A stretch of DNA of 64,000 bases, taken from NCBI GenBank assembly GCA_963801165.1, contig CAWDDT010000013.1:160001-224000 (forward strand), read 5' to 3'. The position numbers were made by a program, and so were the translations under genes. The stretch is from an uncultured bacterium. GTDB lineage: Bacteria > Actinomycetota > Acidimicrobiia > Spongiisociales > UBA5794. This document shows positions 1-64,000 of this stretch, piece after piece. The notes beneath the pieces are model-generated. The model saw nothing but the letters and a program-made list of their open reading frames with translations, was not told the DNA's origin and did no database searches. Numbering within the stretch: the first letter of the stretch is position 1; each line of letters begins with the position of its first letter.

Positions 1-2
1 CG

Positions 3-590
3 GTTGAGTGCGAACACTACGCCTGGGCGATGCTTTGTCTGTACAACGCCTCCCGACTCGGCGCCCCGGAGCACGTGGTGCAAGACGCAGGACAGATCGA
101 TGTCTCGCGCGACGTTGACCTGCTCGCCACCATGCGAGCCCACATCGAGGCGTTCGCCACTGGCGATGCCGGAGGCGTTGCGGATGCTGCGAAGCGCTTC
201 GCAGCGATGGGCGCGCACCTCCCCTCCGCCGAATGTTTCGCCCAGGCAGCATCCATTCTCGAAGGACGCGGCGCGTCGGCGGCAGCAGCCCGCTGTGTCG
301 TGCTCTCACGTGTTGCCGAGCTGCGCTGCGAAGACCCGCATACCCCGGCGCTGGCGGACCGTCCCCCGCTGGTGACGGGCCGCGAGGTCCAGATTGCATT
401 CGATGCTGCAACGGGTTTGAGCAGCCGGGAGATCGCTGCCAGGCGATACATTTCCGTGCGCACGGTCGACAATCATCTCCGGTCGGTGTACCGGAAGCTC
501 GATGTCGCCGGGCGCGACGAGTTGGCTTCCCTGTTGCCTGGTATCCCGGACACCGCAGATCGCGTGCTCGCTCCTAGAGTCGACAGCTAG
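3..590 (+). CDS. LuxR-family transcriptional regulator, C-terminal part (5' end outside window)
   Basis: Frame open from the window start; C-terminal LuxR HTH 'TGREVQIA..AATGLSSREIAARRYISVRTVDNHLRSVYRKL' preceded by a helical Ala-rich region. Confidence 0.85.
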   Translation, partial: VECEHYAWAMLCLYNASRLGAPEHVVQDAGQIDVSRDVDLLATMRAHIEAFATGDAGGVADAAKRFAAMGAHLPSAECFAQAASILEGRGASAAAARCVVLSRVAELRCEDPHTPALADRPPLVTGREVQIAFDAATGLSSREIAARRYISVRTVDNHLRSVYRKLDVAGRDELASLLPGIPDTADRVLAPRVDS

Positions 591-639
591 ACCGTGCTCC
601 TTACTGGGGACAGCGCTTGGATCGGCTCTGGCAAGTCGG

Positions 640-800
640 TTACAGCCCGACGGCCCGGACAAGGAACGCAGCCATCTCACCCCGCGTCACCGCATCATCC
701 GGACAGAACCGGTCATCAACCGGTGGGTTACAACCCTTCGTGATCCCCGCCGCCGACAACCTCTCGATATCCGCGTCGAAGACAGACCCGTCATCAAAAT
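640..800 (-). pseudogene. Isolated S-layer homology (SLH) domain fragment
   Basis: 'FDDGSVFDADIERLSAAGITKGCNPPVDDRFCPDDAVTRGEMAAFLVRAVGL*' closely matches the SLH repeats of the 44654-47005 protein; no plausible start or upstream domains before tRNA-Pro. Confidence 0.6.
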
Positions 801-889
801 CCCGGACGGCATGATCGCATCTCGTTCGGTCGAGGACACGTGGCGAAGATCGCCTTCCATGGCAGGCACTTCTCGACGTCTCCACCTCG

Positions 890-963
890 TCGGGCTGGCC
901 AGATTTGAACTGGCGACCCCCTGCTCCCAAAGCAGGTGCGCTACCAAACTGCGCTACAGCCCG
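890..963 (-). tRNA. tRNA-Pro(TGG)
   Basis: Reverse complement CGGGCTGTAGCGCAGTTTGGTAGCGCA CCTGC-TT-TGG-GA-GCAGG...GTTCAAATC...CAGCCCG-A; full cloverleaf; CCA not encoded. Confidence 0.96.
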
Positions 964-1025
964 TGGTAGCGCCATTGTTGCAGGTCTCCGTAGGTCTGTC
1001 GTACCGGCTTGATACGTTGTGCAGC

Positions 1026-1730
1026 ATGAGACCTCGAATACCCAACCGCTTGCAGCAGCGGGCATCCGGATGGAACCACCTGTCCAATCGACAGCGTTCC
1101 GATCTAGGCAAAGAACTACGCCGCCTCGGCTTGATGCAAAGCGAAATCCGAGAGATCATTCCGGTGGCGAAATCCACCCTGTCCTACTGGTGCCGCGACG
1201 TTCAATTGACTCAGAAACAGGTCGACAAGATCAGGCAACGCCGTTATTCGACTGCGGGCGGGCGTCGCGACACTCAGGCCAAGAGGCGAGAAGAGATCCG
1301 AGTCCTTCGAACCGAGGCCCAACAGCAAGCTACTGAGTGGTCCCGAGATCCGCTGTTTGCGGCTGGAGTCGCTCTCTACTGGGCGGAGGGATCCAAGACC
1401 CGCAATCACTTTTCGATCGCTAACACCGATCCGGCATTGCTACGCGTGTTCATTGGGTGGGTTCGCCAGTATCTCGATACCTCTGCAGATTTCCGGCTTT
1501 GCCTCCACCTCCACGAGGGCAACTGCGAAGAGGCCGCCAAGACGTATTGGAGAGCGGAGCTGGGCCTCCCAACAGCACGGTTCACCAAGACATACGTCAA
1601 ACCGCGCGGCACAGGACACAGGAAGAATCGCATACCGGCGGGTGTGTGTCGAGTTCTGGTATGCCGGGGAGGAGACCACTGGCAACGAACAATGCAATGG
1701 ATTGACAACATGAGTGAGTGCATGGTCTGA
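1026..1730 (+). CDS. tRNA-associated HTH protein with LAGLIDADG-like 'LYWAEG' domain
   Basis: N-terminal HTH ('LRRLGLMQSEIREIIPVAKSTLSYW'), then 'AGVALYWAEGSK...FSIANTDP', resembling a LAGLIDADG helix plus beta-strand; lies between two tRNAs. Confidence 0.65.
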   Translation: MRPRIPNRLQQRASGWNHLSNRQRSDLGKELRRLGLMQSEIREIIPVAKSTLSYWCRDVQLTQKQVDKIRQRRYSTAGGRRDTQAKRREEIRVLRTEAQQQATEWSRDPLFAAGVALYWAEGSKTRNHFSIANTDPALLRVFIGWVRQYLDTSADFRLCLHLHEGNCEEAAKTYWRAELGLPTARFTKTYVKPRGTGHRKNRIPAGVCRVLVCRGGDHWQRTMQWIDNMSECMV

Positions 1731-1750
1731 AGGCTTGCTACAATCGCTCC

Positions 1751-1824
1751 GGGTCGCTAGCTCAATCAGGCAGAGCACCGGACTCTTAATCCGTAGGTTC
1801 AGGGTTCGATTCCCTGGCGACCCA
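1751..1824 (+). tRNA. tRNA-Lys(CTT)
   Basis: GGGTCGC acceptor stem pairs with GCGACCC; anticodon arm CCGGA-CT-CTT-AA-TCCGT; T-loop GGTTCGATTCC. Confidence 0.96.
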
Positions 1825-1870
1825 CTGCCGCCAGCGCTTACCGAGATCGATTGCTGTGGCGGCGTGTCAT

Positions 1871-1954
1871 GCGGGCGTGGCGGAAATGGAAGACGCGCCA
1901 GGTTTAGGTCCTGGTGGGCGAAAGCCCGTGGGGGTTCGAGTCCCTTCGCCCGCA
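1871..1954 (+). tRNA. tRNA-Leu(TAG), integration target
   Basis: GCGGGCG/CGCCCGC acceptor stem; CCAGG-TT-TAG-GT-CCTGG anticodon arm; long variable arm GGGC-GAAA-GCCC; GGTTCGAGTCC. Confidence 0.96.
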
Positions 1955-1955
1955 C
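1900..1955 (+). repeat. attL (3' half of tRNA-Leu)
   Basis: AGGTTTAGGTCCTGGTG and CGTGGGGGTTCGAGTCCCTTCGCCCGCAC both recur at 14477-14531. Confidence 0.9.
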
Positions 1956-2029
1956 TTGAGCCAGATACCCGCCCATCAGGGGATTCTGCCTCGCGGGCGG
2001 GTCCGCCGCCGGTCGACGAAGACAATCGT

Positions 2030-2049
2030 TTCTACCCAATCTTCTACCC
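2030..2049 (+). repeat. Putative integrase arm-type binding sites (TTCTACCC x2, 12-bp period), left arm
   Basis: TTCTACCCAATCTTCTACCC; the same tandem motif with the same period occurs at 14342-14361 near the other end. Confidence 0.7.
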
Positions 2050-2825
2050 GACCTCGTAGCGAGTCCAGAGGGGAACCGGGGCGATTAGCCATCGTTGCGC
2101 TCCGCACCGCGACCGCATGCCGATGCGCGGCAGCCAGTACCGTCTGATGTCGGCTCGTGCTTTCGCATGTGGGCCGTGGCGCTAACTGGCAGCAAGCTGG
2201 AAGGTCGCGTCGTGTGTGAACGTCGTCAGCGCCGTCTCGTCGCTCTGGCTGCCACTCTCAAACCTCCTTGAAGGTGTGAGCGGGGACCTGCTGGTCGTCA
2301 GACCGCTCGAGGTATTGCCGGGGGATGTCCGACGTGGCTTTGAGTGTCGCCGGGTGATTGGACCCCCGACGAGGCTCGCTTGTTCGACGGGTTATGAGCC
2401 CTTTCGGGTTCCCTTCATCATTTCGCGTTATCGCTCAATAGCCCGTGAGCCTGGGGTCCTGCGGGATCAGCGTGCTTCCTGATTCCGGCAGATGACCCCT
2501 CGTGACGCCCCGTCCGTTGGAAGGTTCGTTAGAAGAATGGCGTTCAGACCATGGGTCTTCGCCCTGCCGTGGCACCCACGCCCGGCGCCTCGGAACCACC
2601 TGATGGACGTCTTGTACGGTGGTGGCCGGTTTTGAAGACCGTTCGGGGCATTTCTCGGAAGTCGGCGACTCGCTGGGGATTCTGGCGTAAACCCTTATGA
2701 CACAATGGTTTACGACCACTCATCATCGTTGGTCATCTCGCGGTGGTTTGCATCGTTTCTCGTTCTCCCGCGCCCCCAGCGCGCCCCGAGATGCGGAAGA
2801 CTGCTCGCCGCGCTCACGCCCGGAT

Positions 2826-3140
2826 TCAGTCGCGGAGGGTTCTGAGAATGTCCTTCATGAGCAAGACGAGATGGAGGGCGTCGGTCGGTGACGGCTCGAA
2901 CTCGGGGATGAGATGGAGGTGGAAGTCGCGGGCCTGCGGTGTCTCGGCGTGAACAGCAAGCCCCGGCATCCGATCTCAGTGCCGAGCTGCGCCGTCCGGC
3001 TGATGGCGTCGGCGAGGAGACCGGCGCCGAGCCCGCGGCCCTCGTGCTCGCTCGACATCCCGAGAAGAACCAGCAGCGCCACCGACTGTGGGATAGCGGC
3101 CGGCACCATTGCTAACCCGGGTCGGAGCGTCCTCGGCGCA
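2826..3140 (-). pseudogene. GNAT acetyltransferase toxin (TacT/AtaT-like) remnant
   Basis: Across two frameshifts (~3089 and ~2953) it reads EDAPTRVSNGAGRYP/QSVALL...HEGRGLGAGLLADAISR...IGCRGLL/VHAETPQARDFHLHLIPEFEPSPTDALHLVLLMKDILRTLRD*; N-terminus missing. Confidence 0.8.
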
Positions 3141-3223
3141 CTCCCGGATAGCCACCGACCAACGAGCGCCAGCGTGAGTGCCGATGCAGAGCAGCATTTG
3201 AACTGCGCGATATCGCTCGGGAA

Positions 3224-4573
3224 TTGATGATCTGCGATATCCATGCCATAGGCATGACCGATGGGCGAGATTTTCGTGTGCCCATTGCGGAGATTCTCGG
3301 CCAGAATGGAGTCGTGGAATCCCGACCGCCCCTCGTAGGTGCACCCGCGCCGGAGCAGCAAGCAACCCGTTCCCTCGTCTTCTTGGCCGTGGTGGGCATT
3401 GCTGCCGGACTCTTTGGGTATCTTCTTGGAGTGACTGCCAACAGCGGTCAGGAGCCGGACCCGCCGAACGGGTTTCTTGCTCCTGTGGTATCTGGCGCCA
3501 CGACCGATACAAAGCAGGAGAATGACCGGACAGCGTCATCGTCGACAAGAGTGCCGGCGCTGGGTGCGACTAATGGTGCCACCTCTATGCCGCCGGTGCC
3601 AGGCCTTGTATCCGGTCCTGCCCTGCCGCAGGATCTACGTAGCTCGAGGTTCCGTCTCTTTCGGGGGGTGTGGCCGGAGCTCACGCTCGAGGAATGGACA
3701 ACCGAAGGTATCACGGCATCCGTACAGCTGCCGTGGCTTGCGAGTGGGCTGTCTGCCGACCAATCCGACGAACTGTTCGCATTCACCGCGCCGTCAGCCA
3801 CCGGGCAGACTCTCTATGTAGGCAGAAACAACATGTATGTAGCGGTATCAGCCGAACTTGCGGGAGGATGGTCATGGCACGGTTCTGAACCTGGGAAAGC
3901 AGCCTGGATCGAGGCGAGTGATGACGGGCGAGTAATGGTGTTCGGCCGACTTCAAGCAGAGATCTTGGGTGATCGTGGAGAGTATCTCGATGTAGCGGTA
4001 AATGCGCGGCACATCGGCGGAGCGCAACCAGATGAGTCGATCGTGGGACTTACGAGGTTTGGGATCGTGCTCCGCTCGTTCGACGAATCGGGACGGGCCA
4101 AGCTCGTCGCCCTTGACGGTGAAGTAGTGGCAGAAGCTGAGGGTATATTGCCGCTCGCCATCTCCGCCGACGGCTATGGATTGGCGGTTGTTCGATCGGA
4201 GGACCAGATTCAGTACGTCATCACCGACGAGGAGTTGAACCCTGTGACCAATCTCGGCCGCTATGACACGACAGCCGATTGGGTCGAATGGTCGCCGAGT
4301 GGCGAATACGTCGCATTCACACACACCGCTTTCCAAGATCGGGCATCGGACAGCGAGGTCCACCTTGAGATTTGGACCAGAAACGGACAGCCCGTGTTGG
4401 ACGTCCCGATACGTGCCGCAGTGTGGGATGGCGCTTGGACCGCTGATGAGTCGCGAGTAGTCATGGTGGCGAGCGATGCCGGTCCATGGCTTATCGCCAA
4501 CCCATCGACCGGCCAAATCCAAGCCCAGACCGTTGCGGCGGTGGCGGTGGCCGAGATAGACGCCAGCGGGTGA
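3224..4573 (+). CDS. Membrane-anchored protein with probable beta-propeller (TolB/WD40-like) domain
   Basis: Single TM 'LVFLAVVGIAAGLFGYLLGV', Pro/Ser/Thr linker, blade-like motifs 'VEWSPSGEYVAF', 'AWTADESRV', 'ISADGY'; start may be ATG 3254. Confidence 0.6.
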   Translation: MMICDIHAIGMTDGRDFRVPIAEILGQNGVVESRPPLVGAPAPEQQATRSLVFLAVVGIAAGLFGYLLGVTANSGQEPDPPNGFLAPVVSGATTDTKQENDRTASSSTRVPALGATNGATSMPPVPGLVSGPALPQDLRSSRFRLFRGVWPELTLEEWTTEGITASVQLPWLASGLSADQSDELFAFTAPSATGQTLYVGRNNMYVAVSAELAGGWSWHGSEPGKAAWIEASDDGRVMVFGRLQAEILGDRGEYLDVAVNARHIGGAQPDESIVGLTRFGIVLRSFDESGRAKLVALDGEVVAEAEGILPLAISADGYGLAVVRSEDQIQYVITDEELNPVTNLGRYDTTADWVEWSPSGEYVAFTHTAFQDRASDSEVHLEIWTRNGQPVLDVPIRAAVWDGAWTADESRVVMVASDAGPWLIANPSTGQIQAQTVAAVAVAEIDASG

Positions 4574-4778
4574 CCGAGGACACACTGGATTAGGTGTAGC
4601 GACCGCCAGGGATGCGTTTCTTGGGGCGAACGATCTTGATTGTCCGTTCCTATTCGTATCACCGCAAGATCCACGGTGTAGGCGAACTGATCCGCCGATC
4701 GACAAGGGTGATGCCGAGCATGCTGGGAAGGCAGTTCTATCGCCCGTATGACTTCCAATCACCGGGATCCCTATGGGG

Positions 4779-5405
4779 CTAGTCCAGGAGCCCTTGCTGT
4801 GCTGCCGCCATGAGCGCTTCGGTTTTGTTGGACGCGTCTAGCTTCCGGTACGTCGTAGCCAAAAGACGCTGCATGTTCCGTTCGCTATAGCCGATTGTGT
4901 CGGCCAACCTGCCAATCGTCACCCCGGAGGCGAGGATACGAAGCCAGTCAATCTCCTGGTCCGTCACTTGCATCGCGCCTTGACCCCTCGTGTCGGTTGG
5001 CGTCCAATCGCGAAAGACAACATGAGGCGCAATGGAGAGTCCCGCTCCGACGGCCTCTACGGCAACTACTAGCCAGTCGACAGACATCGCCACTGGAAGA
5101 ACGACCCACGCGCCGTATCGAAAGAGGGGTTCCGATAGGGCGGGCGAGGCAACCAGCGCGATGGTTGGGATCTGGGGAGTGTTCTCGCGAATTCGCAAGA
5201 ACAAGTCACAATCCTGTCGAGAGGCGCAGCCTGCTACCAGCAACGATGCGGACTCGCCCGCCACTGCCCACGCAACCGGATGGCTAACTTGCTGCACGTT
5301 CATACCGGCGGCTACGAGCACTGACTCGGCGCCAGCGGCTGTGAGTGGTGCAAGGCTTTTGGTTGCGATCCCGATCCGCATGTGTGCCCCCCTGTCGAAA
5401 CCCAC
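4779..5405 (-). CDS. LuxR/NarL-type regulator with degenerate receiver domain
   Basis: C-terminal 'VTDQEIDWLRILASGVTIGRLADTIGYSERNMQRLLATTYRKLDASNKTEALMAAAQQGLL'; REC-like N-terminus lacking obvious acidic residues. Confidence 0.8.
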   Translation of the reverse strand: MGFDRGAHMRIGIATKSLAPLTAAGAESVLVAAGMNVQQVSHPVAWAVAGESASLLVAGCASRQDCDLFLRIRENTPQIPTIALVASPALSEPLFRYGAWVVLPVAMSVDWLVVAVEAVGAGLSIAPHVVFRDWTPTDTRGQGAMQVTDQEIDWLRILASGVTIGRLADTIGYSERNMQRLLATTYRKLDASNKTEALMAAAQQGLLD

Positions 5406-5780
5406 ACGCCCCGCATTATCAGCCTACCCGATCACCAGACTTCTCGGCTCGGTATGCGCGAGAGCTTCCGGCGTCGCTTTCCCAATGACGGCGGACGCGA
5501 GAGGTGGCTTCTGCATATCGACCCATTGACGAGGGAGTCAGGCGCGAGGCCAGAGGCGTGGACCGCATTAGGCGGGGGGTTTGTGCCTGCATTGCGACGA
5601 CAAATGGCTGGCCGCTTCGGGCCAACCTTTGTCGTTGACGCGAGCTGGTGTCGTATCGAGAGGGATAGGGCAGGAGGTTTGTGAACTGATGCTGAGACCG
5701 GGCATAGACGACAGCGCTGGTAGGTTCGAGGCCGGGATCTTGCAGAGTCTCCTCGTGGTCGCCGCGGGTACGGGGGGAGT

Positions 5781-6368
5781 GTGATGTCTGCGAGGCATCT
5801 TGATCGCCGGGAAGTCCTCAGAATGATGGGGGTCTTTGTAGGAGGGGAAGTCGTCCTTACGAATCTTGGGGCCAGTCCTGCACGTGCCAGATCGGAGAAT
5901 CGGTACCGTAGCGACGCCATCGTTGTGGGATCGGTCATGGCTGTCGAAGCGGATTCGAATCAGATTGCGATCCGATCTGCTGTCCGATCTGAGGGATTCG
6001 TGGATATCGTCTGCTCGTCCAGGACGGTGTTCCTGCGTGACAGGCCTGCTGCAATCTCTGACTTCCTGACCGGAGACAAGATTGCGGTATTCGGAAGCCG
6101 CCAAGGCCAGTCACTCTTTGCAGCGACGGCTGTCCAGCCCGCCTATGAGGCGATGTTTGTTGATGTTGAATGGCCGCTCCCGGAGCGTGATATCACTATC
6201 CGAACTGAGCGGGGCGATCTCCTCATTCCCAACGGTGTCCTCAAGGTTGGTGAGACTGACCCAGCTCTCGTAGGTGATTTGACCCGAGTTCAGGCAACAG
6301 TTCGTCACGAGCCAGCGACGAACCGCTACGTGGCCGCCCTGATAGGCAACGGAGGCCACCACTCATGA
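5781..6368 (+). CDS. Tat-exported protein with OB-fold/DUF5666-like repeats
   Basis: Twin-arginine motif 'DRREVLR'; 'ISDFLTGDKIAVFG' is typical of DUF5666-like beta-barrels; stop overlaps the next start (ATGA). Confidence 0.6.
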   Translation: MMSARHLDRREVLRMMGVFVGGEVVLTNLGASPARARSENRYRSDAIVVGSVMAVEADSNQIAIRSAVRSEGFVDIVCSSRTVFLRDRPAAISDFLTGDKIAVFGSRQGQSLFAATAVQPAYEAMFVDVEWPLPERDITIRTERGDLLIPNGVLKVGETDPALVGDLTRVQATVRHEPATNRYVAALIGNGGHHS

Positions 6369-6934
6369 GCGTTCCGTCGGTTCTTGGCTGGATTGTCATT
6401 GTGACTTTGTCATGGGCCGGTGCAGCGAAGCTCCTTAACCCAGCCGCGACACTTGGTGGTATCCGGTCTACGCTTCGGGCTGTACCGATACCTCGCTGGT
6501 CGGTCTGGTTCTTGGTCGCAGCGGAACTCGGTATCAGCGCCGCCTTGGCGTTCGGATTGCTTAGCGGCAGTTTCGTCCAACCGCCAGCGCTAGGAGCTGG
6601 GATCCTTCTCGCATTGTTCACGGTGATAAACGCCGTGGACATGATCCAGGGCGGTGAAAGTTCGTGTGCGTGCTTCGGCGCCACCGACATCTATCCGATA
6701 AGATTCAAGTCCTTCGCCTTGGCCAGATCTGCGTTCCTCAGCTCGCTTGCATTTGTCCTAGCCGTCGCCCCACCGGGCCAAACCAGTGCCGTCGAAGAGA
6801 CGAAGGCCGCCATCCTCGCAGTGAGCATCGTCGCGATGGCAGCCGTGATTCTAAGGGCTGTCCAATCGGTACGCCTGTGGCCCGCGCACACAGTCAAAGT
6901 CAAAGAGGTAGTCGAAGAGGTTCTGGCGGTCTAG
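6365..6934 (+). CDS. mauE: MauE/DoxX-family redox-associated membrane protein
   Basis: 'AGAAKL..P', 'VAAELG', 'SCACFG' motifs and about 5 TM helices. Confidence 0.85.
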   Translation: MSVPSVLGWIVIVTLSWAGAAKLLNPAATLGGIRSTLRAVPIPRWSVWFLVAAELGISAALAFGLLSGSFVQPPALGAGILLALFTVINAVDMIQGGESSCACFGATDIYPIRFKSFALARSAFLSSLAFVLAVAPPGQTSAVEETKAAILAVSIVAMAAVILRAVQSVRLWPAHTVKVKEVVEEVLAV

Positions 6935-6982
6935 GAGCGATGAACATGCACCCAACAGGTACGAAACGACCGGGAGAGATCT

Positions 6983-7603
6983 ATGCCTGAAATGGATACC
7001 GCCTTGGTTGCAGCTCTCTTGGCATGGCAGGTCGTTGTAGCCGTTCTGATAGCAGTCCTTTTCCGGCAGGTCGCGCTGCTGTCAATCGCTATGAGTCAAC
7101 AAGACCCACCAGCGCGCAACTCAAATCTGGCAGTTGGGGTCCCAATCCCCCAAGAACTTGACTCAGACATGGTTGACCCCGCCGAAACAACGTACGTGTT
7201 CTGGCTATCCGTTGGCTGCGACGCGTGCGTCAGAGTTGCAGAAGAACTGGGCACCGCGATTTCGACGGGTGCATGGACCGAATCAACAGTTGCGTTGATC
7301 ACGGGGCCAGCCACCGCGGCTACGTCGCTATCGGACACAGCAGCCCTTCAGAATCGCACCATCGTCGACCCAGATGCCAGCTCAATAATCGAGACTCTCG
7401 GCCTGACAACGTCACCGTTCGTGATCAAGACCGCGAATGGCGTCGTCAGGGGGTGGAGCACCGTTACAAGCATTCCGGACTTGGAGAAGCTACGAACCGA
7501 TCCCGCCAGCGGCGATACTGACAAACGGGAGGAAGAGCAGATCGCATCGCCGAAATCTGAAGAGGCAGGGTCTACTCCATCAACATCGGGGTCGCACCGA
7601 TGA
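6983..7603 (+). CDS. MauD-like membrane-anchored thioredoxin-fold protein
   Basis: N-terminal TM ending 'VLFRQVALL', 'GVPIP', CxxC 'WLSVGCDAC', cis-Pro loop 'TSPF'. Confidence 0.8.
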   Translation: MPEMDTALVAALLAWQVVVAVLIAVLFRQVALLSIAMSQQDPPARNSNLAVGVPIPQELDSDMVDPAETTYVFWLSVGCDACVRVAEELGTAISTGAWTESTVALITGPATAATSLSDTAALQNRTIVDPDASSIIETLGLTTSPFVIKTANGVVRGWSTVTSIPDLEKLRTDPASGDTDKREEEQIASPKSEEAGSTPSTSGSHR

Positions 7604-7983
7604 TCAGCTCGCAGCGAACGGACGAGGACCTGCGGATATCGAACTCCGAGTCTGTTCCCAGCGGACCCACGTTCTTGACGCGGAGCGCATTTCTTGCTCG
7701 TGCCGCTGCCGTAGCGTTTGGCACTGCGGCCTTCCTGTTCGGCCTGCCAATGCCCTCCGCTCTGGCGTCGCATAACAGGTGTTGTCATGAATCCACTCCC
7801 CTCTGTTCTTGCTGCAACGGAGACACCTGCTGCGCTTCCGGCTGCACCATCCGGTGCGGCGATTGCCCTGGTGGTGGGTGCTCGTGGACGTGTTGCTACG
7901 GGACTGCGCTTTGGAACTGTAAGGACTGGAACGATCCAGCAGTAGGGAACTGCGTATGCATCGAAGGGTTGAGTCAATGCTAG
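7600..7983 (+). CDS. Tat-exported cysteine-rich peptide, distantly MauA (amine dehydrogenase light chain)-like
   Basis: Degenerate Tat motif 'TRSAFL', hydrophobic stretch, ALA cleavage site; predicted 71-aa mature region has 17 Cys and 3 Trp; 'CPGGGCSWTCC'. Confidence 0.75.
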   Translation: MISSQRTDEDLRISNSESVPSGPTFLTRSAFLARAAAVAFGTAAFLFGLPMPSALASHNRCCHESTPLCSCCNGDTCCASGCTIRCGDCPGGGCSWTCCYGTALWNCKDWNDPAVGNCVCIEGLSQC

Positions 7984-8038
7984 GTGGCCACTGGAAACGA
8001 TCCATCGGCAGCTCGACTTATGACGACATTGGAGCACC

Positions 8039-8740
8039 ATGAACACTGGACTGGTCGCCGTCCTATCGGCCGCAGCAATCACTGCCGCTCTCGTACAGCA
8101 AACACTTCCGTGAGGCGTCAACCTGGCACAAGACACCAGGTTTCCCGAAGGTCTTCGGGGCAGAGCCAAACCAAGACTCATTGCCAGCAGCTGGCACCTC
8201 ATCTTGCTGGGCGCTACCAGCGCACTGGCAGGCGCCGCGATAGGGCTTGGTCTCGGGGCTCTCAGCTCTGTGCTCAATCTGCCTCAACAGGGTTCCGTCG
8301 TTGCAGCTGCGACCCTCGGGATGGTGCTTGGCGGTCGAGAAGTGGCTGGTGCCAGTCTGAATCTGTGGCAGATCGACCGCGAAACACCGCGAGTTTGGGC
8401 AGAACGATCTCCGTTCTCCTGGGCAGTGAGAACGGGAACCCTCATCGGAACAGGGTTCGTCACCCGTATCGGCTACACCGTGTTCTACGTGGCTCCGATC
8501 GGTATCCTTCTTGCAGCAGACTCAATCAGCGGGGCAATCATCCTGGGAGCATACGGTGCCACAAGAGGCTTCTCGTCCCTGGTGCTCAACCGCCGCCTGG
8601 CCCTGGATGCCGGATTCGATACGCTAATGATGATTCTTTTCGGGTTGAGGACTAGAGCTCGGGTCCTCTCTGGAGTGGCGACGACACTCGTTTCCCTCAC
8701 AGGGCTGGCGTGGGCGCTCGTCTCAGCCGCCCAAGCCTAG
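8039..8740 (+). CDS. MauF/CcdA-like membrane protein with in-frame TGA at 8111 (candidate selenocysteine; alternatively a nonsense pseudogene)
   Basis: GGAG at 8031, ATG at 8039, MNTGLVAVLSAAAITAALVQQTLP-TGA-GVNL..., in frame with ORF 8204-8740 ('WQIDRETPRVW...GTLIGTGFVTRI', MauF-like). Confidence 0.75.
8114..8160 (+). promoter_or_regulatory. Candidate bacterial SECIS region (two hairpins after the in-frame TGA)
   Basis: AACCTGG(8120-26)/CCAGGTT(8136-42) stem with a 9-nt loop, and CCCGAA(8144-49)/TTCGGG(8154-59) stem with a GGTC loop. Confidence 0.4.
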
Positions 8741-9118
8741 AAACCAGGGGATCCCTTTGGTGTTCGTTGCGCACCCAAGCCCGACGTTGACGGCGAACCG
8801 GTCTTGTTTGGGCCTGTGAGCGTCGTCGTAGACGCGACCGGATCCTCGGTAGCAGGTTCGATTGTTCACAATCTGGGCGACAACGTGGGGACCGTGTACC
8901 ACAATAATCCGGAGCGAGCGAGGTCTCGGAGCGCTCCATTCCGTTTGGGAGGAGGGCCGAGCATCGCCAAACATAGTTGTGCGCTCAAGGAGTCGGATCG
9001 GTCAACGGTGCCCTAGATCACCTACCGCCCCGCACGTTATCGCACCAGCGTCCGGCAACCGGCAGTCGGCGCTGGCAAGACAGTGTCTGGATCGGGCTAG
9101 GCGTGGAGTGCCCGTATG

Positions 9119-11866
9119 TCAGCGGCCGATGTCGGGGATGTGCCGGGTCCAGGCGTGCTCGGTGATGTGGCGTTGCCTGGCGGTTTCGATGCTCTGGTTA
9201 ATCTGCTGCCAAATGCGGTTGTCGTCGGGGCTGAGATCCGGCTTGTCGTCGTGGTCGGTTGGGTGCGTTGCTTCTTGCTGATCGCCTCCGAGCTGGCTGT
9301 GTCCGAGCGAGGGGTTCAACACCCTGTCGGCTTCGAGGCGCGTTCGTTGGGTGATGGCGGGCTCGTCGATCCAATCCCGGATGATGGCTTGGGTGAGGAT
9401 ATCGGCTGCCGTTTCGCCTTCGTTGGTGACGACGTAGGCGTGGTTGGAGCTTCGGCCGCGGGTCAGCGGCGTGTAGAGACCGCGGCCGTCGACGGGGCCG
9501 TCAACGAGGAGGAGACCGGTGTCGACGGTGCGGCCTTGGGTGGCATGGCTGGTCTGCGCATAGCCAAGCTCGAGATCCTCAGCGGCGTAGTCGGCGGGAA
9601 GACGCACCCTGCCCGAGCGTCCGGTGACGGTGACGGCGCCGTCGGTGTGGATAGCTTCGATCGTCCAGTGGTCCCGGTTCTTGACCATGGCGCCGCGGTC
9701 GGTGCGCAGGGTGCGCTGGTTACGGCGGGTAACCACCTCGTCGCCGACGAGCAGCCGCTCACGGGCAACGTCGAGGGCCGGCCCGTCCGGGTCGAGCTCA
9801 CCGGCGTCGATGCGTCTCTGTTGGGCATGCTGGTTGAGCCGGTTGACGGTGTGGTTGGTGTTGGCCATCAACGCCACCGACTCGCCCCGCCGCCGCGCCT
9901 GATACCAGGCGTCGACGACGGCGGCCTCCATCTCGTTGGGGGTGCCGTCGTGGAGGCGACCGTGACGCTGATACTCGCCGAGCACGCCGATGTCGCCTTG
10001 GCGGAGACGCCGGGTGGCGTCGGCTTCCCAGTCGTGGGTGAAGCGGTGGATGTGGTCAAGTTCGATGGCACCACAGGTGTCGATGAGGTGGGCGAACATG
10101 CCGCCCCGACCAACAGCGGAGAACTGGCGGGGATCACCCACCATCACCACCCGCCATCCTTTCACGTCGGCGAGATCGACGAATGCCGCGAGTTTCGGGG
10201 TGGAGACGGTGCCGGCTTCATCAACGATCACCGTCGAACCCCGCGGCAAATCGTATCCCGGTTGTGGTGGCCGGTCGGGCCGGGAGTGTTCGTAGAGGAG
10301 CTTGTCCAGCGTGTCGGCCATCATGGTGGTTTCTGCGGCGAGCACCTCGGCGGCCGCTGCGGTGGCTGCCACCCCGAACACCGTCTGGCCGCGGTGCTGT
10401 AGGTAGGCGACGGCGGGGGTGAGGGCGACGGTCTTGCCGGATCCGGCGGGTCCGACGATCAGCTCCAACGGTACGCTACCGGCTACTGCCCGACACGCTT
10501 CGGACTGGCCCACACTCAAACCGGCCGTATCGAGACCCCGACGTGGGGTGTTGATGATGTCGGCGAAACGGCGCAGGCGTTGAGCCCATTCCACGATCCG
10601 TTCCTCCTCCTCAAGAATCGCTCCGGTGGTGAGGGCCCGGTCGACGGCGGCTTCGGCGATGGGGCGCCCATCACGGCGCAACACGGCACCAGACGGCACG
10701 GGTGGGGACAGGTCGACACAGCGGTCCGCCGCAACACGGTTGGCGAGGTCCTGCAGGAAGCTGCACAGACGATCCGGTTCGACGGTGACATTGGTGGGGA
10801 CCTGGGCGGCGAGCTCACGGACCAGCTCGGCGGGACGCCACGTCGACTGCCGCTCCCCCAAAGCCTCCAACGCCCCCTCCACCATCCCTGTCATTGTCGC
10901 CTGGTCGATGCCCGCCGCCCGACGGACCCGACCCACCGCGCCCACGGCGATGTCGTGTGGCTCGAAACCGCGAGCGGCCGCCCGCATCCGCCACCCGGCA
11001 TGCAACTCGCCCGCAGCGTGATCGTGAGTCTTAGCGGGGCGACTATCGAGCACGGCTTCGCGTTCCAAGCGCCACCGCTCCCGTCCAGTCGGTTCCCGCC
11101 CGAGGTCGCTGCGGAACCGAACCAGTTTTCCGCCAACCCGCTGCTCGACGTCATGGCTGCGTTGGGAGAACTCGGCCAGTATCTCCGCATCGACACCGAC
11201 CATCTCGGCAATCCCATTGTCAGGTTGGTGCCATCGGACACCGAGGCGGCGGGTCAGCTCGGCCCGTAGCCCGGCGTGATACAACCCCGACAGGGTCCGC
11301 TGATCCATCTTGATGGTGCGGGCATCGAGCGCCAACCACCGTCCGTCCGGAGCCTTGACTCTGTTGGCGATCACCGCATGGGTATGCAGCTGCGGGTCGA
11401 GGCGACGGCTGGTGTGCTGACGAAACACCCCCACCACGATCCCTTCGGCGTCAACACACATCACATGACCCCGCCGCCGCATCCTCGTGTGCGCTTGGGA
11501 CTCGACCCAACCCAACACCGCGTCGACCGCCTGGCCATGCGCCTCGGTCACCTGTGCCCTGAGGTGTTCGTCGCCCATGGCGAACAGCACCGACACCGAC
11601 TTCGGCGCCGAAAAGGTCGCATCGAACCCCCGCACCGAGTCATCCCCGAAGCGGCGACCCAACCGCTCCCCCGTCGTCGGATGCAATCCGGCCATCACCG
11701 CCAGAAACGCCTCATCCTCGACCACACCATCCAGACCCAACTCGGCGGCGCCGTATCCGAACCAGCGACCCGGCGGCTCACCACTGTCGAGGTAGTACGA
11801 CGGGAGCTGCTCGGTGTAATAGCGACCCGCCTCGGCACCTTTCAACGTCGTCACCCGCACCGTCAC
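9119..11866 (-). CDS. mobF: MobF (TrwC-like) relaxase-helicase
   Basis: N-terminal YY motifs, 'FDATFSAPKSVS', HUH 'HTSRRLDPQLHTH', Walker A 'GPAGSGKT', 'DEAG', 'GYAQTSHATQGRTVD'. Confidence 0.95.
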   Translation of the reverse strand: MTVRVTTLKGAEAGRYYTEQLPSYYLDSGEPPGRWFGYGAAELGLDGVVEDEAFLAVMAGLHPTTGERLGRRFGDDSVRGFDATFSAPKSVSVLFAMGDEHLRAQVTEAHGQAVDAVLGWVESQAHTRMRRRGHVMCVDAEGIVVGVFRQHTSRRLDPQLHTHAVIANRVKAPDGRWLALDARTIKMDQRTLSGLYHAGLRAELTRRLGVRWHQPDNGIAEMVGVDAEILAEFSQRSHDVEQRVGGKLVRFRSDLGREPTGRERWRLEREAVLDSRPAKTHDHAAGELHAGWRMRAAARGFEPHDIAVGAVGRVRRAAGIDQATMTGMVEGALEALGERQSTWRPAELVRELAAQVPTNVTVEPDRLCSFLQDLANRVAADRCVDLSPPVPSGAVLRRDGRPIAEAAVDRALTTGAILEEEERIVEWAQRLRRFADIINTPRRGLDTAGLSVGQSEACRAVAGSVPLELIVGPAGSGKTVALTPAVAYLQHRGQTVFGVAATAAAAEVLAAETTMMADTLDKLLYEHSRPDRPPQPGYDLPRGSTVIVDEAGTVSTPKLAAFVDLADVKGWRVVMVGDPRQFSAVGRGGMFAHLIDTCGAIELDHIHRFTHDWEADATRRLRQGDIGVLGEYQRHGRLHDGTPNEMEAAVVDAWYQARRRGESVALMANTNHTVNRLNQHAQQRRIDAGELDPDGPALDVARERLLVGDEVVTRRNQRTLRTDRGAMVKNRDHWTIEAIHTDGAVTVTGRSGRVRLPADYAAEDLELGYAQTSHATQGRTVDTGLLLVDGPVDGRGLYTPLTRGRSSNHAYVVTNEGETAADILTQAIIRDWIDEPAITQRTRLEADRVLNPSLGHSQLGGDQQEATHPTDHDDKPDLSPDDNRIWQQINQSIETARQRHITEHAWTRHIPDIGR

Positions 11867-11962
11867 CCTGCCACCCCCACCCTGTCACGGCAGGTGTGCA
11901 CTCGTCTGTTGCTCTTGGGCCGGTGCAGGAGGTGCGTGGACGTGGGCATCGGTACTCCGCTC

Positions 11963-12367
11963 TCAGTCGGCGGTGGCTACTCGGTCGAAGAGATCGAGTT
12001 GGTCGGTAGTAGCGCGTTGGCGAGTTCGCGACCGTCGGCTGGTGGTTGTGACGGTTGCAGGATCGGGGTTGGCGGGAAGTTCTGGACCCATCGCCGCTCG
12101 GGCCTGCGGCGTCCCCGTGGACTCCGGGTCGTCGTTGCTGCTGGAGACGTCCACGCTCGACAGGTCGGCACCGATCATCTCCTCGAGGGCTGAGCGTGGC
12201 ACCCGCAACACGTGACCGAGATCGACTACCGGCAGCCCGGAGTGACCGCCGGTCTCCCGCCACTCCCGCGCCATGGCATACGCCTTGGTGCGCCCGATCC
12301 GCAACAGCTCTCCGGCCTCTTCGACCGTCAGCAGCAACGGAATCGGTACCCCATTCACAATATACAA
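11963..12367 (-). CDS. Excisionase-like HTH DNA-binding protein
   Basis: 'PLLLTVEEAGELLRIGRTKAY...LPVVDLGHVLRVPRSALEE' (HTH_17/Xis pattern); divergent from the XRE regulator. Confidence 0.85.
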   Translation of the reverse strand: MYIVNGVPIPLLLTVEEAGELLRIGRTKAYAMAREWRETGGHSGLPVVDLGHVLRVPRSALEEMIGADLSSVDVSSSNDDPESTGTPQARAAMGPELPANPDPATVTTTSRRSRTRQRATTDQLDLFDRVATAD

Positions 12368-12417
12368 CCTTTGCAGGCACTACTCATAGACAGTATGATA
12401 GCAGCGTGCTCACACAT

Positions 12418-12447
12418 TTCACACACAAGCGTCATGTTGTGTACGAT
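12418..12447 (+). promoter_or_regulatory. Putative promoter for a leaderless xre-int transcript
   Basis: TTCACA-18 bp-TACGAT ending 6 nt before ATG 12454. Confidence 0.35.
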
Positions 12448-12453
12448 ACGGAG

Positions 12454-13197
12454 ATGCCCGCACATCCAGATCCACCACCCAGCGGCGAGGTCGACCTCAA
12501 CCAGATCGTCGCCTACAACCTGCGCGAAGCCCGCCAACTACGCGGATGGACCCAAGAAGGGCTCGCCGACCGGCTCGAGCCCTACCTCGGCCAACGCCTC
12601 ACCCAGGCCGGCATCTCCTCGATGGAAAGGGCCTGGGACGGAGACCGCCGACGAGAGTTCGACGCACACGAACTGCTGATCTTCGCCATGGTGTTCGACC
12701 TCCCCATGCTCTACTTCCTACTCCCCCCACCCGGCGACCGCCGCCGCCTTCAAGCCACCAGCGCCCAAGTCAACCATCTGTACGCCTGGCTCCTCGGCCG
12801 GCACGGACAGGTTGAACCGGTGTACGAACGGCTCCGCCAGCTCGGCATCACCGACCCCACCGCAGCCGAAGAGACCGTCGAGAAGATCACCGGGATCCCC
12901 GGCGCAGCAAAGCAGTGGAGCTACCGGGAACGGCGCAAGGAGCTGCTCCTCGCCATCCTCAACGAGCACGCCGACGACTTCGACAAGAACATCGAAGAAC
13001 TGGGACGCATCGTCGACCACCTCCGCCAGGTCGGCATCCGCGGCTTCGTCGCCGAACACACCCACGACGAAGACTTCACCTACCGAGAAGGCCACCCACC
13101 ACGGACGGTACGTCAGGACCCTCTCGTTAGCCGTGAGAACGAGGCAGCACGAGACGACTCAAGCGATGAGAGGGCGACACCGGGAGGTAGGCCGTGA
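12454..13197 (+). CDS. XRE-family HTH regulator of the element
   Basis: 'NQIVAYNLREARQLRGWTQEGLADRL...TQAGISSMER'; stop overlaps the integrase start. Confidence 0.85.
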   Translation: MPAHPDPPPSGEVDLNQIVAYNLREARQLRGWTQEGLADRLEPYLGQRLTQAGISSMERAWDGDRRREFDAHELLIFAMVFDLPMLYFLLPPPGDRRRLQATSAQVNHLYAWLLGRHGQVEPVYERLRQLGITDPTAAEETVEKITGIPGAAKQWSYRERRKELLLAILNEHADDFDKNIEELGRIVDHLRQVGIRGFVAEHTHDEDFTYREGHPPRTVRQDPLVSRENEAARDDSSDERATPGGRP

Positions 13198-14393
13198 GGC
13201 GTCGAGGGCACATCGCCCGGAAGGGCCGGAAGTTCTACGCAGTCGTCGACCTTGGGCGCGACGAGCTGAGCCGCAGGCGCCGTCGGCGATGGTCACGCGG
13301 GTTCGAGACGGAGAGCGAGGCCGACGCCGAGCTCGTCCGGCTCCTCCACTCCCTCGACCAAGGCGACTCGATCGAGCGAACCAAGCTCACCGTCGAGCGG
13401 TACCTCTTGGAGCGGTGGCTCCCCATTGCCGAAGGAAACCTGGCGGTTACCACGCAGAAGGAGTACCGGGTGACCGTGACGGCGTACGTCGTCCCTCACA
13501 TCGGGCATCTTCGGCTCAATCGAGTCGATGCCACAACGATCGACCGACTGTACGTGAAACTGCGCAGGGAGGGTGGCCGCGATGGTCGCCCGCTGTCCGC
13601 CAAGACGGTCCGGAACATCCATGGTGTGCTGTCGGCGGCGTTCGGGTTCGCCGTCAAGAAAGGCCTGCTCACCCGCAACCCGGTGGCGCTCGCCGAAACA
13701 CCGGACGCGGGGCGACCCGACACGGCTCCACCGTGGACCGCCCAAGAGCTTCGGTCCTTCATCAACCACGTCGACGGTGACCGCCTGGAAGCGCTGTGGT
13801 GGATGATCCCGTTCACCGGGATGCGCCGCTCCGAGGCGCTTGGCCTCGCCTGGGACGACGTGGATCTCGACCGCGGGACGATCGCCGTGACCCATACGGT
13901 CGTGGACGCCGACGGTGGACCAGTAAGGCGCCGCGACACCAAGACGCGGCAAAGCCGACGCCCGATCTCGCTCGACGTCGACACGCTGGGAAAGGTCCGC
14001 GAGCATCGCCGCCGTCAGCTCGAGGAGCGGATGTTCGTAGGCGCCGGCTACAACGACATCGGTCTCGTGTTCTGCCGCCCCGACGGGTCGACGCTGCGTC
14101 CCGATTGGGTATCACGACGCTTCGCAAGGATCAGAGACGAGGCCGGTCTACGGCGAATCACCCTTCGCGATCTCCGTCACGTATGGGCGACACTCGCCCT
14201 GGAGTCAGGCATCCACCCCAAAGTCGTCCAGGAACGGCTCGGCCACTCCTCGATCGCCATGACAATGGACCAGTACTCACACGTCATCGAAGGTCTCGAC
14301 CGCCAAGCAGCGGCCACGGTGGCCGACCTGGTGCTCCGACCTTCTACCCAGACTTCTACCCAACCCCCCGCCATCGGACGCGATCAGGCATAA
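13194..14393 (+). CDS. int: Tyrosine recombinase/integrase
   Basis: Arm-binding N-terminus; 'TGMRRSEALGLAW', 'RDLRH', 'VQERLGHSSIAMTMDQYSH'; adjacent to attR. Confidence 0.96.
   Translation: MRRRGHIARKGRKFYAVVDLGRDELSRRRRRRWSRGFETESEADAELVRLLHSLDQGDSIERTKLTVERYLLERWLPIAEGNLAVTTQKEYRVTVTAYVVPHIGHLRLNRVDATTIDRLYVKLRREGGRDGRPLSAKTVRNIHGVLSAAFGFAVKKGLLTRNPVALAETPDAGRPDTAPPWTAQELRSFINHVDGDRLEALWWMIPFTGMRRSEALGLAWDDVDLDRGTIAVTHTVVDADGGPVRRRDTKTRQSRRPISLDVDTLGKVREHRRRQLEERMFVGAGYNDIGLVFCRPDGSTLRPDWVSRRFARIRDEAGLRRITLRDLRHVWATLALESGIHPKVVQERLGHSSIAMTMDQYSHVIEGLDRQAAATVADLVLRPSTQTSTQPPAIGRDQA
14342..14361 (+). repeat. Putative integrase arm-type binding sites, right arm
   Basis: TTCTACCCAGACTTCTACCC, matching 2030-2049. 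Confidence 0.7.
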
Positions 14394-14476
14394 CGCGTTG
14401 ACATACGCTTCCGAGCAAACCCTTGCCGTGCAATGCTTCTCGACAGTGGACAACACCCGGCGGGATGAAGCGTCCT

Positions 14477-14531
14477 AGGTTTAGGTCCTGGTGAGCAATG
14501 CTCGTGGGGGTTCGAGTCCCTTCGCCCGCAC
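14477..14531 (+). repeat. attR (displaced 3' half of tRNA-Leu)
   Basis: Anticodon loop to acceptor stem duplicated; variable arm GAGC-AAT-GCTC instead of GGGC-GAAA-GCCC; no 5' half. Confidence 0.92.
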
Positions 14532-14546
14532 CTACTCGGCCGGCAC

Positions 14547-14996
14547 CTATTCGATGGGGTCGTTCAGCAACGTCGCCAGGATGTGCTCGTCGTCGCCGGC
14601 GAGCAGAAGCCGGTACACCCAGCCCCAGAGCCGCTGATGCTCGGCGCCAAAACGCAGTGTCCGCTCCCACTCCTCGACATATGCGAGCGAACTGCTGAGC
14701 AGATCATCGAGCGCATGGGCTAGGGAATCACCGACACCGGAGATCGGCGGCCCGAATACCAGCGAGACCTCGACCTGGACATGTGTCTTGTCACCCGCTG
14801 GAGCCATTGTGGCCCGGAAAGGAAACAGCTCCTCGAGCCGTGACTCGAGCTCGGTGCGGGTGTCGACCTCGAACGGCTCGGTGCTGACCGGGGAGGCGTC
14901 GCAGTGGAACTCGATCGGCCGGTGATGGGCGAGCACATCGAGCACGGCGCCGATGTCGGGTTGGGGGATGTGTGGCTTGACCGCTAGGAGTGTCAT
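14547..14996 (-). CDS. Hypothetical protein, HicB-like antitoxin-like fold
   Basis: 'ISGVGDSLAHALDDLL...YVEEWE...H..LWGWV' resembles actinobacterial HicB-type antitoxins; no toxin partner seen. Confidence 0.5.
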   Translation of the reverse strand: MTLLAVKPHIPQPDIGAVLDVLAHHRPIEFHCDASPVSTEPFEVDTRTELESRLEELFPFRATMAPAGDKTHVQVEVSLVFGPPISGVGDSLAHALDDLLSSSLAYVEEWERTLRFGAEHQRLWGWVYRLLLAGDDEHILATLLNDPIE

Positions 14997-15349
14997 CAGG
15001 ATTGTCCTTGGTCACGGCCGGGTTGTCCGGTGAACCGACCATCTTGATACTTCTGTCGGCGTGCTCGGCGATGACTTGAGGAACCATGCCTACGGTGACC
15101 GATCCCGGGCCACGTGCGGGGAGAATTGAACGAGGCGCGCAATCACCCAGGGGCGAATGGCATTGGCACCATCCACCCCTGGGTGATCAGTTCATCGCCG
15201 CTTGGACGCACTCTCGACATCGGGAAGCTGGTAGTCAACACAGATACACTTCGGCACCGTGCACCCTCGCTCCAACTTGTGCTCGACCCGCGGATGTCCG
15301 CAGCCGGCGCAACGTTGTCGCCCACCATCGGCTGGTCGAGAGTGGTTAC

Positions 15350-15606
15350 TCACCGGGAACGCTCTTTGGCCTGGTTCACCTTGAGATCGCGGCCGTCGAC
15401 GTTGCGACCGTTGAGCGCACCGATAGCCGCCGCGGCGTCATCGGCAGAAGCCATTTCGACGAACCCGAATCCGCGTGCGAGCGGCCGGTGTCGCGATCGG
15501 TGATCACATGGGCATCGGTCACTTCACCGTGCTCAGCGAAGAGAGCTTCCAGGTCGGATGATTTGGTAGAGAACGCGAGGTTCCCCACATAGATGTTGGT
15601 AGACAC
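15350..15606 (-). pseudogene. RRM RNA-binding protein, frameshifted (or sequencing error)
   Basis: AAAGGAG RBS, GTG start; RNP2 'IYVGNL', 'ITDRDTGRS' / frameshift at ~15477 / 'RGFGFVEM...ALNGRNVDGRDLKVNQAKERSR*'; 257 nt, not a multiple of 3. Confidence 0.85.
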
Positions 15607-15831
15607 GACAATGCTCCTTTGAGCCTCAAACCGTCGAATAGGGGCTGACCGCCCGCACTGATCCGCGGCCGAGACCGGTACGTAGCACCGGCGAAAAAGT
15701 CGCACTGTCCTGCGGTGACCTCACCCTGACGGAAACTAGAAAGGCGAGGTCGGCGTTGCACGCCTTGTGCGTGCTCACCACCAAGCGTAGCGCGATTTCG
15801 TTGATGACGACATCCGTTTCTCATCCAGCCG

Positions 15832-16413
15832 TCAGCCGCGGGCGACTAGATGGGCCAGCGCTCGCAACGCCCGGGCCCGATGAGAGGTCTCGTTCTTGTC
15901 TGCGGTGGCCATCTCGGCAAAGGTCTGATCACCGACGAGAAACACCGGGTCGTAGCCGAACCCGTTGTTCCCCCGGCGCTCATTGGTGATCTCGCCTTCC
16001 ATGACACCATCGACGATGACCTCCTCACCCGTCTCGTCGATCACCGCCATGACAGTGCGGAAACGGGCCGATCGGTTGGTGACCCCATCCATCTCGGCCA
16101 GCAGCTTCGTGACGTTGTCGTCGTAGGTGGCGTTCGCACCGGCGTAGCGGGCCGCAAAGACACCAGGCGCGCCTCCGAGCGCGTCCACCTCGAGACCCGT
16201 GTCATCTGCGATCACCGCATACCCGGTGTGGGCTCGGACCGCTCTGGCCTTGAGCATCGCATTCCCCTCCAGGGTCGTCTCGGTCTCCTCGACGTCGGGC
16301 CACTCGGCGTTCTCGACCAGCTCGAAGTCGAGCCCGGTGCCCACCAACACGTCGCGGATCTCGGCGATCTTGTGTGGGTTCTTCGACGCGATGACCACAT
16401 GGGACAGCTTCAT
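15832..16413 (-). CDS. rdgB: Non-canonical purine NTP pyrophosphatase (Ham1 family)
   Basis: '[10 protein letters not shown]', '[22 protein letters not shown]', 'GFGYDPVF', 'SHRARA'. Confidence 0.96.
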
Positions 16414-17114
16414 GACGCCCGGGCTGCCTTCTGGTACTGCACGAGCTCCGCGATGCCGCCTGCCGCCAGATCGAGCATTCGGTCCAGCTCGGCGCGGTCG
16501 AATGCGACCCCCTCGGCCGTACCCTGAACCTCGACGAACTTGCCGTCACCCGTCATGACGACATTGCAATCGGTGTCGGCGGCGACGTCCTCGGTGTACT
16601 CGAGGTCGAGCAGCACCTCCCCATCGAGCACGCCAACCGAGACCGCGGCAATGTGGCGTGCGATCGGCGACTTCTCCCAAACGCCCTGATCGACCATCTT
16701 GTCGAACGCATCCGCCAGCGCCACCCAGGCACCCGTGATCGAAGCGGTACGCGTCCCCCCGTCGGCTTGGAGCACATCACAGTCGATCCGGGCCATGACC
16801 TCGCCCATGGCCTCCTCGTCGATTGCCGCCCGCAGCGACCGGCCGATCAGCCGCTGTATCTCCTTCGTCCTTCCCCCGCTGATCGACTGGCGCGAAACCC
16901 GTTCCCTTGTGGAGCCGGGGAGCATCGAGTATTCGGCAGTGACCCATCCCTTCCCGGTACCGCGCATCCACGGCGGAACCTCGCGTTCAATCGACACTGT
17001 GCACAGAACCCGGGTCCTCCCCATCTCGACGAGCACAGACCCGGGGGTCATTTCCGTGTAGCCCCTGTGTAGCTTCACAGGACGTAGCTCGGCGGCTTTG
17101 CGGCCTTCTCTCAT
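16410..17114 (-). CDS. rph: Ribonuclease PH
   Basis: '[11 protein letters not shown]', '[11 protein letters not shown]', '[18 protein letters not shown]'. Confidence 0.97.
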
Positions 17115-17126
17115 TTCAACCTCTCG

Positions 17127-17879
17127 TCATATCTCGTAAATGTCACCGGGGGAAGCGACCACGACGGGTCCACCAAACACGTGCTCGGCGGCCGCGATCG
17201 ACCGCCCCGGGTCGTGACCCGGCCGCAGGTGCGTCAGGATCAGCTTGCCGGCGCCGGCAGTTCGTGCGATCTCACCCGCCTCGGCAGGGGTCAGGTGATG
17301 CGCGAATTCGTGCTCCCCTCGCGGACCGGGAAGGGTTGCCTCAGCCATCACTACCCCGGCACCCTGACACAGATCGGGGAACCCGCCGCCGGGGCCGGTG
17401 TCGGCCGAGTACACAAGGGCCCGCCCGCCGGCCTCGAACCTCGTCGCCACCGTCGGCACCGAGTGGGCGGTGACGGCGAAACGCATTTCGATGTCACTCA
17501 CCTCGACGTGGTTCTCGGCCCCTACTTCGTGGAAGTCGAAAACCTCGAACAGCACGTGGCCCTTCTCCGCCCCGAGGAACTCGGCGATGTGCTGAGACAC
17601 GCCGGATGCGGCGTACACGGGAAGCCCATGCCGCTCGAACGGGCCGTATGCCAGCGCGTGGTAGAGAGCGAGGAAGTCGGCACAGTGATCGGGGTGGCGA
17701 TGCGACAGCACCACCGCATCGAGCTCGTCGGGCGACATCCTCCGCAGCAACTCGCCCATAACGCCAAACCCGGCGTCACAGAGGATGTGGGTCGACTGAT
17801 GGCTCACCAAGTAGCCGGAACAAGGTTGGTCCGGGCTCGGGTAGGTACCCGTGCTTCCCAGTACAACAAGCTGCATCAT
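17127..17879 (-). CDS. MBL-fold metallo-hydrolase (RNase Z/cyclic-nucleotide phosphodiesterase-like)
   Basis: 'LSHRHPDHCAD', 'YSADTG', 'LILTH'; usual neighbour of rph; true start 'MMQLVVLGS'. Confidence 0.9.
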   Translation of the reverse strand: MMQLVVLGSTGTYPSPDQPCSGYLVSHQSTHILCDAGFGVMGELLRRMSPDELDAVVLSHRHPDHCADFLALYHALAYGPFERHGLPVYAASGVSQHIAEFLGAEKGHVLFEVFDFHEVGAENHVEVSDIEMRFAVTAHSVPTVATRFEAGGRALVYSADTGPGGGFPDLCQGAGVVMAEATLPGPRGEHEFAHHLTPAEAGEIARTAGAGKLILTHLRPGHDPGRSIAAAEHVFGGPVVVASPGDIYEI

Positions 17880-18127
17880 CTGCTCCCGAAGAACACAATC
17901 ATCCACACCGCCGCCAGGGCGATCGCGGCGAGCAACGGAACCCATACCGTGCGCCGCCACATTGCGGCGCCGATACCACCGGTCACCAGCCACGCCATGC
18001 TGAGCGTAATCAGCCACCCTGACGCGATCACACCACCGGATGCCACGATCAGCACGCCGACGAACAAGAAGAGCGCTACACCTACCAACCCGTACACGGT
18101 GAGGTGCTCCGACCTGGCTTGCGTCAC
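17876..18127 (-). CDS. Small membrane protein (3 TM)
   Basis: Hydrophobic 83-aa ORF overlapping both neighbours by 4 nt. Confidence 0.7.
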   Translation of the reverse strand: MTQARSEHLTVYGLVGVALFLFVGVLIVASGGVIASGWLITLSMAWLVTGGIGAAMWRRTVWVPLLAAIALAAVWMIVFFGSR

Positions 18128-18534
18128 GGAACCTCCCGGAGCACTACCTCGTCAACCTTCATTTCGCGGATGCGAAACCCGCGTACCTCGGGAAACCCGC
18201 CTTCCATGCCGACCACCAGATACAGCCAGGACGCATCGAGCGCACCGGCGATGTCCCGGGCGGAAGGGAACGCCGCCGATTCTGGATGGGAATGAAAGGA
18301 ACCGCCGATCGCCCAACCCAGCCCTTCGGCGTTGCGAATCGCTCCGTAGTGCTCCGGTGGCGCCACGGTGAAACGAACCGGGGATCGCTCTACGTTCGTC
18401 ATCGCATAAGCCATGCACAGCCTGCCGGCATCGTCCACCGCCAGCAGACCACAGGCTTCCTCGGGCATACAGAACTCGGCGTGGGCAACGACCGCCCGGC
18501 GAATCTGCGAGGGAAGCTCGACCTGTTCCATCAC
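18124..18534 (-). CDS. JAMM/MPN (M67) metallopeptidase, Mec-like
   Basis: 'PEEACGLL', 'FHSHPESAAFPSARD'. Confidence 0.92.
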   Translation of the reverse strand: MMEQVELPSQIRRAVVAHAEFCMPEEACGLLAVDDAGRLCMAYAMTNVERSPVRFTVAPPEHYGAIRNAEGLGWAIGGSFHSHPESAAFPSARDIAGALDASWLYLVVGMEGGFPEVRGFRIREMKVDEVVLREVP

Positions 18535-19745
18535 AACGGATCCCGCTCAATGGGTTGGGTCATGCAACGGCTCCCTCCCCGCCCCCGGCACAGCTCGCTG
18601 GCGTCGAGTTCGAGCACCTCGACACCGGCATCACCGAGGCGACGGTTGGTCTCCTTGTTCCGTTGGTAGGCGATGACAACACCCGGGGCGATGGCCAGCG
18701 TGTTGTTGCCGTCGTCCCATTGTTCGTGCAACTGACCGATGGCGTCCCCACCGGTCACCACAAAGGTGATGTCGTCGAGATCGAGAGTGGCCCGAAGAGC
18801 CGCCTCGAGACCGCCGCTTCGCTCGACCACGAGCCCGCCTTCCCCGGCGGTGATGACGTGCACGTCCACTGCGTCGAGCAGGCCAGGGAAGACGTTGAAC
18901 ACCGATCGGTCGACCATGGTGAACACAGTGTCGAGATGCATGACGGCACGGGTCTGGCGCAGGTGGACGACGATGATCTTCTCGATGGACGATCCGCCGA
19001 GCAACCGTCGCGCCAGCAACTCGACCGCCGCAGGGGCGGTTCGCTCACCCAGCCCGATCATCAGCGTGTCCTCGGCGAGAACGAGCACGTCCCCACCCTC
19101 GATGGTCGCCGGATAGTGGTCATCGGGTCCGGTCCCGTACCAGATCGGGAACGATTCATCCCGGAACCGTGGGTGGTGCCGGTAGATCTCCTTCATGTAC
19201 AGCGACTCACGCTCGCGGGCCGGCGTCGCCAGGACATTGATTAACAACCCGTCGCACACCCACGCCGCGTTGTCACGCATGAAGAGAAGGTTGGGCAGCG
19301 GGCGGAGCACGTAGTGGAAACGGTCGGCGACCAGATCGGCAAACAAGGGATCGACACCCCATTCGCCGAGCTCCCGCTCCAGCAGACCACCGAGCAGCAC
19401 ATCGACTACCCGGCCGCATTCCGCCTCGCGGAAACTCCGCCGCAGCCGCTCCGCCACCCCGGCGCCACACCGGGCAGGGGTGATGATGTCGTCAATGATG
19501 TCGCCCCTGATCCCATCGTCGTCGAGGATGTCGCGCAACAAATCCTCGAAGTAGAGGACCTCGGTCCCCCGATCAGTCATGAGCTTGGTGAAGCGATCGT
19601 GCTCCTCCTGGGCTCGCTCCAACCAGAGCAGGTCGTCAAAGAGAAGAGCGTCCTTGTTGTCGGGGGTGAGCCGGGCGATTTCGATGCCGGGGCGGTGTAC
19701 CAGCACCGTACTAAGCCGACCGATCTCGCTGCTGACATGACCCAT
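18531..19745 (-). CDS. arcA: Arginine deiminase
   Basis: 'VSSEIGRL', 'LLFDD', 'PNLLFMRD', 'IEGGD', 'MHLDTV', catalytic 'GGSRCMTQP'. Confidence 0.95.
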   Translation of the reverse strand: MGHVSSEIGRLSTVLVHRPGIEIARLTPDNKDALLFDDLLWLERAQEEHDRFTKLMTDRGTEVLYFEDLLRDILDDDGIRGDIIDDIITPARCGAGVAERLRRSFREAECGRVVDVLLGGLLERELGEWGVDPLFADLVADRFHYVLRPLPNLLFMRDNAAWVCDGLLINVLATPARERESLYMKEIYRHHPRFRDESFPIWYGTGPDDHYPATIEGGDVLVLAEDTLMIGLGERTAPAAVELLARRLLGGSSIEKIIVVHLRQTRAVMHLDTVFTMVDRSVFNVFPGLLDAVDVHVITAGEGGLVVERSGGLEAALRATLDLDDITFVVTGGDAIGQLHEQWDDGNNTLAIAPGVVIAYQRNKETNRRLGDAGVEVLELDASELCRGRGGSRCMTQPIERDPL

Positions 19746-20185
19746 GCAGTCGGACTCTAGGGCGTCATTGCCCGCTCCGGCGGTCGCGACCAGCGCAGAC
19801 GCGGAAGAACCCGGAGCGTCTTCGGTCGTCACGAGGTTCTCGAGACGTTGACCGCCGCGATAGGACCAGATCGCAGATCTCCGGGTTCCGGTGGTCCGAG
19901 TTGGAGTCGCCACCTGACCTCACGCAGAGGTCAAAGCAGCTACTCGAACGGGTAGCCGCTTAGCGCTCGGCCACCTCCAGGGTCCTATTAGAACTGTCAT
20001 GCATTGCTTGGACCACCTCCCTTCTCTGGTGAGCGCATTTTGCCACACTTGCGCAACTTGTCGAGCGATATTGACGAATGACCGATACGCATATACGCAT
20101 TAGTTGTCGACGCTACTCATCAATTGTGGTTATGCTCCGCACCGCAGGGCACCATTGCGCCCTGCCCTACGGGAGGTAATGAAGA

Positions 20186-21532
20186 ATGAACATGCTCAAA
20201 CCGAACCGCTTTGTTCTGGCACTGGGCGCCTTTGCACTGCTGATAGCAGCCTGCGGCGGCGGCACAGACACAGCAACAACGACGGCACCGGAGACCACCG
20301 CAGCGACAACCACAACAGCTGCTGCGACAACTACAACGGCCGCGGCTACAACCACCACCGCGGCGGAGACAACCACGACTGCGGCGGCCATGCCGGACAA
20401 CGCCGACGGCGTTCTCAAGTTCGGCTACGTGCTGCCGCAAACAGGTGCTCTCTCCGCCATCATCGATGCGTTGGTCAAGCCGATCGAGATGGCGCAGAGC
20501 GAGATCGCGGATGCCGGCTTCGATTTCACCCTGGTGCCCGGCGACTCCGGTACCGATCCGGCAATCGCATCGACTTCAGTCGACGGTCTCTTGAATGACG
20601 GTGTCGACGCCATCTTCGGTGCCGCCGCATCGGGAGTCTCGGAATCCATCCTCAGCAAGGTGACCGGCTCCGGGGTGGCAATGTGCTCCGGTTCCAACAC
20701 CGCGGCATCGCTGACCACAGCCGATGACGGCGGGTTCTACTTCCGGACAGCACCGTCCGACGTTCTCCAGGGTCCGGCTCTTGCCGACGTGATCACCGGC
20801 GACGGCGCCTCGAGTGTCGCCATCGTTTACCGCAACGATGAGTACGGCGCCGGCTTCAACGAGGCGCTTGCAAGCGGTCTCGAGGACAATGGCGTCACCG
20901 TTGCCACCCAGATCTCCTACGACCCGAACGCCACATCGTTCGATGCTGAAGCCCAGCAGATCGCAGACGCCGGGGTCGATGCCGTCGCCATCATCGTGTT
21001 CGGTGAAGGTGCTCAGTTGCTCCAGGCGATGATCGAGGCTGGCGTTGGCCCTGCCGATGTCCAGATCTACGTCGCCGACGGCTTCAAGGACACGGTTTCC
21101 GCTGCTGACGTCGATCCGAACAACGCTGCGGTGCTCGAGGGCATCCGCGGCACGGCTCCGTCGGCCAACCCACCCAACGGCGAGGCGACGTTCGGTGACC
21201 GGCTCGAGGCGTTCGCTCCGGGCACACCGACGATCTTCTCGGCTCAGTTCTACGACTGCACCGTGGTGTTTGCGCTTGCGTCTGCTATCGCCGGCACCGA
21301 CGACGTGTCGGTGTGGGTCAACGAGGTGAACGGAGTGACCAAGGACGGTACGAAGTGCACCAGCTTCGCCGATTGCTACACGCTCGTGCAGGCGGGCGAG
21401 GACATCGACTACGACGGCGCCTCCGGTCCGCTCGAGTTCACTGATGTGGGCGAGCCGTCCACGGGCGTCTACGACGTCTTCCAATACGACTCCGACGGGA
21501 ACGCACAAACCGAATCCCAGGTCGAGGTCTAG
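20186..21532 (+). CDS. Branched-chain amino acid ABC transporter substrate-binding lipoprotein
   Basis: Lipobox 'IAAC', Thr/Ala-rich linker, 'FRTAPSDVLQG', 'DIDYDGASG'. Confidence 0.92.
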   Translation: MNMLKPNRFVLALGAFALLIAACGGGTDTATTTAPETTAATTTTAAATTTTAAATTTTAAETTTTAAAMPDNADGVLKFGYVLPQTGALSAIIDALVKPIEMAQSEIADAGFDFTLVPGDSGTDPAIASTSVDGLLNDGVDAIFGAAASGVSESILSKVTGSGVAMCSGSNTAASLTTADDGGFYFRTAPSDVLQGPALADVITGDGASSVAIVYRNDEYGAGFNEALASGLEDNGVTVATQISYDPNATSFDAEAQQIADAGVDAVAIIVFGEGAQLLQAMIEAGVGPADVQIYVADGFKDTVSAADVDPNNAAVLEGIRGTAPSANPPNGEATFGDRLEAFAPGTPTIFSAQFYDCTVVFALASAIAGTDDVSVWVNEVNGVTKDGTKCTSFADCYTLVQAGEDIDYDGASGPLEFTDVGEPSTGVYDVFQYDSDGNAQTESQVEV

Positions 21533-21570
21533 GGGCCGGGCCACTCGGTTCCAACACTCCTACGACCGTC

Positions 21571-21603
21571 AGAGAAGGGGCCCGTTCATCGGGCCCCTTC
21601 TCT
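21571..21603. terminator. Intrinsic terminator hairpin between convergent genes
   Basis: AGAGAAGGGGCCCG-TTCAT-CGGGCCCCTTCTCT, a perfect 14-bp stem. Confidence 0.85.
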
Positions 21604-21630
21604 ATCCAGCCCTAACAGGGTGTGGGCCTG

Positions 21631-22368
21631 TTACTTGGCCCTCCCTAACGTACCGAGGTAGAGGTCGATGATCTTGGGGTCGTGTAGCAGCTCGGCCCCG
21701 ATTCCTGTATATGCGTTCGTCCCCTGGTCGAGTACATAGCCGCGGTCACAGATCTGGAGACAGCGGCGGGCGTTCTGCTCGACCATGATGATCGACACCC
21801 CGGTGTCGGCAATCTGGCGAATCCGATCGAAGATCATGTCCTGGTTGGCGGGAGACAGACCGGCCGACGGCTCGTCGAGCAATAGGACCGACGGGTCCAT
21901 CATCAACGCTCGCCCCATCGCCAGCATCTGCCGCTCCCCACCGGACATGAACCCGGCCCGCTGCCGGATGCGGTCGGCAAGCACCGGAAAAAGTTCGGTC
22001 ACGACCTCGAACCGCTCGTCCCATCGTTCCGACGCCAGAAACAGACCCATCTCGAGGTTCTCCTCGACGGTCAGCGTCTGGAACACATTCTCACGCTGCG
22101 GCACGTAGCCGACCCCCTTGGCCACCAGGACGTGGGCTGCCAGATTGGTGATCTCGTCGCCGCGCAACGTCACCGACCCGCGCCGGACGTTCACCAAACC
22201 GAACAACGCCTTGACGAGGGTCGACTTGCCCGCCCCGTTGGGGCCGATGATCCCGACGAGCTCACCCTCTGCAAGCGTCAGGTTGCATCCATTGAGAATG
22301 TCGACTCCGGGGAGGTAGCCGGCGAACACATCGCTTGCCTCGATGAGATGCGACGCTGTGGTGATCAC
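21631..22368 (-). CDS. livF: Branched-chain amino acid ABC ATP-binding protein (LivF-like)
   Basis: 'GPNGAGKST', 'MSGGERQMLAMGRAL', 'LDEPSAGL', 'VEQNA'. Confidence 0.9.
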   Translation of the reverse strand: MITTASHLIEASDVFAGYLPGVDILNGCNLTLAEGELVGIIGPNGAGKSTLVKALFGLVNVRRGSVTLRGDEITNLAAHVLVAKGVGYVPQRENVFQTLTVEENLEMGLFLASERWDERFEVVTELFPVLADRIRQRAGFMSGGERQMLAMGRALMMDPSVLLLDEPSAGLSPANQDMIFDRIRQIADTGVSIIMVEQNARRCLQICDRGYVLDQGTNAYTGIGAELLHDPKIIDLYLGTLGRAK

Positions 22369-23192
22369 AGGGCCTCCCCGTGGTGACGTCCCAGATAGGC
22401 GTCGATGACGTCGTCGTTAGCGGCGATATGGGACGGTGGCCCTTCAGCGATGAGGCTCCCCTGCGCCAGCACGATGACCCAGTCGCTTATCTCCTGGACG
22501 ACGTCCATGTCGTGCTCGATGAAGATCACGGTCTTGTCATCGTCGCGCAGCGCGGTGATGTGGTGGAGGAGAGACTGGGTCAGCGCCGGATTCACCCCCG
22601 CCATCGGCTCGTCGAGCATGATCAGCTCAGGGTTGACCATCAGCGCTCGCGCCATCTCGAGCAGCTTGCGTTGCCCTCCCGAGAGACTCCCGGCAAACTC
22701 ATTGCGCATCTGAATGAGGTCGAAACGCTCCAGCAAATCCTCGGCTCGGCCTGTGTTCTCCCGCTCGATCCTGCGCCACGAGGTGAACAGACCTCCGAGC
22801 AGCCTCTCCCCATGCTGGTCGGTGGCACCGAGAAGCACATTCTCGAGCACGGTGAGCCTGGCCAGCGAGCGTGTCAGTTGGAACGTTCTCACGACACCCT
22901 TGCGAGCGACGCGGTAGGCCGGGATGCCAACGAGTGGCCCACCGTCTAGATGCCAGTGGCCGGCGTCCGCTTTGTCGAAACCGGTGAGGAGGTTGAACAG
23001 CGTGGTCTTGCCGGCACCGTTGGGACCGATCAGCGACGTGATGGTGTGCCGCTGGATCTCGAGGTGGCCGACGTCGACGGCCAGCAGCCCGCCGAAAGCT
23101 CGGCTGATGTGCTCGACCACCAGGATCGGGTCGGGCTTGGCCACGCCCGGCTCGCAGGGAATGCCGGCAAGCGGAGATTCAGCGGTCGCCAA
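22365..23192 (-). CDS. livG: Branched-chain amino acid ABC ATP-binding protein (LivG-like)
   Basis: 'GPNGAGKTTLFN', 'RTFQ', 'LDEPMAGVNP', 'IEHDM', 'VIDAYLG'. Confidence 0.9.
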   Translation of the reverse strand: MATAESPLAGIPCEPGVAKPDPILVVEHISRAFGGLLAVDVGHLEIQRHTITSLIGPNGAGKTTLFNLLTGFDKADAGHWHLDGGPLVGIPAYRVARKGVVRTFQLTRSLARLTVLENVLLGATDQHGERLLGGLFTSWRRIERENTGRAEDLLERFDLIQMRNEFAGSLSGGQRKLLEMARALMVNPELIMLDEPMAGVNPALTQSLLHHITALRDDDKTVIFIEHDMDVVQEISDWVIVLAQGSLIAEGPPSHIAANDDVIDAYLGRHHGEAL

Positions 23193-24171
23193 TGAGCATC
23201 TCCTCCTTGCTTCCGAACAGTCCTTGTGGACGGAACGCCATCAGGGCCATCAACCCGACACCGACGAGAACGAGCTTGACCTGAGCCGCGTCGGTCGCAT
23301 CGAACCCGGCCCAGTTGAACCAGCCCTGCTGCTGGGCGCTCGCCATGAAGCTGTCGAAGAAGAAGAACAGGAACTGGAATATCAGAGCACCGACGACGGG
23401 GCCGAGGATGGTGCCTGCTCCCCCGACGATCACAATCACATACAGGAAGAAAGTCACCTTGGGCTCGAACGAGTTCGGGTTGACGTTCTGCTGCTCGATG
23501 GCGAGCAGCGCCCCCGCTATAGCCCCGAACCCTCCACCGAGCATGAGCGCCTGGAGCTTGTACAAGAAGACGTTCTTGCCGAGGCTGCGGGCGGCGTCCT
23601 CGTCCTCGCGGACGGCACGGACGACCCGGCCCCATGGGCTTCGGATCAGCTTCCACGTGATGAGCAGCCCGATACCGACCAACGCCCATCCCACCAGGCT
23701 CACAAAAAGAGCTCTGCCCTGGAAGACGAACTGACCCCAGCCGTAGCGGGCCCCAGGGGAGAACGGGTTAAGGTCGAAGAACTGGTTGGCAAACGCCTGG
23801 ATGCCGAACACGCCGCCGGTGAACGGCTCCGCAAACCCGGAGCGAGCGACGAGACGCATGATCTCACCGATCGAGATGGTCACTATGGCGAGATAGTCGG
23901 CGCGCAGCCTCAGGGTGGGTATGCCGAGTAACAGCCCCAGCCCTGCCCCGGCGACGACACCGACGACGATTCCCAGCCATAGCGATCCTCCGGCGTCAAC
24001 GGTGATCGCCGTCCCATATGCCCCTGCCATCATGAATGCGACGTGGCCGAAGTTGAGCAGCCCCGCATAGCCGAACTGCAGGTTGAGCCCGATCGCCGAG
24101 AGGGCATAGGCCGCACCCGCCGGCCCCAGCGCCGCCAGCACTCCATGGAAGAATATGTTCGTCCAGTCCAT
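23179..24171 (-). CDS. livM: Branched-chain amino acid ABC permease (LivM-like)
   Basis: 'GLNLQFGYAGLLNFGH', 'LRLRADYLAIVT', 'RAVREDEDAA'. Confidence 0.9.
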   Translation of the reverse strand: MDWTNIFFHGVLAALGPAGAAYALSAIGLNLQFGYAGLLNFGHVAFMMAGAYGTAITVDAGGSLWLGIVVGVVAGAGLGLLLGIPTLRLRADYLAIVTISIGEIMRLVARSGFAEPFTGGVFGIQAFANQFFDLNPFSPGARYGWGQFVFQGRALFVSLVGWALVGIGLLITWKLIRSPWGRVVRAVREDEDAARSLGKNVFLYKLQALMLGGGFGAIAGALLAIEQQNVNPNSFEPKVTFFLYVIVIVGGAGTILGPVVGALIFQFLFFFFDSFMASAQQQGWFNWAGFDATDAAQVKLVLVGVGLMALMAFRPQGLFGSKEEMLIGDR

Positions 24172-25457
24172 CAGCCGATCCGTTCCCGAGTTCCCAAAAG
24201 ACCCTGTGGCCGTACCAGCAGCATCACGACGAGCACCGCAAGTGCTACTGCGTTCTTCACATTCGGGTCGATCCAGAATGTGCTCATCTCGATAGTGACT
24301 CCAACGATGAATGCCCCCACCATGGCCCCAAAGGCCGTACCCAGACCGCCCAACACCACGGCGGCGAATATCAGCAACAACAGCTTGAAGCCCATGTCCC
24401 ACTGCACGGTCTCGGATGCACCCTCGAGAACGCCACCCAACCCGGCCAGCCCCGCTCCGACCACCCAGGTGACCAGGATGACCCGCTCGGCGTCGATCCC
24501 AGACGACTCCGCGAGATCACGGTTGTCGGCTACTGCGCGCATGGCGGTTCCCGTCTTGGTGCGCTGGAGGAACAGTCCGACCCCGATCAGCACCACGATG
24601 CTGAGACCGATGATGACCACGTTCTTGGGAACGGTCCGCACGCCGAGAAGTGTGATCGGCTGCTGCACCGCAAAGTCCGCGTAAGTCCGCGGTTCTCCAC
24701 CGAACATGATGTTGATGACGTTGCGGATCGCAAACGACAAGCCAATCGAGATGACGAGCATTGAGATGAGCCCTGCCCGCCGTCGCCGCAACGGCCGCCA
24801 CAGAACGGTCTCGTTGAGCCACCCGAAGGCTGCCGTGGCCAGGATCGCCGGGATCGCGGCGGCAATCAGCGGCCAGCCGGGGCCAAGCGGCGAAAGGTGA
24901 AAGAAGTAGGCGATGACCGCACCCATCGTGACCAGCTCACCGTGGGCGAAGTTGACCAGTCCGGTCACACCGAAGATCAGGGACAAACCGATCGACGCCA
25001 TGGCGATGATCGCACCCAGCTTCAGCCCGATGATGAACAGCTCGAGGAGACGTTCGACCGTCGATGCGCCGCCCGTGGAGAGACCAGGGCCGAGATTGAA
25101 TCGGGCCGTCTTCTGCTGGTTGTCGCGCACGGTCAGATTGGGTAGTTCGGACCGCTCGGGATCGGTCAGGGCGACCCCCTCGGGAAGAGTGTCCACCTCG
25201 AGCCGCACAAGGTAGCTACCCGGGCCAGGCACCGGGACCTCCCAGTTGCCCTCGGCGTCGGACACGGCACTGCCGATCTCCGCACCGTCGCTCTCGACTG
25301 TGACGGTGACCCCCGCGACCGGTTCGCGCACGTCGCCGTCGATCTTCTCGAGAGTCCCCTTGATCGTCTCACCTTCGGCGTGCGCTGCAAGGGGGAAAGA
25401 GAAGAACGCCACAATGGCGATCATCACAATCAGCAGGGATCGTATCGTCGTTCGCAC
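24171..25457 (-). CDS. livH: Branched-chain amino acid ABC permease (LivH-like) with extra N-terminal extracellular domain
   Basis: Signal peptide and beta-sandwich region, then 'GLSLIFGVTGLVNFAHG', 'MRAVADN', 'RPQGLLG'. Confidence 0.88.
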   Translation of the reverse strand: MRTTIRSLLIVMIAIVAFFSFPLAAHAEGETIKGTLEKIDGDVREPVAGVTVTVESDGAEIGSAVSDAEGNWEVPVPGPGSYLVRLEVDTLPEGVALTDPERSELPNLTVRDNQQKTARFNLGPGLSTGGASTVERLLELFIIGLKLGAIIAMASIGLSLIFGVTGLVNFAHGELVTMGAVIAYFFHLSPLGPGWPLIAAAIPAILATAAFGWLNETVLWRPLRRRRAGLISMLVISIGLSFAIRNVINIMFGGEPRTYADFAVQQPITLLGVRTVPKNVVIIGLSIVVLIGVGLFLQRTKTGTAMRAVADNRDLAESSGIDAERVILVTWVVGAGLAGLGGVLEGASETVQWDMGFKLLLLIFAAVVLGGLGTAFGAMVGAFIVGVTIEMSTFWIDPNVKNAVALAVLVVMLLVRPQGLLGTRERIG

Positions 25458-25478
25458 GGTGCCGGGAGTCTAGGTCGG

Positions 25479-25521
25479 CGCCGCGCGCCCCGCACAACTA
25501 CGCCGCGCGCCTGCACAACTA
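25479..25521. repeat. Imperfect 21/22-bp tandem duplication
   Basis: CGCCGCGCGCCCCGCACAACTA CGCCGCGCGCCTGCACAACTA between the kinase stop and the livH start. Confidence 0.7.
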
Positions 25522-28500
25522 CTGCGGGGTAGGTGTCTCCTGAGGCAGGAGGTCCTGGAGAATGGAGTGGACCTGGTCAAGAGCAGCCACGACTGCTCGC
25601 CACAGTTCGTCGATGCCGTCGGCGATGCCGTCCTTGGCGGCCATCTCGACGTCGGCGGCCGCTTGCCGCGCGAACTCCGCCGTCATCTGGCCACTGGCGC
25701 CCTTGAGCCGGTGCGCGATCTTGGCAAGCGAGTCGAGGTCACGGGCGGCGACTGCCGCGTCACCATCGGCAACAAGGGCAGACACCTCGTCGAAGAAGAT
25801 GTTGATGATCTCTCCGAGAAAGGCGGGGTCGTTTCCGAACTGTGACATCAAGTCGGCTTGGTCGAATACGGGCATTTTTGCCTCCGTTTCTTGTCCATTG
25901 GTGGGTGCCACAGCAACATCATGTAGTGCCATCTGCTCGACGGCGACGAACAGCTCCTCCGGCCGGAATGGCTTTGACACGTATGCATCCATACCGCCGG
26001 CGAGACAACGGCCCTCGTCACCGGCCATGGCATGGGCGGTCAGCGCCACGATCGGGACACGACGGTCCGTCCCCTCCTCGAGCTTGCGGATCTCGGCTGT
26101 GGCACCGAACCCGTCGAGCTCGGGCATCTGGATGTCCATCAGGACGATGTCGAACTCCGAACCCAGGAAGGCGTCCACGGCCTTCCTGCCGTCCTCGACG
26201 ACGGTCACGTCGTGGCCCCTTCGCGACAGCAGCCGCACGGCGAGCTTCTGGTTGATCGGTGAATCCTCCGCGAGCAGGACCCTGAGGGTCTGTCTTCGCT
26301 CTCGCAACCAATGGCGGGTGATCATCACACCATCGTCGATACCTTCACCCGTAACGAGGTTGAGCGCATCGGCCAAACTCCCCGGCGGTAGCGGCTCGAC
26401 GAGATACGCCTTGAACCCGAGTTGCCGGTACAGGCTGGCGCTTCCGCGATTCCCAACCGCCGCCAGAACGATTGCAGGCATCTTGGTGAGCCCACTGCGA
26501 TGTAGCTCTTCCGCTGCCGCTACCGACCGACCGCTCATTGCCAGGACCACCGCGTCGAAGTGGTTCTCAGCGGTACGGGCAGCCGCGGTCTCAACGTCGG
26601 GGACGACAGTCGCCGACATCCCCCAGCGGTTGATGGTGGTTGCAATCTGCAACCCGCGTGTCTCGATGTCGGCGATAACGAGAACGTTGGCATCGCCCGA
26701 ACCGACGCGACTGGTGGGGGATATGGCATCGGCGTCGATGTACTCGAGCAGTAGCTCGAACGAGAACGTGCTGCCCTCGCCGACCACGCTAGATGCGGTC
26801 AACCGACCGCCCATCATCTCGACCAGCTCGGAGGTGATGGCCAGCCCGAGCCCGGTACCACCGTATTTCCGCGAAGTACTCGAATCGGCCTGCGAGAACG
26901 CATCGAAAATCGCTTCGAGCCTGTCTTCGGGTACTCCGATCCCGGTGTCCTGGACCTCGAATCGCACCTGGTAGTGCATGGGGTCCATCTCGCAGGCGGA
27001 TACCCGCACCGTCACCCCACCCACATGGGTGAACTTGACCGCATTCCCGAGGAGGTTGAAGAGGATCTGGCGGAGCCGCCCGGGGTCGCCGACGAAGCCG
27101 TGCGGTAGATCCGGGTCGATGTCGGCGACGAGGCTAATCCCTTGTTCCCTGGCCCGGACCGACATCGTGCCGACGGTATCGGCGACCGTGTCGCGCAGGC
27201 TGAAGGGGATCGCCTCGAGAGACAACCGCCCCGACTCGATCTTGGCCAGGTCGAGGATGTCGTTGATCAGATCCAGCAGTGAGTTTGACGCCTGGGCCAC
27301 CGTGGTCAGGTAGTCGCGCTGCTCGACTGTCAGCTCGGTCAGCAATGCCAGGTCGGTCATGCCGAGGATGGCGTTCATCGGCGTGCGGATCTCGTGGCTC
27401 ATGTTGGCGAGGAACTGCGACTTGGCGACGTTTGCGACCTCGGCCGCCTCCATGGCCGTCCTTAGCTCCTCCGCGGCTTGCTGGCGTTCGGTCACATCTC
27501 GCGACGTCACCTGGTATTCGAGCGGTGCACCGGTGGTGGCATCACGAACCAGACGGGCAGTCCCTTCGAGCCAAACGTAGTGGCCGTCGGCGTGGAGGAG
27601 ACGGTAGGTCGCTTGTGACGGCGTGTCGCCCGTTGGCATCACAAACCGGCGGTACGCCACGAGATCCTCCGAGTGGACGAGCTCGGTCGTGTCCATCTCG
27701 GCAAACTCGTCGGGGTCGTAGCCCAGCACTGTTCGTACTGCGGGCGACACGTAGGTGGTCCGACCGTACGAGCCACGTCTGGAAATGATGTCTGTTGAGT
27801 TCTCCGCAAGGAGACGGAATCGCTCTTCACTCGACCGCAGCGCATCCTCAGCCGCCCGCCGCTCGTCGATGGGACGGGCGGCAATGACGAAGACGTTTAT
27901 ATGGGGATCGTTGAGCCGGTTCGTCCCCACAGACTCAAAGTAGTGCCAGTCGCCGTTCTTGTGTCGAATCCGGTGCTGGACCGGCTTGGTCGAGGCGCCT
28001 GGTGGCGTCTCGGCGGCGGTCGTGAAGATGAGATCCACGTCTTCGGGGTGCAGCAACTCGACGATATCTCGGCCCAGGATCTCGTCAATGGTCCACCCAA
28101 GCGAGCGTTCCATCGATGGGCTGGCAAAACGCAGAATTCCTTTGCTGTCGAGCGTGATGATGAAATCGGAGGTGGCATCGAGGATCACCTGTAGGCGGGT
28201 ACGGCTCCGCTCCAGCGCCCTCTCCAATTGGGTCCGGTCGGTCACGTCTGTGGCGACGCCAACGACGTGCTCCACCAGACCATCGGCATCCCTGATCGGA
28301 CTGAGGGCCATTTGCCACAGCCGACCGAACGCGGCGATCACCCCGGTTGGCCGTAGCCCGGTGACCGCGTCGGCGTACATTCGTTTCCACTCGGGGATGG
28401 CCGCAAGGTCCTGCACCTGCATTCCCGTCAGACCACGCCCATCGAGCCCGAAAGCGGTTAGATCGCGGCCCGCCGAGAAATCGAATTGACCCGACCGGTC

Positions 28501-29055
28501 GATTGAGAAGAGCACCATCGGTGCCTCGGCAATGACATCGTCGACCGCCACGCCGGCGAGACTGGAGCGTCCGGGCTCGGGGGAGGATTGCTCGGGGGCT
28601 ATCAGCCGGGCGCAAACCTCAAAGAGGGGACGCAGAGTCTCGAGGACGCCCGCCTCCACCCCTTCGAGGACCACGACACCGAGAACCTCACCGCGACGTA
28701 CGAGCGGCACGCAGACGACATCGTCCCGCGCCTCGTCCACGACAGGCGCGCCTGCTTCAACAGCGGCCACCACCAGATCCGACTCCCCGGTATCCCACGG
28801 CATAGCCACTGCCGCGTGCGGCTGCATCGCAACCCCGTCCGCGGAGCGAGCAACAATCACCCCGACGTAGCCACCGCGGGCACCGGTGATCTCGAGCAGC
28901 GAGGCGAGGATGCCGGTGGCAACATGCTGGGGAACGGCACCGTCGAGCGCCGCCGCCTGTGCTCGCGCCACCGCTTCGGCGACCGCGAGCATTCGTTGCA
29001 GCGCAGCGGTGGGCGCGTCGAGCGCCCCGCCGGAGATCAGTTCGGGAACCGCCAT
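25519..29055 (-). CDS. Cytoplasmic hybrid sensor histidine kinase (GAF, 3xPAS, HisKA, HATPase, 2xREC, HPt)
   Basis: 'FLANMSHEIRTPMN', 'NLLGNAVKFT', 'DTGIG', 'GGTGLGL', 'LMDIQMPELDG', HPt 'AHRLKGAS'; start set at MAVPEL to avoid overlap with ftcd. Confidence 0.93.
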   Translation of the reverse strand: MAVPELISGGALDAPTAALQRMLAVAEAVARAQAAALDGAVPQHVATGILASLLEITGARGGYVGVIVARSADGVAMQPHAAVAMPWDTGESDLVVAAVEAGAPVVDEARDDVVCVPLVRRGEVLGVVVLEGVEAGVLETLRPLFEVCARLIAPEQSSPEPGRSSLAGVAVDDVIAEAPMVLFSIDRSGQFDFSAGRDLTAFGLDGRGLTGMQVQDLAAIPEWKRMYADAVTGLRPTGVIAAFGRLWQMALSPIRDADGLVEHVVGVATDVTDRTQLERALERSRTRLQVILDATSDFIITLDSKGILRFASPSMERSLGWTIDEILGRDIVELLHPEDVDLIFTTAAETPPGASTKPVQHRIRHKNGDWHYFESVGTNRLNDPHINVFVIAARPIDERRAAEDALRSSEERFRLLAENSTDIISRRGSYGRTTYVSPAVRTVLGYDPDEFAEMDTTELVHSEDLVAYRRFVMPTGDTPSQATYRLLHADGHYVWLEGTARLVRDATTGAPLEYQVTSRDVTERQQAAEELRTAMEAAEVANVAKSQFLANMSHEIRTPMNAILGMTDLALLTELTVEQRDYLTTVAQASNSLLDLINDILDLAKIESGRLSLEAIPFSLRDTVADTVGTMSVRAREQGISLVADIDPDLPHGFVGDPGRLRQILFNLLGNAVKFTHVGGVTVRVSACEMDPMHYQVRFEVQDTGIGVPEDRLEAIFDAFSQADSSTSRKYGGTGLGLAITSELVEMMGGRLTASSVVGEGSTFSFELLLEYIDADAISPTSRVGSGDANVLVIADIETRGLQIATTINRWGMSATVVPDVETAAARTAENHFDAVVLAMSGRSVAAAEELHRSGLTKMPAIVLAAVGNRGSASLYRQLGFKAYLVEPLPPGSLADALNLVTGEGIDDGVMITRHWLRERRQTLRVLLAEDSPINQKLAVRLLSRRGHDVTVVEDGRKAVDAFLGSEFDIVLMDIQMPELDGFGATAEIRKLEEGTDRRVPIVALTAHAMAGDEGRCLAGGMDAYVSKPFRPEELFVAVEQMALHDVAVAPTNGQETEAKMPVFDQADLMSQFGNDPAFLGEIINIFFDEVSALVADGDAAVAARDLDSLAKIAHRLKGASGQMTAEFARQAAADVEMAAKDGIADGIDELWRAVVAALDQVHSILQDLLPQETPTPQ

Positions 29056-29247
29056 GGTTCTAGTGTCGGCAGAATCGTCCAGGGATTGAGCGCGACGCCA
29101 CCCGTCTGCTGGGTTGCATTGCCAGCGCCCTCTGGCGACTCCAGGTGCGCCGATCGGGCGATCGCTGCATCGCCGAGCCCGGCCACAGCTGCCCGTGCCA
29201 ATGCAATGGTTAGTCTGACGGGACCCGGTGCGAGGTGAGGAGACAAC

Positions 29248-30894
29248 TTGCAGCTGATCGAATGTGTCCCCAACTTCTCGGAAGGCCGCGACCGCTCCGT
29301 AATCGATCGCATCACCGCCGAGATCATTCGGGTTCCCGGTGCGATACTTCTCGACGTCGACCCCGGCGCCGACACCAACCGGACCGTCGTCACCTTCGTA
29401 GGTGACCGGGATGCCGTCGCCGAAGCCGCCTTCCGCTCCATAGTCCGGGCCGCCGAGCTCATCGACATGCGCCACCACCATGGCGCCCACCCCCGGATGG
29501 GAGCAACCGACGTCTGCCCATTCGTCCCCGTCTCCGGGGTGACCATGGACGAATGCATCGCCCTGGCGCGCGAGGTCGGTGCCCGGGTCGGGGAACACGG
29601 TATCCCGGTGTACCTCTACGAGCACGCCGCGTTCGAGGGGCGTCGATCGCTGGCAGATGCCAGGCGTGGTCAATATGAGGGCCTTGCGGAACGCTCCGAC
29701 AGCCCCGACTACGGGCCGGCTCACAACGCGGGGGCCGGGGCTACCGCCATCGGCGCCCGGGAGTTCCTAATCGCTTACAACGTGAATCTGAACACAACTG
29801 ACCGCCGCATGGCCCACGAGATCGCCCAGGCGATCCGGGAGCTGGGAACACCACGTCGCGACGAGACCGGCCGGATCGTCAAGGACGCCGAGGACAACAC
29901 GGTGTTCATCCCGGGTCGTTTCCGGGAATGCAAGGCCGTGGGCTGGTACCTCGAGGAATACCGCCGGGCGCAGGTGTCGATCAACCTCACCGACTACAAC
30001 GTGACCTCGCTGCAGGATGTATTTGACGCCTGCCGGCGCGAAGCGGCTGCCAGGGGCATGCGGGTCACAGGGAGCGAACTCGTCGGCCTGGTCCCCAAGG
30101 CGGCCCTACTCGCCGCCGGCGACCACTACCTACGCATGCAGGGTCAAACGTCCGGGGTGTCGGAGAGGCGGCGTCTCGAGACGGCGGTTATCTCGCTCGG
30201 GCTGGACGAGCTCGGACCTTTCGACCTGGCGGAGAAGGTCATCGAGTACCGGGTAGAAACGCCCGCCCGCCTGGCCGCCCTGTCGGTCACCGACCTGTTG
30301 GACGAACTGTCCTCCGATTCTCCTGCACCCGGAGGGGGCAGTGTCGCCGCCCTGTGCGGAGCACTGTCGAGCTCGCTCACGGCGATGGTGGCGGCATTGA
30401 CCCACGCCAAGCGAGGATGGGAGCGCTCCCGCCAATCCATGGAACAGCTGGGTTGCGAAGCTCAGCAGCTCGATACCTGGTTCACTGCGGCCATCGATCG
30501 AGATACCGACGCCTTCAACAACATGCTTGCCGCACGACGGCTACAGAAGCAGTCTGCTGAGGAACAGGCGATCCGCCTCGAGTCGATCGCCGCCGCCAAC
30601 CTCGAGGCCGCGCTGGTCCCTCTCGAAGTCCTGGAGCATTCAGTCACGGCCCTCGAACTGTCGCTCCGGGTGGCGACCGCGGGCAATCCCAACTCCGTCT
30701 CCGACGCCGGCGTCGCCGCCATATGCGCCGAGGCGGCCGCCCGAGGCGCGTCGCTCAACGTGAGGATCAATCTCCCCGGTCTCGCCGAAGACGAACGCGA
30801 TCCCATCACCGAGCGTCACGACGCGGCGATGATGGCCGTGTCGCATCTCGCCGCGGAAGTGAGGACGACTGTCGAGGCGGCGATGGAAGGCTAA
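29248..30894 (+). CDS. ftcd: Bifunctional glutamate formimidoyltransferase/formiminotetrahydrofolate cyclodeaminase
   Basis: 'LIECVPNFSEGR', 'HHGAHPRMGATDVCPF', C-terminal 'PAPGGGSVAA', 'GNPNSVSDAGVA'. Confidence 0.93.
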   Translation: MQLIECVPNFSEGRDRSVIDRITAEIIRVPGAILLDVDPGADTNRTVVTFVGDRDAVAEAAFRSIVRAAELIDMRHHHGAHPRMGATDVCPFVPVSGVTMDECIALAREVGARVGEHGIPVYLYEHAAFEGRRSLADARRGQYEGLAERSDSPDYGPAHNAGAGATAIGAREFLIAYNVNLNTTDRRMAHEIAQAIRELGTPRRDETGRIVKDAEDNTVFIPGRFRECKAVGWYLEEYRRAQVSINLTDYNVTSLQDVFDACRREAAARGMRVTGSELVGLVPKAALLAAGDHYLRMQGQTSGVSERRRLETAVISLGLDELGPFDLAEKVIEYRVETPARLAALSVTDLLDELSSDSPAPGGGSVAALCGALSSSLTAMVAALTHAKRGWERSRQSMEQLGCEAQQLDTWFTAAIDRDTDAFNNMLAARRLQKQSAEEQAIRLESIAAANLEAALVPLEVLEHSVTALELSLRVATAGNPNSVSDAGVAAICAEAAARGASLNVRINLPGLAEDERDPITERHDAAMMAVSHLAAEVRTTVEAAMEG

Positions 30895-30923
30895 GCGGCA
30901 TTTGTCCCGCCATCCGCCGCGGC

Positions 30924-31322
30924 TTACTCGTGGCTGCGATCTACCGCTTCCACCGCGGCGGCGAAACCGTCCAGCTCGCTTACCGACGGCTCACCCTCCC
31001 AGACACGGACCCCGTCGAGGAGATCGTGGTACTTGGTCTTCTGGCCCTCCCTGACCACAGCGACGATCGGCGTCTCAACGGCGATGACACTCTGGTATTT
31101 CTGCAGGATGGCGCGATGCTGGGGACGCTCTAGATCGAGCTGGAACACGATCCCGTGCGCGTCGCTCACCAGCTTGCACCCATCTTTGAGGATGGGACAA
31201 AGGTGCCCCATCTCCGGGCCGTGACACACCAGAACCGGATGTCCCAGCCGTTCCAGGAAGCTCCTGTCGAACTCGCCGTCGGCGGGGGTAACGTCGAGGA
31301 TCAATCCTTCTATTTCATCCAT
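30924..31322 (-). CDS. Hypothetical protein, degenerate receiver-like fold with Cys cluster
   Basis: AGGAGG RBS; 'LERLGHPVLVCHGP...CPIL..GC.LV..A.GIV'. Confidence 0.6.
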   Translation of the reverse strand: MDEIEGLILDVTPADGEFDRSFLERLGHPVLVCHGPEMGHLCPILKDGCKLVSDAHGIVFQLDLERPQHRAILQKYQSVIAVETPIVAVVREGQKTKYHDLLDGVRVWEGEPSVSELDGFAAAVEAVDRSHE

Positions 31323-31548
31323 CGCCCACCTCCTTTGCACCAAGGTTATCCGCATTCTCCGCAACTGTGTCGGGGGCAAACGTCCCTTGCCATCACCGGG
31401 CACGCTCACGTCCGGTTGAGCTATCGGCTTCCTGTCGCCCCCTCTGCCTAACAGGACCGGCCGTAGGCAACTACGCTGCAGTTGACCAGCCGGGCGTCAT
31501 GCGGCCCACCCGGGGCCTCTGCCCGAGCCGGCGAGCCGTCACGAGGAG

Positions 31549-32553
31549 GTGGTCATGGCGGGAATCCGCTGGGGGGTGCTCAGCACCGCCAACATTGCGA
31601 TCAGACAGGTGATCCCTGCGATCCAGACGTCAGAGCGCTGCGAGGTCGTCGCCATTGCGTCGCGCAATCTGGGCCGTGCCGAGAAGGTCGCCCAGGTCAT
31701 GAACATCGAAAGGGCCTACGGGTCATACGGGCAGCTGCTTCACGACGACGCCGTCGACGCCGTCTACATTCCCTTGCCCAACCACATGCACGCCGAATGG
31801 TCGGTCGCCGCCGCCCGCGCCGGAAAACACGTCCTCTGCGAGAAGCCGATTGCGCTCACCACCGCCGAGGCAGAGAAGATGGCCGCAGCCGCCGCCGAAA
31901 CCGGGGTGATCTTGCGCGAGGCATTCATGTATCAGTTTCACCCGACCTGGCAGCGGGCCAAAGAGCTCGTCGACGCCGGCGAGATCGGTACGGTGATGGC
32001 GATCGACAGCTGGTTCTCGTTCTTCAACGACGACCCCGACAACATACGCAACGTCGTCGACTACGGCGGCGGCGCCCTCATGGACATCGGCTGCTATTGC
32101 ATCCACCTCTCCCGGCTGATCTACGGCAGCGAGCCGACCGCCATCAAAGCGACGGTGCGCAGAGACCCAGAATCGGGCGTTGATATCGCCACCGCCGGCG
32201 TGCTCGAATTCGGCGACGGGATCGCCACCTTCGGCTGCTCCACCCGCGCCGAGCCCGATCAACGCGTCGACATCTACGGCACACAGGGTCGGATCGGCAT
32301 CGAGATCCCGTTCAATATCCCCGCCGACCGCTCCACGCGGATCTCGATCACAGCCGGCGGGGACCCGCCGGTGGATCCCTCCGTTGTCACCCTCGAGTTC
32401 GAGCCGGCGAACGAGTACACACTTCAGGCCGATGCGTTCGCAGCCGCGATCCTCGACGGTGCGTCCCTGCCCGACACCGGGGCGGATGCCGTCAACAACA
32501 TCAAGGTGATCGAGCGTGTGTTTGCCGCAACCGGGCCGTCGGGATGGACCTGA
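31549..32553 (+). CDS. Gfo/Idh/MocA-family oxidoreductase
   Basis: 'RWGVLSTANIA', 'VYIPLPNHMH', 'GKHVLCEKP', 'GGGALMDIGCY'. Confidence 0.93.
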   Translation: MVMAGIRWGVLSTANIAIRQVIPAIQTSERCEVVAIASRNLGRAEKVAQVMNIERAYGSYGQLLHDDAVDAVYIPLPNHMHAEWSVAAARAGKHVLCEKPIALTTAEAEKMAAAAAETGVILREAFMYQFHPTWQRAKELVDAGEIGTVMAIDSWFSFFNDDPDNIRNVVDYGGGALMDIGCYCIHLSRLIYGSEPTAIKATVRRDPESGVDIATAGVLEFGDGIATFGCSTRAEPDQRVDIYGTQGRIGIEIPFNIPADRSTRISITAGGDPPVDPSVVTLEFEPANEYTLQADAFAAAILDGASLPDTGADAVNNIKVIERVFAATGPSGWT

Positions 32554-32600
32554 GCCTCGATCCGCGAATTGAGCTGAGCTCAACGACTGTACGATCGAAG

Positions 32601-33599
32601 ATGGACGGAGGAAAGAACAACGTGGCATCGATTCTCGGCTTCGGCGGGTACGTCCCAGCTCGTGTCATGACGAACGACGACTGGGCGGCCATTCTCGACA
32701 CCTCGGATGAGTGGATAACGACCCGTACAGGGATCAAGCAGCGCCGGTTTGCCGCAGACGATGAAGCAACCGTCGACCTGGCGGCCGCAGCCGCTGAGGT
32801 TGCGATCAAAGACGCCGGGCTCACCCCCGACGACATCGATGAGATCATCGTGGCCACCGACACCCCGGAGGCTTACACCCCCGACACCGCCTCGTTCCTC
32901 CAGCATCGGCTCGGATGCCGCGAGGTTCCGGCATACGACCTCGGCGGTAGTGGCTGCGCCGGCTTCATCCAGGCTCTCGACGTGGCCAGGGCGAGGATGC
33001 TGCTCGAACCGAAAACGATTCTGGTGGTCGGCGTCGAGCTCATCTCGCGCCTGATGAGCTGGGAGGATCGGTCTTTCTGTGTGCTGTTCGGCGACGCCGC
33101 CGGATCCATGGTGCTGGCACCCGACTCCGGCAAGGCTGAGCTCCTCCACGTGGTCGCAGGCACCGATGGCTCTCAGACCGACATCCTGACTCTCAAGACA
33201 GGAGGGACTCGCCACCCGTTCAACGCCGAGTCCCTGGCGAGCGGCGCCTACAACAGCCTCGACATGGACGGGCGCCGTGTGTTCCGGGAGGCCGTCCATC
33301 GCATGTGCGCCGCGGTCGACGACGTGCTCACCCACATCGGCGCCAAGATCGAGGACGTCTCTCTGGTGATCCCTCACCAGGCGAACAAGCGCATCATCGA
33401 CGCTGTCGGCCAGAGGCTCGGGGTTCCCGAAGATGCGGTGTATGTCAACGTGCAGGACTACGGAAACACGGGTTCGGCCACGGTGCCGTTTGCCCTCTGG
33501 GAGGCCCGTAACAAAGGGCTCATTCACCCCGGCGACCTGGTCGTACTCACCGCTTTCGGCGCCGGGTTCCATTGGGCGGCTGCCGCCATCAGGTTCTAG
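32601..33599 (+). CDS. fabH: 3-oxoacyl-ACP synthase III
   Basis: 'GCAGF' catalytic Cys, 'LFGDAAG', 'PHQANKRI', 'YGNTGSA', 'FGAGFHW'. Confidence 0.93.
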   Translation: MDGGKNNVASILGFGGYVPARVMTNDDWAAILDTSDEWITTRTGIKQRRFAADDEATVDLAAAAAEVAIKDAGLTPDDIDEIIVATDTPEAYTPDTASFLQHRLGCREVPAYDLGGSGCAGFIQALDVARARMLLEPKTILVVGVELISRLMSWEDRSFCVLFGDAAGSMVLAPDSGKAELLHVVAGTDGSQTDILTLKTGGTRHPFNAESLASGAYNSLDMDGRRVFREAVHRMCAAVDDVLTHIGAKIEDVSLVIPHQANKRIIDAVGQRLGVPEDAVYVNVQDYGNTGSATVPFALWEARNKGLIHPGDLVVLTAFGAGFHWAAAAIRF

Positions 33600-33619
33600 G
33601 AGGGTGGCGACCCGGGCCG

Positions 33620-34054
33620 CTACGATTGTGCCGCAAGCTGGGTGCGTAGCTGCCGTTTGATCCGGAAGACCATCGCCGCCATACCCCGCATCCTGAGCGG
33701 TGACACAACCTCGTCGAGACCGAGCTCGGTGTAGAAGTCGTCCTGCAGATCCAGGACCATGTCCACAGTTGCCCCCTCCAGCCCCTCGGCGAGAATGCCG
33801 GCGAATCCTCGTGTCGTCGGCGCCTCCTGGGGAGCGTCGAACCAAAGCTCGACCACCCCATCATCGGCGATGTCGACTCGCAGAAACAGCGGCGACTGGC
33901 ATTCGACGACGCGCTCGAAGCGGTCTGATCCTGCCATCCCTTCGGGTAGCGGCGGCAACCGTCGCGAGTAGTCGAGCAGCGCCTGCAGCTTCACGTTGTG
34001 GGGAACGGAGGCAAACAGGCTAACGATCTGGGCGAGTTTCTCGGGTACAGCCAT
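33620..34054 (-). CDS. sufE: SufE-family sulfur acceptor
   Basis: 'LLDYSRRLPPLP', 'VECQSP', 'EAPTTRGFAGIL', 'SPLRMRG'. Confidence 0.9.
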   Translation of the reverse strand: MAVPEKLAQIVSLFASVPHNVKLQALLDYSRRLPPLPEGMAGSDRFERVVECQSPLFLRVDIADDGVVELWFDAPQEAPTTRGFAGILAEGLEGATVDMVLDLQDDFYTELGLDEVVSPLRMRGMAAMVFRIKRQLRTQLAAQS

Positions 34055-34156
34055 CCCCCGACCATAGACTGAAACCGGAACGAGAAACAACGGATATCGT
34101 CGATGGAACGTGAACCGCCCACTAGATTTGGCCGCTGTAGCAACGAGGAGATCTAC

Positions 34157-35038
34157 ATGGCCGACGTTCCTCTGGACCCGGAGCCGAAGTTCGCCGCCTA
34201 CACACATCCGGAGGCTCTGGTGAGCACGGGTTGGCTGGCCGACCACCTCGCCGACGACGGGCTCGTCGTGGTCGAGAGCGACGAGGACATCCTCCTGTAC
34301 GAGACGGGCCACGTCCCGGGCGCCGTCAAGGTCGATTGGCATACCGAGCTCAACGACACCCTCATCCGCGACTACCTGTCCGGGGAGCAGTTCGCCGGCC
34401 TCATGTCGAGCAAGGGCATTTCGCGCGACGACACCATCGTCGTCTACGGCGACAATTCGAACTGGTGGGCGGCCTACGCCATGTGGGTCTTCAAGCTATT
34501 CGGCCACCCCGACGTCAGACTGCTCGACGGTGGGAGGCAGAAGTGGCTGGCCGAATGGCGCGAGATGTCCACCATCGTCCCCGATCGTCACCCAACCAAC
34601 TACCCCGTCGTCACCCGGGACGACAGCGAGATCCGTGCCCTGTTGCGGGACACACTAAGTCACGCCGGGGCGGGCCTCCCCCTCATAGATGTACGTTCAC
34701 CCGAGGAGTATTCGGGTGAACGTACCCACATGCCCGATTATCCCCAGGAAGGCGTGCTGCGCGGCGGCCACGTGCCCGGTGCGAGCAATGTCCCCTGGAA
34801 GCGGGCAGCCAACGACGACGGAACGTTCAAGGATCGGGACGAGCTCACCGCCATCTACGAGGACCAGCTCGGGCTGACCCCCGACAGCGATGTGATCACC
34901 TACTGCCGTATCGGCGAGAGGTCCAGCCACACGTGGTTCACGCTCACCTACCTGTTGGGCTTCCACAAGGTCCGCAACTACGACGGATCGTGGACCGAAT
35001 GGGGCAACGTGGTAGGGCTGCCCATCGAGAAACCCTGA
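34157..35038 (+). CDS. sseA: Two-domain rhodanese sulfurtransferase (SseA/CysA-like)
   Basis: 'LVSTGWL', 'GHVPGA', 'YCRIGERS', 'YDGSWTEWG'. Confidence 0.92.
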
Positions 35039-35072
35039 CAGTCCTCACTCCGGGGCCGCTCCGCGTTACTCT

Positions 35073-35120
35073 CTTGTCACAGCCCATTCCGACTTGTCAC
35101 AGCCCATTCCGACTTGTCAC
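35073..35120. repeat. 20-bp tandem repeat x2.4 upstream of the aminotransferase
   Basis: CTTGTCACAGCCCATTCCGA x2 plus CTTGTCAC. Confidence 0.9.
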
Positions 35121-35141
35121 CGACCATCCTGAGGTAACAAC

Positions 35142-36263
35142 GTGCGAACCCCATTAGCTCCGCCGGAGGTCCTGCTCCTCGGCCCGGGACCGTCCAACCC
35201 TCCCGCGGAAGTTACGCGAGCGATGTCGGCTCCGCTCGTCAGCCACCTCGATCCCTACTTCCTCACCGTCATGGAAGAAACGATGGCGGACCTCCGCACG
35301 CTCTTCCGGACTGACAACCATCACACGATTCCGGTGTCGGCAACCGGTACCGGCGGTCTGGAGACGATCATCTTCAACCTGGTCGCCCCGGGCGACGAGG
35401 TTGTCGTCGGGATCGCCGGCCATTTCGGACAACGCCTTGTCGAGCTGGCGGAAGCCGCTGGTGCTGTGGTCAGACCGATCGAAGTGCCGTGGGGACAGAT
35501 CATCGACCCCGAGCAGATCGCCGCCGAACTCGACCGTGCGCCCGCCCGACTCGTCACCCTGGTGCACGCCGAGACGTCGACCGGAGCCGCCCAGCCGCTG
35601 GCCGAGATCGGGCGGATTGTCCGGGAGCACGACTCACTACTGGTCGTCGACGCCGTCACTTCGCTCGGAGGCATGGAAGTCGACGTCGACGGATGGATGA
35701 TCGACGCCGCCGCATCGTGCAGCCAGAAATGTATCGGAGCACCGCCGGGTCTGGGGCCGATCACCGTTGGGCCGCGCGCCATCGACGTCGTCCATCACCG
35801 GACCGCACCCATCGCCAGCTGGTATTTCGACCTGAACCGGCTGTTCCGGTACTGGGGCGAGGAAGGGAGCACCCGGTCGCGGGCGTTCCACCACACCGCC
35901 CCGGTGGCCAACATCTACGGATTCAGGGAGGCGCTCCGGCTCATCCACGCCGAGGGTCTCGCGACCCGGTTCCGGCGTCATCAGGATGCCCACGAGACGT
36001 TGGTGAACCGGCTCGACACGCTCGGTCTCGACTTGTTCACACCCCCGGAAAACCGGCTGCCCATGCTGAACGTCGTCTCCATCCCCGAGGGTGTGAACGA
36101 CCTGGCTGTGCGGCACGCGTTGCGGGAGCGTGGTATTGAGATCGGCGGCGCGTTTGGCCCACTCGCCGGGAAAGCGTGGCGAATCGGGCTGATGGGCGCA
36201 AACGCCACTCCGGCCGTCGTCGACCGGCTTGGCGTCGCCCTCGCCGGGGTTCTGGACCGCTAG
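35142..36263 (+). CDS. Class V PLP aminotransferase (alanine-glyoxylate/serine-pyruvate type)
   Basis: 'LLLGPGPS', 'VHAETSTG', 'VDAVTSLGG', PLP Lys in 'SQKCIGAPPG'. Confidence 0.92.
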   Translation: MRTPLAPPEVLLLGPGPSNPPAEVTRAMSAPLVSHLDPYFLTVMEETMADLRTLFRTDNHHTIPVSATGTGGLETIIFNLVAPGDEVVVGIAGHFGQRLVELAEAAGAVVRPIEVPWGQIIDPEQIAAELDRAPARLVTLVHAETSTGAAQPLAEIGRIVREHDSLLVVDAVTSLGGMEVDVDGWMIDAAASCSQKCIGAPPGLGPITVGPRAIDVVHHRTAPIASWYFDLNRLFRYWGEEGSTRSRAFHHTAPVANIYGFREALRLIHAEGLATRFRRHQDAHETLVNRLDTLGLDLFTPPENRLPMLNVVSIPEGVNDLAVRHALRERGIEIGGAFGPLAGKAWRIGLMGANATPAVVDRLGVALAGVLDR

Positions 36264-36269
36264 GCGCCG

Positions 36270-37976
36270 CTACACGGGCCGCAGGGTCGGGTAATCCAGG
36301 CTCCAGATCTCGTAGTCGAGCGCGGCGTCGATCTCCGAGCAGGTCATCGCCTGACCGACCCCGCTCTCGCAGGCTTCGATAGCAACGGCCCTGGCGATCT
36401 TGCGGCTGATCGAGCGGAGGTCCGCCAGCGGCGGATACAGGACGCCCTGCGCCAGGTCCGCCTCGGCAACGAGGCCCGCCAACTCGTTGGCGGCCGCGGC
36501 AAACATCCCATCGGTCACCTTGGTCGCCCCGGTCACTATCGCACCGAGCCCCACGCCCGGGAACACGTAAACGTTGTTGCCCTGGGAAACCTGCAACACC
36601 TTGCCGCCCAGCTCCACAGGACCGAACGGGCTCCCGGTCGCCATCAGCGCTTTACCGTCGGTCCATCTGAACACATCGGCGGGGATCGCCTCCGACTTCG
36701 CCGTGGGGTTCGACAACGCCATCACGACGGGTCGCTCCACGTGCGCAGCCATGGTGCGGATGATCGACTCGGCAAAGACGCCCGGCTGGCCGGTCGTCCC
36801 GATGAGCACCGTCGGGTGCACAGTCTCGAGCACCTTCTCCAGTCCCGATGAGCCGTCGAGGCCGTTGGCCACGGCCAACTCTGCGGGCCAGGCGAGGTCA
36901 TGCTTGTGCTCATCCATCTCGCCACGGTCGAGTGCAACCAGACCGTTGGAGTCGATGAGCGTGATCGCTCGATAGAGGTCGTCGCCGGAAACACCGACTG
37001 CCTCCATCTCGTGGTGGAGGTGACGTGCGATGCCTACGCCCGCGGCCCCTGCCCCGACCAGCACCACCCGTTGGTCTGCCATCTTGGTTCCGGTCGCCCG
37101 GCAAGCAGCCAGGATCCCGGCCACGATGACCGCGGCGGTGCCCTGGATGTCGTCGTTGAAGCTGGGGAGAACGTCGCGATAGCGGTCGAGGAGGGTGTAG
37201 GCGTTGACCTTCTTGAAGTCCTCCCACTGGAGCAGCGCCCTGGGCCAGCGCCGGGAAACCGCGTCGACAAACTCGTCGATGAGCTCGTAGTACTCGTCGC
37301 CCCGAAGCCGCGGGTGACGCCATCCGGCGTACATCTCGTCGTTGAGGAGACGCTCGTTGTCTGTGCCGACGTCGAGGCTGATCGGGAGGGTGTACGCCGG
37401 GTGGATTCCGGCACCGAGCGTGTAGAGGGCAAGCTTCCCGACCGGGATGACCATCCCGCCGACACCCTGGTCCCCGAGCCCCAGGATCCTCTCGTTGTCG
37501 GTGACGACTATGAGCTTCACCTCTTCGTTTCTCGAATGGCCGAGCACATCGAAGATCCGCCCCTTGTGGTAGGGGGTGATCCACAACCCCCGGCCCCTGC
37601 GGAACAGGTGGCTGTATCCCATAGCAGCGGTGCCAACCGTCGGGGTGTAGACGATCGGAAGCAGTTCCTCAACGTGGGCCGCAAGCACCTGGTAGAAGAG
37701 TGTCTCGTTACGATCCAGCAAACCGGTCATCGACACGTACTTCTCGAGGGGGTTGTCCCCTCTGTCCTGGAGATGCTCGTAGGCGCGCCGTTCCTGATGG
37801 GCCCGATCCGTCGACTGATACGGCAACATGCCGTCCAGCTCGAAGATGTCTCGCTCCTCCTTGGTGAACGCGGTTCCCTTGTTCAAGAGAGGATCGGACA
37901 ATATGCCCGAACCGCGCTTCCATACGTCGGCAACTATCCATTCGCCGTCATCAGTGCGCTCGATGCGGTATTTCAT
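36270..37976 (-). CDS. maeA: NAD-dependent malic enzyme
   Basis: 'LNKGTAFT', 'PIVYTPTVG', 'ERILGLGD', 'FNDDIQGTA', 'GAGAAG', 'LSNPT'. Confidence 0.93.
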   Translation of the reverse strand: MKYRIERTDDGEWIVADVWKRGSGILSDPLLNKGTAFTKEERDIFELDGMLPYQSTDRAHQERRAYEHLQDRGDNPLEKYVSMTGLLDRNETLFYQVLAAHVEELLPIVYTPTVGTAAMGYSHLFRRGRGLWITPYHKGRIFDVLGHSRNEEVKLIVVTDNERILGLGDQGVGGMVIPVGKLALYTLGAGIHPAYTLPISLDVGTDNERLLNDEMYAGWRHPRLRGDEYYELIDEFVDAVSRRWPRALLQWEDFKKVNAYTLLDRYRDVLPSFNDDIQGTAAVIVAGILAACRATGTKMADQRVVLVGAGAAGVGIARHLHHEMEAVGVSGDDLYRAITLIDSNGLVALDRGEMDEHKHDLAWPAELAVANGLDGSSGLEKVLETVHPTVLIGTTGQPGVFAESIIRTMAAHVERPVVMALSNPTAKSEAIPADVFRWTDGKALMATGSPFGPVELGGKVLQVSQGNNVYVFPGVGLGAIVTGATKVTDGMFAAAANELAGLVAEADLAQGVLYPPLADLRSISRKIARAVAIEACESGVGQAMTCSEIDAALDYEIWSLDYPTLRPV

Positions 37977-38063
37977 CCAATCCTCCGGTGGGGCTGCATC
38001 TATTAGCGTGCGACACTCCCATCACCCGCGCTAGGGCCATATGTCACCGCATGATCTGCGATC

Positions 38064-38516
38064 ATGGCCCCCATGGAACCGGCGATACAGGACACATATC
38101 CGGACGAGTTCGCTCGTTGTTTCGGCTGCGGAAGACTGAACGAGCACGGCCATCATTTCCGGACACACGCCGTCGGCACGGGTACCGTGACCGAGCACGA
38201 TCCGTCGCCAGACGAAACCGGGGCCGCAGATTTCGCTTATGGGGGCCTCATCGCGAGTCTGATTGATTGCCACTCGGCCGGCTCGGCGGCGATTTTCTGG
38301 ATGCAGCGCAACGGCCTGATCGTCGGCGAGGATGCAACGCCCAGATTTGTGACCGCCCGTCTCGAGGTCGACTACGTGGCGCCGACGCCCATGACGAGGA
38401 TGCGTGTCTCCGGCTCGGCCGGCGAGATCGGGAATCGGAAGGTCATCGTCACAAGCGAGTTGACCGCCGGCGACAAGGTGACCGCACGGGGTCGCGCCGT
38501 GCTGGTACGGATCTGA
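38064..38516 (+). CDS. PaaI/hot-dog fold thioesterase
   Basis: 'CFGCGRLNEHG', 'YGGLIASLIDCH', 'VTARLEVDYVAPTP'. Confidence 0.88.
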   Translation: MAPMEPAIQDTYPDEFARCFGCGRLNEHGHHFRTHAVGTGTVTEHDPSPDETGAADFAYGGLIASLIDCHSAGSAAIFWMQRNGLIVGEDATPRFVTARLEVDYVAPTPMTRMRVSGSAGEIGNRKVIVTSELTAGDKVTARGRAVLVRI

Positions 38517-38626
38517 ACCTCGTCGGGAGGGTGCAGAAGAACTCGAGGTCAGACTCGTTGCCTGGCTCGACAACCTGGAGATATCGGGGCGTTGCGACCC
38601 TTCACCGCAAATCGACCACCAGCCCC

Positions 38627-39247
38627 CTAGTCGATTTCGAACTCGGCGTGGATCGACACAGTCACCGCCAGCTCACCCGTTTCGATCGGTGCACCACCGG
38701 CAGCGGCCACCGCCATCGCCCGCAGCGGGACCGGTCCGCCACCCTGGTGGGGCTGCTCCGAGATGGCGACGACCCTCCCCAGCACGACACCGGCGAGCTC
38801 TGCGAGCTGCCTCGCCTTGTTTCTCGTGTCATCCCAGGCATGTGTCCTCGCTTCGGCTTCCAGGCCGGCGGGATCCTGGTGCTGGAACCTCAGAGCGCGG
38901 ACGACAACGTGCTCCCCTCCGGCGCCTGTTGCCGCGTCGAGTATGTCTCCTACAGCGTCGATGTCCTCGATCTGTGCCGCCACCGTATTGACGACCCGAT
39001 AGCCGACGAACCGGCGACCGGCACCGTGGTCGTACTCGGGATTGATCGTGTAGGTGATGGTGCTGATGCGGGTGTCGGCAACACCGCTCTCGCGCAGTGA
39101 AGCGACCACCGCCGCCATGTCTGTGGCGGCTGCCGCCCGGGCGGTGGCAACGGATGAATCGACGACCTCCACACCGATGTCGACGACGGCGAGGGTAGGT
39201 GGGGCACTTGCCGTGCCCGTTCCCGATACCGCGATTGTCTGATTCAT
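38627..39247 (-). CDS. SIMPL (DUF541) domain protein
   Basis: 'IAVSGTGTASAPP', 'GYRVVN', 'KARQLAELAGVVLG', 'PIETGE'. Confidence 0.88.
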   Translation of the reverse strand: MNQTIAVSGTGTASAPPTLAVVDIGVEVVDSSVATARAAAATDMAAVVASLRESGVADTRISTITYTINPEYDHGAGRRFVGYRVVNTVAAQIEDIDAVGDILDAATGAGGEHVVVRALRFQHQDPAGLEAEARTHAWDDTRNKARQLAELAGVVLGRVVAISEQPHQGGGPVPLRAMAVAAAGGAPIETGELAVTVSIHAEFEID

Positions 39248-39354
39248 GGCTCTCCCAGCTGGACCCCCGGGCAATGTCTGCCGACAACATTACCGGCCAC
39301 GGCCCGACGGAAACGACCGATGCACCGGGAGCGCCATACCGGTAGCGTGGAGGC

Positions 39355-40347
39355 GTGCGTCGCCCCTACCGGCCCCTTCTGATAGCGCTATCTGCTCTGG
39401 GTGTGTTCGCCTTCGTCTCGGTGTTGATCGGCGCGGGTGGCTGGGGGCGGCCCGCGGCGAACGAGCAGGCGATCGGCGAGGTATCACGCTGGTGCGAACG
39501 GGTCAGCGGTGGATTCCTCCGCGAGCCGATCAACACACTCGCCAATCTCGGCTTCGTGATCTCCGGGCTGGCGATGCTCTTCGTTCTTGCCCGGGATCAG
39601 GCTGCCGGCAGGTCGGCGCAGAATCGGATGATCGGGACAACGTCGATTGCACTCCTCTATGCGGGGGCAACGGTGTTTCTCGGGCCGGGATCGATGGTGA
39701 TGCACGGCACCCACACCTTCTTCGGCGCCTGGCTCGACAACGTGTCAATGGTCGCCTTCATCACCATCCCGTGGCTGTTCAACGTCTCGGTGATGGCAGG
39801 ATGGAGTGAACGCACGATGTTCGTGCTGTACGCGTCCATCCTCGGCACGTACGGCGCGGGATACTGGTTTATTGGCCCGGATCTCGGCATCGGATTCGAG
39901 CTGTTCCGCGTTTCGGTCCCTCTCTGGCTGGTGTCGGAGTTCGTCTACCGCTTCTGGTCACCCACGGTGCGCTGGCTCTCGGGCGCTGTGGGTTTTGCGG
40001 TTGCCGCCGCCTTCGGGATCTCCCCCGCTCATATGCTGACGAACATAGGCGAGTATTGGTGGTTCCCGCTCCTCTGGCTGCCCGGGCTGGTAGCGCACAA
40101 CGCTCCGGGGTCGCGGCGCACGTACACACCGTGGTTCTTTGCGGGTGTCGGATCGTTCCTAGCGGCGTACGCCATCTGGCAGACGGGACACGCTGATCAT
40201 CCCTGGTGCCGTCCGGACTCGCTGCTCCAGGCCCATGCGATCTGGCATCTCCTCGGCGCCGTGGCGACATGGTGTTTCTTCCGTTTCCTCCGCACCGAGC
40301 ATCGTCTTCGCTCCCCCCATGACGCCATACCGGAGCTGTTGCGATAG
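39355..40347 (+). CDS. Ceramidase-like (CREST superfamily) membrane hydrolase
   Basis: 'WCER...REPINTLANLGF', 'GSMVMH', 'QAHAIWH'. Confidence 0.82.
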   Translation: MRRPYRPLLIALSALGVFAFVSVLIGAGGWGRPAANEQAIGEVSRWCERVSGGFLREPINTLANLGFVISGLAMLFVLARDQAAGRSAQNRMIGTTSIALLYAGATVFLGPGSMVMHGTHTFFGAWLDNVSMVAFITIPWLFNVSVMAGWSERTMFVLYASILGTYGAGYWFIGPDLGIGFELFRVSVPLWLVSEFVYRFWSPTVRWLSGAVGFAVAAAFGISPAHMLTNIGEYWWFPLLWLPGLVAHNAPGSRRTYTPWFFAGVGSFLAAYAIWQTGHADHPWCRPDSLLQAHAIWHLLGAVATWCFFRFLRTEHRLRSPHDAIPELLR

Positions 40348-40363
40348 GAAAGTGGCGAGCGTG

Positions 40364-43015
40364 TCAGCCCGCCCCGGTGACGACCGACCCGTCGATGAGA
40401 CCGGTGGTGACGGTGTCGGCTTCGGCGGCGACATCCGGCGGCAGCGGGTAGTCCGGGTTGTACTCGATGACAATCCCGCCATTCGCCAGGGTCAATGTGT
40501 AGGTCTCACCTCCGAGGACGCCACTATCGAGCCCGCTGATGATCTGACGCAGGGCAACCTCCCAGTGGTAGACCTGCGATGCCACGACCAGGTCCGGGGC
40601 CAACTCCGTCTGGTTGGCCTGGTTTCCAAACCAAAGCGCGTCGTTCTCGGAGGCGACTCCCACAGCACCAACAACCATCTGGGCGCTTCCGGTGAGTACG
40701 TCGGCACCGGCGTCGACCTGGCCGGCGGCCGCTTCGGCGGCAAGCCCGAGATCGCTGAAGGAGCCGATATAGGTAGTGAGGACTGACACCTGGGGATTGG
40801 TGGCGACCACCCCGGCGGTGAACCCGTTGATGTACTGAGCGGCGTCGCCGACCTCCAGCGGTCCGACGACCCCGATGACGCCGCTCTTGGTGAGACGGGC
40901 TGCGATCGTGCCCATCAGGTACCCTCCCTCGTCGGCGGCCACGGCGTAGGCCGAGACGTTCGGCAGGTCGAAGGTGTCGGCAGCGGTCCCCCAGGCAAAT
41001 GCCACGTTGGGAAACTCAGGGGCGATCGCGGCCAGCGAAGGACCGTACTGAGAACCATGCGCAATCACGAGGTCGTAGCCTTCCGCCGCATACTTGCGGA
41101 TCGCAGCCTCAGCATCAGCTGTCACGAGCACTCCGTCGGAAATGTCGATCCCAACGTCCGCACGCTCGGAGGCGATGACCTGGGCAGCATCGACGATGCT
41201 CTGGGTGAAAGCGAGATCATCACGGGCACTCGGGGCGACGATCCCGATCCGGAAACTGGCGGTGGCGGCAGCCTGCACTGCATACCCGACCTCGAACTCG
41301 ACACGACGCTCGAGACCTGCGACCGATTGTGCCCCGGTGGACCCTGCCTCCCCCCGGGCGTCGACAGCGAGACGGTCGATCGGCACACCCCTGTCGACGA
41401 GGTAGTCACGGACGGACTCGGCGCGGGCGAGGCTGATCTGCACGTTCTCCTCGGTCGTCCCTGCAGAATCGGTGTACCCGACGAGGGTGACGATCGGCCC
41501 GTCATAGGACAAGATCGTGTCGGCCGCACCGTCGAGAATGCGTTCCTGCAGCGCATTGAGACCAGCCTGACCGCTCTCGAAGACGATGGGCGTCACTGCG
41601 GTGATCCGATCGAGCTCGGCGGCGAGTGCCGCCGCCCGATCGGTAGGCTCGGTGAGGTCGACGACCTGCGCAATCCCGTCGACCCCTCTCACCACGTCGA
41701 CCAGGTCGGCAGACCCCGCTTCCGGGGTCACTCCGGTGAGGGTCGCCACTCCGCCCGACACCGTCACGTTGACCTTGTCGAACCCGGCCGCGGTGATCGC
41801 GTCTAGTGCAGCGACACGCAGGTCATCGTCGAGCACCGCCACGGCCATCCCCGTGCCATCCACAGGGATGTCACCGGCCAGCGCCCCGGCTGCACCGACG
41901 ATTGCACTGCGATCCGCTTCCGTGCCAACCGTACCGGTGAGGTAGATCGTGCCGTCGCTCTCTGTCACCACGACATCCCCGAGACCGAGCCCGTCGACGA
42001 CCGCCTGGATCTGGGCGGCAACCGGAGTTGCGGTCGCCTCGGTGGCGATGGAGGTGCTCGCGCTGGTCCCCGGCGCGCCCTCGCCGCCGCTGTTGTAGAA
42101 GAACAAGAACCAGACGGCCGCGCCGATCGCAGCGAGAGCAACGAGCACGCCCAGGACGGGAAGCAGTCGCGAGGGCGTGGTGGGCGCATGCGGGCGCATT
42201 CGCTCGAGGTCCCGAAACGCCTCATGGCCAAGCTGTCGCTGCCGCTCCCTGATCCCAATCGGCGTGGCAGTCTCGGCGGCTTCCGGCTGCGAGATTGGCT
42301 CCGCAACCTCGTCCGGCACGGGCGCGCTATCGGGCTGCTGTTCCGGCACACCCCGACGAGCCCGGCTTGCAGCCAGGTCATCCTCCCGGGATCGGTACGG
42401 GAACTTCTCGGGAAGCAGCAGGCCCGGCTCGTCGATGTCCTGGTCCCCATGGTTCCCGCCCGCCGGTGGCGCCACCGCATCCGCCGGCGGCCTGTGCGTC
42501 TCGACCATGGGCGGTGCGGCGGGCGCAGGCTCCACGCCTCGAGATGCCGGTTTGACCTCGAAGGACGCAGGTTCCACGATCGGAGGCAAATCCTGCTCCG
42601 GTGGCAACGAGATGGGCGGCGGGGGCGGGGGTGGTGGCGGCTGAGGAGGAGCGACGGCGTCGGGAGGGGGGCCGAGGATGCGGGAGCGGAGCTGCTCCCC
42701 CAGCCATTTGGGTTCGTCATCGCCGGTCTGCGGCGGTGTCACGACCTGCGGTGCGGTTCGGGGCCGGTCTAGTTCGGAGCTGACCCTGCCTTTGAGGCGG
42801 GATAGCTCGGCTCGATTGGCGGTCAACTCGTCGAGTAGCACGTTGCGCTGCTGTTCGTCCTTGGTGCCACGAAGCAGGTCCCAGAGCTCATGCTGCCGCT
42901 CGGTGAGCGCGACCAGGCGTGCGACATCGTCGCCGGCGCCGGTATTGCCGATGCGCTCGTCAGCCACTCCGTCGTCCCTTTCGCAACGGTCTCGAGAGAC
43001 CTCGTGTCTTGTCAC
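40364..43015 (-). CDS. Membrane protein: cytoplasmic coiled-coil/Pro-rich region, TM, 2xBON, OmpA-like, BMP-family solute-binding domain
   Basis: BON 'GTIYLTGTV' and 'GVATLTG...VDGIAQVVD'; OmpA C-like 'IVFESG...VGYTDSAG...SLARAESVRDYL...RRVEF'; BMP 'DLAFTQS...GYDLVIAHG'. Confidence 0.82.
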   Translation of the reverse strand: MTRHEVSRDRCERDDGVADERIGNTGAGDDVARLVALTERQHELWDLLRGTKDEQQRNVLLDELTANRAELSRLKGRVSSELDRPRTAPQVVTPPQTGDDEPKWLGEQLRSRILGPPPDAVAPPQPPPPPPPPPISLPPEQDLPPIVEPASFEVKPASRGVEPAPAAPPMVETHRPPADAVAPPAGGNHGDQDIDEPGLLLPEKFPYRSREDDLAASRARRGVPEQQPDSAPVPDEVAEPISQPEAAETATPIGIRERQRQLGHEAFRDLERMRPHAPTTPSRLLPVLGVLVALAAIGAAVWFLFFYNSGGEGAPGTSASTSIATEATATPVAAQIQAVVDGLGLGDVVVTESDGTIYLTGTVGTEADRSAIVGAAGALAGDIPVDGTGMAVAVLDDDLRVAALDAITAAGFDKVNVTVSGGVATLTGVTPEAGSADLVDVVRGVDGIAQVVDLTEPTDRAAALAAELDRITAVTPIVFESGQAGLNALQERILDGAADTILSYDGPIVTLVGYTDSAGTTEENVQISLARAESVRDYLVDRGVPIDRLAVDARGEAGSTGAQSVAGLERRVEFEVGYAVQAAATASFRIGIVAPSARDDLAFTQSIVDAAQVIASERADVGIDISDGVLVTADAEAAIRKYAAEGYDLVIAHGSQYGPSLAAIAPEFPNVAFAWGTAADTFDLPNVSAYAVAADEGGYLMGTIAARLTKSGVIGVVGPLEVGDAAQYINGFTAGVVATNPQVSVLTTYIGSFSDLGLAAEAAAGQVDAGADVLTGSAQMVVGAVGVASENDALWFGNQANQTELAPDLVVASQVYHWEVALRQIISGLDSGVLGGETYTLTLANGGIVIEYNPDYPLPPDVAAEADTVTTGLIDGSVVTGAG

Positions 43016-43146
43016 CTACCGGTCGACCCCGGCTCGCGCACACGACGTGCGGGATCGATAGCGTCACGCGTTTCGCCGCGGACGTCAAGGCGGGCCGCCC
43101 TGGTCAGGACGGACACTATTGTCGCAGCCGGCACTAGGAGACGCGT

Positions 43147-43458
43147 TTGACCCCGGATGAAGCCGTTACCCAACTCACTGAAGCGTTCATCAGGAACATG
43201 ACCGTGACCGAACGCGACCCGTGGGAATTCTTCGACTGGTCGTACAACACGTGGGGCTTTCAGCAGGTGCGCGCGCTCCGAGCCAGCCTCCGGAACATTC
43301 TCGCCCAGGAGAGCCCGACGCCCCAGCATGTCGAGCAGGCAGTGCGGGTCACCTGTGCCGTGTTCGCTACAACGGGGGTTCCCTTCAACGAGAACGCCCA
43401 CGGTCTCGGCGAAGCGAGTGCCGAGGTGTTTCGCAGCGCGCTACGGGCGATCGTCTAG
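43147..43458 (+). CDS. Hypothetical protein
   Basis: AGGAG RBS before TTG; protein-like composition. Confidence 0.6.
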   Translation: MTPDEAVTQLTEAFIRNMTVTERDPWEFFDWSYNTWGFQQVRALRASLRNILAQESPTPQHVEQAVRVTCAVFATTGVPFNENAHGLGEASAEVFRSALRAIV

Positions 43459-43589
43459 TCAAGAACCCGCTATCCGGCAGACCCTTTGGCTCGCCTGTCC
43501 GGGGACAATTGTCCGGGCGGCCCAACCACGCCCCGGAATACCGTAGAATTGTGGAGGGTTCACATAGACCCTGACTAAGGATCTAAGCA

Positions 43590-44609
43590 ATGAGCAACGC
43601 AATCATCGAGGTCGTAGAGCTCGGTTTCCCCTGGATTGGCCTCGATCCGTTCATCATGACGGTGCATCACGTCGACCACTACCCGGCCGGCAACAACGCT
43701 CAGGGACCGGCTGCATCGCTCGACGAGCGCAACATCGGCTCCGACTTCTCATATCGCGACGGATGGTCGATGTACCACGGCGACATCGTGCCCGGGTTCC
43801 CGCAGCACCCGCATCGCGGCTTCGAAACCGTGACCGTCGTCAGACGTGGATATGTCGATCATTCCGACTCGCTGGGAGCGACGGCCAGATACGGCGGCGG
43901 CGACGTGCAATGGCTCACCACCGGATCGGGCATCCAGCATTCCGAGATGTTCCCATTGATCGACGAGCACGGGCCCAACCCGCTCGAATTGTTCCAGATC
44001 TGGTTGAACCTACCGCCCGAGTCAAAGATGGTGCCGGCCTACTTCTCGATGCTGTGGAGCGAGGACATCCCCACCATCGCCGGCGGACCCGGCGTCCGCG
44101 TCGATGTGATGGCAGGCGAGATCGACGGGATCCGGTCCCCTGCACCGCCGCCCGATTCATGGGCGTCCCGCCCCGGCTCGCACCTCGGGATTTGGCTGAT
44201 CCGGCTCGATCCTGGTTCCCGCTGGGCACTTCCCTCTGCCCCGGCGACGGTGAACCGGATGCTGCACTGCATCGCCGGTGACGATGTGCGCATCGCGGGG
44301 ACTGTTATCACCGACGGCGTCGGCGTCCAGGTGGCGGCCGACACCCCAACCGTGCTCGACAACCACGGGTCGCCCGCCGAATTCCTGTTACTGCAGGGTG
44401 AGCCTATCAACGCGCCGGTTTTTCAGATGGGTCCGTTCGTCATGAACACGCCGGACGAACTGCGGCAGGCATTTGCCGACTACAACAGGACCGGGTTCGG
44501 TGGCTGGACATGGTCATCGCGCAGTCCGGTGCATGCCCGCAGCGACGGCCGCTTCGCCCTGCACGCCGACGGCAAGGTCGAGCATCGGGACATGCAAACG
44601 ACCAGCTGA
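43590..44609 (+). CDS. Pirin family protein
   Basis: 'GFPQHPHRGFETVT', 'HSDSLG', 'GIQHSEM', 'GPFVMN'. Confidence 0.95.
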   Translation: MSNAIIEVVELGFPWIGLDPFIMTVHHVDHYPAGNNAQGPAASLDERNIGSDFSYRDGWSMYHGDIVPGFPQHPHRGFETVTVVRRGYVDHSDSLGATARYGGGDVQWLTTGSGIQHSEMFPLIDEHGPNPLELFQIWLNLPPESKMVPAYFSMLWSEDIPTIAGGPGVRVDVMAGEIDGIRSPAPPPDSWASRPGSHLGIWLIRLDPGSRWALPSAPATVNRMLHCIAGDDVRIAGTVITDGVGVQVAADTPTVLDNHGSPAEFLLLQGEPINAPVFQMGPFVMNTPDELRQAFADYNRTGFGGWTWSSRSPVHARSDGRFALHADGKVEHRDMQTTS

Positions 44610-44653
44610 ACCGAGCCGACCATCACAAGGCGGCTCTCCCGCTCGATGCTTGC

Positions 44654-47005
44654 TCAGCCGGTGGGTTGACTCAGCAGCGCCCGATACAGGAACGCTGACA
44701 TCTGTGCTCTGGTCACGGGTGCGTCGGGACAGAAGTGGTCATTGGCGGGCGGGTTGCAGCCCAGCGTCACGCCGGCTTCAGCCAGGCGGTCGATGTCGTC
44801 CCGGAACACCGAGTCGTCGTCATCGGTGAACCGATCGGAGCCGGATCCCTCCGTGTAATTGAAGGCCCGCACCAGGAACGCAGCCATCTGACCGCGAGTG
44901 ACGATTTCGTCGGGACAGAACTCATCATTCGCCGGAGGATTGCACCCCTTGGTGACGCCGGCAGAGCCCAGCCACTCGATATCTGCGACAAACACCGAAG
45001 CTGCAATGTCTTTGAAGCTGACGGGTCGAGCCGCATTCAGCACGTCTGCAAGCGCCCGGTGCAAGAACGCGGCCATCTGCCCCCTCGTCACAGGGGCGTT
45101 GGGGCAGAACTTGTCATTGGCGGGCGGGTTGCAGCCCTTGGTGATCCCTTCGAAGGCCAGCCACTCGACGTTCACGAAGAACGTATCACCGAGAGGCACG
45201 TCATCGAAGGAAGGGGCCACCGGGATCTCGAACGCATCGAGCACCTCGATCGTCATCATGGCGGTGTCGGTGGCGAGACCATCGCTCACAGAGACGGTCA
45301 ATCCGTACGAGGGCTTCGTCTCGAAGTCGAGCGACCGTGCCACCTCGATCGACCCGTCCGATCCGATGGCGAAGTCACCCGACGGGTCACCCGCCGTGAT
45401 CGACAAATCGAGCGGCGTTCCATCTGGATCCGACGCATCGACGGTCCCGACACTGTCACCGATGGCCGCGTCTTCAGCAATCGACAACGATCCGTCGGCG
45501 ATCTCGGGAGCCCGGTTGCAGCGAGCCGGAACCGCAGTCATCCACGGCGTGAAATCAACGTCGGTGCTCACCGTATCGCCGGACCCCGGACCTTCCCCGG
45601 ACGGCCCGTCCGCGCTGCCCCACCAGTTGTCTTCAAAGACCGTGACGCTACCCGTGTCATTCACTAGACCGGCCTTGTTGTCCACCACGCAGTTGCCCGT
45701 GGACCCGGCGTCGAAGCGGACGTTGTCGAGAAGGTAGATACCACGGTTGTTGGAGTTGAGCACGTCGTTGCCGGCGACCACGTGCGATCCCGAACCGCGC
45801 AGAGCGATTGCGGTGTTGTTGCCGAAGTCGCCGTTGCGCTCGTTATCGGCGCCGAGAATGTTTCCGGAGATGAGAACGCTCGCAGTGGTTGCCGACCCGC
45901 TTACATCTATTCCGGTGCCGGAGGCAGCGATGGTGTTGTCGCGGATCTCGAGACCGGTGTTGGCAGACCCGACGTCGGTCATTTGCACTGCGATCCCGAC
46001 GCCAAATGCCTCACCGTCCGGGGTGATCCCGAAGCTATTGCCCACGACCCGATTACCGGTACCGGTGTCGGCCTGGATAAACACGCTCTTGTTGCTGCCG
46101 AAGTAGTTGCGCTCGATATCGTCAGAGACACTGTCCTGATTGCTCCCAATCAGATTGTCGGACGACGACTGCTTGACGTAGATGCGGCCCGAGTCCACGA
46201 CGGTCGCTCCGTCGGCGCCGATCCCGAACAAGTTGCCGGCGATAACGTTGCCGTCGTTGTCGTTGATGTAAACGGCGTTGCCACCCTCCCCGAAGACGTT
46301 CCGCTCGCCGACGTCGTTCGATCCGTCACCATCGGTACCGACCGTGACTCCTACCGCCGTGCCCTCGATTGACACCTGCGACGAGAAGGCGTCGACACCG
46401 AGCGGATCGATCCCGGCCGCGTCGAGACCGAAATGGCTGCACTCGATCGAGTGCGATCCCGCCAGTACCTTCACCGCTGCGGTGGAGCCGACCGCGTTGT
46501 CCGTGCCAAACGAAAACCCGCGGATCGTCGACGATCCCGATGCGTGGTTGAGCTCGAATACAGTGGCGCCGTCGGCGTCGGCGCTGCTGGACACAAGTTC
46601 GATGCGCATATACGAGGGTTCGGAAGGGGTCGCACAAACGTTCGCTCGGGAGCCGCCGTTCTGAGGCTGTGTCGTGCCGTCAACGGTGACCGACTGGGTC
46701 ACCGCAATGGGGCCCTCGGTCAGGTCCATCCGGCACACGCCACCCGGACAGGAGCCGGAGGGAATGTCGAAGTCGATGACGTCTGCAGTGCCCGTCACAT
46801 TGGCCGCGGAGATGGCACCGCGCAGGCTGCAGTCCCCGGCAGCCCCGGTACATGCGGACAGCGCGGCATCGTCAGAAACGGTGTCGACCACGAACGTCTC
46901 GGCCGCCGCGGCCGGAGTGGCGCGAACACTGATGACCGCGAGACTTGCAATGAGCGCCAGCACCGCAAGCGCGCCAAACGAGATCCGACCAACCGTTGAA
47001 GACAT
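44654..47005 (-). CDS. Secreted surface protein: CSLREA/beta-helix, cadherin-like domain, 3 SLH repeats
   Basis: Signal peptide; 'CSLRGAI'; 'GNLFG/GNSFG' beta-helix repeats; 'LDFE..PSYGLTVSVSDG'; 3x 'GCNPPAND.FCP...VTR.QM'. Confidence 0.88.
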   Translation of the reverse strand: MSSTVGRISFGALAVLALIASLAVISVRATPAAAAETFVVDTVSDDAALSACTGAAGDCSLRGAISAANVTGTADVIDFDIPSGSCPGGVCRMDLTEGPIAVTQSVTVDGTTQPQNGGSRANVCATPSEPSYMRIELVSSSADADGATVFELNHASGSSTIRGFSFGTDNAVGSTAAVKVLAGSHSIECSHFGLDAAGIDPLGVDAFSSQVSIEGTAVGVTVGTDGDGSNDVGERNVFGEGGNAVYINDNDGNVIAGNLFGIGADGATVVDSGRIYVKQSSSDNLIGSNQDSVSDDIERNYFGSNKSVFIQADTGTGNRVVGNSFGITPDGEAFGVGIAVQMTDVGSANTGLEIRDNTIAASGTGIDVSGSATTASVLISGNILGADNERNGDFGNNTAIALRGSGSHVVAGNDVLNSNNRGIYLLDNVRFDAGSTGNCVVDNKAGLVNDTGSVTVFEDNWWGSADGPSGEGPGSGDTVSTDVDFTPWMTAVPARCNRAPEIADGSLSIAEDAAIGDSVGTVDASDPDGTPLDLSITAGDPSGDFAIGSDGSIEVARSLDFETKPSYGLTVSVSDGLATDTAMMTIEVLDAFEIPVAPSFDDVPLGDTFFVNVEWLAFEGITKGCNPPANDKFCPNAPVTRGQMAAFLHRALADVLNAARPVSFKDIAASVFVADIEWLGSAGVTKGCNPPANDEFCPDEIVTRGQMAAFLVRAFNYTEGSGSDRFTDDDDSVFRDDIDRLAEAGVTLGCNPPANDHFCPDAPVTRAQMSAFLYRALLSQPTG

Positions 47006-47397
47006 TTCTCCCCTGCCTCTCCCTGCTATGTCGTGAAACCTAGCCGACGCGCGCGTGTGATTGCGACACTTTTCGGTCCGACCCTGCCCCGTCGGTAAGA
47101 TGCTGATCACCGAAGTGGGAACTGCCCGGCGGCGAGGCCCCACTTGTGGCCCGTATCACCGGCTGCAGTCTGATCTGTTCCAGGACGTGGCAAATCGTGT
47201 CGGCGTGGGTGACCTCAATGGGTGTGAGCGTTCGGTTTGAGTTGGGAATGATTTCGCGTTCTACTGGGACAACGTGGCATCGAGCGCGTTGATCGGGTCG
47301 ATCCGCTGGGAGCTACCCCGGGTGGGCTGCTGGTCGCAATCGAGCGGCGGGTTCCATGCGAGCCGGCCTCGCCGTGCGAGCGTTGCCGACGGTGCGA

Positions 47398-47631
47398 CTA
47401 CTCGATCCGTCCAGGGGCGCCCAGAAGGGCCGTCGCGACCCCGGCAATCCCGCCGGCAATTGCGCCAACGAAAGCACCGTTCACGCCGATTCCGATGAAC
47501 CACATGACCGCAACGGCGATGAGGGCGGAAATGGCTCCGAGCGCTGCACCCAGGACTGCGATGGCCGCAGTAGAGCTCTCGACCGTGTAGATCTCTGTCA
47601 CCTCACCCGTCGAACGTGCAAATACGTCCAT
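47398..47631 (-). CDS. Small 2-TM membrane protein
   Basis: Gly/Ala-rich hydrophobic helices; start uncertain. Confidence 0.5.
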   Translation of the reverse strand: MDVFARSTGEVTEIYTVESSTAAIAVLGAALGAISALIAVAVMWFIGIGVNGAFVGAIAGGIAGVATALLGAPGRIE

Positions 47632-47823
47632 GAGATCATTGTCCCCCGGCACCCTCTGGAGGGCTAGCAACAACCTGCTCGGCGCCGCGACCCCGGGGTC
47701 CCGATTTGCCACTACCAAACGGCCCGAATGCGGATTTTTGTAGAAAAGAACTCGTGGAATCGTCGACTAGTGAGAAGCCGCTTCACGTTGTGTGACAGGC
47801 GATTTAGGTGTCTTCAGCCGGGC

Positions 47824-48315
47824 TCAGCGGCGTGGGCCATGGCCCTGGCCAGAAATGACCACTTCTGCGTCCGCAGCCACCCGCTGGTCTCCGCCGGGTC
47901 GGTGCGAGTCGTTGATGCCGGCGAACCAATAGCCACCGCCGATGCTGGCCATTAGCAGCAGGGCAGCGCCCACCCACGCAAGACCGTGTTCCCCGCGCCG
48001 GCTTGTGCCGGCCCGGTTGGGAGCGCCGCCGACTACCCGGAAGGAACGGGCGACGCCTCTCCGGTTCAAGAGAACGTGCGCCATCGTGAGCACGAGCATG
48101 GCGATGCTGGACCAGACGTGGAGACTGAGCCATGATGCCCGCGTCATCCCGAGCAACGTCGCACCGCCGCCGCGTTCCAACCAGTAGTACGGCAATAGGG
48201 CCGTCATCGCAGCCCACGTCCAGCCGATCGGCATTGTCGCCGAGATGATCGACCTGATCACTAGTCGGTGTCGCGGCCACTTGTTTTGCGTCACGTTGTT
48301 GTTGTCTACCGTCAT
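47824..48315 (-). CDS. DUF4405-like (cytochrome b-like) membrane protein
   Basis: 'LLGMTRASWLSLHVWSSI...AHVLLN' paired TM histidines. Confidence 0.7.
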   Translation of the reverse strand: MTVDNNNVTQNKWPRHRLVIRSIISATMPIGWTWAAMTALLPYYWLERGGGATLLGMTRASWLSLHVWSSIAMLVLTMAHVLLNRRGVARSFRVVGGAPNRAGTSRRGEHGLAWVGAALLLMASIGGGYWFAGINDSHRPGGDQRVAADAEVVISGQGHGPRR

Positions 48316-48404
48316 GAGGATTCCTTCTGGTGCTCCCGCGACGGTGCCACAACAGTGTTTCGTTTCCGTGAAGATGGGATCGCGTTTTCGTGTCGTATCG
48401 CCGA

Positions 48405-51400
48405 CTACAGCGATATCTCCTCGGCGTACACGAGCCGGCGCTCGGCTTGTCTGGGCCCCTCCTCACCCAGATCAGCCGGATCGCCGAGCAGGATCTCCCA
48501 CTCCTCGATGGCGACCCGCCATTTCTTGTTCTCGCCCGGCTTTCTGAGCTTGATGTTCACCGGTGACGCCAGCTCGCCCACCCACGCGGCCTCGGCGATG
48601 GTCTTGCCCGCACCGCGCAATCGCAGCTCAACGGTATCGACTGTGTCCCAGCCGAGGTCCGTCGGAATGTTGGGATCGACGCGTTGCAGCCGGGCGACGA
48701 CGCGGCGGTTGCGGCGCACCGCTTCCTCGGCGATAGCGGGCGGGGGCGGGAACGGTTCGTCGCCGCCGCCGCCTCGCGTCCCGACGGGTCCGCTGACAAC
48801 GACCCGAACGTGACGTATGTCAGTCCGGGACACGCTGGCGGTGCGCTCGGGGAGCAGCTGCACGAAATCGCACTTGACCGGCTGGGACAGGTGGCATCCG
48901 TTGACGCTGTCCGGCTGATACCGGGCGACGGCAAGGCGGACAAACGGCCAGAACTCGTCACCGGGATCGATGGCAATGTCGACATACCAGAGCCCTCGCT
49001 CCTCGTTGTACTGCGGCTCGTATCCGAGGACGGTCACCCGTGGCGCCCCGGGCACGGCGTCGTAGCTCATCGTCACCGGTGGGGCGACCGGTCGCGCATC
49101 ACCGGGCCGATTGTCGAGACCCAGCGTCGCCATCAGGTTGTCGAATTGGAGGAGCATCCCCCGGCGCGCCACCTCGCTGCTCCGCCATATCGGGTCGGCA
49201 CCCCACTGGCTGACGAAGTTCTCGAGACCGGTGTCGAGCCCGCCGGGGGCGAGCAGGACTCCGAGCAGCTCACCTCCGCCCGAGGAGTACCAGGGCCGCT
49301 CCAGGTAGATGCGTACCCCGGCCTGGCGGCGGGAACGGAGGGCGACCGGTTGCTCAGGCTCGGTGCCCACGTTCCAGCGTAGGAGTGGCAGCACCGAGTG
49401 GACGATGGGTGCCGCCGGCTTTGCCGAGCTGGGTACCGAGATGGCTACCTCGGGACCGAGCAGACTCTGCCCGTCGTCGCCAGGGGTCGCCGGGTCCGCA
49501 GCGAGATCACCGGTATCGAAGTACTCGCGGTACCGGGTCGCGGCCCGGAATCGATATGTCACGTTGCGGTGTTTGGTGTCGCCCCACTTGTGGACGGCGC
49601 GGTGGAGCCAGACCGGCCCGAAACCGGGCACCTCGACCCGGCTGTCGACCGGCCAGCCGGCAGCGAGGACGGCGAGATCCTCCTCGGGACGGATGACGGT
49701 GGTGAACCCAACGCCTGCGACGTCGGCGGCTTCGGGCACCGGCACACTGAGATCGTCGGTGTACTCGGTCCAGGATGCCTCGGCGGTGAGCATCTCGGTG
49801 CTGGGACCGTGCACGTCGATCGCTCCGGTGAGCGAGGAATCGGTTGAACCGGCCACCCGGAACGCCTCGAGCACCGTCGGCTTCGGGACTTCCAGCGGCC
49901 GGGGCACGGCATGGACGAGGGTCACGCTGTCGAATGGGGTGAGTATCCACAGCCAGCCGTCCGCAGCCGCCTCGGCGACGTCCGCGTTGGTACGGATCAC
50001 CTCGGGCAGCGACCTCCAGAACCCGAGCAGGTCGAGATCCTCCCTGCGCAGCGACGACGAGAGCCGGAACCGTTGCACGTCGCCGGCCGGCAGACCGACG
50101 TGCAACGCATGCCCGGTGAGCTCGCCCCGAAGATCGGTCGTGCCCTCCAGCACCAACCGGAACGCGGTCCGCTCCGGCCAGGTACCGCCGTAGCGGGCGG
50201 TGAAGCCCTCGGTTCCGAACGGGAATATCAGCTGCCGGTCGCGGCCCGCGTCCGGGAACACAAGCGAGATGCCGCGGGCAAGCGGGTCGGGTAGATAAGG
50301 AACCCGGATCTGATCGACGTCGTGGACAACGTACTGGCCCGGTGCGGGTGGCTCCCCCGCCGGCAAAGGCAGGGTCTTGAACGTCGAGGGCGGGACGCCG
50401 GGATCGGCGACAAGGGCGACACCCGGCTGCGGATCGCGCACGTTCGGGTCGTCGAGCCGGGGCACGTCGACATCAAACAGCGTTCCGGCCTCACGTACGG
50501 CTATCGCCAGGAGCTTCTTGTGGTCCGCGGGGTCGGTCGATCCGATCGCCTTGTCGAAGGCACCGTGCAGCTCCGACTCGGACTGGCTCGTCTTTGGGGG
50601 AACGAGATGGCGTTCTGCCCGTCCCCGATACATGTGCCCGGGGTGGTCCGCCGCATACTGGTCGGGCGGGATAACGGTGACCTCCAGGGTCTCCGGGTCC
50701 TGGACGACCCCGGAGCGGATTACGAGCTGGAGCAGCGACTCGCCGGGAGAATTGGCGTGCCGGGCAACCACGGCCGGCGGCTGTACGGGCTCCCAGCGCA
50801 GGAAGGGACGCAGCTCGGTGACTGCCAGCGTGTCTTTTGGGGTCAGCTCGGGCACAATATCGATGGCGCCGGCGATGACTGCCGGATCGACCCGGACCGG
50901 CTCGACCAGGAGGGGTGTGTCGACGTCGAGGATCATCTCCTCGAATGCCCTACCGACAAGCGTCGCCCGACCGATGTCTGCGATCTGCTCGGCGCGGCCC
51001 ATCCGTGTTGTGGCTACGGCCCGCCTATCCCGCAGCCGGGTGAATACGGCGGCGTCGACATTCCGGCTGCCGGTGAGTGGGGCATCCCCCGTTGGGTCGG
51101 GCTGGTCACCTGCGACCGTGCGGTTGCGGCGGGTCATGACCGAGCTGGTCACCTGGTTGCGGAGCTCGGTGGCGAAACCAGGTGGGCCACTGCGGCCACG
51201 GGGGTTGAGAACTGCAGCGGCCACCTGGTTTATGAAGGGCTGCGGTGGGGTGGGAGGGTTCATGTCGTGTCGCCTACTGTTGCCGGCGAGATCGACACCC
51301 CACACACGGAACGCATAAGAGCGTCCATACCGCAGCCGGGGCAATGTGCCGGGCTCCACCCGGGAGTGCAGCACGATCGGCGTCACCGGATCGGGGTCGG

Positions 51401-52913
51401 TGTCGGGATCCTCGACGATCTCATCGCCCGCTTCATGGCGGACCCTGTTACCCGGTCGCGGTGCAGACAGGCTCCAGCCGCCCCAGCTGAACATGGCCTC
51501 GTGAACGTGTACGGGAGAGTCGGCGACATCCGCGGTCTCCGCAGCCGTAGTGCTCTGCGCGAACCCCTCGTCCGGGACATCCGTGAACACCTGGCCGTGA
51601 TCGAGCACGTCGGCATCGACCCGGCGAGCATGGAGCGTGAACCAGCGGCCGGCGTCGTCGTCGAAGACCTCGACCCGGTAACCCTGGGTGACGTCCTCGG
51701 TGTTGAGCAGGGGTATCTTGCCGGCTACCACATCCTGGCCGATCTGGGTCTGCGACCCCATCCGGGCCTGGGTCTCGAGAGCGCGGCCGTTGCGAACGAC
51801 GGTGAAGCCACCGGTCCTCAGCGCCGGCGGCGCGGTCGTCGCTTCACCCTTGTTCTCGACGGTACGCAGTAGCCTCGGAATGGTCCATAGGAAGCGATCG
51901 GTCTTGAGGGCTGAGCCGTCGGCGTCCATGTCGAGCACGCCAAACAAATCCACATCACCGACCAGGAGCCTGCCCGCAGACCATTCCTCGCTCCGGGGCA
52001 CCGTGACCATCTCATCGCCGGCGGCGGCGCACATGGTTCGGGAGCCGAGACCGACCGCACCATCCACCTTGATGAGGGCGGTGAGCCATTCGCTGGCGGC
52101 GAGCAGACCAAGATCATCGACCACCAGGTCGACGACGAGCCCGAGCCTGCGCAGCACCCCGGGATGGTCGCCGAGCAGAGACACCCGGTCGTGGAAATCA
52201 GGCTCCGGTCTTGGCACCGGGTCGCGGGTCGCTCCGTCGATCGGCCGTGGCCGCGAGGTCTGCTGCGACTCGGGACGCTCGTAGAAACGCCGGGCCCGGT
52301 GCAATTCGAGGAACGCCCTGTCTAGACCGCGGCGGTTACTCAGCCTCTCCTCGACCTCCCTGAGGGTGACGACACCATCCCCCTTGCTCCCCTCGCCCAG
52401 GGTCTCGTCGTTGGCCCGGGTGAGCCACGACTCGTTGTAGAGGCTGAGGTCGGTGGGCAGGTCTATGCGCTGGTTGACTATCGCGGTGAGGGGATCGCTC
52501 TCCCGATCGGGAACGCCGGGTGTGATCGGATTGAACGCCATCGACGCAGCCGAGATGAGCTTGGCCGTATCGTGGACGTCGGCCGCGCGGAATGTTCGCC
52601 AGTACCGGCCGTCCCAGTCGGGCGGGTGTGGGTCGCGGACCGGTGTGTCCGGCGGGAATACCCTGGACCAGGCGGCGACGTCGAGATCGGCGAGCAGCGG
52701 GTGTGATGCGATGACACCCGTGTCGTTGCTGAGGACGATCCCGGCGTTGTCGACGAGCTTGAGCGCCCATTCGGAGAAGACGTCGAACGATTTGAGCGGC
52801 TCCTCACCGCCCGCCGGTACGAGCTGGGGCGATATGAACAGTGACACATGGAACGGAGCGGCCGGATCCTTGCTGTAAGGCAAGGCAACGACTGTGAAGC
52901 GATCTTGTGCCAT
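48405..52913 (-). CDS. Giant uncharacterised protein (1502 aa), beta-rich with FnIII-like segments
   Basis: Long ORF with normal GC3 bias; 'LRYGRSYAFRVWGVDLAGN' FnIII-like strand pair; no signal peptide or TM. Confidence 0.85.
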   Translation of the reverse strand: MAQDRFTVVALPYSKDPAAPFHVSLFISPQLVPAGGEEPLKSFDVFSEWALKLVDNAGIVLSNDTGVIASHPLLADLDVAAWSRVFPPDTPVRDPHPPDWDGRYWRTFRAADVHDTAKLISAASMAFNPITPGVPDRESDPLTAIVNQRIDLPTDLSLYNESWLTRANDETLGEGSKGDGVVTLREVEERLSNRRGLDRAFLELHRARRFYERPESQQTSRPRPIDGATRDPVPRPEPDFHDRVSLLGDHPGVLRRLGLVVDLVVDDLGLLAASEWLTALIKVDGAVGLGSRTMCAAAGDEMVTVPRSEEWSAGRLLVGDVDLFGVLDMDADGSALKTDRFLWTIPRLLRTVENKGEATTAPPALRTGGFTVVRNGRALETQARMGSQTQIGQDVVAGKIPLLNTEDVTQGYRVEVFDDDAGRWFTLHARRVDADVLDHGQVFTDVPDEGFAQSTTAAETADVADSPVHVHEAMFSWGGWSLSAPRPGNRVRHEAGDEIVEDPDTDPDPVTPIVLHSRVEPGTLPRLRYGRSYAFRVWGVDLAGNSRRHDMNPPTPPQPFINQVAAAVLNPRGRSGPPGFATELRNQVTSSVMTRRNRTVAGDQPDPTGDAPLTGSRNVDAAVFTRLRDRRAVATTRMGRAEQIADIGRATLVGRAFEEMILDVDTPLLVEPVRVDPAVIAGAIDIVPELTPKDTLAVTELRPFLRWEPVQPPAVVARHANSPGESLLQLVIRSGVVQDPETLEVTVIPPDQYAADHPGHMYRGRAERHLVPPKTSQSESELHGAFDKAIGSTDPADHKKLLAIAVREAGTLFDVDVPRLDDPNVRDPQPGVALVADPGVPPSTFKTLPLPAGEPPAPGQYVVHDVDQIRVPYLPDPLARGISLVFPDAGRDRQLIFPFGTEGFTARYGGTWPERTAFRLVLEGTTDLRGELTGHALHVGLPAGDVQRFRLSSSLRREDLDLLGFWRSLPEVIRTNADVAEAAADGWLWILTPFDSVTLVHAVPRPLEVPKPTVLEAFRVAGSTDSSLTGAIDVHGPSTEMLTAEASWTEYTDDLSVPVPEAADVAGVGFTTVIRPEEDLAVLAAGWPVDSRVEVPGFGPVWLHRAVHKWGDTKHRNVTYRFRAATRYREYFDTGDLAADPATPGDDGQSLLGPEVAISVPSSAKPAAPIVHSVLPLLRWNVGTEPEQPVALRSRRQAGVRIYLERPWYSSGGGELLGVLLAPGGLDTGLENFVSQWGADPIWRSSEVARRGMLLQFDNLMATLGLDNRPGDARPVAPPVTMSYDAVPGAPRVTVLGYEPQYNEERGLWYVDIAIDPGDEFWPFVRLAVARYQPDSVNGCHLSQPVKCDFVQLLPERTASVSRTDIRHVRVVVSGPVGTRGGGGDEPFPPPPAIAEEAVRRNRRVVARLQRVDPNIPTDLGWDTVDTVELRLRGAGKTIAEAAWVGELASPVNIKLRKPGENKKWRVAIEEWEILLGDPADLGEEGPRQAERRLVYAEEISL

Positions 52914-52914
52914 A

Positions 52915-55900
52915 TCAGGCTCCTGCGAAGGCGAGACAGTATTCGGACCAGGCCCGTGACGTGCCGTCGGCCTCGAGGCCCATTACGTCGACGAAGTTCG
53001 GGTCGCCGTTGGATCCGGCGAACTGGCGCTCCGCTTCGATGGTGACCGACGCCGAGAAGAACAGCACCTCCACCTTGACGGTGAGCGACGCCTTTCCGAC
53101 CATCTTCCCGGTGTCGAAGTCGTAGTTGAGCTCCAGGTAGAGCTCGATCGAGGCGGAGATGAGACCGAGCACGTCGACCTCGCCACGCAGCCGGAAGTAA
53201 CCGGCGAGCGAACCGGCGTCGCCTTCGAGCCTCATGTAGATACCGAGCATCGCCGACACCGAGCCGGAGGCGACCCCGAAGTCGACCGCGAGCACCGCTC
53301 CCGCTTCGAGGCTCAGCTCCAGTACCACCAGACCCTGGGGTGAGAGCCGGATTCCGAAGAACCCACCGCCACCGATAAAGAGCACGGCCAGAGTGAAAGG
53401 ACGCTCCCTGGTGCAGAAGTTGAACCCGACGGTGACCATCTCACCGAGGAACGGGACCTGGACGTCGGCGCCGAGCGACAGGTTGGACAGGTTGAAGACG
53501 CCGATGGCGACATTCGGCAAGTCCTGGGTGAAGCCGGCGGTGAGACCAGATGCGGTCACGTCGAGGAACGGCGGATCGGAGAACCCGTCGAATGGGATCA
53601 GCTCCTTGAGAACTTCGATGAACCCGAGAAGTCCGACGAACTCGATGTCGTTGAGAACGACATCTACCTCGGCCTTGCCGGACGTGCCACCCTTGAAGGA
53701 GAGGTGGTCGAACTTGAATTTGACCAGCTCGGCGCCGGGCAGCAGGTTGAGCGTGAAGTCCTTGAGCTCGGCGAGTGCGTCGACGCCCATCTCTCCTTTG
53801 CCGTTGATGCGACCCTCGACGGCGATGACCAGGCTGTCGGTCGCGAGTTCGAGGACCGGGTCGTTGCTGTCGGGCCAGGACGTCATCTTGGGACGCCACT
53901 CGTAGCGATAGGTGAACTGGGCGCTGCTCGAACCGAGCCCGTTGACGAACCTGACGATGTCGGAGATGAGGTCGGCGGCATCGGCGATGGTCTGGAGTAC
54001 GTCGGCGAGGCTCTCGAGCTGGTTGCCGACGAGTGGCGGCAGCAGCGGAGCCACCACCCGGATCTCGTCGATCGCGTCACGCAGGGCGTTGAGCGGATCA
54101 GCCAGCGCCTGCTCGACGGCCTCCTGGGTGGCATCGACGAGGCTCTTGATCGTGTCGCCGACCACGGTCGTTGCGTTGTCGACCACAGACTCCAGGTTCT
54201 GGGCGGCGGTGAGCGCGGCGTTGGCCGCGTCCTGGAGCTCTTGGGCCTTCCCGGCCGCACGGGTGACGAGCTTGTTCGCCTCGGTCACTGCGTCCTGGAC
54301 CATGTTCCTGGCGCGCTCGAGGTCGTCGAGGAATCCTTCGATCCGGTCGAGTGTTTCGGAGATGACTGAGGGGGCATCATCGAGATCGAGACCGACCAAC
54401 TCCAGGATGTCCACCAGGTCGACGAGCCCGAACAGCTTGGGGAGGACCCCATCGAGGAACTGCGTCGGGTTGAAGTCGCCGGCGGCGGTGGAAGCAAGGT
54501 CGTTCACGGTCCCGTTGAGACGGGACAGCCCGGCGACCTTGAGGTCGGGTTGGATAAAGCCGCCGGCTTTGTCGCTGCCCGATGTCTTGCCCGACCCGAA
54601 CCCCAACTCCACTGCCGTCTTCAGCTCCGCCCACACCTGGCCGCTGTTGCTCCCACCAAACCCGGCGTCGAGGTATGTCTCGAAGTAGTGGATGGCGACC
54701 GGCCCGGCCGCCGACAGCTGCTCGACGGCGTCGATGGTGATATCGGCGGTGACCATCGTCGGGGTCGACCCACCCACCTGAGGCTCCGCGTCGAAGGTGA
54801 TCGCCGCGGCGGGAGCGATGGTGTCGCCGCCTTTGTTCACCTCGGCGAAGGCGACCTTCTGCCCGTCGGCGGCGATGGTTGCGTGCGGCGCGTGTACCGC
54901 CCGGATGGCGGCGCCGTCGAGGTTCGCTGCGGCGACCCAGGTGAGCGGTGTGGCGAGGCGGACGGCCCGGTCCTCGTGGTCCCGGGTGTGGAGGATGAAC
55001 ACAAACGGGACGTTGTCGACCATCGGGACGAAAGCTGTGTTGAAGTCGTCGCCGCTGGGGGGCGGGTCGAGCGTGGGGGTGACCAGCGGGACAACCCTCA
55101 CCTCGGTGAACGGCAAATCACGCTGGTCGAAGCGCTTCACCGGCTCCTTGATGACGAGGAACATCCGCTGGTAGAGGCCGGCGATCGAATCGGTCGGCGT
55201 CTTCATCTTGCGCTCGGTGAGCTTCACCAGGCTGGCCCTGTGCCCGAACGGCCACAGGTAGCCCGGATAGACCACCTTGACGAACTGGTCTCGGCCCATC
55301 GGAGCAACGTGATCCCAGGACTCGATGGAGGACATGAGCCCACCCGCCGAGTACGGGTCGGTGTCCCATGCACCGTGAAAGTCGAGCCATGCCCCCAGCG
55401 ACGACACGTAGAAGCTGCGTGCATCGACGGGCTCGGGATAGATCCGCTTCCCGTCCGCACCGAGCCAGGTCTCGCTCGATTGCCGCACGAGCATGTGCCG
55501 GTCGGCGCCATCGAGCGACGACCGGAACGGGTCGTCGACATGGGTCGGCTTCAGCTCCTGGGTGAAGTCGGCCATCGCCTCGCGATCTCTGGCCCAGATC
55601 GCCCTGATGATGCGCTGGTAGGTGGACGTCTCGTCGATGGAGACGGTCCCATCCCTTCCGGTGCTGCGCACCCCGAGCCGGGAGTGCCACAGCTCGACGC
55701 GCTGAGCGGCGTCTTCGGCGCGCACCGGCTCGACGGCGTGGACCCAGCCACCTTGGTCGCTCGGGCTGATGATGAGCCGAAATGGAGCCTCGATGGAGGT
55801 CTCGAACTGGCGAGGATCACGGCTGAAGGTGGGCCGGTCGGGCAGCGTGATGACCCGGCCTCCCCCGATCAAACCGCCCCGACCGATCACCGAGGTGATC

Positions 55901-56676
55901 CCAACCGGGCGGCCCCCGATGATCGCCGTGGTGGCGGTGGCGTCCTGGTCGATGGTGACGTTGCGGGCCGTTATCGTCCCCAGCCGGGCGCCGATGGCCC
56001 TGGCGATGCGCCGGTCGCGCATCAATCGGTTGAATCCCGCAACCGTGCTCGGGTCGGGTCCCGTACGGCGTGTCGACACGGGGGCGACAACGATGCCCCC
56101 CGCGGTACCGATGGCGACCAGACCGGAGCCGAGCCCGAAGATCGGTCCTTGCGGTGGGATCCTCACGTACGGTCGGGGCACCGCCAGCGGATGGACCTCC
56201 ATCTCCAGTTGCGTCATCGCATGGAGGACACCTTGGATGGTGAAGGGAATCTCGTAGCCTGCCGGTACGGCATAGACGATGCGGCTGCTCTTGGCCGGGC
56301 GGGCCTGCTCGGGCCTGACGAACACCGAGCTCTCCGGCGGATCTGGATTCGAGTGATCGTCGGCTACCGGTGGGTCGACCTTCGTCTCGTAGATCGCCCG
56401 TTCTGCGATGTGCTGGAAAGAGAGATGAACGACGAGATGGCCGGGGTCCGCTCCGGCGACGAGGGCCGGCTCCTCACCGACGACCAGCTCGAGCCCGAAC
56501 CCCTCGACCCGCAGCGCGACGAGGTCGGCAGGCCGCATGACGTCAAATACGACATCCGGCGGTTCCGGTTGTGGCGCAACAACAATCGGTGGCACGGGCA
56601 GCCGCGAGATTCCGTCGACAAAGCGATCGACGGGTATCTCAACAGCCGTCCTGATATCGCGTCGTCGCGTGGTCAT
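52915..56676 (-). CDS. Giant uncharacterised protein (1253 aa) with amphipathic helical insert and beta-strand-rich C-terminus
   Basis: GGGAGGG RBS; helical region 'LDDLERARNMVQDAVTEANK...' and a C-terminus of alternating hydrophobic strands; 1 nt from the next gene. Confidence 0.85.
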   Translation of the reverse strand: MTTRRRDIRTAVEIPVDRFVDGISRLPVPPIVVAPQPEPPDVVFDVMRPADLVALRVEGFGLELVVGEEPALVAGADPGHLVVHLSFQHIAERAIYETKVDPPVADDHSNPDPPESSVFVRPEQARPAKSSRIVYAVPAGYEIPFTIQGVLHAMTQLEMEVHPLAVPRPYVRIPPQGPIFGLGSGLVAIGTAGGIVVAPVSTRRTGPDPSTVAGFNRLMRDRRIARAIGARLGTITARNVTIDQDATATTAIIGGRPVGITSVIGRGGLIGGGRVITLPDRPTFSRDPRQFETSIEAPFRLIISPSDQGGWVHAVEPVRAEDAAQRVELWHSRLGVRSTGRDGTVSIDETSTYQRIIRAIWARDREAMADFTQELKPTHVDDPFRSSLDGADRHMLVRQSSETWLGADGKRIYPEPVDARSFYVSSLGAWLDFHGAWDTDPYSAGGLMSSIESWDHVAPMGRDQFVKVVYPGYLWPFGHRASLVKLTERKMKTPTDSIAGLYQRMFLVIKEPVKRFDQRDLPFTEVRVVPLVTPTLDPPPSGDDFNTAFVPMVDNVPFVFILHTRDHEDRAVRLATPLTWVAAANLDGAAIRAVHAPHATIAADGQKVAFAEVNKGGDTIAPAAAITFDAEPQVGGSTPTMVTADITIDAVEQLSAAGPVAIHYFETYLDAGFGGSNSGQVWAELKTAVELGFGSGKTSGSDKAGGFIQPDLKVAGLSRLNGTVNDLASTAAGDFNPTQFLDGVLPKLFGLVDLVDILELVGLDLDDAPSVISETLDRIEGFLDDLERARNMVQDAVTEANKLVTRAAGKAQELQDAANAALTAAQNLESVVDNATTVVGDTIKSLVDATQEAVEQALADPLNALRDAIDEIRVVAPLLPPLVGNQLESLADVLQTIADAADLISDIVRFVNGLGSSSAQFTYRYEWRPKMTSWPDSNDPVLELATDSLVIAVEGRINGKGEMGVDALAELKDFTLNLLPGAELVKFKFDHLSFKGGTSGKAEVDVVLNDIEFVGLLGFIEVLKELIPFDGFSDPPFLDVTASGLTAGFTQDLPNVAIGVFNLSNLSLGADVQVPFLGEMVTVGFNFCTRERPFTLAVLFIGGGGFFGIRLSPQGLVVLELSLEAGAVLAVDFGVASGSVSAMLGIYMRLEGDAGSLAGYFRLRGEVDVLGLISASIELYLELNYDFDTGKMVGKASLTVKVEVLFFSASVTIEAERQFAGSNGDPNFVDVMGLEADGTSRAWSEYCLAFAGA

Positions 56677-56807
56677 CGCCGATGTCCCTCCCTACTGAGA
56701 CGTGTTTCAGGTCTACCCGCGGCCGGCGGCGGCCGGGTGTTTAGTTTTCGCGACCTGATCATCGGAGGACCGCTAATCCGGCACACGCGCCCGCCGACAT
56801 AGAGGCA

Positions 56808-57341
56808 ATGAGCAGATCATTGTCAATGCGCGCCGGGTTCGCGGCCGACCTGCTGACGGCGACACGTCTCGGCTTGGCCCTCCCCATCTTCTTCGCCGCC
56901 GGTATGGGCTTCAGCGAGCCCGTGGCCGTCATGCTGGCCGCAGCGTGGTGGACGGATTTCTTCGACGGGCACCTGGCACGCCGGGCGGGCGGCAAGACCC
57001 GGCTGGGTGATCTGGACACGTTCGCCGACGTCACCATCGCGTCCGCCCTCCTGGCCGGTGAAGTAGCGGCGGGTACCCCACCACTGTGGGGAGCGGTGGG
57101 TCTGGTGCTGCTGGCCATGTTCGTCGCCCGCCACAACACGGTGTGGTGCGTCCTGTTGCAGGCGGTTGCCTACGGACTCGTTCTGGCCAGGCTCCTGACG
57201 GACGCCCCGGTCTGGTCGGTTCTTCCTCTGATGACTGCCCTCACCATGCTGTGGCTCAACCGGCAGCGATTCATCGGAGAGTTCCTGCCCCGGCTCGTCG
57301 GCACGATTGCACCTGCGGTGGGCACGGCGCGCAAAGCCTGA
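56808..57341 (+). CDS. CDP-alcohol phosphatidyltransferase family protein
   Basis: 'ADLLTATR', 'TDFFDGHLARR....TRLG.LDTFAD'. Confidence 0.85.
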   Translation: MSRSLSMRAGFAADLLTATRLGLALPIFFAAGMGFSEPVAVMLAAAWWTDFFDGHLARRAGGKTRLGDLDTFADVTIASALLAGEVAAGTPPLWGAVGLVLLAMFVARHNTVWCVLLQAVAYGLVLARLLTDAPVWSVLPLMTALTMLWLNRQRFIGEFLPRLVGTIAPAVGTARKA

Positions 57342-57425
57342 GCCTGCGCCCGAACTTTCTCGATTCCGGCCCGCCCTTACAGACCCGCTGCTGATATCTT
57401 GGAATGTGAACCTGAGGAGGTGCAC

Positions 57426-58004
57426 ATGTCCAAGAAGATTCTGATGCTGGTCGGCGACTTCGTCGAGGACTACGAGGTGATGGTCCCCTTCCAGGCGCTG
57501 CTCGCCGTTGGTCACGAAGTTCACGCCGTCTGCCCGGACAAGACGGCGGGCGAAACGGTCCGGACTGCGATCCATGACTTCGAGGGAGACCAGACGTACA
57601 GCGAGAAGCCCGGCCACAACTTCGCCCTGAACGCCACGTTCGACGAGATCGACGAGACCAAGTACGACGCGCTGGTGATCCCCGGAGGCCGGGCGCCCGA
57701 GTACCTCAGGCTGAACCCCCGGGTGCTGGAGATAACCCGCCATTTCGCCGACGCGAGCAAGCCGATAGCCGCCATCTGCCACGGCCCGCAGATCCTCGCT
57801 GCCGCCGGCGTGCTCGGGGGTCGAGAATGCGCTGCATACCCGGCGGTTGGCCCCGGCGTGACGGCGGCCGGTGGCGACTATCAGGACATCCCGGTAAACG
57901 AGGCGCACACCCAGGGCAACCTGGTCACCGCTCCGGCCTGGCCCGCCCACCCGGCATGGATATCACAGTTCCTCGAGCTGCTCGGGACCAAGATCATGAT
58001 GTAG
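57426..58004 (+). CDS. DJ-1/PfpI family protein
   Basis: 'GDFVEDYE', '[11 protein letters not shown]', 'AAICHG'. Confidence 0.93.
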
Positions 58005-58030
58005 GCGCCGGCTCCCCCTGGCTGCGCCGC

Positions 58031-58822
58031 TCAGGTGATCTCCAACTTGCGGAGACGGAACACCATATGGGCGAACAGCGTCGCCCCGAATGCTACGAAT
58101 AGGGCAACTGTGCTCACGAGCAGGTTCGTAGGCGCCGCCCACACACCCCACGCGATCTCGGTGACGGCGAATGCCAGGGTGCCTGCGATGACCAGGCCAC
58201 CACCGCAAACGACGAACGTCCGGCGGCGTGGCAGCAACGTCGCCAGGAAAAGGGCCGCACACCCAATGCCGACCGTCGCGATGCTCATCTTCATTATGTT
58301 GTCGAGTGCCGGCGCCATCAGGTCGGGCTGTGATACCCAGTCCGCGGCTGTTGGAAAGGTCATCACCGAGCCTGCGGTGCCGATGCCGACCAGCAGAAAT
58401 GAAATGCGTAACTCGGCGGAGTCGATCCGTCGGGGACGCTGGATCAGATGCAACGCCGCCATCCCGAGCCCGACTGCAATCACGATGAGCACCAAGCGAT
58501 GCTCGAGTGGGAACGCGGTGGTGGCCAATCCGTCGGTAGCCACCGCAACAGCGAGCAACGCCAGCGCCGTCCCGGCTGGGAGCGAGGTGATCTCACGCTG
58601 TGCCCATCGCCACCAGATCGCCACCGGGACACCTTTGATCTGACGGGCGATGATCCGCCGCCCTGTCTGCGCCGGATCGTGCGACATCGATTCCCAATCG
58701 GCCGCCTGTTCCCTGAGCAGGCCGGCGCGAACCGAGGGCTCGATACCCCAGGTCAAGGCCCTGTCGATAGCCATCACAAACCGTCCCGTGCTGGATGGTC
58801 TCTCGATGAATCCGTGCACCAT
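58031..58822 (-). CDS. Multi-pass membrane protein (unknown)
   Basis: About 6 TM segments after an N-terminal helical domain. Confidence 0.7.
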   Translation of the reverse strand: MVHGFIERPSSTGRFVMAIDRALTWGIEPSVRAGLLREQAADWESMSHDPAQTGRRIIARQIKGVPVAIWWRWAQREITSLPAGTALALLAVAVATDGLATTAFPLEHRLVLIVIAVGLGMAALHLIQRPRRIDSAELRISFLLVGIGTAGSVMTFPTAADWVSQPDLMAPALDNIMKMSIATVGIGCAALFLATLLPRRRTFVVCGGGLVIAGTLAFAVTEIAWGVWAAPTNLLVSTVALFVAFGATLFAHMVFRLRKLEIT

Positions 58823-59010
58823 TGGCTCAGTCCCCTGCCACGCAGAGGGTGTCTTCCTTCACGCCGATCGGCGTCCTCCACTCACGACAAGGTAGCAGCG
58901 CTGGAACCGTCGGAAATTTCCGACAGCCCGCAGCCGGTCGGAGCAGAACTCCTGTAGCTTGTCGATCGTCTGCCGACGACAATGCGACGTACCGGGACGG
59001 AGCGAGACAG

Positions 59011-60102
59011 ATGCGAAAGCTGGGGAAACTGGTCGCCATAGGGGCGCTGGTCATCGCGGGCTGTGGTGGTTCCTCGCCTGCGGCGAGGAGCCTCAGGTCC
59101 CTCGCCACACCCGGCACCGGCACCGCGGCACCCCGGTCGGACACGACGATAAACACAGAAACACCTACCGCCCTGGGAACCAGGGAAGATCCGATCCCGG
59201 CGGGCAAGCCGGTCCGTATCGGAGACTGGCAAGTCGAGGTGCTCTCGGCCACGACGAACGCCACCAAGACCGTCCTCGCCGAGAACGAGTTCAACAGCAA
59301 GCCCGAAGCAGGCAACCAATTCGTCCTGATCGAGGTCGCCGCGACCTACGTCGGAACGGCGACCGATAGTTTGTTCGGCGGGGTCACGTTCTCGACGGTC
59401 GGTGCCGGTGCCGTTGGGTACTCCTTTGCTGCCGGCTGCGGCGTGATCCCTGACGAAATCAACGAGTACGCCGAGGTATTTCCCGGGGGCACTGTGCGCG
59501 GCAACATGTGTTGGCAGGTAGCCAACGACGACGCCGCCAGCCTGGTTCTGGTCGCCGAACCTTCGTTCAGTTTCGAGGACACGAAGGCGTTTCTCGAACT
59601 CCCGTCTCGCAGCATCACCTTCGAGCCACCGCCGGTCGCCGCGAACGAGCCGTCGGGTGGCGCTCCGGGCACACGAGGCAATCCATACCCGCAAGGCGAG
59701 ACCGTCCCGGTTGGTGACTGGGCTGTCACGGTGCTGGAGACAACGCCGGACGCCGCGGCGATGGTGGCCGCGGAGAATCCCTACAACGATCCACCCCTCA
59801 CCGGTCACCAATTCTTCATCGCCCGGATCTCTGCAACCTACGAGGGCGAGGATGCCGAATCGATGTTTCTCGGGCTCACCCTTGCCACCATCGGTCAGAG
59901 CGCGGTTGTCTATGGCTCGTCGGCCTACTGCGGCGTCATTCCAGACCCTGTCGACGAGTTTGCCGACGTGTATGCCGGCGGTGCCGTGCGCGGCAATATC
60001 TGCTGGCAGGTGCCGAGCGAGGACGCAGAGAGCCTGGTGCTAATGGTCGACAGTGCCTTCTCGTTCGAAGACGAGCGGATCTTCATGAGCCTGCATCGGT
60101 AG
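59011..60102 (+). CDS. Lipoprotein with two DUF4352/MPT63-like Ig-fold repeats
   Basis: Lipobox 'IAGC'; duplicated 'GTR.DP/NP...GDW.V.VL...EN.FN..P..G.QF...CGVIPD...VRGN.CWQV'. Confidence 0.85.
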   Translation: MRKLGKLVAIGALVIAGCGGSSPAARSLRSLATPGTGTAAPRSDTTINTETPTALGTREDPIPAGKPVRIGDWQVEVLSATTNATKTVLAENEFNSKPEAGNQFVLIEVAATYVGTATDSLFGGVTFSTVGAGAVGYSFAAGCGVIPDEINEYAEVFPGGTVRGNMCWQVANDDAASLVLVAEPSFSFEDTKAFLELPSRSITFEPPPVAANEPSGGAPGTRGNPYPQGETVPVGDWAVTVLETTPDAAAMVAAENPYNDPPLTGHQFFIARISATYEGEDAESMFLGLTLATIGQSAVVYGSSAYCGVIPDPVDEFADVYAGGAVRGNICWQVPSEDAESLVLMVDSAFSFEDERIFMSLHR

Positions 60103-60112
60103 CCCGGCACCC

Positions 60113-60520
60113 TCAGCATCGGTCGGCAGCGACGACGGTGCGATGTAGACAGCCACGGCGGAAGCTGAGCTCCTCACCGACCTCGAATCGTCCCGCAACC
60201 TCGAGGTGAAGACGGGCAAACGAGTCGAGAGCACTTCTCTTGCTCTCAGGCAGCGGCCAGCCCCGCCTCCGCCAGGCATCACACATCAACCGCGCGTACT
60301 CGCGGAAGTCGAGGTCGGGCCGATCGACCACTGTGAACGCGGGAGCCACCTTGTCGCTGGCGAGCCCGGTGACCGACCAGCGGCAGCCACATTCGGCACA
60401 TGGTGGGTTTGTCTGGATCCACACCATCTCGCCGTCGACCGCCCTACCGACGGGCTGCCGCTCGTCGGATCCCGTGGCAACGAAGACCTTCATCCATTCC
60501 CCTTTCGATGCGGTCTTCAC
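60113..60520 (-). CDS. Conserved actinobacterial hypothetical protein with Cys cluster
   Basis: 'MKVFVAT...VDGEMV...CAECGCRWSVTGLAS'. Confidence 0.65.
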   Translation of the reverse strand: MKTASKGEWMKVFVATGSDERQPVGRAVDGEMVWIQTNPPCAECGCRWSVTGLASDKVAPAFTVVDRPDLDFREYARLMCDAWRRRGWPLPESKRSALDSFARLHLEVAGRFEVGEELSFRRGCLHRTVVAADRC

Positions 60521-60566
60521 AGGCTATGGAAGAGGCGTGACAAGTTCTGCGGTCGATGCGGCGACG

Positions 60567-61136
60567 TCACCGGCTGTATCGCCCCATCAGCGTCGCTTCG
60601 GCCAGCACGTGACCCTCGAGCGCGTCGAGCACGGCGCCCTTTGTCGCACCCTGCGCCAGGCCCAGCTCGGTGTCGAGTGCGTAGACGGTGAAGAAGTAGC
60701 GGTGGATGCCGCTCGGCGGGCACGGTCCGCCGTAGCCGGTGCGACCCCACGAGTTGTTGCCTCCGGTGCCGAGATTCCTAGCCGACTCGGGAATGATCTC
60801 GCGGGGCTCGATGTCGAACTCGACCCAGTGATCCCACACACCTGACGGTGCGTCGGGGTCGTCGACCAGCAGCGCCAGCGACACAGTCGATGTGGGGATG
60901 TTGTCGATCTGGAGCGGTGGCGAGATGTCGCTCCCGTCACATGTGTATCGATCAGGGATGGTCGCCTCATGGGCGAATGCGGGGGATGTCAACTCCATGC
61001 CGTTCTCCTCGCTCGTCGGCGCCGCGGTGTGCTCCGGGCGGGCAACTCCACCTTGGGAGCACGCGGCCAGACACAACACGAGGATCGGGATCACGACTCT
61101 CGTTGGCATCACACCTCGCACTGCCGGGAGCCCCAT
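60567..61136 (-). CDS. YbhB/YbcL (PEBP) family lipoprotein
   Basis: 'LAAC', 'DDPDAP..VWDHW', 'GYGGPCPPSG.HRY.F'. Confidence 0.92.
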   Translation of the reverse strand: MGLPAVRGVMPTRVVIPILVLCLAACSQGGVARPEHTAAPTSEENGMELTSPAFAHEATIPDRYTCDGSDISPPLQIDNIPTSTVSLALLVDDPDAPSGVWDHWVEFDIEPREIIPESARNLGTGGNNSWGRTGYGGPCPPSGIHRYFFTVYALDTELGLAQGATKGAVLDALEGHVLAEATLMGRYSR

Positions 61137-61289
61137 CGTGGCAACTGTGGGTTCTCAACTCAAGGACAAAGGCGACGCGATTCGACAGCATCATCCGAGT
61201 GGTGACCCGTAGCCGCGGTCGTTCACACCAACCCGCGCTGGCCGAACGTCCTGCGTACCACTCCGGCAACAGATCCCGGCGCTGGATTG

Positions 61290-62111
61290 TCAGGCCAGCG
61301 CCGGGGCCAGCCGGCGCAGCGTGACCATCTTGTCGTCATTGAGGATCTGCACGGCTACCTGGTCGGCACCGGCCGTGATGTGCTCCTCGAGCCGGGTGCG
61401 GATGGTCTCCTCGTCACCCCAGGCCACCATGGCATCGACCAGCCGGTCGCTGCCACCGCCACTGATGTCGTCTTCGGTGAATCCGAGCCGCAACCAGTTG
61501 CGTGTGTAATTGGGCAGCGCCAGATACATGGCGAGCCGATCCCTGGCCAGGGTCCGGGCAGTCTCCGGATCGCGGCTCAGGATGACCTTGTGCTCGGGGA
61601 TGAGCAGCTTGCCGGCGCCGAGGATCTCGCGGGCCGTCGCCGTGTGATCCGGAGTCACGAGGTATGGATGAGCACCGGCGGTCCGGTCGGATGCGAGGCG
61701 GAGAACCCGTGGCCCGAGTGCCGCCAGGATCCTGGCCCCGGTGGGAACTCCGCCGGCGTCGAGCCCGTCGAGGTATCCGACCAGCTTGTCGTACGGTTTG
61801 TAAGGGACGCCACCGGAGGCACTATGACCCGCCCCGATGCCGAGCAGAAAACGGTCGGCGTAGATGGAAAGCCGGTGGTAGGAGCGAGCTGCCACCTCAG
61901 GCGGGTCGCTCCACACGTTGACGATTCCGGTCGCAACGGTCACGTTGCTGCTCGCTGCCAGCAGTTTCTCGGGAAGAGCCAGATCGGCCGGGGGCGACCC
62001 ACCGACCCATACCATTGGAAGACCCAGCTCGACGATCTCAGCCAATTCCTCTGGTTCCAGGCTTTCGAAGAACGCGGTTCGATCCCATAGGCCGAATTTG
62101 CCGATGTCCAT
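61290..62111 (-). CDS. LLM-class (probably F420-dependent) oxidoreductase
   Basis: 'VATGIVNVW', 'RFLLGIGAGH', 'LAALGPRVL', 'GAHPYLVTPDHT', 'AGADQVAVQ'. Confidence 0.9.
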   Translation of the reverse strand: MDIGKFGLWDRTAFFESLEPEELAEIVELGLPMVWVGGSPPADLALPEKLLAASSNVTVATGIVNVWSDPPEVAARSYHRLSIYADRFLLGIGAGHSASGGVPYKPYDKLVGYLDGLDAGGVPTGARILAALGPRVLRLASDRTAGAHPYLVTPDHTATAREILGAGKLLIPEHKVILSRDPETARTLARDRLAMYLALPNYTRNWLRLGFTEDDISGGGSDRLVDAMVAWGDEETIRTRLEEHITAGADQVAVQILNDDKMVTLRRLAPALA

Positions 62112-62137
62112 ATCAAACCTCTTCTTCTCGATCGGTC

Positions 62138-62545
62138 CTAGAACTCCCAGGCTTCCTCGTCCTCGGTAGCCTGGCGATCGCACGTCGGGCAGTACCAGCG
62201 CACGTCGAGCGGGGTCCCGCAGAGACCATGGCGGGGAACCTCGACCTCGTCGTTGTGGGCGGCGCCCCATGCGGTGAGCATGCGTATGGCTCCGGCGAGA
62301 TCCTTGCCGGCCGAAGTCAAGGTGTACTCGTAACGCAGCGGCCGCTCACTGTACGGCGTCGCCACCACGAGCCCGTCGCTCTCGAGCGCCTTGAGCCGCG
62401 ACGACAGCGTGTTGGGTGCGATTCCGGCGACGGCCCCCTCGAGGTCGCCGAAACGGCCCGCCCCGTCGAGCAGCGCTTCGATCACCAGCAACGTCCACCG
62501 GTCACCGACCTGGGACAGAGCTACGTGCAGCGGTGAATCGGGCAT
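62138..62545 (-). CDS. HxlR-family winged-helix regulator
   Basis: 'VGDRWTLLVI', 'IAPNTLSSRLKAL', 'YSERPLRYEYTLT'; C-terminal 'H..CG...CPTC'. Confidence 0.92.
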   Translation of the reverse strand: MPDSPLHVALSQVGDRWTLLVIEALLDGAGRFGDLEGAVAGIAPNTLSSRLKALESDGLVVATPYSERPLRYEYTLTSAGKDLAGAIRMLTAWGAAHNDEVEVPRHGLCGTPLDVRWYCPTCDRQATEDEEAWEF

Positions 62546-62594
62546 AAACAGCACGGTAGTTCCCCTCGTCAACATGTTCTTCGTTTGCCACTAT

Positions 62595-62611
62595 ACTTGC
62601 AACTTGCAAGT
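62595..62611. promoter_or_regulatory. Perfect palindrome, probable HxlR operator
   Basis: ACTTGCAA-C-TTGCAAGT in the AT-rich gap between the divergent hxlR-like and protease genes. Confidence 0.65.
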
Positions 62612-62627
62612 CACTATGGAGGTCAAT

Positions 62628-63515
62628 ATGTTGGCAGGTGTACAAGACACCATCAGCGGTCTCGCCACCACGGTGGGGACCGCCGTCGTCGGGGTGGGGC
62701 GCCGGCATCACGTCGGGTCGGGAATCGTCATCGCCGAGGGCACCGTCCTCACCAACGCCCACAACATCCACGCCCGTGAGGTGACGATCACCTTCACCGA
62801 TGGGCAAACCGCTATCGGCGAGGTCACCGGATTCGACCCCGACGGGGACATCGCCACCATATCGGTTGACACGGGAGATGTGGCCCCCGTTGAGTGGAGC
62901 GATCTAGAGGTCGGGCTGGGCACACCGGTGGCGGCCCTGAGCAACCCGGGCGGCCGCGGGCTACGGGTGACCGTTGGCTATGTCTCGGGAGTCGAGCGCA
63001 GCTTCCGCGGTCCGCGTGGACGGCGGATCAGCGGATCGATCGAACACACCTCTCCCCTGCTGCCCGGCTCGTCGGGTGGGCCGCTCGTTGACGCCGACGG
63101 GAAGCTCCTCGGCGTCAACACCAACCGGCTCGGCGAGGGCTTCTACCTCGCCGTCGCCGCAAACTCCGAGCTACGCAACAAGATCGACAAGCTCGCTTCG
63201 GGAGAGAGCCCGCAGCGTCGCTACATCGGCGTGTCGGTGGTGCCCAATCACGTTGCCGCCAAGATGCGCCGGGCGGTCGGTCTCGAGGATCGTCCCGGCG
63301 TGTTGGTCCGCGGCGTCGCTGATGACGGCCCTGCCGCGGCGGCCGGGGTTGCCGAGGGCGACATGATCATCAAAATCGGCGAGACGGACATAACCGACGT
63401 CGACGATCTCCACGATGCGTTGCAGACCGCTCCGGCAGGCGAGCCGTTCCCGGTGACAGTCCTGCGCGGCAACGACGCCGTCGAGATCCAAATCACGATC
63501 CCGAGCGAGCAATAG
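62628..63515 (+). CDS. S1C (HtrA-like) serine protease with PDZ domain
   Basis: Catalytic triad 'TNAH', 'DIA', 'PGSSGGP'; C-terminal PDZ; GGAGG RBS; no signal peptide. Confidence 0.92.
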   Translation: MLAGVQDTISGLATTVGTAVVGVGRRHHVGSGIVIAEGTVLTNAHNIHAREVTITFTDGQTAIGEVTGFDPDGDIATISVDTGDVAPVEWSDLEVGLGTPVAALSNPGGRGLRVTVGYVSGVERSFRGPRGRRISGSIEHTSPLLPGSSGGPLVDADGKLLGVNTNRLGEGFYLAVAANSELRNKIDKLASGESPQRRYIGVSVVPNHVAAKMRRAVGLEDRPGVLVRGVADDGPAAAAGVAEGDMIIKIGETDITDVDDLHDALQTAPAGEPFPVTVLRGNDAVEIQITIPSEQ

Positions 63516-63525
63516 CCCCGAGCGA

Positions 63526-64000
63526 TTAATGGATCGTCTGCGTGCGGGGCGGCCACCAGCTCGCCCCGTTCGCGGACGATCGGATGACACCGGCCAATCC
63601 ATCGCCCACGGACGCCGGTACCGCGTACCCGGGGCCGCCCGCGTTGACGGTGACGTCGGCCGTCCAGAGGTAGCCGTCGCTGTCGTCGATAAGCCTTACT
63701 ACGAGGTGATGCGTACCGGTCAGCCAGTCGGGAAACACGTAGCTCCATGTCCGGTAGGCGGCGTTGTCGACCACCTCGAATCCCCAGTCGTAGATATCGA
63801 GCGGAACGTCGTCGAAGGCTGCCTCGACCTGCAAGGCATCACTCCTGAAGACGTCCTTCCCATTTGCCGGCACCGACGACCAATCGTCGACATAGAACCC
63901 GGTTGCGATGTAGAACTCGCCGGAGACGCTTTCCGACATGCGACACACTTCGCCGTCCGAGTGATCGCAGCCGTAATTGGTGGCATCGCCATATACATTC
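63526..64000 (-). CDS. Hypothetical protein, C-terminal part (5' end outside window)
   Basis: Frame stays open to the window end (NVYGDATNYGCDHSDGEVCRMSES...). Confidence 0.55.
   Translation of the reverse strand, partial: NVYGDATNYGCDHSDGEVCRMSESVSGEFYIATGFYVDDWSSVPANGKDVFRSDALQVEAAFDDVPLDIYDWGFEVVDNAAYRTWSYVFPDWLTGTHHLVVRLIDDSDGYLWTADVTVNAGGPGYAVPASVGDGLAGVIRSSANGASWWPPRTQTIH

Follow-up and report, generated by a model that had tools for sequence, protein, structure and literature searches.

MauE-Containing Systems Described to Date

The closest described counterparts of the locus analysed here are the mauE-mauD-mauA cores of amine-dehydrogenase clusters, e.g., that of Paracoccus denitrificans PD1222 plasmid 1 (NC_008688.1), which encode MauE, a membrane-anchored thioredoxin-fold protein with CxxC, and a small exported protein that is rich in Cys and bears a long signal. 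The order of E, D and small Cys-rich exported protein was found in all seven amine-dehydrogenase loci examined in the present study (7/7); mauG was annotated within 6 kb in only two of these seven genuine loci, while another locus has an annotated cytochrome c peroxidase.

MauE has been argued to be a generalist (bioRxiv 10.64898/2026.03.05.709764), and the parts of this preprint drawn upon here report MauA in only 10.2% of MauE-bearing species, so the absence of mauG and mauB beside a mauE gene is the rule and not an anomaly. According to the same parts, the C-X-C motif of MauE was required in DsbB-complementation assays, F-G is conserved, a Lys in helix 1 and a Glu in helix 2 are predicted to bind quinone, DsbB, an oxidase, could be replaced by MauE in two assays, and fusions of MauE with thioredoxin (Trx) make up 8.2% of InterPro entries; one study cited there proposed MauE as a possible reductase. 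The decRiPPter study (PMC7794033), in the sections cited here, describes three Streptomyces candidate RiPP families with mauE, one of which also has mauD; the precursors contain at least 8 Cys, the genomes are without other mau genes, and the authors proposed a role in peptide modification. As these portions of both sources indicate, the idea of a folding cassette is already in print, and the preliminary view of the present locus as the best candidate for an undescribed system needs correction, since decRiPPter had already proposed mauE-bearing candidate RiPP families.

The locus, consisting of genes g1 to g5, is located in a window of 64,000 nucleotides (GCA_963801165.1 CAWDDT010000013.1:160001-224000), which is the whole stretch of DNA analysed. 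It resembles the mau cores in gene order, in that g2 is a true MauE and in that g3 aligns collinearly, if weakly, with MauD; unlike clusters of methylamine and aralkylamine dehydrogenases, it is without MauB, a MauA-type chain, MauG, MauJ, amicyanin and cytochrome c. The exported protein g4 contains 17 Cys in 71 aa versus 12 in about 130 for MauA (counted from alignment A6), and the host appears to be actinobacterium-like, judging by the plasmid matches of a relaxase, whereas the mau clusters belong to proteobacteria. With the decRiPPter families named for 'Methylamine utilisation protein MauE' the locus shares a mauE gene adjoining the gene of a small Cys-rich precursor, but those precursors, as given in the cited sections, have 57–66 aa, short leaders and about 8–10 Cys, whereas g4 has 127 aa, a cleavable signal peptide and 17 Cys; a comparison by eye found Cys richness alone in common. 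The decRiPPter families are likewise uncharacterised, and those sections do not report a mobile-element context. The generalist MauE proteins are seen as DsbB-like disulfide generators that act through a thioredoxin-fold partner, by analogy with DsbB-DsbA and VKOR-Trx. With these proteins, as far as the cited parts of the preprint describe them, g2 shares a C-X-C loop followed by F-G, a conserved Lys in helix 1 and a conserved Glu in helix 2, and its putative thioredoxin partner g3 is encoded next door (relatives have fusions). Unlike them, the g2/g3 pair appears to be dedicated, being coupled to one extreme substrate, and is mobile; the activity of g2 is predicted.

The Integrated Element and Its Cargo

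A mobilizable element of 12.5 kb, inserted in a tRNA-Leu gene, carries genes g1–g5 as cargo. The 3' part (1900–1955) of the tRNA-Leu(tag) gene (1871..1955, + strand; ARAGORN and Rfam) forms attL, and attR (14477..14531, + strand) is a 55-nt copy of this part with three mismatches and one gap, at which ARAGORN called no tRNA. The direct repeats are separated by 12,521 bp, and between them sit a MobF/TrwC relaxase-helicase (9119..11866, − strand; PF08751, 1.1e-81; NF041492, 2e-70), an excisionase-type HTH protein (11963..12367, − strand; HTH_17, 2.5e-6; TIGR01764, 2.6e-4) and a tyrosine integrase with an Arm-DNA-binding domain (13194..14393, + strand; PF00589, 2.3e-22), along with a candidate HTH_3 regulator (12454..13197, + strand; 0.0022, below the cut-off), presumed to start at the first Met beyond its overlap with the excisionase gene. 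Pfam and NCBIfam searches found no T4SS, T4CP or FtsK-type families among the scanned ORFs. Integrase, excisionase and relaxase genes enclosed by direct repeats of a tRNA gene, without mating-pore genes, are the hallmarks of an integrative mobilizable element, as the preliminary description had suggested; excision and transfer are predicted from these genes. The best plasmid matches of the relaxase, about 34% identical, come from Iamia and Micrococcales. The GC3 of the cargo genes is 0.59–0.67, whereas host genes and those of the element backbone have 0.79–0.83.

All five co-oriented genes described earlier exist as + strand ORFs at 5781–8740, namely g1 (5781–6368), g2 (6365–6934), g3 (6983–7603), g4 (7600–7983) and g5 (8204–8740). 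The g1/g2 and g3/g4 pairs overlap by 4 nt (ATGA), which suggests co-translation, and a gap of 48 nt separates g2 from g3; the earlier wording 'tightly packed' does not hold for g5, which lies 220 nt after g4. Upstream, the cargo includes an ORF of 449 aa (3224..4573, + strand; start uncertain) that matched no family, with one TM segment at about residues 46–74, a β-rich C-terminal half and a GC3 of 0.63, like g1–g5; its single-sequence AF2 model was poor (pLDDT 42.7). It is followed by a divergent gene for a candidate LuxR/GerE-type regulator of 208 aa (4779..5405, − strand; GC3 0.67), for which the GerE HTH match (E 0.0013, 18.7 bits) is below the 23.5 cut-off and an NCBIfam match to the MadR C-terminus has an E-value of 5e-05. 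A search of 5300–9200 revealed no sigma-70-like promoter, and no inverted repeat was found in the intergenic region 5380–5800.

The Membrane Proteins g2 and g3

The g2 product is a MauE-family membrane protein and the only one of the five that is a demonstrable family member, as judged by profile searches (PF07291, E 9.8e-13, 49 bits with a cut-off of 27; hhalign with seven mau-cluster MauEs, 95%, E 3.2e-8). The SCACFG motif ascribed to it earlier is indeed present as C101-A-C103-F-G; when 35 of the 47 matches of an exhaustive search were aligned, no variation was seen at C101, C103 and F104, and conservation was at least 90% at K22, E54 and G105. The protein nevertheless stands apart within the family: among 1.84 billion representatives searched, the nearest non-self relative is only 32% identical (E 1e-14). 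It is predicted to be a quinone-linked disulfide generator.

The g3 product is a candidate membrane-anchored thioredoxin-fold protein with MauD-like architecture, containing a single N-terminal TM segment (residues 3–39) and exactly two Cys, both in GCDAC. An hhalign comparison with seven MauD proteins gave a score of 34.1 and an E-value of 1.5e-4 with a probability of only 52%, over 161 collinear columns, where CDAC falls on CPxC and the Pro before β3 on the MauD Pro. The N-terminal 40 residues contribute about 26 of the total of 34.1; no shuffle with the anchor kept reached the full score (0/100; mean 26.2, maximum 31.1), and the soluble part alone scored 19.9 against 12.5 ± 2.0 for its shuffles, again with none of the 100 reaching it. 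Cross-controls with MauA, MauF and MauB profiles scored at most 13.7. The soluble part was also similar to the Trx domains fused to MauE (E 0.0047; 0/40 shuffles reached the score), and of the nine MauE homologues among the 47 matches that exceed 320 aa, eight have a C-terminal thioredoxin-fold domain. No thioredoxin-type Pfam match was found even at E ≤ 10 and no NCBIfam match at E ≤ 0.1, TIGR02661 included, for which MauD of P. denitrificans, used as a control, reaches 383.7 bits; the AF2 model of g3 was unusable (pLDDT 47.0). The similarity to MauD and thioredoxins seems weak but specific; of the earlier term 'MauD-like CxxC thioredoxin', the CxxC is present and the MauD-like thioredoxin fold is a candidate assignment.

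Perhaps g2 and g3 are a general-purpose Dsb module folding many envelope proteins of any recipient host, with g4 a mere neighbour. The generalist role argued for MauE in the cited parts of the preprint, together with the rarity of MauA among MauE-bearing species and the commonness of MauE-Trx fusions, would fit this reading, but the start of g4 overlaps the stop of g3, no other real ORF in the window comes near g4 in Cys density, a general system would not have to be transferred along with one extreme substrate, and the mauEDA precedent is that of a dedicated pair. We consider such a module distinctly unlikely.

The Cys-Rich Protein g4

The preliminary description of a 17-Cys exported peptide is borne out by a 127-aa pre-protein with a long signal peptide (single-Arg TRSAFL, h-region and A-L-A) and a 71-aa mature part, in which all 17 Cys follow the A-L-A site and which also has three Trp. 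Cys make up 24% of the mature part and form four CC doublets, of which one belongs to a C-x-CC run, as well as an additional C-x-C; as 17 is an odd number, the Cys cannot all pair within one chain. This count is the highest in any 71-aa window among the 609 stop-to-stop segments of the 64-kb window; the count alone is no proof of a gene, because an antisense low-complexity artefact at 20122–20575 reaches 16 Cys per 71 aa. The GC3 of the g4 frame is 0.67, versus 0.48 for the overlapping antisense ORF. Word, Pfam, NCBIfam, PDB and plasmid searches revealed no homologue of g4; ESM yielded only look-alikes, the first matches scoring 0.96.

Twin-arginine (Tat) signals carry a consensus of the S/T-R-R-x-F-L-K type before the h-region. 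The motif D-R-R-E-V-L-R of g1 (195 aa, one Cys) fits it, as read from the sequence without a signal-peptide predictor, while T-R-S-A-F-L of g4 contains a single Arg; of the Tat assignments made earlier for both proteins, that of g1 is plausible, and a canonical motif is unsupported for g4.

A reading of g4 as an exported thiolate-rich metal binder (metallothionein-like, e.g., for Cu or Zn), the Cys of which g2 and g3 would keep reduced or load with metal, draws on the same high Cys content, with its CC doublets and further C-x-C, on the odd number of Cys, on the long Tat-like n-region of the signal and on the mention, in the cited parts of the preprint, of MauE as a possible reductase. The replacement of DsbB, an oxidase, by MauE in two assays reported there points the other way. 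Folded, metal-loaded export of g4 is not indicated, because its signal is without the second Arg of the Tat motif. Copper storage proteins are helical and Cys-lined, and the mature part of g4, with its Trp, Tyr, Gly and Pro, is unlike them. Pfam and NCBIfam searches of the element revealed no genes for metal transport or metal sensing. Metal binding thus seems hardly likely.

Comparison with Amine Dehydrogenases

The conserved gene order raises the reading of g4 as a very divergent MauA-type chain with a Trp-derived quinone, belonging to a miniature new exported dehydrogenase without a cluster-encoded MauG, whose partner would be g1, in the position of MauB, or the 449-aa β-rich protein. Besides the E-D-light-chain order common to the 7/7 amine-dehydrogenase loci, and the presence of mauG near just two of them, it is favoured by the three Trp of mature g4, by an hhalign match of full-length g4 to MauA (E 4e-4) and by the occurrence of PF02975 in six of the 30 nearest ESM Atlas clusters of g4 (best score 0.94). 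However, the aligned regions in the hhalign match are the signal and a C-x6-C-x-CC-x-G motif; the mature part alone scored 19.5, which was equalled by 6/40 shuffles, and the remaining similarity comes from the signal. The n-region of g1 aligns with the MauA signal as that of g4 does, and the g1 Tat signal matches it with a score of 25.8. The g4-MauA alignment ends before the columns of the invariant W109 and W160-C161 (alignment A6), of which W109 and W160 are, presumably, the cofactor residues, and no Trp of g4 directly precedes a Cys. Neither PF02975 nor TIGR02659 matched g4 (Pfam at E ≤ 10, NCBIfam), whereas control MauAs score 164 and 399 bits; no PDB light chain was found at E ≤ 10; the ESM match shares 159 features, fewer than the 170 typical of true family members; and the 71 aa of mature g4 compare with 113 positions of the light-chain model. 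The mature peptide is not detectably MauA-like.

The supposed partners and electron acceptors gave a similar picture. PF06433 (MauB) had no match among the element ORFs (the control MauB scores 245 bits), and hhalign comparison of g1 and the 449-aa ORF with a seven-sequence MauB profile gave probabilities of 0.1% and 0.8%, respectively. The earlier statement that MauG, a CxxCH cytochrome and amicyanin are lacking agrees with the searches: no real ORF of the element (1956–14476) contains CxxCH, the only two six-frame matches being one antisense to the relaxase and one in a 16-aa segment, and Pfam revealed no cytochrome or cupredoxin family among the 12 element and flank ORFs scanned, hence neither a haem c protein nor a cupredoxin as an electron acceptor. 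We regard a quinoprotein role for g4 as very improbable.

Genes g1 and g5 and the Upstream TGA

The g1 product had been called DUF5666-like, for which there is no support, as it matched no Pfam-A family even at E ≤ 10; it also had no NCBIfam, PDB or plasmid match. The g5 product, 178 aa as called, is a multi-TM protein without Cys and without a family, starting at a TTG that has no Shine-Dalgarno (SD) sequence. Its ESM look-alikes are actinobacterial hypothetical proteins of 164–177 aa, and a partial relative, P0048, 77% identical over the C-terminal 127 residues of g5, is located on another contig. The earlier suggestion of MauF was rejected: a read-through version of g5 aligned with three MauF proteins with an hhalign probability of 0.8% and a score of 18.8, equalled by 2/40 shuffles; the 178-aa g5, being free of Cys, does not show the invariant MauF segment W-S-P-C-G-Y-S-S.

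A hydrophobic ORF of 24 codons (8039..8113, + strand) begins with an SD-led ATG at 8039 and ends in frame with g5 at a TGA (8111–8113); it may be a mini-ORF in its own right, part of a recoded g5, or what was the N-terminus of g5 before the gene was broken. This in-frame TGA was the sole basis for the proposed selenium dependence, which is unsupported: hairpins downstream of the TGA fold no better than 26 of 200 shuffles (z −1.18), Rfam had no match, no tRNA-Sec was found in the 64-kb window, and none of the 34 scanned ORFs matched a Sel family.

If g5 is broken by the stop codon, the cassette may be decaying. In its full form, this explanation regards the cargo of an old mobilizable element as orphan ORFs, g5 being already truncated and g4 perhaps unexpressed or no real gene. 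The TGA between the SD-led ATG and g5, the left 1.3 kb of the element, in which no clear gene was found, the antisense artefact that is almost as rich in Cys as g4, and g1, g3 and g4, for which no relatives were retrieved by word, PDB and plasmid searches (nor for the whole cluster), are in line with it, as is the ESM 'recognition' of g4 (2007, below the 2300 reached by 91% of known families). At the same time, g2 keeps every conserved MauE position, the start of g4 is coupled to the stop of g3, its signal is well formed with A-x-A, its GC3 exceeds that of the antisense frame, its first ESM matches reach 0.96, and the C-terminal part of g5 has its 77%-identical copy on another contig. Decay of the cargo is, in our opinion, unlikely.

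Proposed Function of the Cassette

Genes g2, g3 and g4 make up, somewhat more probably than otherwise, an oxidative-folding cassette that is complete in itself and serves a disulfide-rich secreted protein transferred along with it, all of it cargo of the mobile element. The cleavable signal peptide would export g4 as an unfolded protein of 71 residues with 17 Cys; g2 would use membrane quinone to oxidise the C-x-C of its loop and hand the resulting disulfide to the C-D-A-C motif of membrane-anchored g3. The latter would then introduce or shuffle disulfides in g4, eight at most. The analysis shows the gene order and coupling, the MauE membership and motifs of g2, the CxxC and anchor of g3, the signal peptide of g4 and its richness in Cys, all in a mobile context from which the parts of an amine dehydrogenase are absent; we infer the direction in which electrons flow and the role of g4 as the substrate. 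Points against this reading are the odd number of Cys in g4, the missing thioredoxin-type matches of g3 and the large share of its MauD score that stems from the N-terminal 40 residues, the proposal of MauE as a possible reductase, the stop codon that may break g5, the negative promoter and inverted-repeat searches, and the lack of retrievable relatives of g1, g3, g4 and the whole cluster. The preliminary description had spoken of repurposed disulfide-folding machinery; a MauE/MauD-like pair does stand beside a Cys-rich exported product other than that of methylamine dehydrogenase, but 'repurposed' presumes that MauE belongs to mau clusters. What the LuxR-type regulator, g1, g5 and the 449-aa protein contribute can be guessed at: regulation, and roles as accessory, immunity or partner proteins. 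As a first guess, folded g4 may be a secreted bioactive, bacteriocin-like protein.

Gene layout and the cysteine-rich protein g4

The preliminary description placed five co-oriented, tightly packed genes at 5781–8740, and all five are present there as + strand ORFs: g1 (5781–6368, 195 aa), g2 (6365–6934, 189 aa), g3 (6983–7603, 206 aa), g4 (7600–7983, 127 aa) and g5 (8204–8740, 178 aa). The tight packing is seen in the first four, with g1/g2 and g3/g4 overlapping by 4 nt (ATGA) and a gap of 48 nt between g2 and g3, but does not extend to g5, which lies 220 nt past g4. The 17-Cys peptide was found as described; every one of the 17 Cys of g4 is located inside 71 residues downstream of an A-L-A site, and no 71-aa stretch in any of the 609 stop-to-stop segments of the window contains more. 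Cys density alone is no proof of a gene, since Cys-dense frames can arise by chance, as illustrated by a low-complexity artefact on the − strand (20122–20575), antisense to the start of a periplasmic-binding-protein gene, which reaches 16 Cys. Support for g4 as a real gene comes from the coupling of its start to the g3 stop, its signal-peptide layout and its GC3 of 0.67; the overlapping antisense ORF (309 aa) has a GC3 of 0.48 and was ruled out as a true gene on this value.

Relationship of g2 and g3 to MauE and MauD

The Pfam search clearly indicates that g2 encodes MauE, as had been proposed (PF07291, 49 bits against a cut-off of 27), and a comparison with a profile of seven mau-cluster MauEs gave a probability of 95% (E 3.2e-8). 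An exhaustive phmmer search of 1.84 billion representatives found only 47 relatives at E ≤ 1e-3, the nearest being 32% identical (E 1e-14), and a word-based homologue search returned, among 2517 candidates, only g2 itself; judged by its sequence, g2 is an outlier within the MauE family. When 35 of the 47 matches were aligned, C101, C103 and F104 of g2 proved invariant, with K22, E54 and G105 conserved at 90% or more. A 2026 preprint on MauE as a DsbB-like protein (bioRxiv 10.64898/2026.03.05.709764) reports F-G after the C-X-C motif and one conserved Lys and one conserved Glu in MauE, and states that two MauEs can replace E. coli DsbB, C-X-C being required; it also mentions that a reductase role was proposed for MauE by one earlier study.

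The product of g3 had been described as a MauD-like CxxC thioredoxin. A search against a seven-sequence MauD profile gave a score of 34.1 (E 1.5e-4, probability 52%) over 161 collinear columns, in which the membrane anchor and an R-Q juxtamembrane pair are aligned, CDAC falls on CPxC, and the Pro before the next strand falls on the MauD Pro. The first 40 residues contribute about 26 of the 34.1 score units; none of 100 shuffles that kept the anchor reached 34.1 (maximum 31.1), and the soluble part alone scored 19.9, a value reached by 0/100 shuffles (12.5 ± 2.0). Cross-profiles of MauA, MauF and MauB gave scores of 13.7 or less. Independent support comes from MauE fusions: among the 47 g2 matches, eight of the nine homologues longer than 320 aa are fused to an AhpC-TSA, Thioredoxin_2 or Redoxin domain, and the soluble part of g3 matches these fused domains (E 0.0047, 0/40 shuffles) across the L-x-V-G...P stretch, the first strand and the CxxC helix. 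Thioredoxin fusions make up 8.2% of InterPro MauE entries, according to the same preprint. We conclude that g3 encodes a putative anchored thioredoxin-fold protein, MauD-like and not a MauD equivalog. AlphaFold 2 single-sequence models of g3 (pLDDT 47.0) and of the 449-aa ORF upstream of the cluster (pLDDT 42.7) were both poor.

For g1, g3, g4 and g5, neither Pfam (searched up to E ≤ 10) nor NCBIfam (E ≤ 0.1) gave a match. Reference proteins strongly matched their own models (MauB 245 bits; MauA 164 and 399 bits; MauD 383.7 bits), so these misses are meaningful.

Comparison of g4 with the amine dehydrogenase light chain

The full-length g4 matched the MauA profile with an E-value of 4e-4; the mature part alone scored 19.5, equalled by 6/40 shuffles, the signal part supplying the rest, and the twin-arginine signal of g1 scored 25.8 against the same MauA region. 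BLASTP of g4 against one MauA gave an E-value of 0.77, no PDB light chain was found at E ≤ 10, and none of the nine candidates from a word-based search was a homologue. ESM Atlas look-alikes included PF02975 clusters (6/30, best 0.94), which share only 159 features with g4, fewer than true members typically do; the look-alikes ranked first, with a score of 0.96, are unnamed proteins of 128–146 aa from Actinomycetota and Chloroflexota. The assignment of g4 as MauA was dropped, its mature part being no better than shuffles; by its position and style, g4 is an analogue of MauA, not a demonstrable homologue. The 449-aa ORF and g1 were considered as a MauB heavy chain and rejected, having no similarity to MauB. 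CxxCH is absent from every real ORF of the element, in agreement with the reported lack of a CxxCH cytochrome.

The analysis used seven genuine amine-dehydrogenase loci as a reference, comprising six plasmid loci, including that of Paracoccus denitrificans PD1222, and one MAG locus found by a genome-contig search, an ordinary alphaproteobacterial mauB-E-D-A cluster. The order E-D-small protein is common to g2-g3-g4 and all seven loci, suggesting that the module has a single origin and that its substrate was either exchanged or altered past recognition. Four of the seven loci (L005, L006, L007 and L001) are B-E-D-A clusters with only c-type cytochromes and no annotated mauG within 6–8 kb; a missing adjacent mauG is not unusual even in real enzymes.

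In a more elaborate reading, g4 would form the smaller subunit of an exported redox or cofactor protein of a new kind, and would either derive from the TTQ light chain or have converged on it. The MauE/MauD-like pair would mature g4 in the absence of MauG, the odd 17th Cys would link it to g1, which contains exactly one Cys, and a mobilizable element could transfer the whole unit together with its folding machinery. We regard this reading as very improbable.

The g5 gene and the upstream TGA codon

The proposed MauF-like nature of g5 did not hold up: the score against three MauF sequences was 18.8, and 2/40 shuffles equalled it. The invariant S-P-C-G of MauF aligns with L-P-[TGA]-G of read-through g5, at an alignment probability of 0.8%. 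MauF itself has no Pfam family. DsbD_2, suggested only by an ESM lead at 16% of one cluster's members, was rejected as well, the 178-aa g5 being Cys-free. The ESM look-alikes of g5 are actinobacterial hypothetical proteins of 164–177 aa.

The start codon of g5 is TTG without a Shine-Dalgarno sequence. Upstream, the same frame has an ATG (8039) with a good Shine-Dalgarno sequence, GGAG, five bases before it; 24 hydrophobic codons and then TGA (8111–8113) follow, and the ORF at 8039–8113 could be a separate mini-ORF, the result of a nonsense mutation in g5, or a sign of recoding. As a twist added to the redox-subunit reading of g4, g5 may be a selenoprotein read through the TGA. Of two hairpins 3' of the TGA, the second has a GGUC loop; 26/200 shuffles fold equally well. 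The continuity of this frame is not unusual, with an estimated 1.8 stops or so expected per 55 codons at this composition. Rfam gave no match in the TGA region, no tRNA-Sec was found in the window, and no Sel families were found among the 34 ORFs scanned in it.

A word search with read-through g5 revealed one partial relative (P0048), a 77%-identical copy of the last 127 residues of g5 encoded on another, 2.2-kb contig. A search of genome contigs with g5 alone gave 288 pattern matches, 0 of them confirmed, and tblastn or blastn searches of plasmids with g1–g5 and the whole 2.96 kb found no match; no syntenic relative of g1–g5 was retrieved from genome contigs or plasmids.

The mobile element and its cargo

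The 3' part of tRNA-Leu(tag) at 1900–1955 is repeated at 14477–14531 (three mismatches, one gap), enclosing 12,521 bp. Between the repeats are a tyrosine integrase (PF00589, 2.3e-22), an excisionase-type HTH protein and a MobF/TrwC relaxase (1.1e-81; NF041492, 2e-70), and no mating-pore genes were found among the element ORFs scanned; the stretch is an integrative mobilizable element, as the preliminary description supposed. The best plasmid matches of the relaxase, in Iamia and Micrococcales, are about 34% identical, which is indirect evidence of an actinobacterial host. The cargo (3224–8740), consisting of the 449-aa ORF (3224–4573, + strand), a divergent LuxR-type gene (4779–5405, − strand) and g1–g5, has a GC3 of 0.59–0.67, against 0.79–0.83 in the integrase and relaxase (within 9119–14393) and four host genes (15832–37976). 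The cargo is thus apparently either more recent than the backbone and the host or foreign to both, and its donor seems not to have been that of the backbone. PADLOC assigned none of nine element ORFs to a family. No convincing gene lies in the leftmost 1.3 kb of the element (1956–3224); a − strand fragment at about 2855–3100 appears GNAT-like by eye, without a Pfam match.

Elsewhere in the window, a 264-aa ORF without a family (936–1730) lies between tRNA-Pro, which it partially overlaps, and tRNA-Lys. The − strand contains a run of large ORFs at 47804–58822 (1502, 1253, 375, 263 and 220 aa) with no Pfam family at E ≤ 0.01 except a weak CHAD match, and, at 44654–47143, a gene for an 829-aa protein whose cadherin/Big_9 and SLH domains point to a surface protein of the host anchored in the S-layer.

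Interpretation and significance

A new amine dehydrogenase cannot be claimed on the basis of this cluster. The best-supported reading of g2-g3-g4 is a dedicated, transferable oxidative-folding cassette, in which MauE (g2) would generate disulfides, the anchored MauD-like g3 would carry them from g2, and the probably co-translated, exported 17-Cys g4 would receive them. The occurrence of 17 Cys in g4 beside a single Cys in g1 makes a mixed g1–g4 disulfide worth considering. The preprint finds MauA in only 10.2% of MauE-bearing species. The decRiPPter study (PMC7794033) describes three candidate RiPP families of Streptomyces with mauE, one of them with mauD, whose precursors contain at least 8 Cys and whose genomes are without other mau genes; no closer precedent than these two reports was found in the literature searched, whose coverage left out subscription journals. 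Any function given to g1, g5, the 449-aa protein or the LuxR-type gene would be guesswork; the regulator, the Cys-free membrane protein and the mobile context make a secreted antagonistic protein the first guess for the g4 product.

If the oxidative-folding reading is true, an extremely disulfide-rich secreted protein moves horizontally together with its own disulfide-forming enzymes, and the trait would be functional in hosts with an envelope unable to fold g4. With 8 possible disulfides in 71 residues, g4 might serve as a highly stable scaffold or be a bioactive protein. The g2–g4 genes, about 2.2 kb, would then offer a compact test case for two recent claims, namely that MauE acts via a thioredoxin-fold partner as a general analogue of DsbB, and that MauE-linked Cys-rich peptides represent an unexplored product class.

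Follow-up and report, generated by a model that had tools for sequence, protein, structure and literature searches.

We propose that a short Cys-rich gene in a 64-kb window (the whole stretch of DNA analysed, 64,000 nucleotides) encodes an exported disulfide-knotted mini-protein that is oxidatively folded by two enzymes encoded upstream in the same operon, and we put the probability of this reading at about 0.6. Judged from the conservation of its relatives, ORF 7600–7983 is a real gene with a conserved family, and that family appears from its sequences to be one of rare, unnamed, exported Cys-rich mini-proteins. The two candidate enzymes are a MauE-family membrane protein and a membrane-anchored protein with a thioredoxin fold; the association of such a peptide with this pair is known from one locus, the operon of the window (Table 1).

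Table 1 Positions of the peptide gene, the neighboring genes and the mobile element that carries them.
Feature	Position	Strand	Description
Integrative mobilizable element	1900..14531	.	12.6 kb; carries the operon as cargo
attL	1900-1955		inside tRNA-Leu(tag)
LuxR/GerE-type regulator (weak match)	4779..5405	-	GerE E 0.0013, below cut-off
First operon gene	5781..6368	+	195 aa; RR-containing leader D-R-R-E-V-L; single Cys C78
MauE-family membrane protein	6365..6934	+	189 aa; PF07291 E 9.8e-13, 49 bits versus cut-off 27
Membrane-anchored thioredoxin-fold protein	6983..7603	+	206 aa; hydrophobic helix ~3-39; S-P-F at 144-146
Cys-rich mini-protein precursor	7600..7983	+	127 aa plus stop
Peptide leader	7600-7767		residues 1-56; T-R-S-A-F-L at 27-32, A-L-A at 54-56
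Peptide mature part	7768-7980		residues 57-127
Downstream membrane protein	8204..8740	+	178 aa; no Cys; three hydrophobic regions
TrwC relaxase-helicase of the element	9119-11866	-	Pfam
HTH_17 protein of the element	11963-12367	-	Pfam
Tyrosine integrase of the element	13194-14393		Pfam
attR	14477-14531		

The sequence-only reading had described an ORF with 17 Cys and 3 Trp in the 71 residues after an A-L-A site, and translation confirmed this description. The mature part after A54-L55-A56 contains 17 Cys (24%), 3 Trp and four CC doublets, with the segment CPGGGCSWTCC at residues 89–99, and the ORF is present as a single copy within the 64-kb window. Cys-richness by itself is weak evidence for a real gene in G+C-rich DNA: the window contains 902 stop-to-stop segments with a length of 40 aa or more, two of which, besides the peptide ORF, have at least 10 Cys at more than 8%, and from their coordinates we take both to be antisense frames. 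The peptide ORF stands above chance because its family is conserved, and a chance ORF in G+C-rich DNA is ruled out by the same conservation. A lipoprotein was also considered and set aside, as a lipobox is not visible. A start at the TTG of codon 26 instead, which would leave a short Sec-type leader, is less likely given the ATGA coupling of the ATG at 7600 and the 14–60 residues that precede the invariant Arg in the relatives. The peptide gene appears to be absent from public protein sets in which its neighbors are present, a reminder that short Cys-rich genes are under-annotated.

Relatives of the peptide were collected with phmmer from 1.84 billion cluster representatives (E ≤ 1e-3), which gave 27 matches, the best at 2.8e-17 with 47% identity. 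All but one (26/27) are small proteins (114–221 aa) aligning over the leader and the Cys pattern; the 27th (P0008, 1836 aa) aligned with the leader part alone and was left out of the family. These 26 relatives are all unnamed and nearly all metagenomic. Ten residues are invariant: R28, C62, C69, C72, W96, C107, D109, C118, C120, and C127. An alignment of homologs had been suggested as a check of the Cys/Trp pattern, and its outcome is favorable, seven Cys and W96 being kept throughout. No relative was found by a word-indexed homolog search with the peptide, two scans of genome contigs with alignments of two and five sequences gave 50 and 70 pattern sites, respectively, none confirmed by tblastn, and tblastn against a plasmid collection gave no match to the peptide.

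The odd Cys count, remarked on at first for the single peptide, is in fact characteristic of the family and is seen in 26 of the 27 members: the mature part has 13 Cys in three members, 15 in eight, 17 in eleven, 19 in four and 14 in one. An odd count in 26/27 members means that Cys come and go two at a time, which at the level of sequence indicates disulfides rather than thiolates. In trees built with the Cys masked, there are at least 13 changes in Cys number and one in parity; please note that these trees have weak support, with UFboot ≥ 95 on two of 25 inner branches. The presence of Cys agrees between columns 95 and 108 in 27/27 members and between columns 61 and 98 in 26/27, each of these two co-varying pairs changing about three times, too few for a sign test. 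We infer that in nearly every member one Cys is reserved, i.e., stays outside the pairing. W96 is the only invariant Trp of the family; at position 110, 21 of the 27 sequences have W, four have Y and two have F. The earlier idea of a modified Trp gains some substance from the invariance of one Trp (W96), and such a modification may be present.

In the AF2 model of the peptide, the block-mean pLDDT is 77–92 over residues 61–127, and three strands are located at 95–100, 103–112, and 116–126. Residues 95 and 108 would be cross-strand neighbors if the turn is at 101–102, with the register read from the strand limits. Foldseek with this model against 350,542 PDB chains produced no match at E ≤ 0.001 (best E 0.88), and the same threshold gave none among viral structures. 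The top PDB profile match, the designed repeat protein 8etq, covers the leader region alone in five weak repeated stretches and was discarded as an artefact.

The peptide leader matches MauA leaders in length and hydrophobicity, and hhalign aligned it with them at E 1.4e-5, a score reached by none of 823 shuffles, with R28 placed on the first Arg of the RR in MauA leaders. The A-x-A cleavage site is conserved in the leaders of the family. The consecutive RR of (S/T)RRxFLK is absent from the peptide leader (T-R-S-A-F-L), which has a single Arg (T-R-S-A). Across the family, R-x-R is found in 22/27 members and RR in 4/27 (position 29 is occupied by S in 13 members, by N in 10 and by R in four, and position 30 by R in 22/27), with a consensus R-[S/N]-R-F-L in 22/27; the second Arg is lost in the peptide (R-S-A) and in its two closest relatives. 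TIGR01409 was matched by 2/27 members alone, at E 0.17. The split leader R-N-R of E. coli pre-pro-penicillin amidase, in which an Asn separates the two Arg, still targets Tat (cited in PMC1182353); this split twin-arginine leader is like that of the peptide family, although it keeps the second Arg that the peptide's own leader is without. The sequence features suggest that the peptide is exported, and for a single-Arg leader the Tat and Sec routes are both possible.

The peptide is encoded by the fourth gene of an operon, after genes for a single-Cys exported protein, the MauE-family protein and the thioredoxin-fold protein, in this order. ATGA overlaps join 5781–6368 with 6365–6934 and 6983–7603 with 7600–7983; in the latter, the start codon of the peptide ORF (ATG at 7600) shares nucleotides with the stop codon of the ORF before it. 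By this layout the four genes appear as a translationally coupled operon. No family was found for the first-gene product in Pfam or NCBIfam; ESM Atlas provided leads only, i.e., "cell wall protein" clusters of Actinomycetota (0.92) and DUF5666 (0.82). The MauE-family protein has only two Cys, C101 and C103, both within a C-A-C-F-G located between its third (73–97) and fourth (116–136) hydrophobic stretches, and its assignment to the MauE family follows from a profile score above the curated cut-off together with CXC-F-G at this position. No relative of this protein was found at E ≤ 1e-5 in a word-indexed search (a strict threshold at which weaker relatives are unlisted), there was no pairwise similarity to the MauE of P. 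denitrificans (E 6.9), and the plasmid collection contained no match.

The thioredoxin-fold protein likewise has only two Cys, C79 and C82 (C-D-A-C), ahead of a helix at 80–94. It had no Pfam or NCBIfam match at E ≤ 1 and no PDB sequence match. Its AF2 model, built from two sequences, is of moderate confidence (pLDDT 66.6), and Foldseek with this model gave proteins of the ResA, CcmG, DsbE, DsbF, and TlpA type, with 90 matches at E ≤ 1e-3 and the best at 3.8e-6 (ResA). The word-indexed search found one relative (P0042), in which the CxxC is kept. The model assigns the protein a ResA/CcmG/DsbE-type thioredoxin fold with a CxxC and an N-terminal anchor; BLASTP against the MauD of P. denitrificans gave E 7.3, and the protein is not placed in MauD by sequence. 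The fold does not give the redox direction of the protein, because its best matches, ResA and CcmG, are reductants of apocytochrome c.

Downstream of the peptide gene, the Cys-free membrane protein gene at 8204–8740 is possibly part of the operon, and a role of its product in immunity or transport is only a guess; a 24-aa hydrophobic ORF (8039–8113) lies in the same frame with a TGA between them. The divergent regulator gene (4779–5405), which also matches a MadR-family C-terminus at E 5e-5, far below the cut-off, may regulate the operon. A promoter/terminator scan of 5300–9200 gave nothing above shuffles, and blastn of the operon DNA (5700–8800) against the plasmid collection gave no match. 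None of the radical-SAM, MNIO, cyclodehydratase or lanthionine-enzyme families is found among the ORFs of the island, so that a dedicated RiPP-modifying enzyme besides the thiol-disulfide oxidoreductases is not seen among those with a family assignment, which the first-gene and 8204–8740 products do not have. The earlier suggestion of an exported, heavily cross-linked peptide gains from these results, i.e., from the A-x-A site, a leader like the Tat leader of MauA, and the MauE-family and CxxC thioredoxin-fold genes adjoining upstream.

Briefly, the disulfide-knotted reading would work as follows. The long Tat-like leader, with its invariant R28 and A-x-A site, would direct the 127-aa precursor through the membrane. 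The disulfides of the peptide would then be formed or shuffled on the outer side by the anchored CDAC protein, and the MauE-family protein, through its C-A-C-F-G, would recycle the CDAC protein and deliver the electrons to quinone, as DsbA and DsbB do. Signal peptidase would free the 71-aa, three-stranded, β-rich core, in which 16 of the 17 Cys are expected to form eight disulfides, and the one unpaired Cys, near W96 and D109 in the predicted fold, probably marks the functional site. The whole module would travel as cargo of a mobilizable island.

A metallothionein-like product had also been named by the sequence-only reading. A metallothionein-like or metal-storage peptide holding Cu, Zn or Cd as thiolates would agree with the 24% Cys and with the CC and CxC motifs; an export leader and an adjacent disulfide-forming pair argue against it, thiolate clusters would not need a kept parity or Cys that change in pairs, the confident β-sheet of the AF2 model fits poorly, and the island ORFs include no match to a metal-resistance family (Pfam, NCBIfam). 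We give this explanation very little credence. The reserved Cys could instead have its partner outside the peptide, in an intermolecular disulfide with C78 of the first-gene product, the two forming a light-chain/heavy-chain pair in the envelope. The first gene is predicted to be co-transcribed in the operon, its product has an RR leader and exactly one Cys, the odd Cys count is kept by the peptide family, and "cell wall protein" clusters are among the ESM Atlas leads for the first-gene product. Even so, we regard such a pair as improbable.

The att direct repeats of the island consist of 20 and 35 nt at 94–95% identity, and the G+C content is 0.58–0.61 across 3.5–9 kb versus 0.64–0.68 beside that stretch. 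Rfam found three tRNAs and nothing else on 1–16000, and PADLOC and PHROGs gave no matches for 11 island ORFs. This setting bears on the possibility that the product is secreted as a cystine-knot peptide that acts as an antimicrobial or toxin, much as defensins do, with the 8204–8740 product as its immunity protein and the island conferring a competition trait. Such a peptide would be small, exported and hyper-stable by design, as is predicted here for the product of a gene on a mobilizable island of lower G+C; the Cys-free membrane protein gene comes after the peptide gene, the regulator gene adjoins the operon, and laterosporulin, a defensin-like bacteriocin, ranks second in the Foldseek search at a non-significant E of 1.1. 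No similarity to known bacteriocin, defensin or immunity families was seen in Pfam, NCBIfam, Foldseek, PADLOC or PHROGs, however, and the reserved Cys and the invariant Trp and Asp would be left unexplained. We consider an antimicrobial role unlikely, and a defensin-like function is a guess. The antimicrobial role is compatible with a disulfide-knotted mini-protein rather than opposed to it.

The sequence-only reading had compared the peptide to MauA, the light chain of methylamine dehydrogenase (MADH), and family membership was not borne out: Pfam, HMM, hhalign with shuffles, and Foldseek all failed to detect homology of the mature domain. None of the 27 family members matches PF02975 (MauA) at E ≤ 10, with no NCBIfam match either, and the family profile found no MADH chain in the PDB. 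HMMs of 10 MauA sequences and of the peptide family, each searched against the other set with the filters disabled, gave negative scores only. The HHpred/Foldseek-type comparison with the MADH light chain, advised earlier, is negative as well: hhalign of the mature domains gave a probability of 0.6%, with 94 of 559 column shuffles equal or better, and no MADH chain is among the 50 Foldseek matches listed. The CPxG…W..C likeness is indeed present in MauA, but it is not beyond chance. Two conserved Trp of the TTQ type are not seen in the family, as W96 alone is invariant and position 110 is not always Trp. The family ends about seven residues after C-x-C, and the C-terminal W-C segment of MauA is without a counterpart (precursor W165, the second TTQ Trp). 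Families of mauB, mauG, amicyanin and flavoprotein are not found among the island ORFs (Pfam, NCBIfam), and a 449-aa ORF does not match MauB (E 2.1). In terms of sequence similarity, it is the leader of the peptide, not its mature domain, that resembles MauA.

These results weigh on the possibility that the peptide is a very diverged, shortened MauA-type subunit of redox or catalytic function, in which W96 is joined to the reserved Cys, or to a second aromatic residue, in a CTQ/TTQ-like cofactor and D109 is the active-site carboxylate. Tryptophylquinone enzymes keep an active-site Asp, and the peptide family has an invariant W96 and D109, one unpaired Cys, and W, Y or F at position 110 in 27/27 members. 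The operon order of mauE-mauD-mauA and the MauA-like leader fit too, as do C-P-x-G, W-x2-3-C, Y..CC, and C-x-C, which are collinear with MauA in a relaxed hhalign over 56 columns; ESM Atlas adds a lead only, PF02975 in six of the 30 nearest clusters (score 0.94, 159 shared features). With every homology test failed, no counterpart of the C-terminal W-C of MauA, Trp at position 110 in 21/27 members only, and none of the MauB, MauG, amicyanin and flavoprotein families represented on the island, we consider such a subunit quite unlikely.

In a further, improbable scenario, a minimal scaffold of ~70 residues would bring together the reserved Cys, W96, and D109 in a cofactor derived from the protein itself, either a Cys-Trp cross-link or a center like tryptophylquinone. 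Neither MauG nor a flavoprotein would take part in making it, and the eight disulfides would only hold it in place; the scaffold would descend distantly from the MADH light chain or have converged on it, and the mobile element would have spread it. If true, such a Cys-Trp-Asp cofactor scaffold would represent a new type of small redox or catalytic protein that works outside the cytoplasm. The γ subunit of quinohemoprotein amine dehydrogenase is similarly small with functional Cys, Trp, and Asp, as proposed for the peptide. It contains CTQ plus Cys-Asp/Glu thioethers, has few Cys and no known disulfides, and depends for its formation on a radical-SAM enzyme and a flavoprotein, the genes of which are not found among the island ORFs.

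Returning to the disulfide-knotted mini-protein, we propose that a MauE-family oxidase and its thioredoxin-fold partner are encoded together with an extreme Cys-rich client in one transferable operon. MauE has only recently been recognised as a DsbB-like disulfide-forming protein, and this locus is a compact, self-contained test case, outside methylamine dehydrogenase, with an extreme client, i.e., eight predicted disulfides in 71 residues. The rule of one spare Cys beside an invariant Trp and Asp is testable by mass spectrometry and could lead to a new protein-derived cofactor or to a new class of bacterial cystine-knot peptide.

Compared with known systems, the gene order MauE-family, thioredoxin-fold, peptide is the same as mauE-mauD-mauA in the mau locus of P. 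denitrificans (plasmid 1, L001), and the sizes are close (MauE 186 aa versus 189 aa here; MauD 200 aa versus 206 aa here). The mauA product and the peptide are both small and Cys-rich with a long Tat-type leader, and the leaders are significantly alike. Mature MauA, in contrast, has ~130 aa and an even Cys count, whereas the mature peptide has 71 aa and an odd one, and the P. denitrificans Mau proteins have no pairwise similarity to any of their three counterparts here. By this analogy, we propose that the operon repeats the mauE-mauD-mauA logic with a Cys-rich substrate that is either unrelated or unrecognisably diverged. In Streptomyces, decRiPPter flagged clusters in which Cys-rich precursors are accompanied by mauE and, in one case, by mauD as well (PMC7794033); as described there, these clusters are like ours in being actinobacterial, without the rest of the mau genes and with mauE next to a predicted Cys-rich precursor. 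The three precursors listed there, none of them characterised, have 46–61 aa and are by eye without the family leader motif and C-x-D-W…C-I-C. In a recent preprint (bioRxiv 10.64898/2026.03.05.709764), MauE is a DsbB-like disulfide-forming protein whose CXC-F-G is essential when it replaces DsbB, works via a thioredoxin-superfamily partner, and mostly occurs without MauA. The signature and its position are the same as those of C-A-C-F-G in 6365–6934, a very diverged protein; and whereas the MauE described there is a generalist folding factor, here it would be tied by its operon to a single extreme client, all on a mobile element.

Because this G+C-rich DNA also yields Cys-rich frames by chance (two further Cys-rich segments among the 902 stop-to-stop segments of the window), the case for the peptide gene rests on conservation. 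A word-indexed homolog search with the peptide returned zero matches; phmmer against all 1.84 billion cluster representatives returned 27 proteins at E<=1e-3, the closest at E 2.8e-17 and 47% identity. One of them, P0008 (1836 aa), matched in its leader part alone and was left out, so the family alignment comprises the window peptide and 26 relatives. All 26 are unnamed or 'hypothetical' and come from JGI/IMG, Logan or ENA assemblies (one cluster member is in NCBI too); Pfam and NCBIfam gave nothing beyond noise for the family members. The exact 127-aa peptide is absent from a 15-billion-protein collection, as is the exact first-gene product, and the products of both ORFs directly upstream of the peptide gene are present there, derived from an NCBI/ENA contig of 303 kb. 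From this absence, and since none of the 1.84 billion representatives exceeds 47% identity by phmmer, we infer that the gene was missed by gene callers; it seems unannotated.

The sequence-only reading had described a 71-aa Cys-rich mature part, and counting after A54-L55-A56 indeed gives 17 Cys, 3 Trp and four CC doublets. It had also proposed aligning homologs for invariant Cys and Trp: seven Cys and W96 are invariant in the 27 members, the full set being R28, C62, C69, C72, W96, C107, D109, C118, C120 and C127, with the Ala of the A-x-A site, C78, C82, C89 and C99 at least 90% conserved. Its non-canonical Tat motif, T-R-S-A-F-L, is likewise there at residues 27-32. The family leader motif is [LF]-[GT]-R-[SNR]-R-[FL]-[LV], with R-x-R in 22 and RR in 4 of 27 members, and the window peptide and the two relatives nearest to it carry a single Arg; the TatP paper (PMC1182353) describes an R-N-R leader that uses Tat. 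By hhalign the family leader aligns to MauA leaders with a score of 29.4 (E 1.4e-5), which none of 823 shuffles reached (maximum 21.1), and the first Arg of the MauA RR falls on R28. The peptide is probably exported.

The peptide gene is number four in a same-strand row. Its ATG at 7600 and the stop codon of the ORF before it overlap in ATGA, as do the stop and start between ORFs one and two; the operon is presumably expressed.

Features of the peptide operon and the element that carries it
Feature	Position	Strand	Details
Integrative mobilizable element	1900-14531		direct repeats of 56 nt, 1900-1955 and 14477-14531
First-gene product, 195 aa, without family	5781-6368	+	D-R-R-E-V-L leader; single Cys, C78
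MauE-family protein, 189 aa	6365-6934	+	PF07291, 49 bits vs cut-off 27
Thioredoxin-fold protein, 206 aa, without sequence family	6983-7603	+	predicted fold
Peptide precursor	7600-7983	+	127 aa
Cys-free membrane protein, 178 aa	8204-8740	+	220-bp gap after peptide gene

The only Cys of the MauE-like protein, C101 and C103, belong to C-A-C-F-G, located between hydrophobic segments 3 and 4. According to a 2026 preprint (bioRxiv 10.64898/2026.03.05.709764), MauE depends on a periplasmic CXC that typically has F-G after it, MauE proteins can replace E. coli DsbB and probably use a thioredoxin-superfamily partner, and MauA is absent in ~90% of species with MauE. For the 206-aa protein, AF2 predicts (pLDDT 66.6, two sequences) a membrane helix at the N terminus plus a thioredoxin core of beta-alpha-beta type, in which C79-D-A-C82 sits where helix 1 begins; Foldseek gave this model 90 matches at E<=1e-3, the best at E 3.8e-6, among them ResA, CcmG, DsbE, DsbF and TlpA-type oxidoreductases. 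The four accessory proteins, in gene order, hold one, two (C-A-C), two (C-D-A-C) and no Cys, which look like functional ones only. A 24-aa hydrophobic ORF (8039-8113) is in frame with the 178-aa ORF, separated by a TGA (8111-8113) and ~90 nt; it could stand alone as a mini-ORF or belong to a membrane gene that is interrupted or was given the wrong start. That the mature peptide is an antimicrobial accompanied by an immunity gene we regard as unlikely.

Counted from the cleavage-site column onward, the odd Cys number pointed out from the sequence extends to 26 of the 27 members: 13 (three), 15 (eight), 17 (eleven) or 19 (four), the sole even member (14) coming from a 990-bp contig. Such parity has a probability of ~2e-7 (28/2^27) if relatedness is ignored, and on Cys-masked, weakly supported trees at least 13 changes in Cys number compare with one change in parity. 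Disulfides plus one reserved Cys predict just this pattern, in which Cys come and go in pairs and one remains. It is not what a thiolate cluster predicts; the metallothionein option is unlikely, and a metal-binding peptide is very improbable. That the mature peptide is disulfide-linked to the single-Cys first-gene product is improbable. Cys presence is concordant between columns 95 and 108 in 27/27 members (Fisher p 5e-8) and between 61 and 98 in 26/27 (p 7.5e-7), a co-variation that is suggestive only, because each state changes only ~3 times on the tree; each of the four losses of C71 goes with one missing Cys in the 77/78 doublet. With the co-varying Cys set aside, the reserved one must be among C62, C69, C72, C89, C99, C107, C118, C120 and C127. 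With the register read from the limits of predicted strands 95-100 and 103-112 (turn at 101-102), 95 and 108 would face each other across the two strands; W96 and D109 flank this pair and would therefore lie close to each other.

A MauA-like identity had been proposed, partly from a resemblance to the CPPG...SW..SC segment of MauA. MauA does read C-P-P-G...S-W-V-A-S-C, next to C-P-G-G-G-C-S-W-T-C-C at residues 89-99 of the peptide, and a relaxed alignment makes C-P-x-G, W..C, Y..CC and C-x-C collinear; neither resemblance goes beyond chance. PF02975 matched none of the 27 members at E<=10, the family profile found no MADH chain in PDB, and HMM comparison with MauA (10 sequences from annotated plasmid records) gave negative scores only, in both directions with filters off. 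Whole proteins aligned by hhalign in their leaders alone (25 columns, E 3e-5); mature domains reached 0.6% probability at a score of 13.15, equalled or exceeded by column-shuffled MauA domain in 94 of 559 trials. The AF2 model of the peptide (block-mean pLDDT 77-92, residues 61-127) had zero Foldseek matches in PDB at E<=0.001, and the proposal was not upheld. The sole positive hint, a lead only by the tool's own calibration, comes from ESM Atlas, where PF02975 appears in 6 of the 30 nearest clusters (score 0.94, 159 shared features). A Cys-Trp cofactor carried by the mature peptide is improbable. On the Thermomicrobium roseum plasmid NC_011961, a Thermomicrobiota megaplasmid, three places match MauA, one in a stretch without annotated gene; the diverged MauA-like genes at 6001-6444 and 10720-11172 adjoin ~400-aa hypothetical proteins.

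The operon sits in a 12.6-kb element bordered by tRNA-Leu(tag) and a 56-nt copy of the tRNA 3' half, with genes for a tyrosine integrase, a TrwC relaxase-helicase, an HTH_17 and an HTH_3 protein; its cargo is lower in G+C than the flanks. An island ORF at 3224-4573 (449 aa, N-terminal hydrophobic segment, without family) matched only DPPIV_N-type families, weakly (E 0.13), and is not similar to MauB. Elsewhere in the window, two adjoining very large ORFs with high GC3, 48405-52913 (-) and 52915-56676 (-), of 1502 and 1253 aa, had zero Pfam matches at E<=1e-5, and an 829-aa protein (44654-47143, -) with cadherin-like, Big_9 and SLH domains suggests an S-layer-anchored surface protein of the host.

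We favor, at roughly 60%, a mini-protein that is exported, holds eight disulfides besides one reserved Cys, and is folded by the operon-encoded MauE-type oxidase and its thioredoxin-fold partner, the direction of the latter's chemistry presumed. As part of this explanation, the peptide module is probably a mobile, self-contained oxidative-folding module on the mauE-mauD-mauA plan. All three window proteins lack pairwise similarity to their P. denitrificans Mau counterparts (E 2.1, 7.3, 6.9); gene order and protein sizes run closely parallel (mauB-mauE-mauD-mauA; MauE 186 and MauD 200 aa, in the window 189 and 206 aa). MauE-associated Cys-rich precursors are already a known kind, since decRiPPter flagged them in Streptomyces, as uncharacterised cases (PMC7794033), and our literature search found nothing closer for MauE with such precursors; the searched literature does not describe this peptide family, nor its parity rule or the Trp and Asp that are invariant in it.
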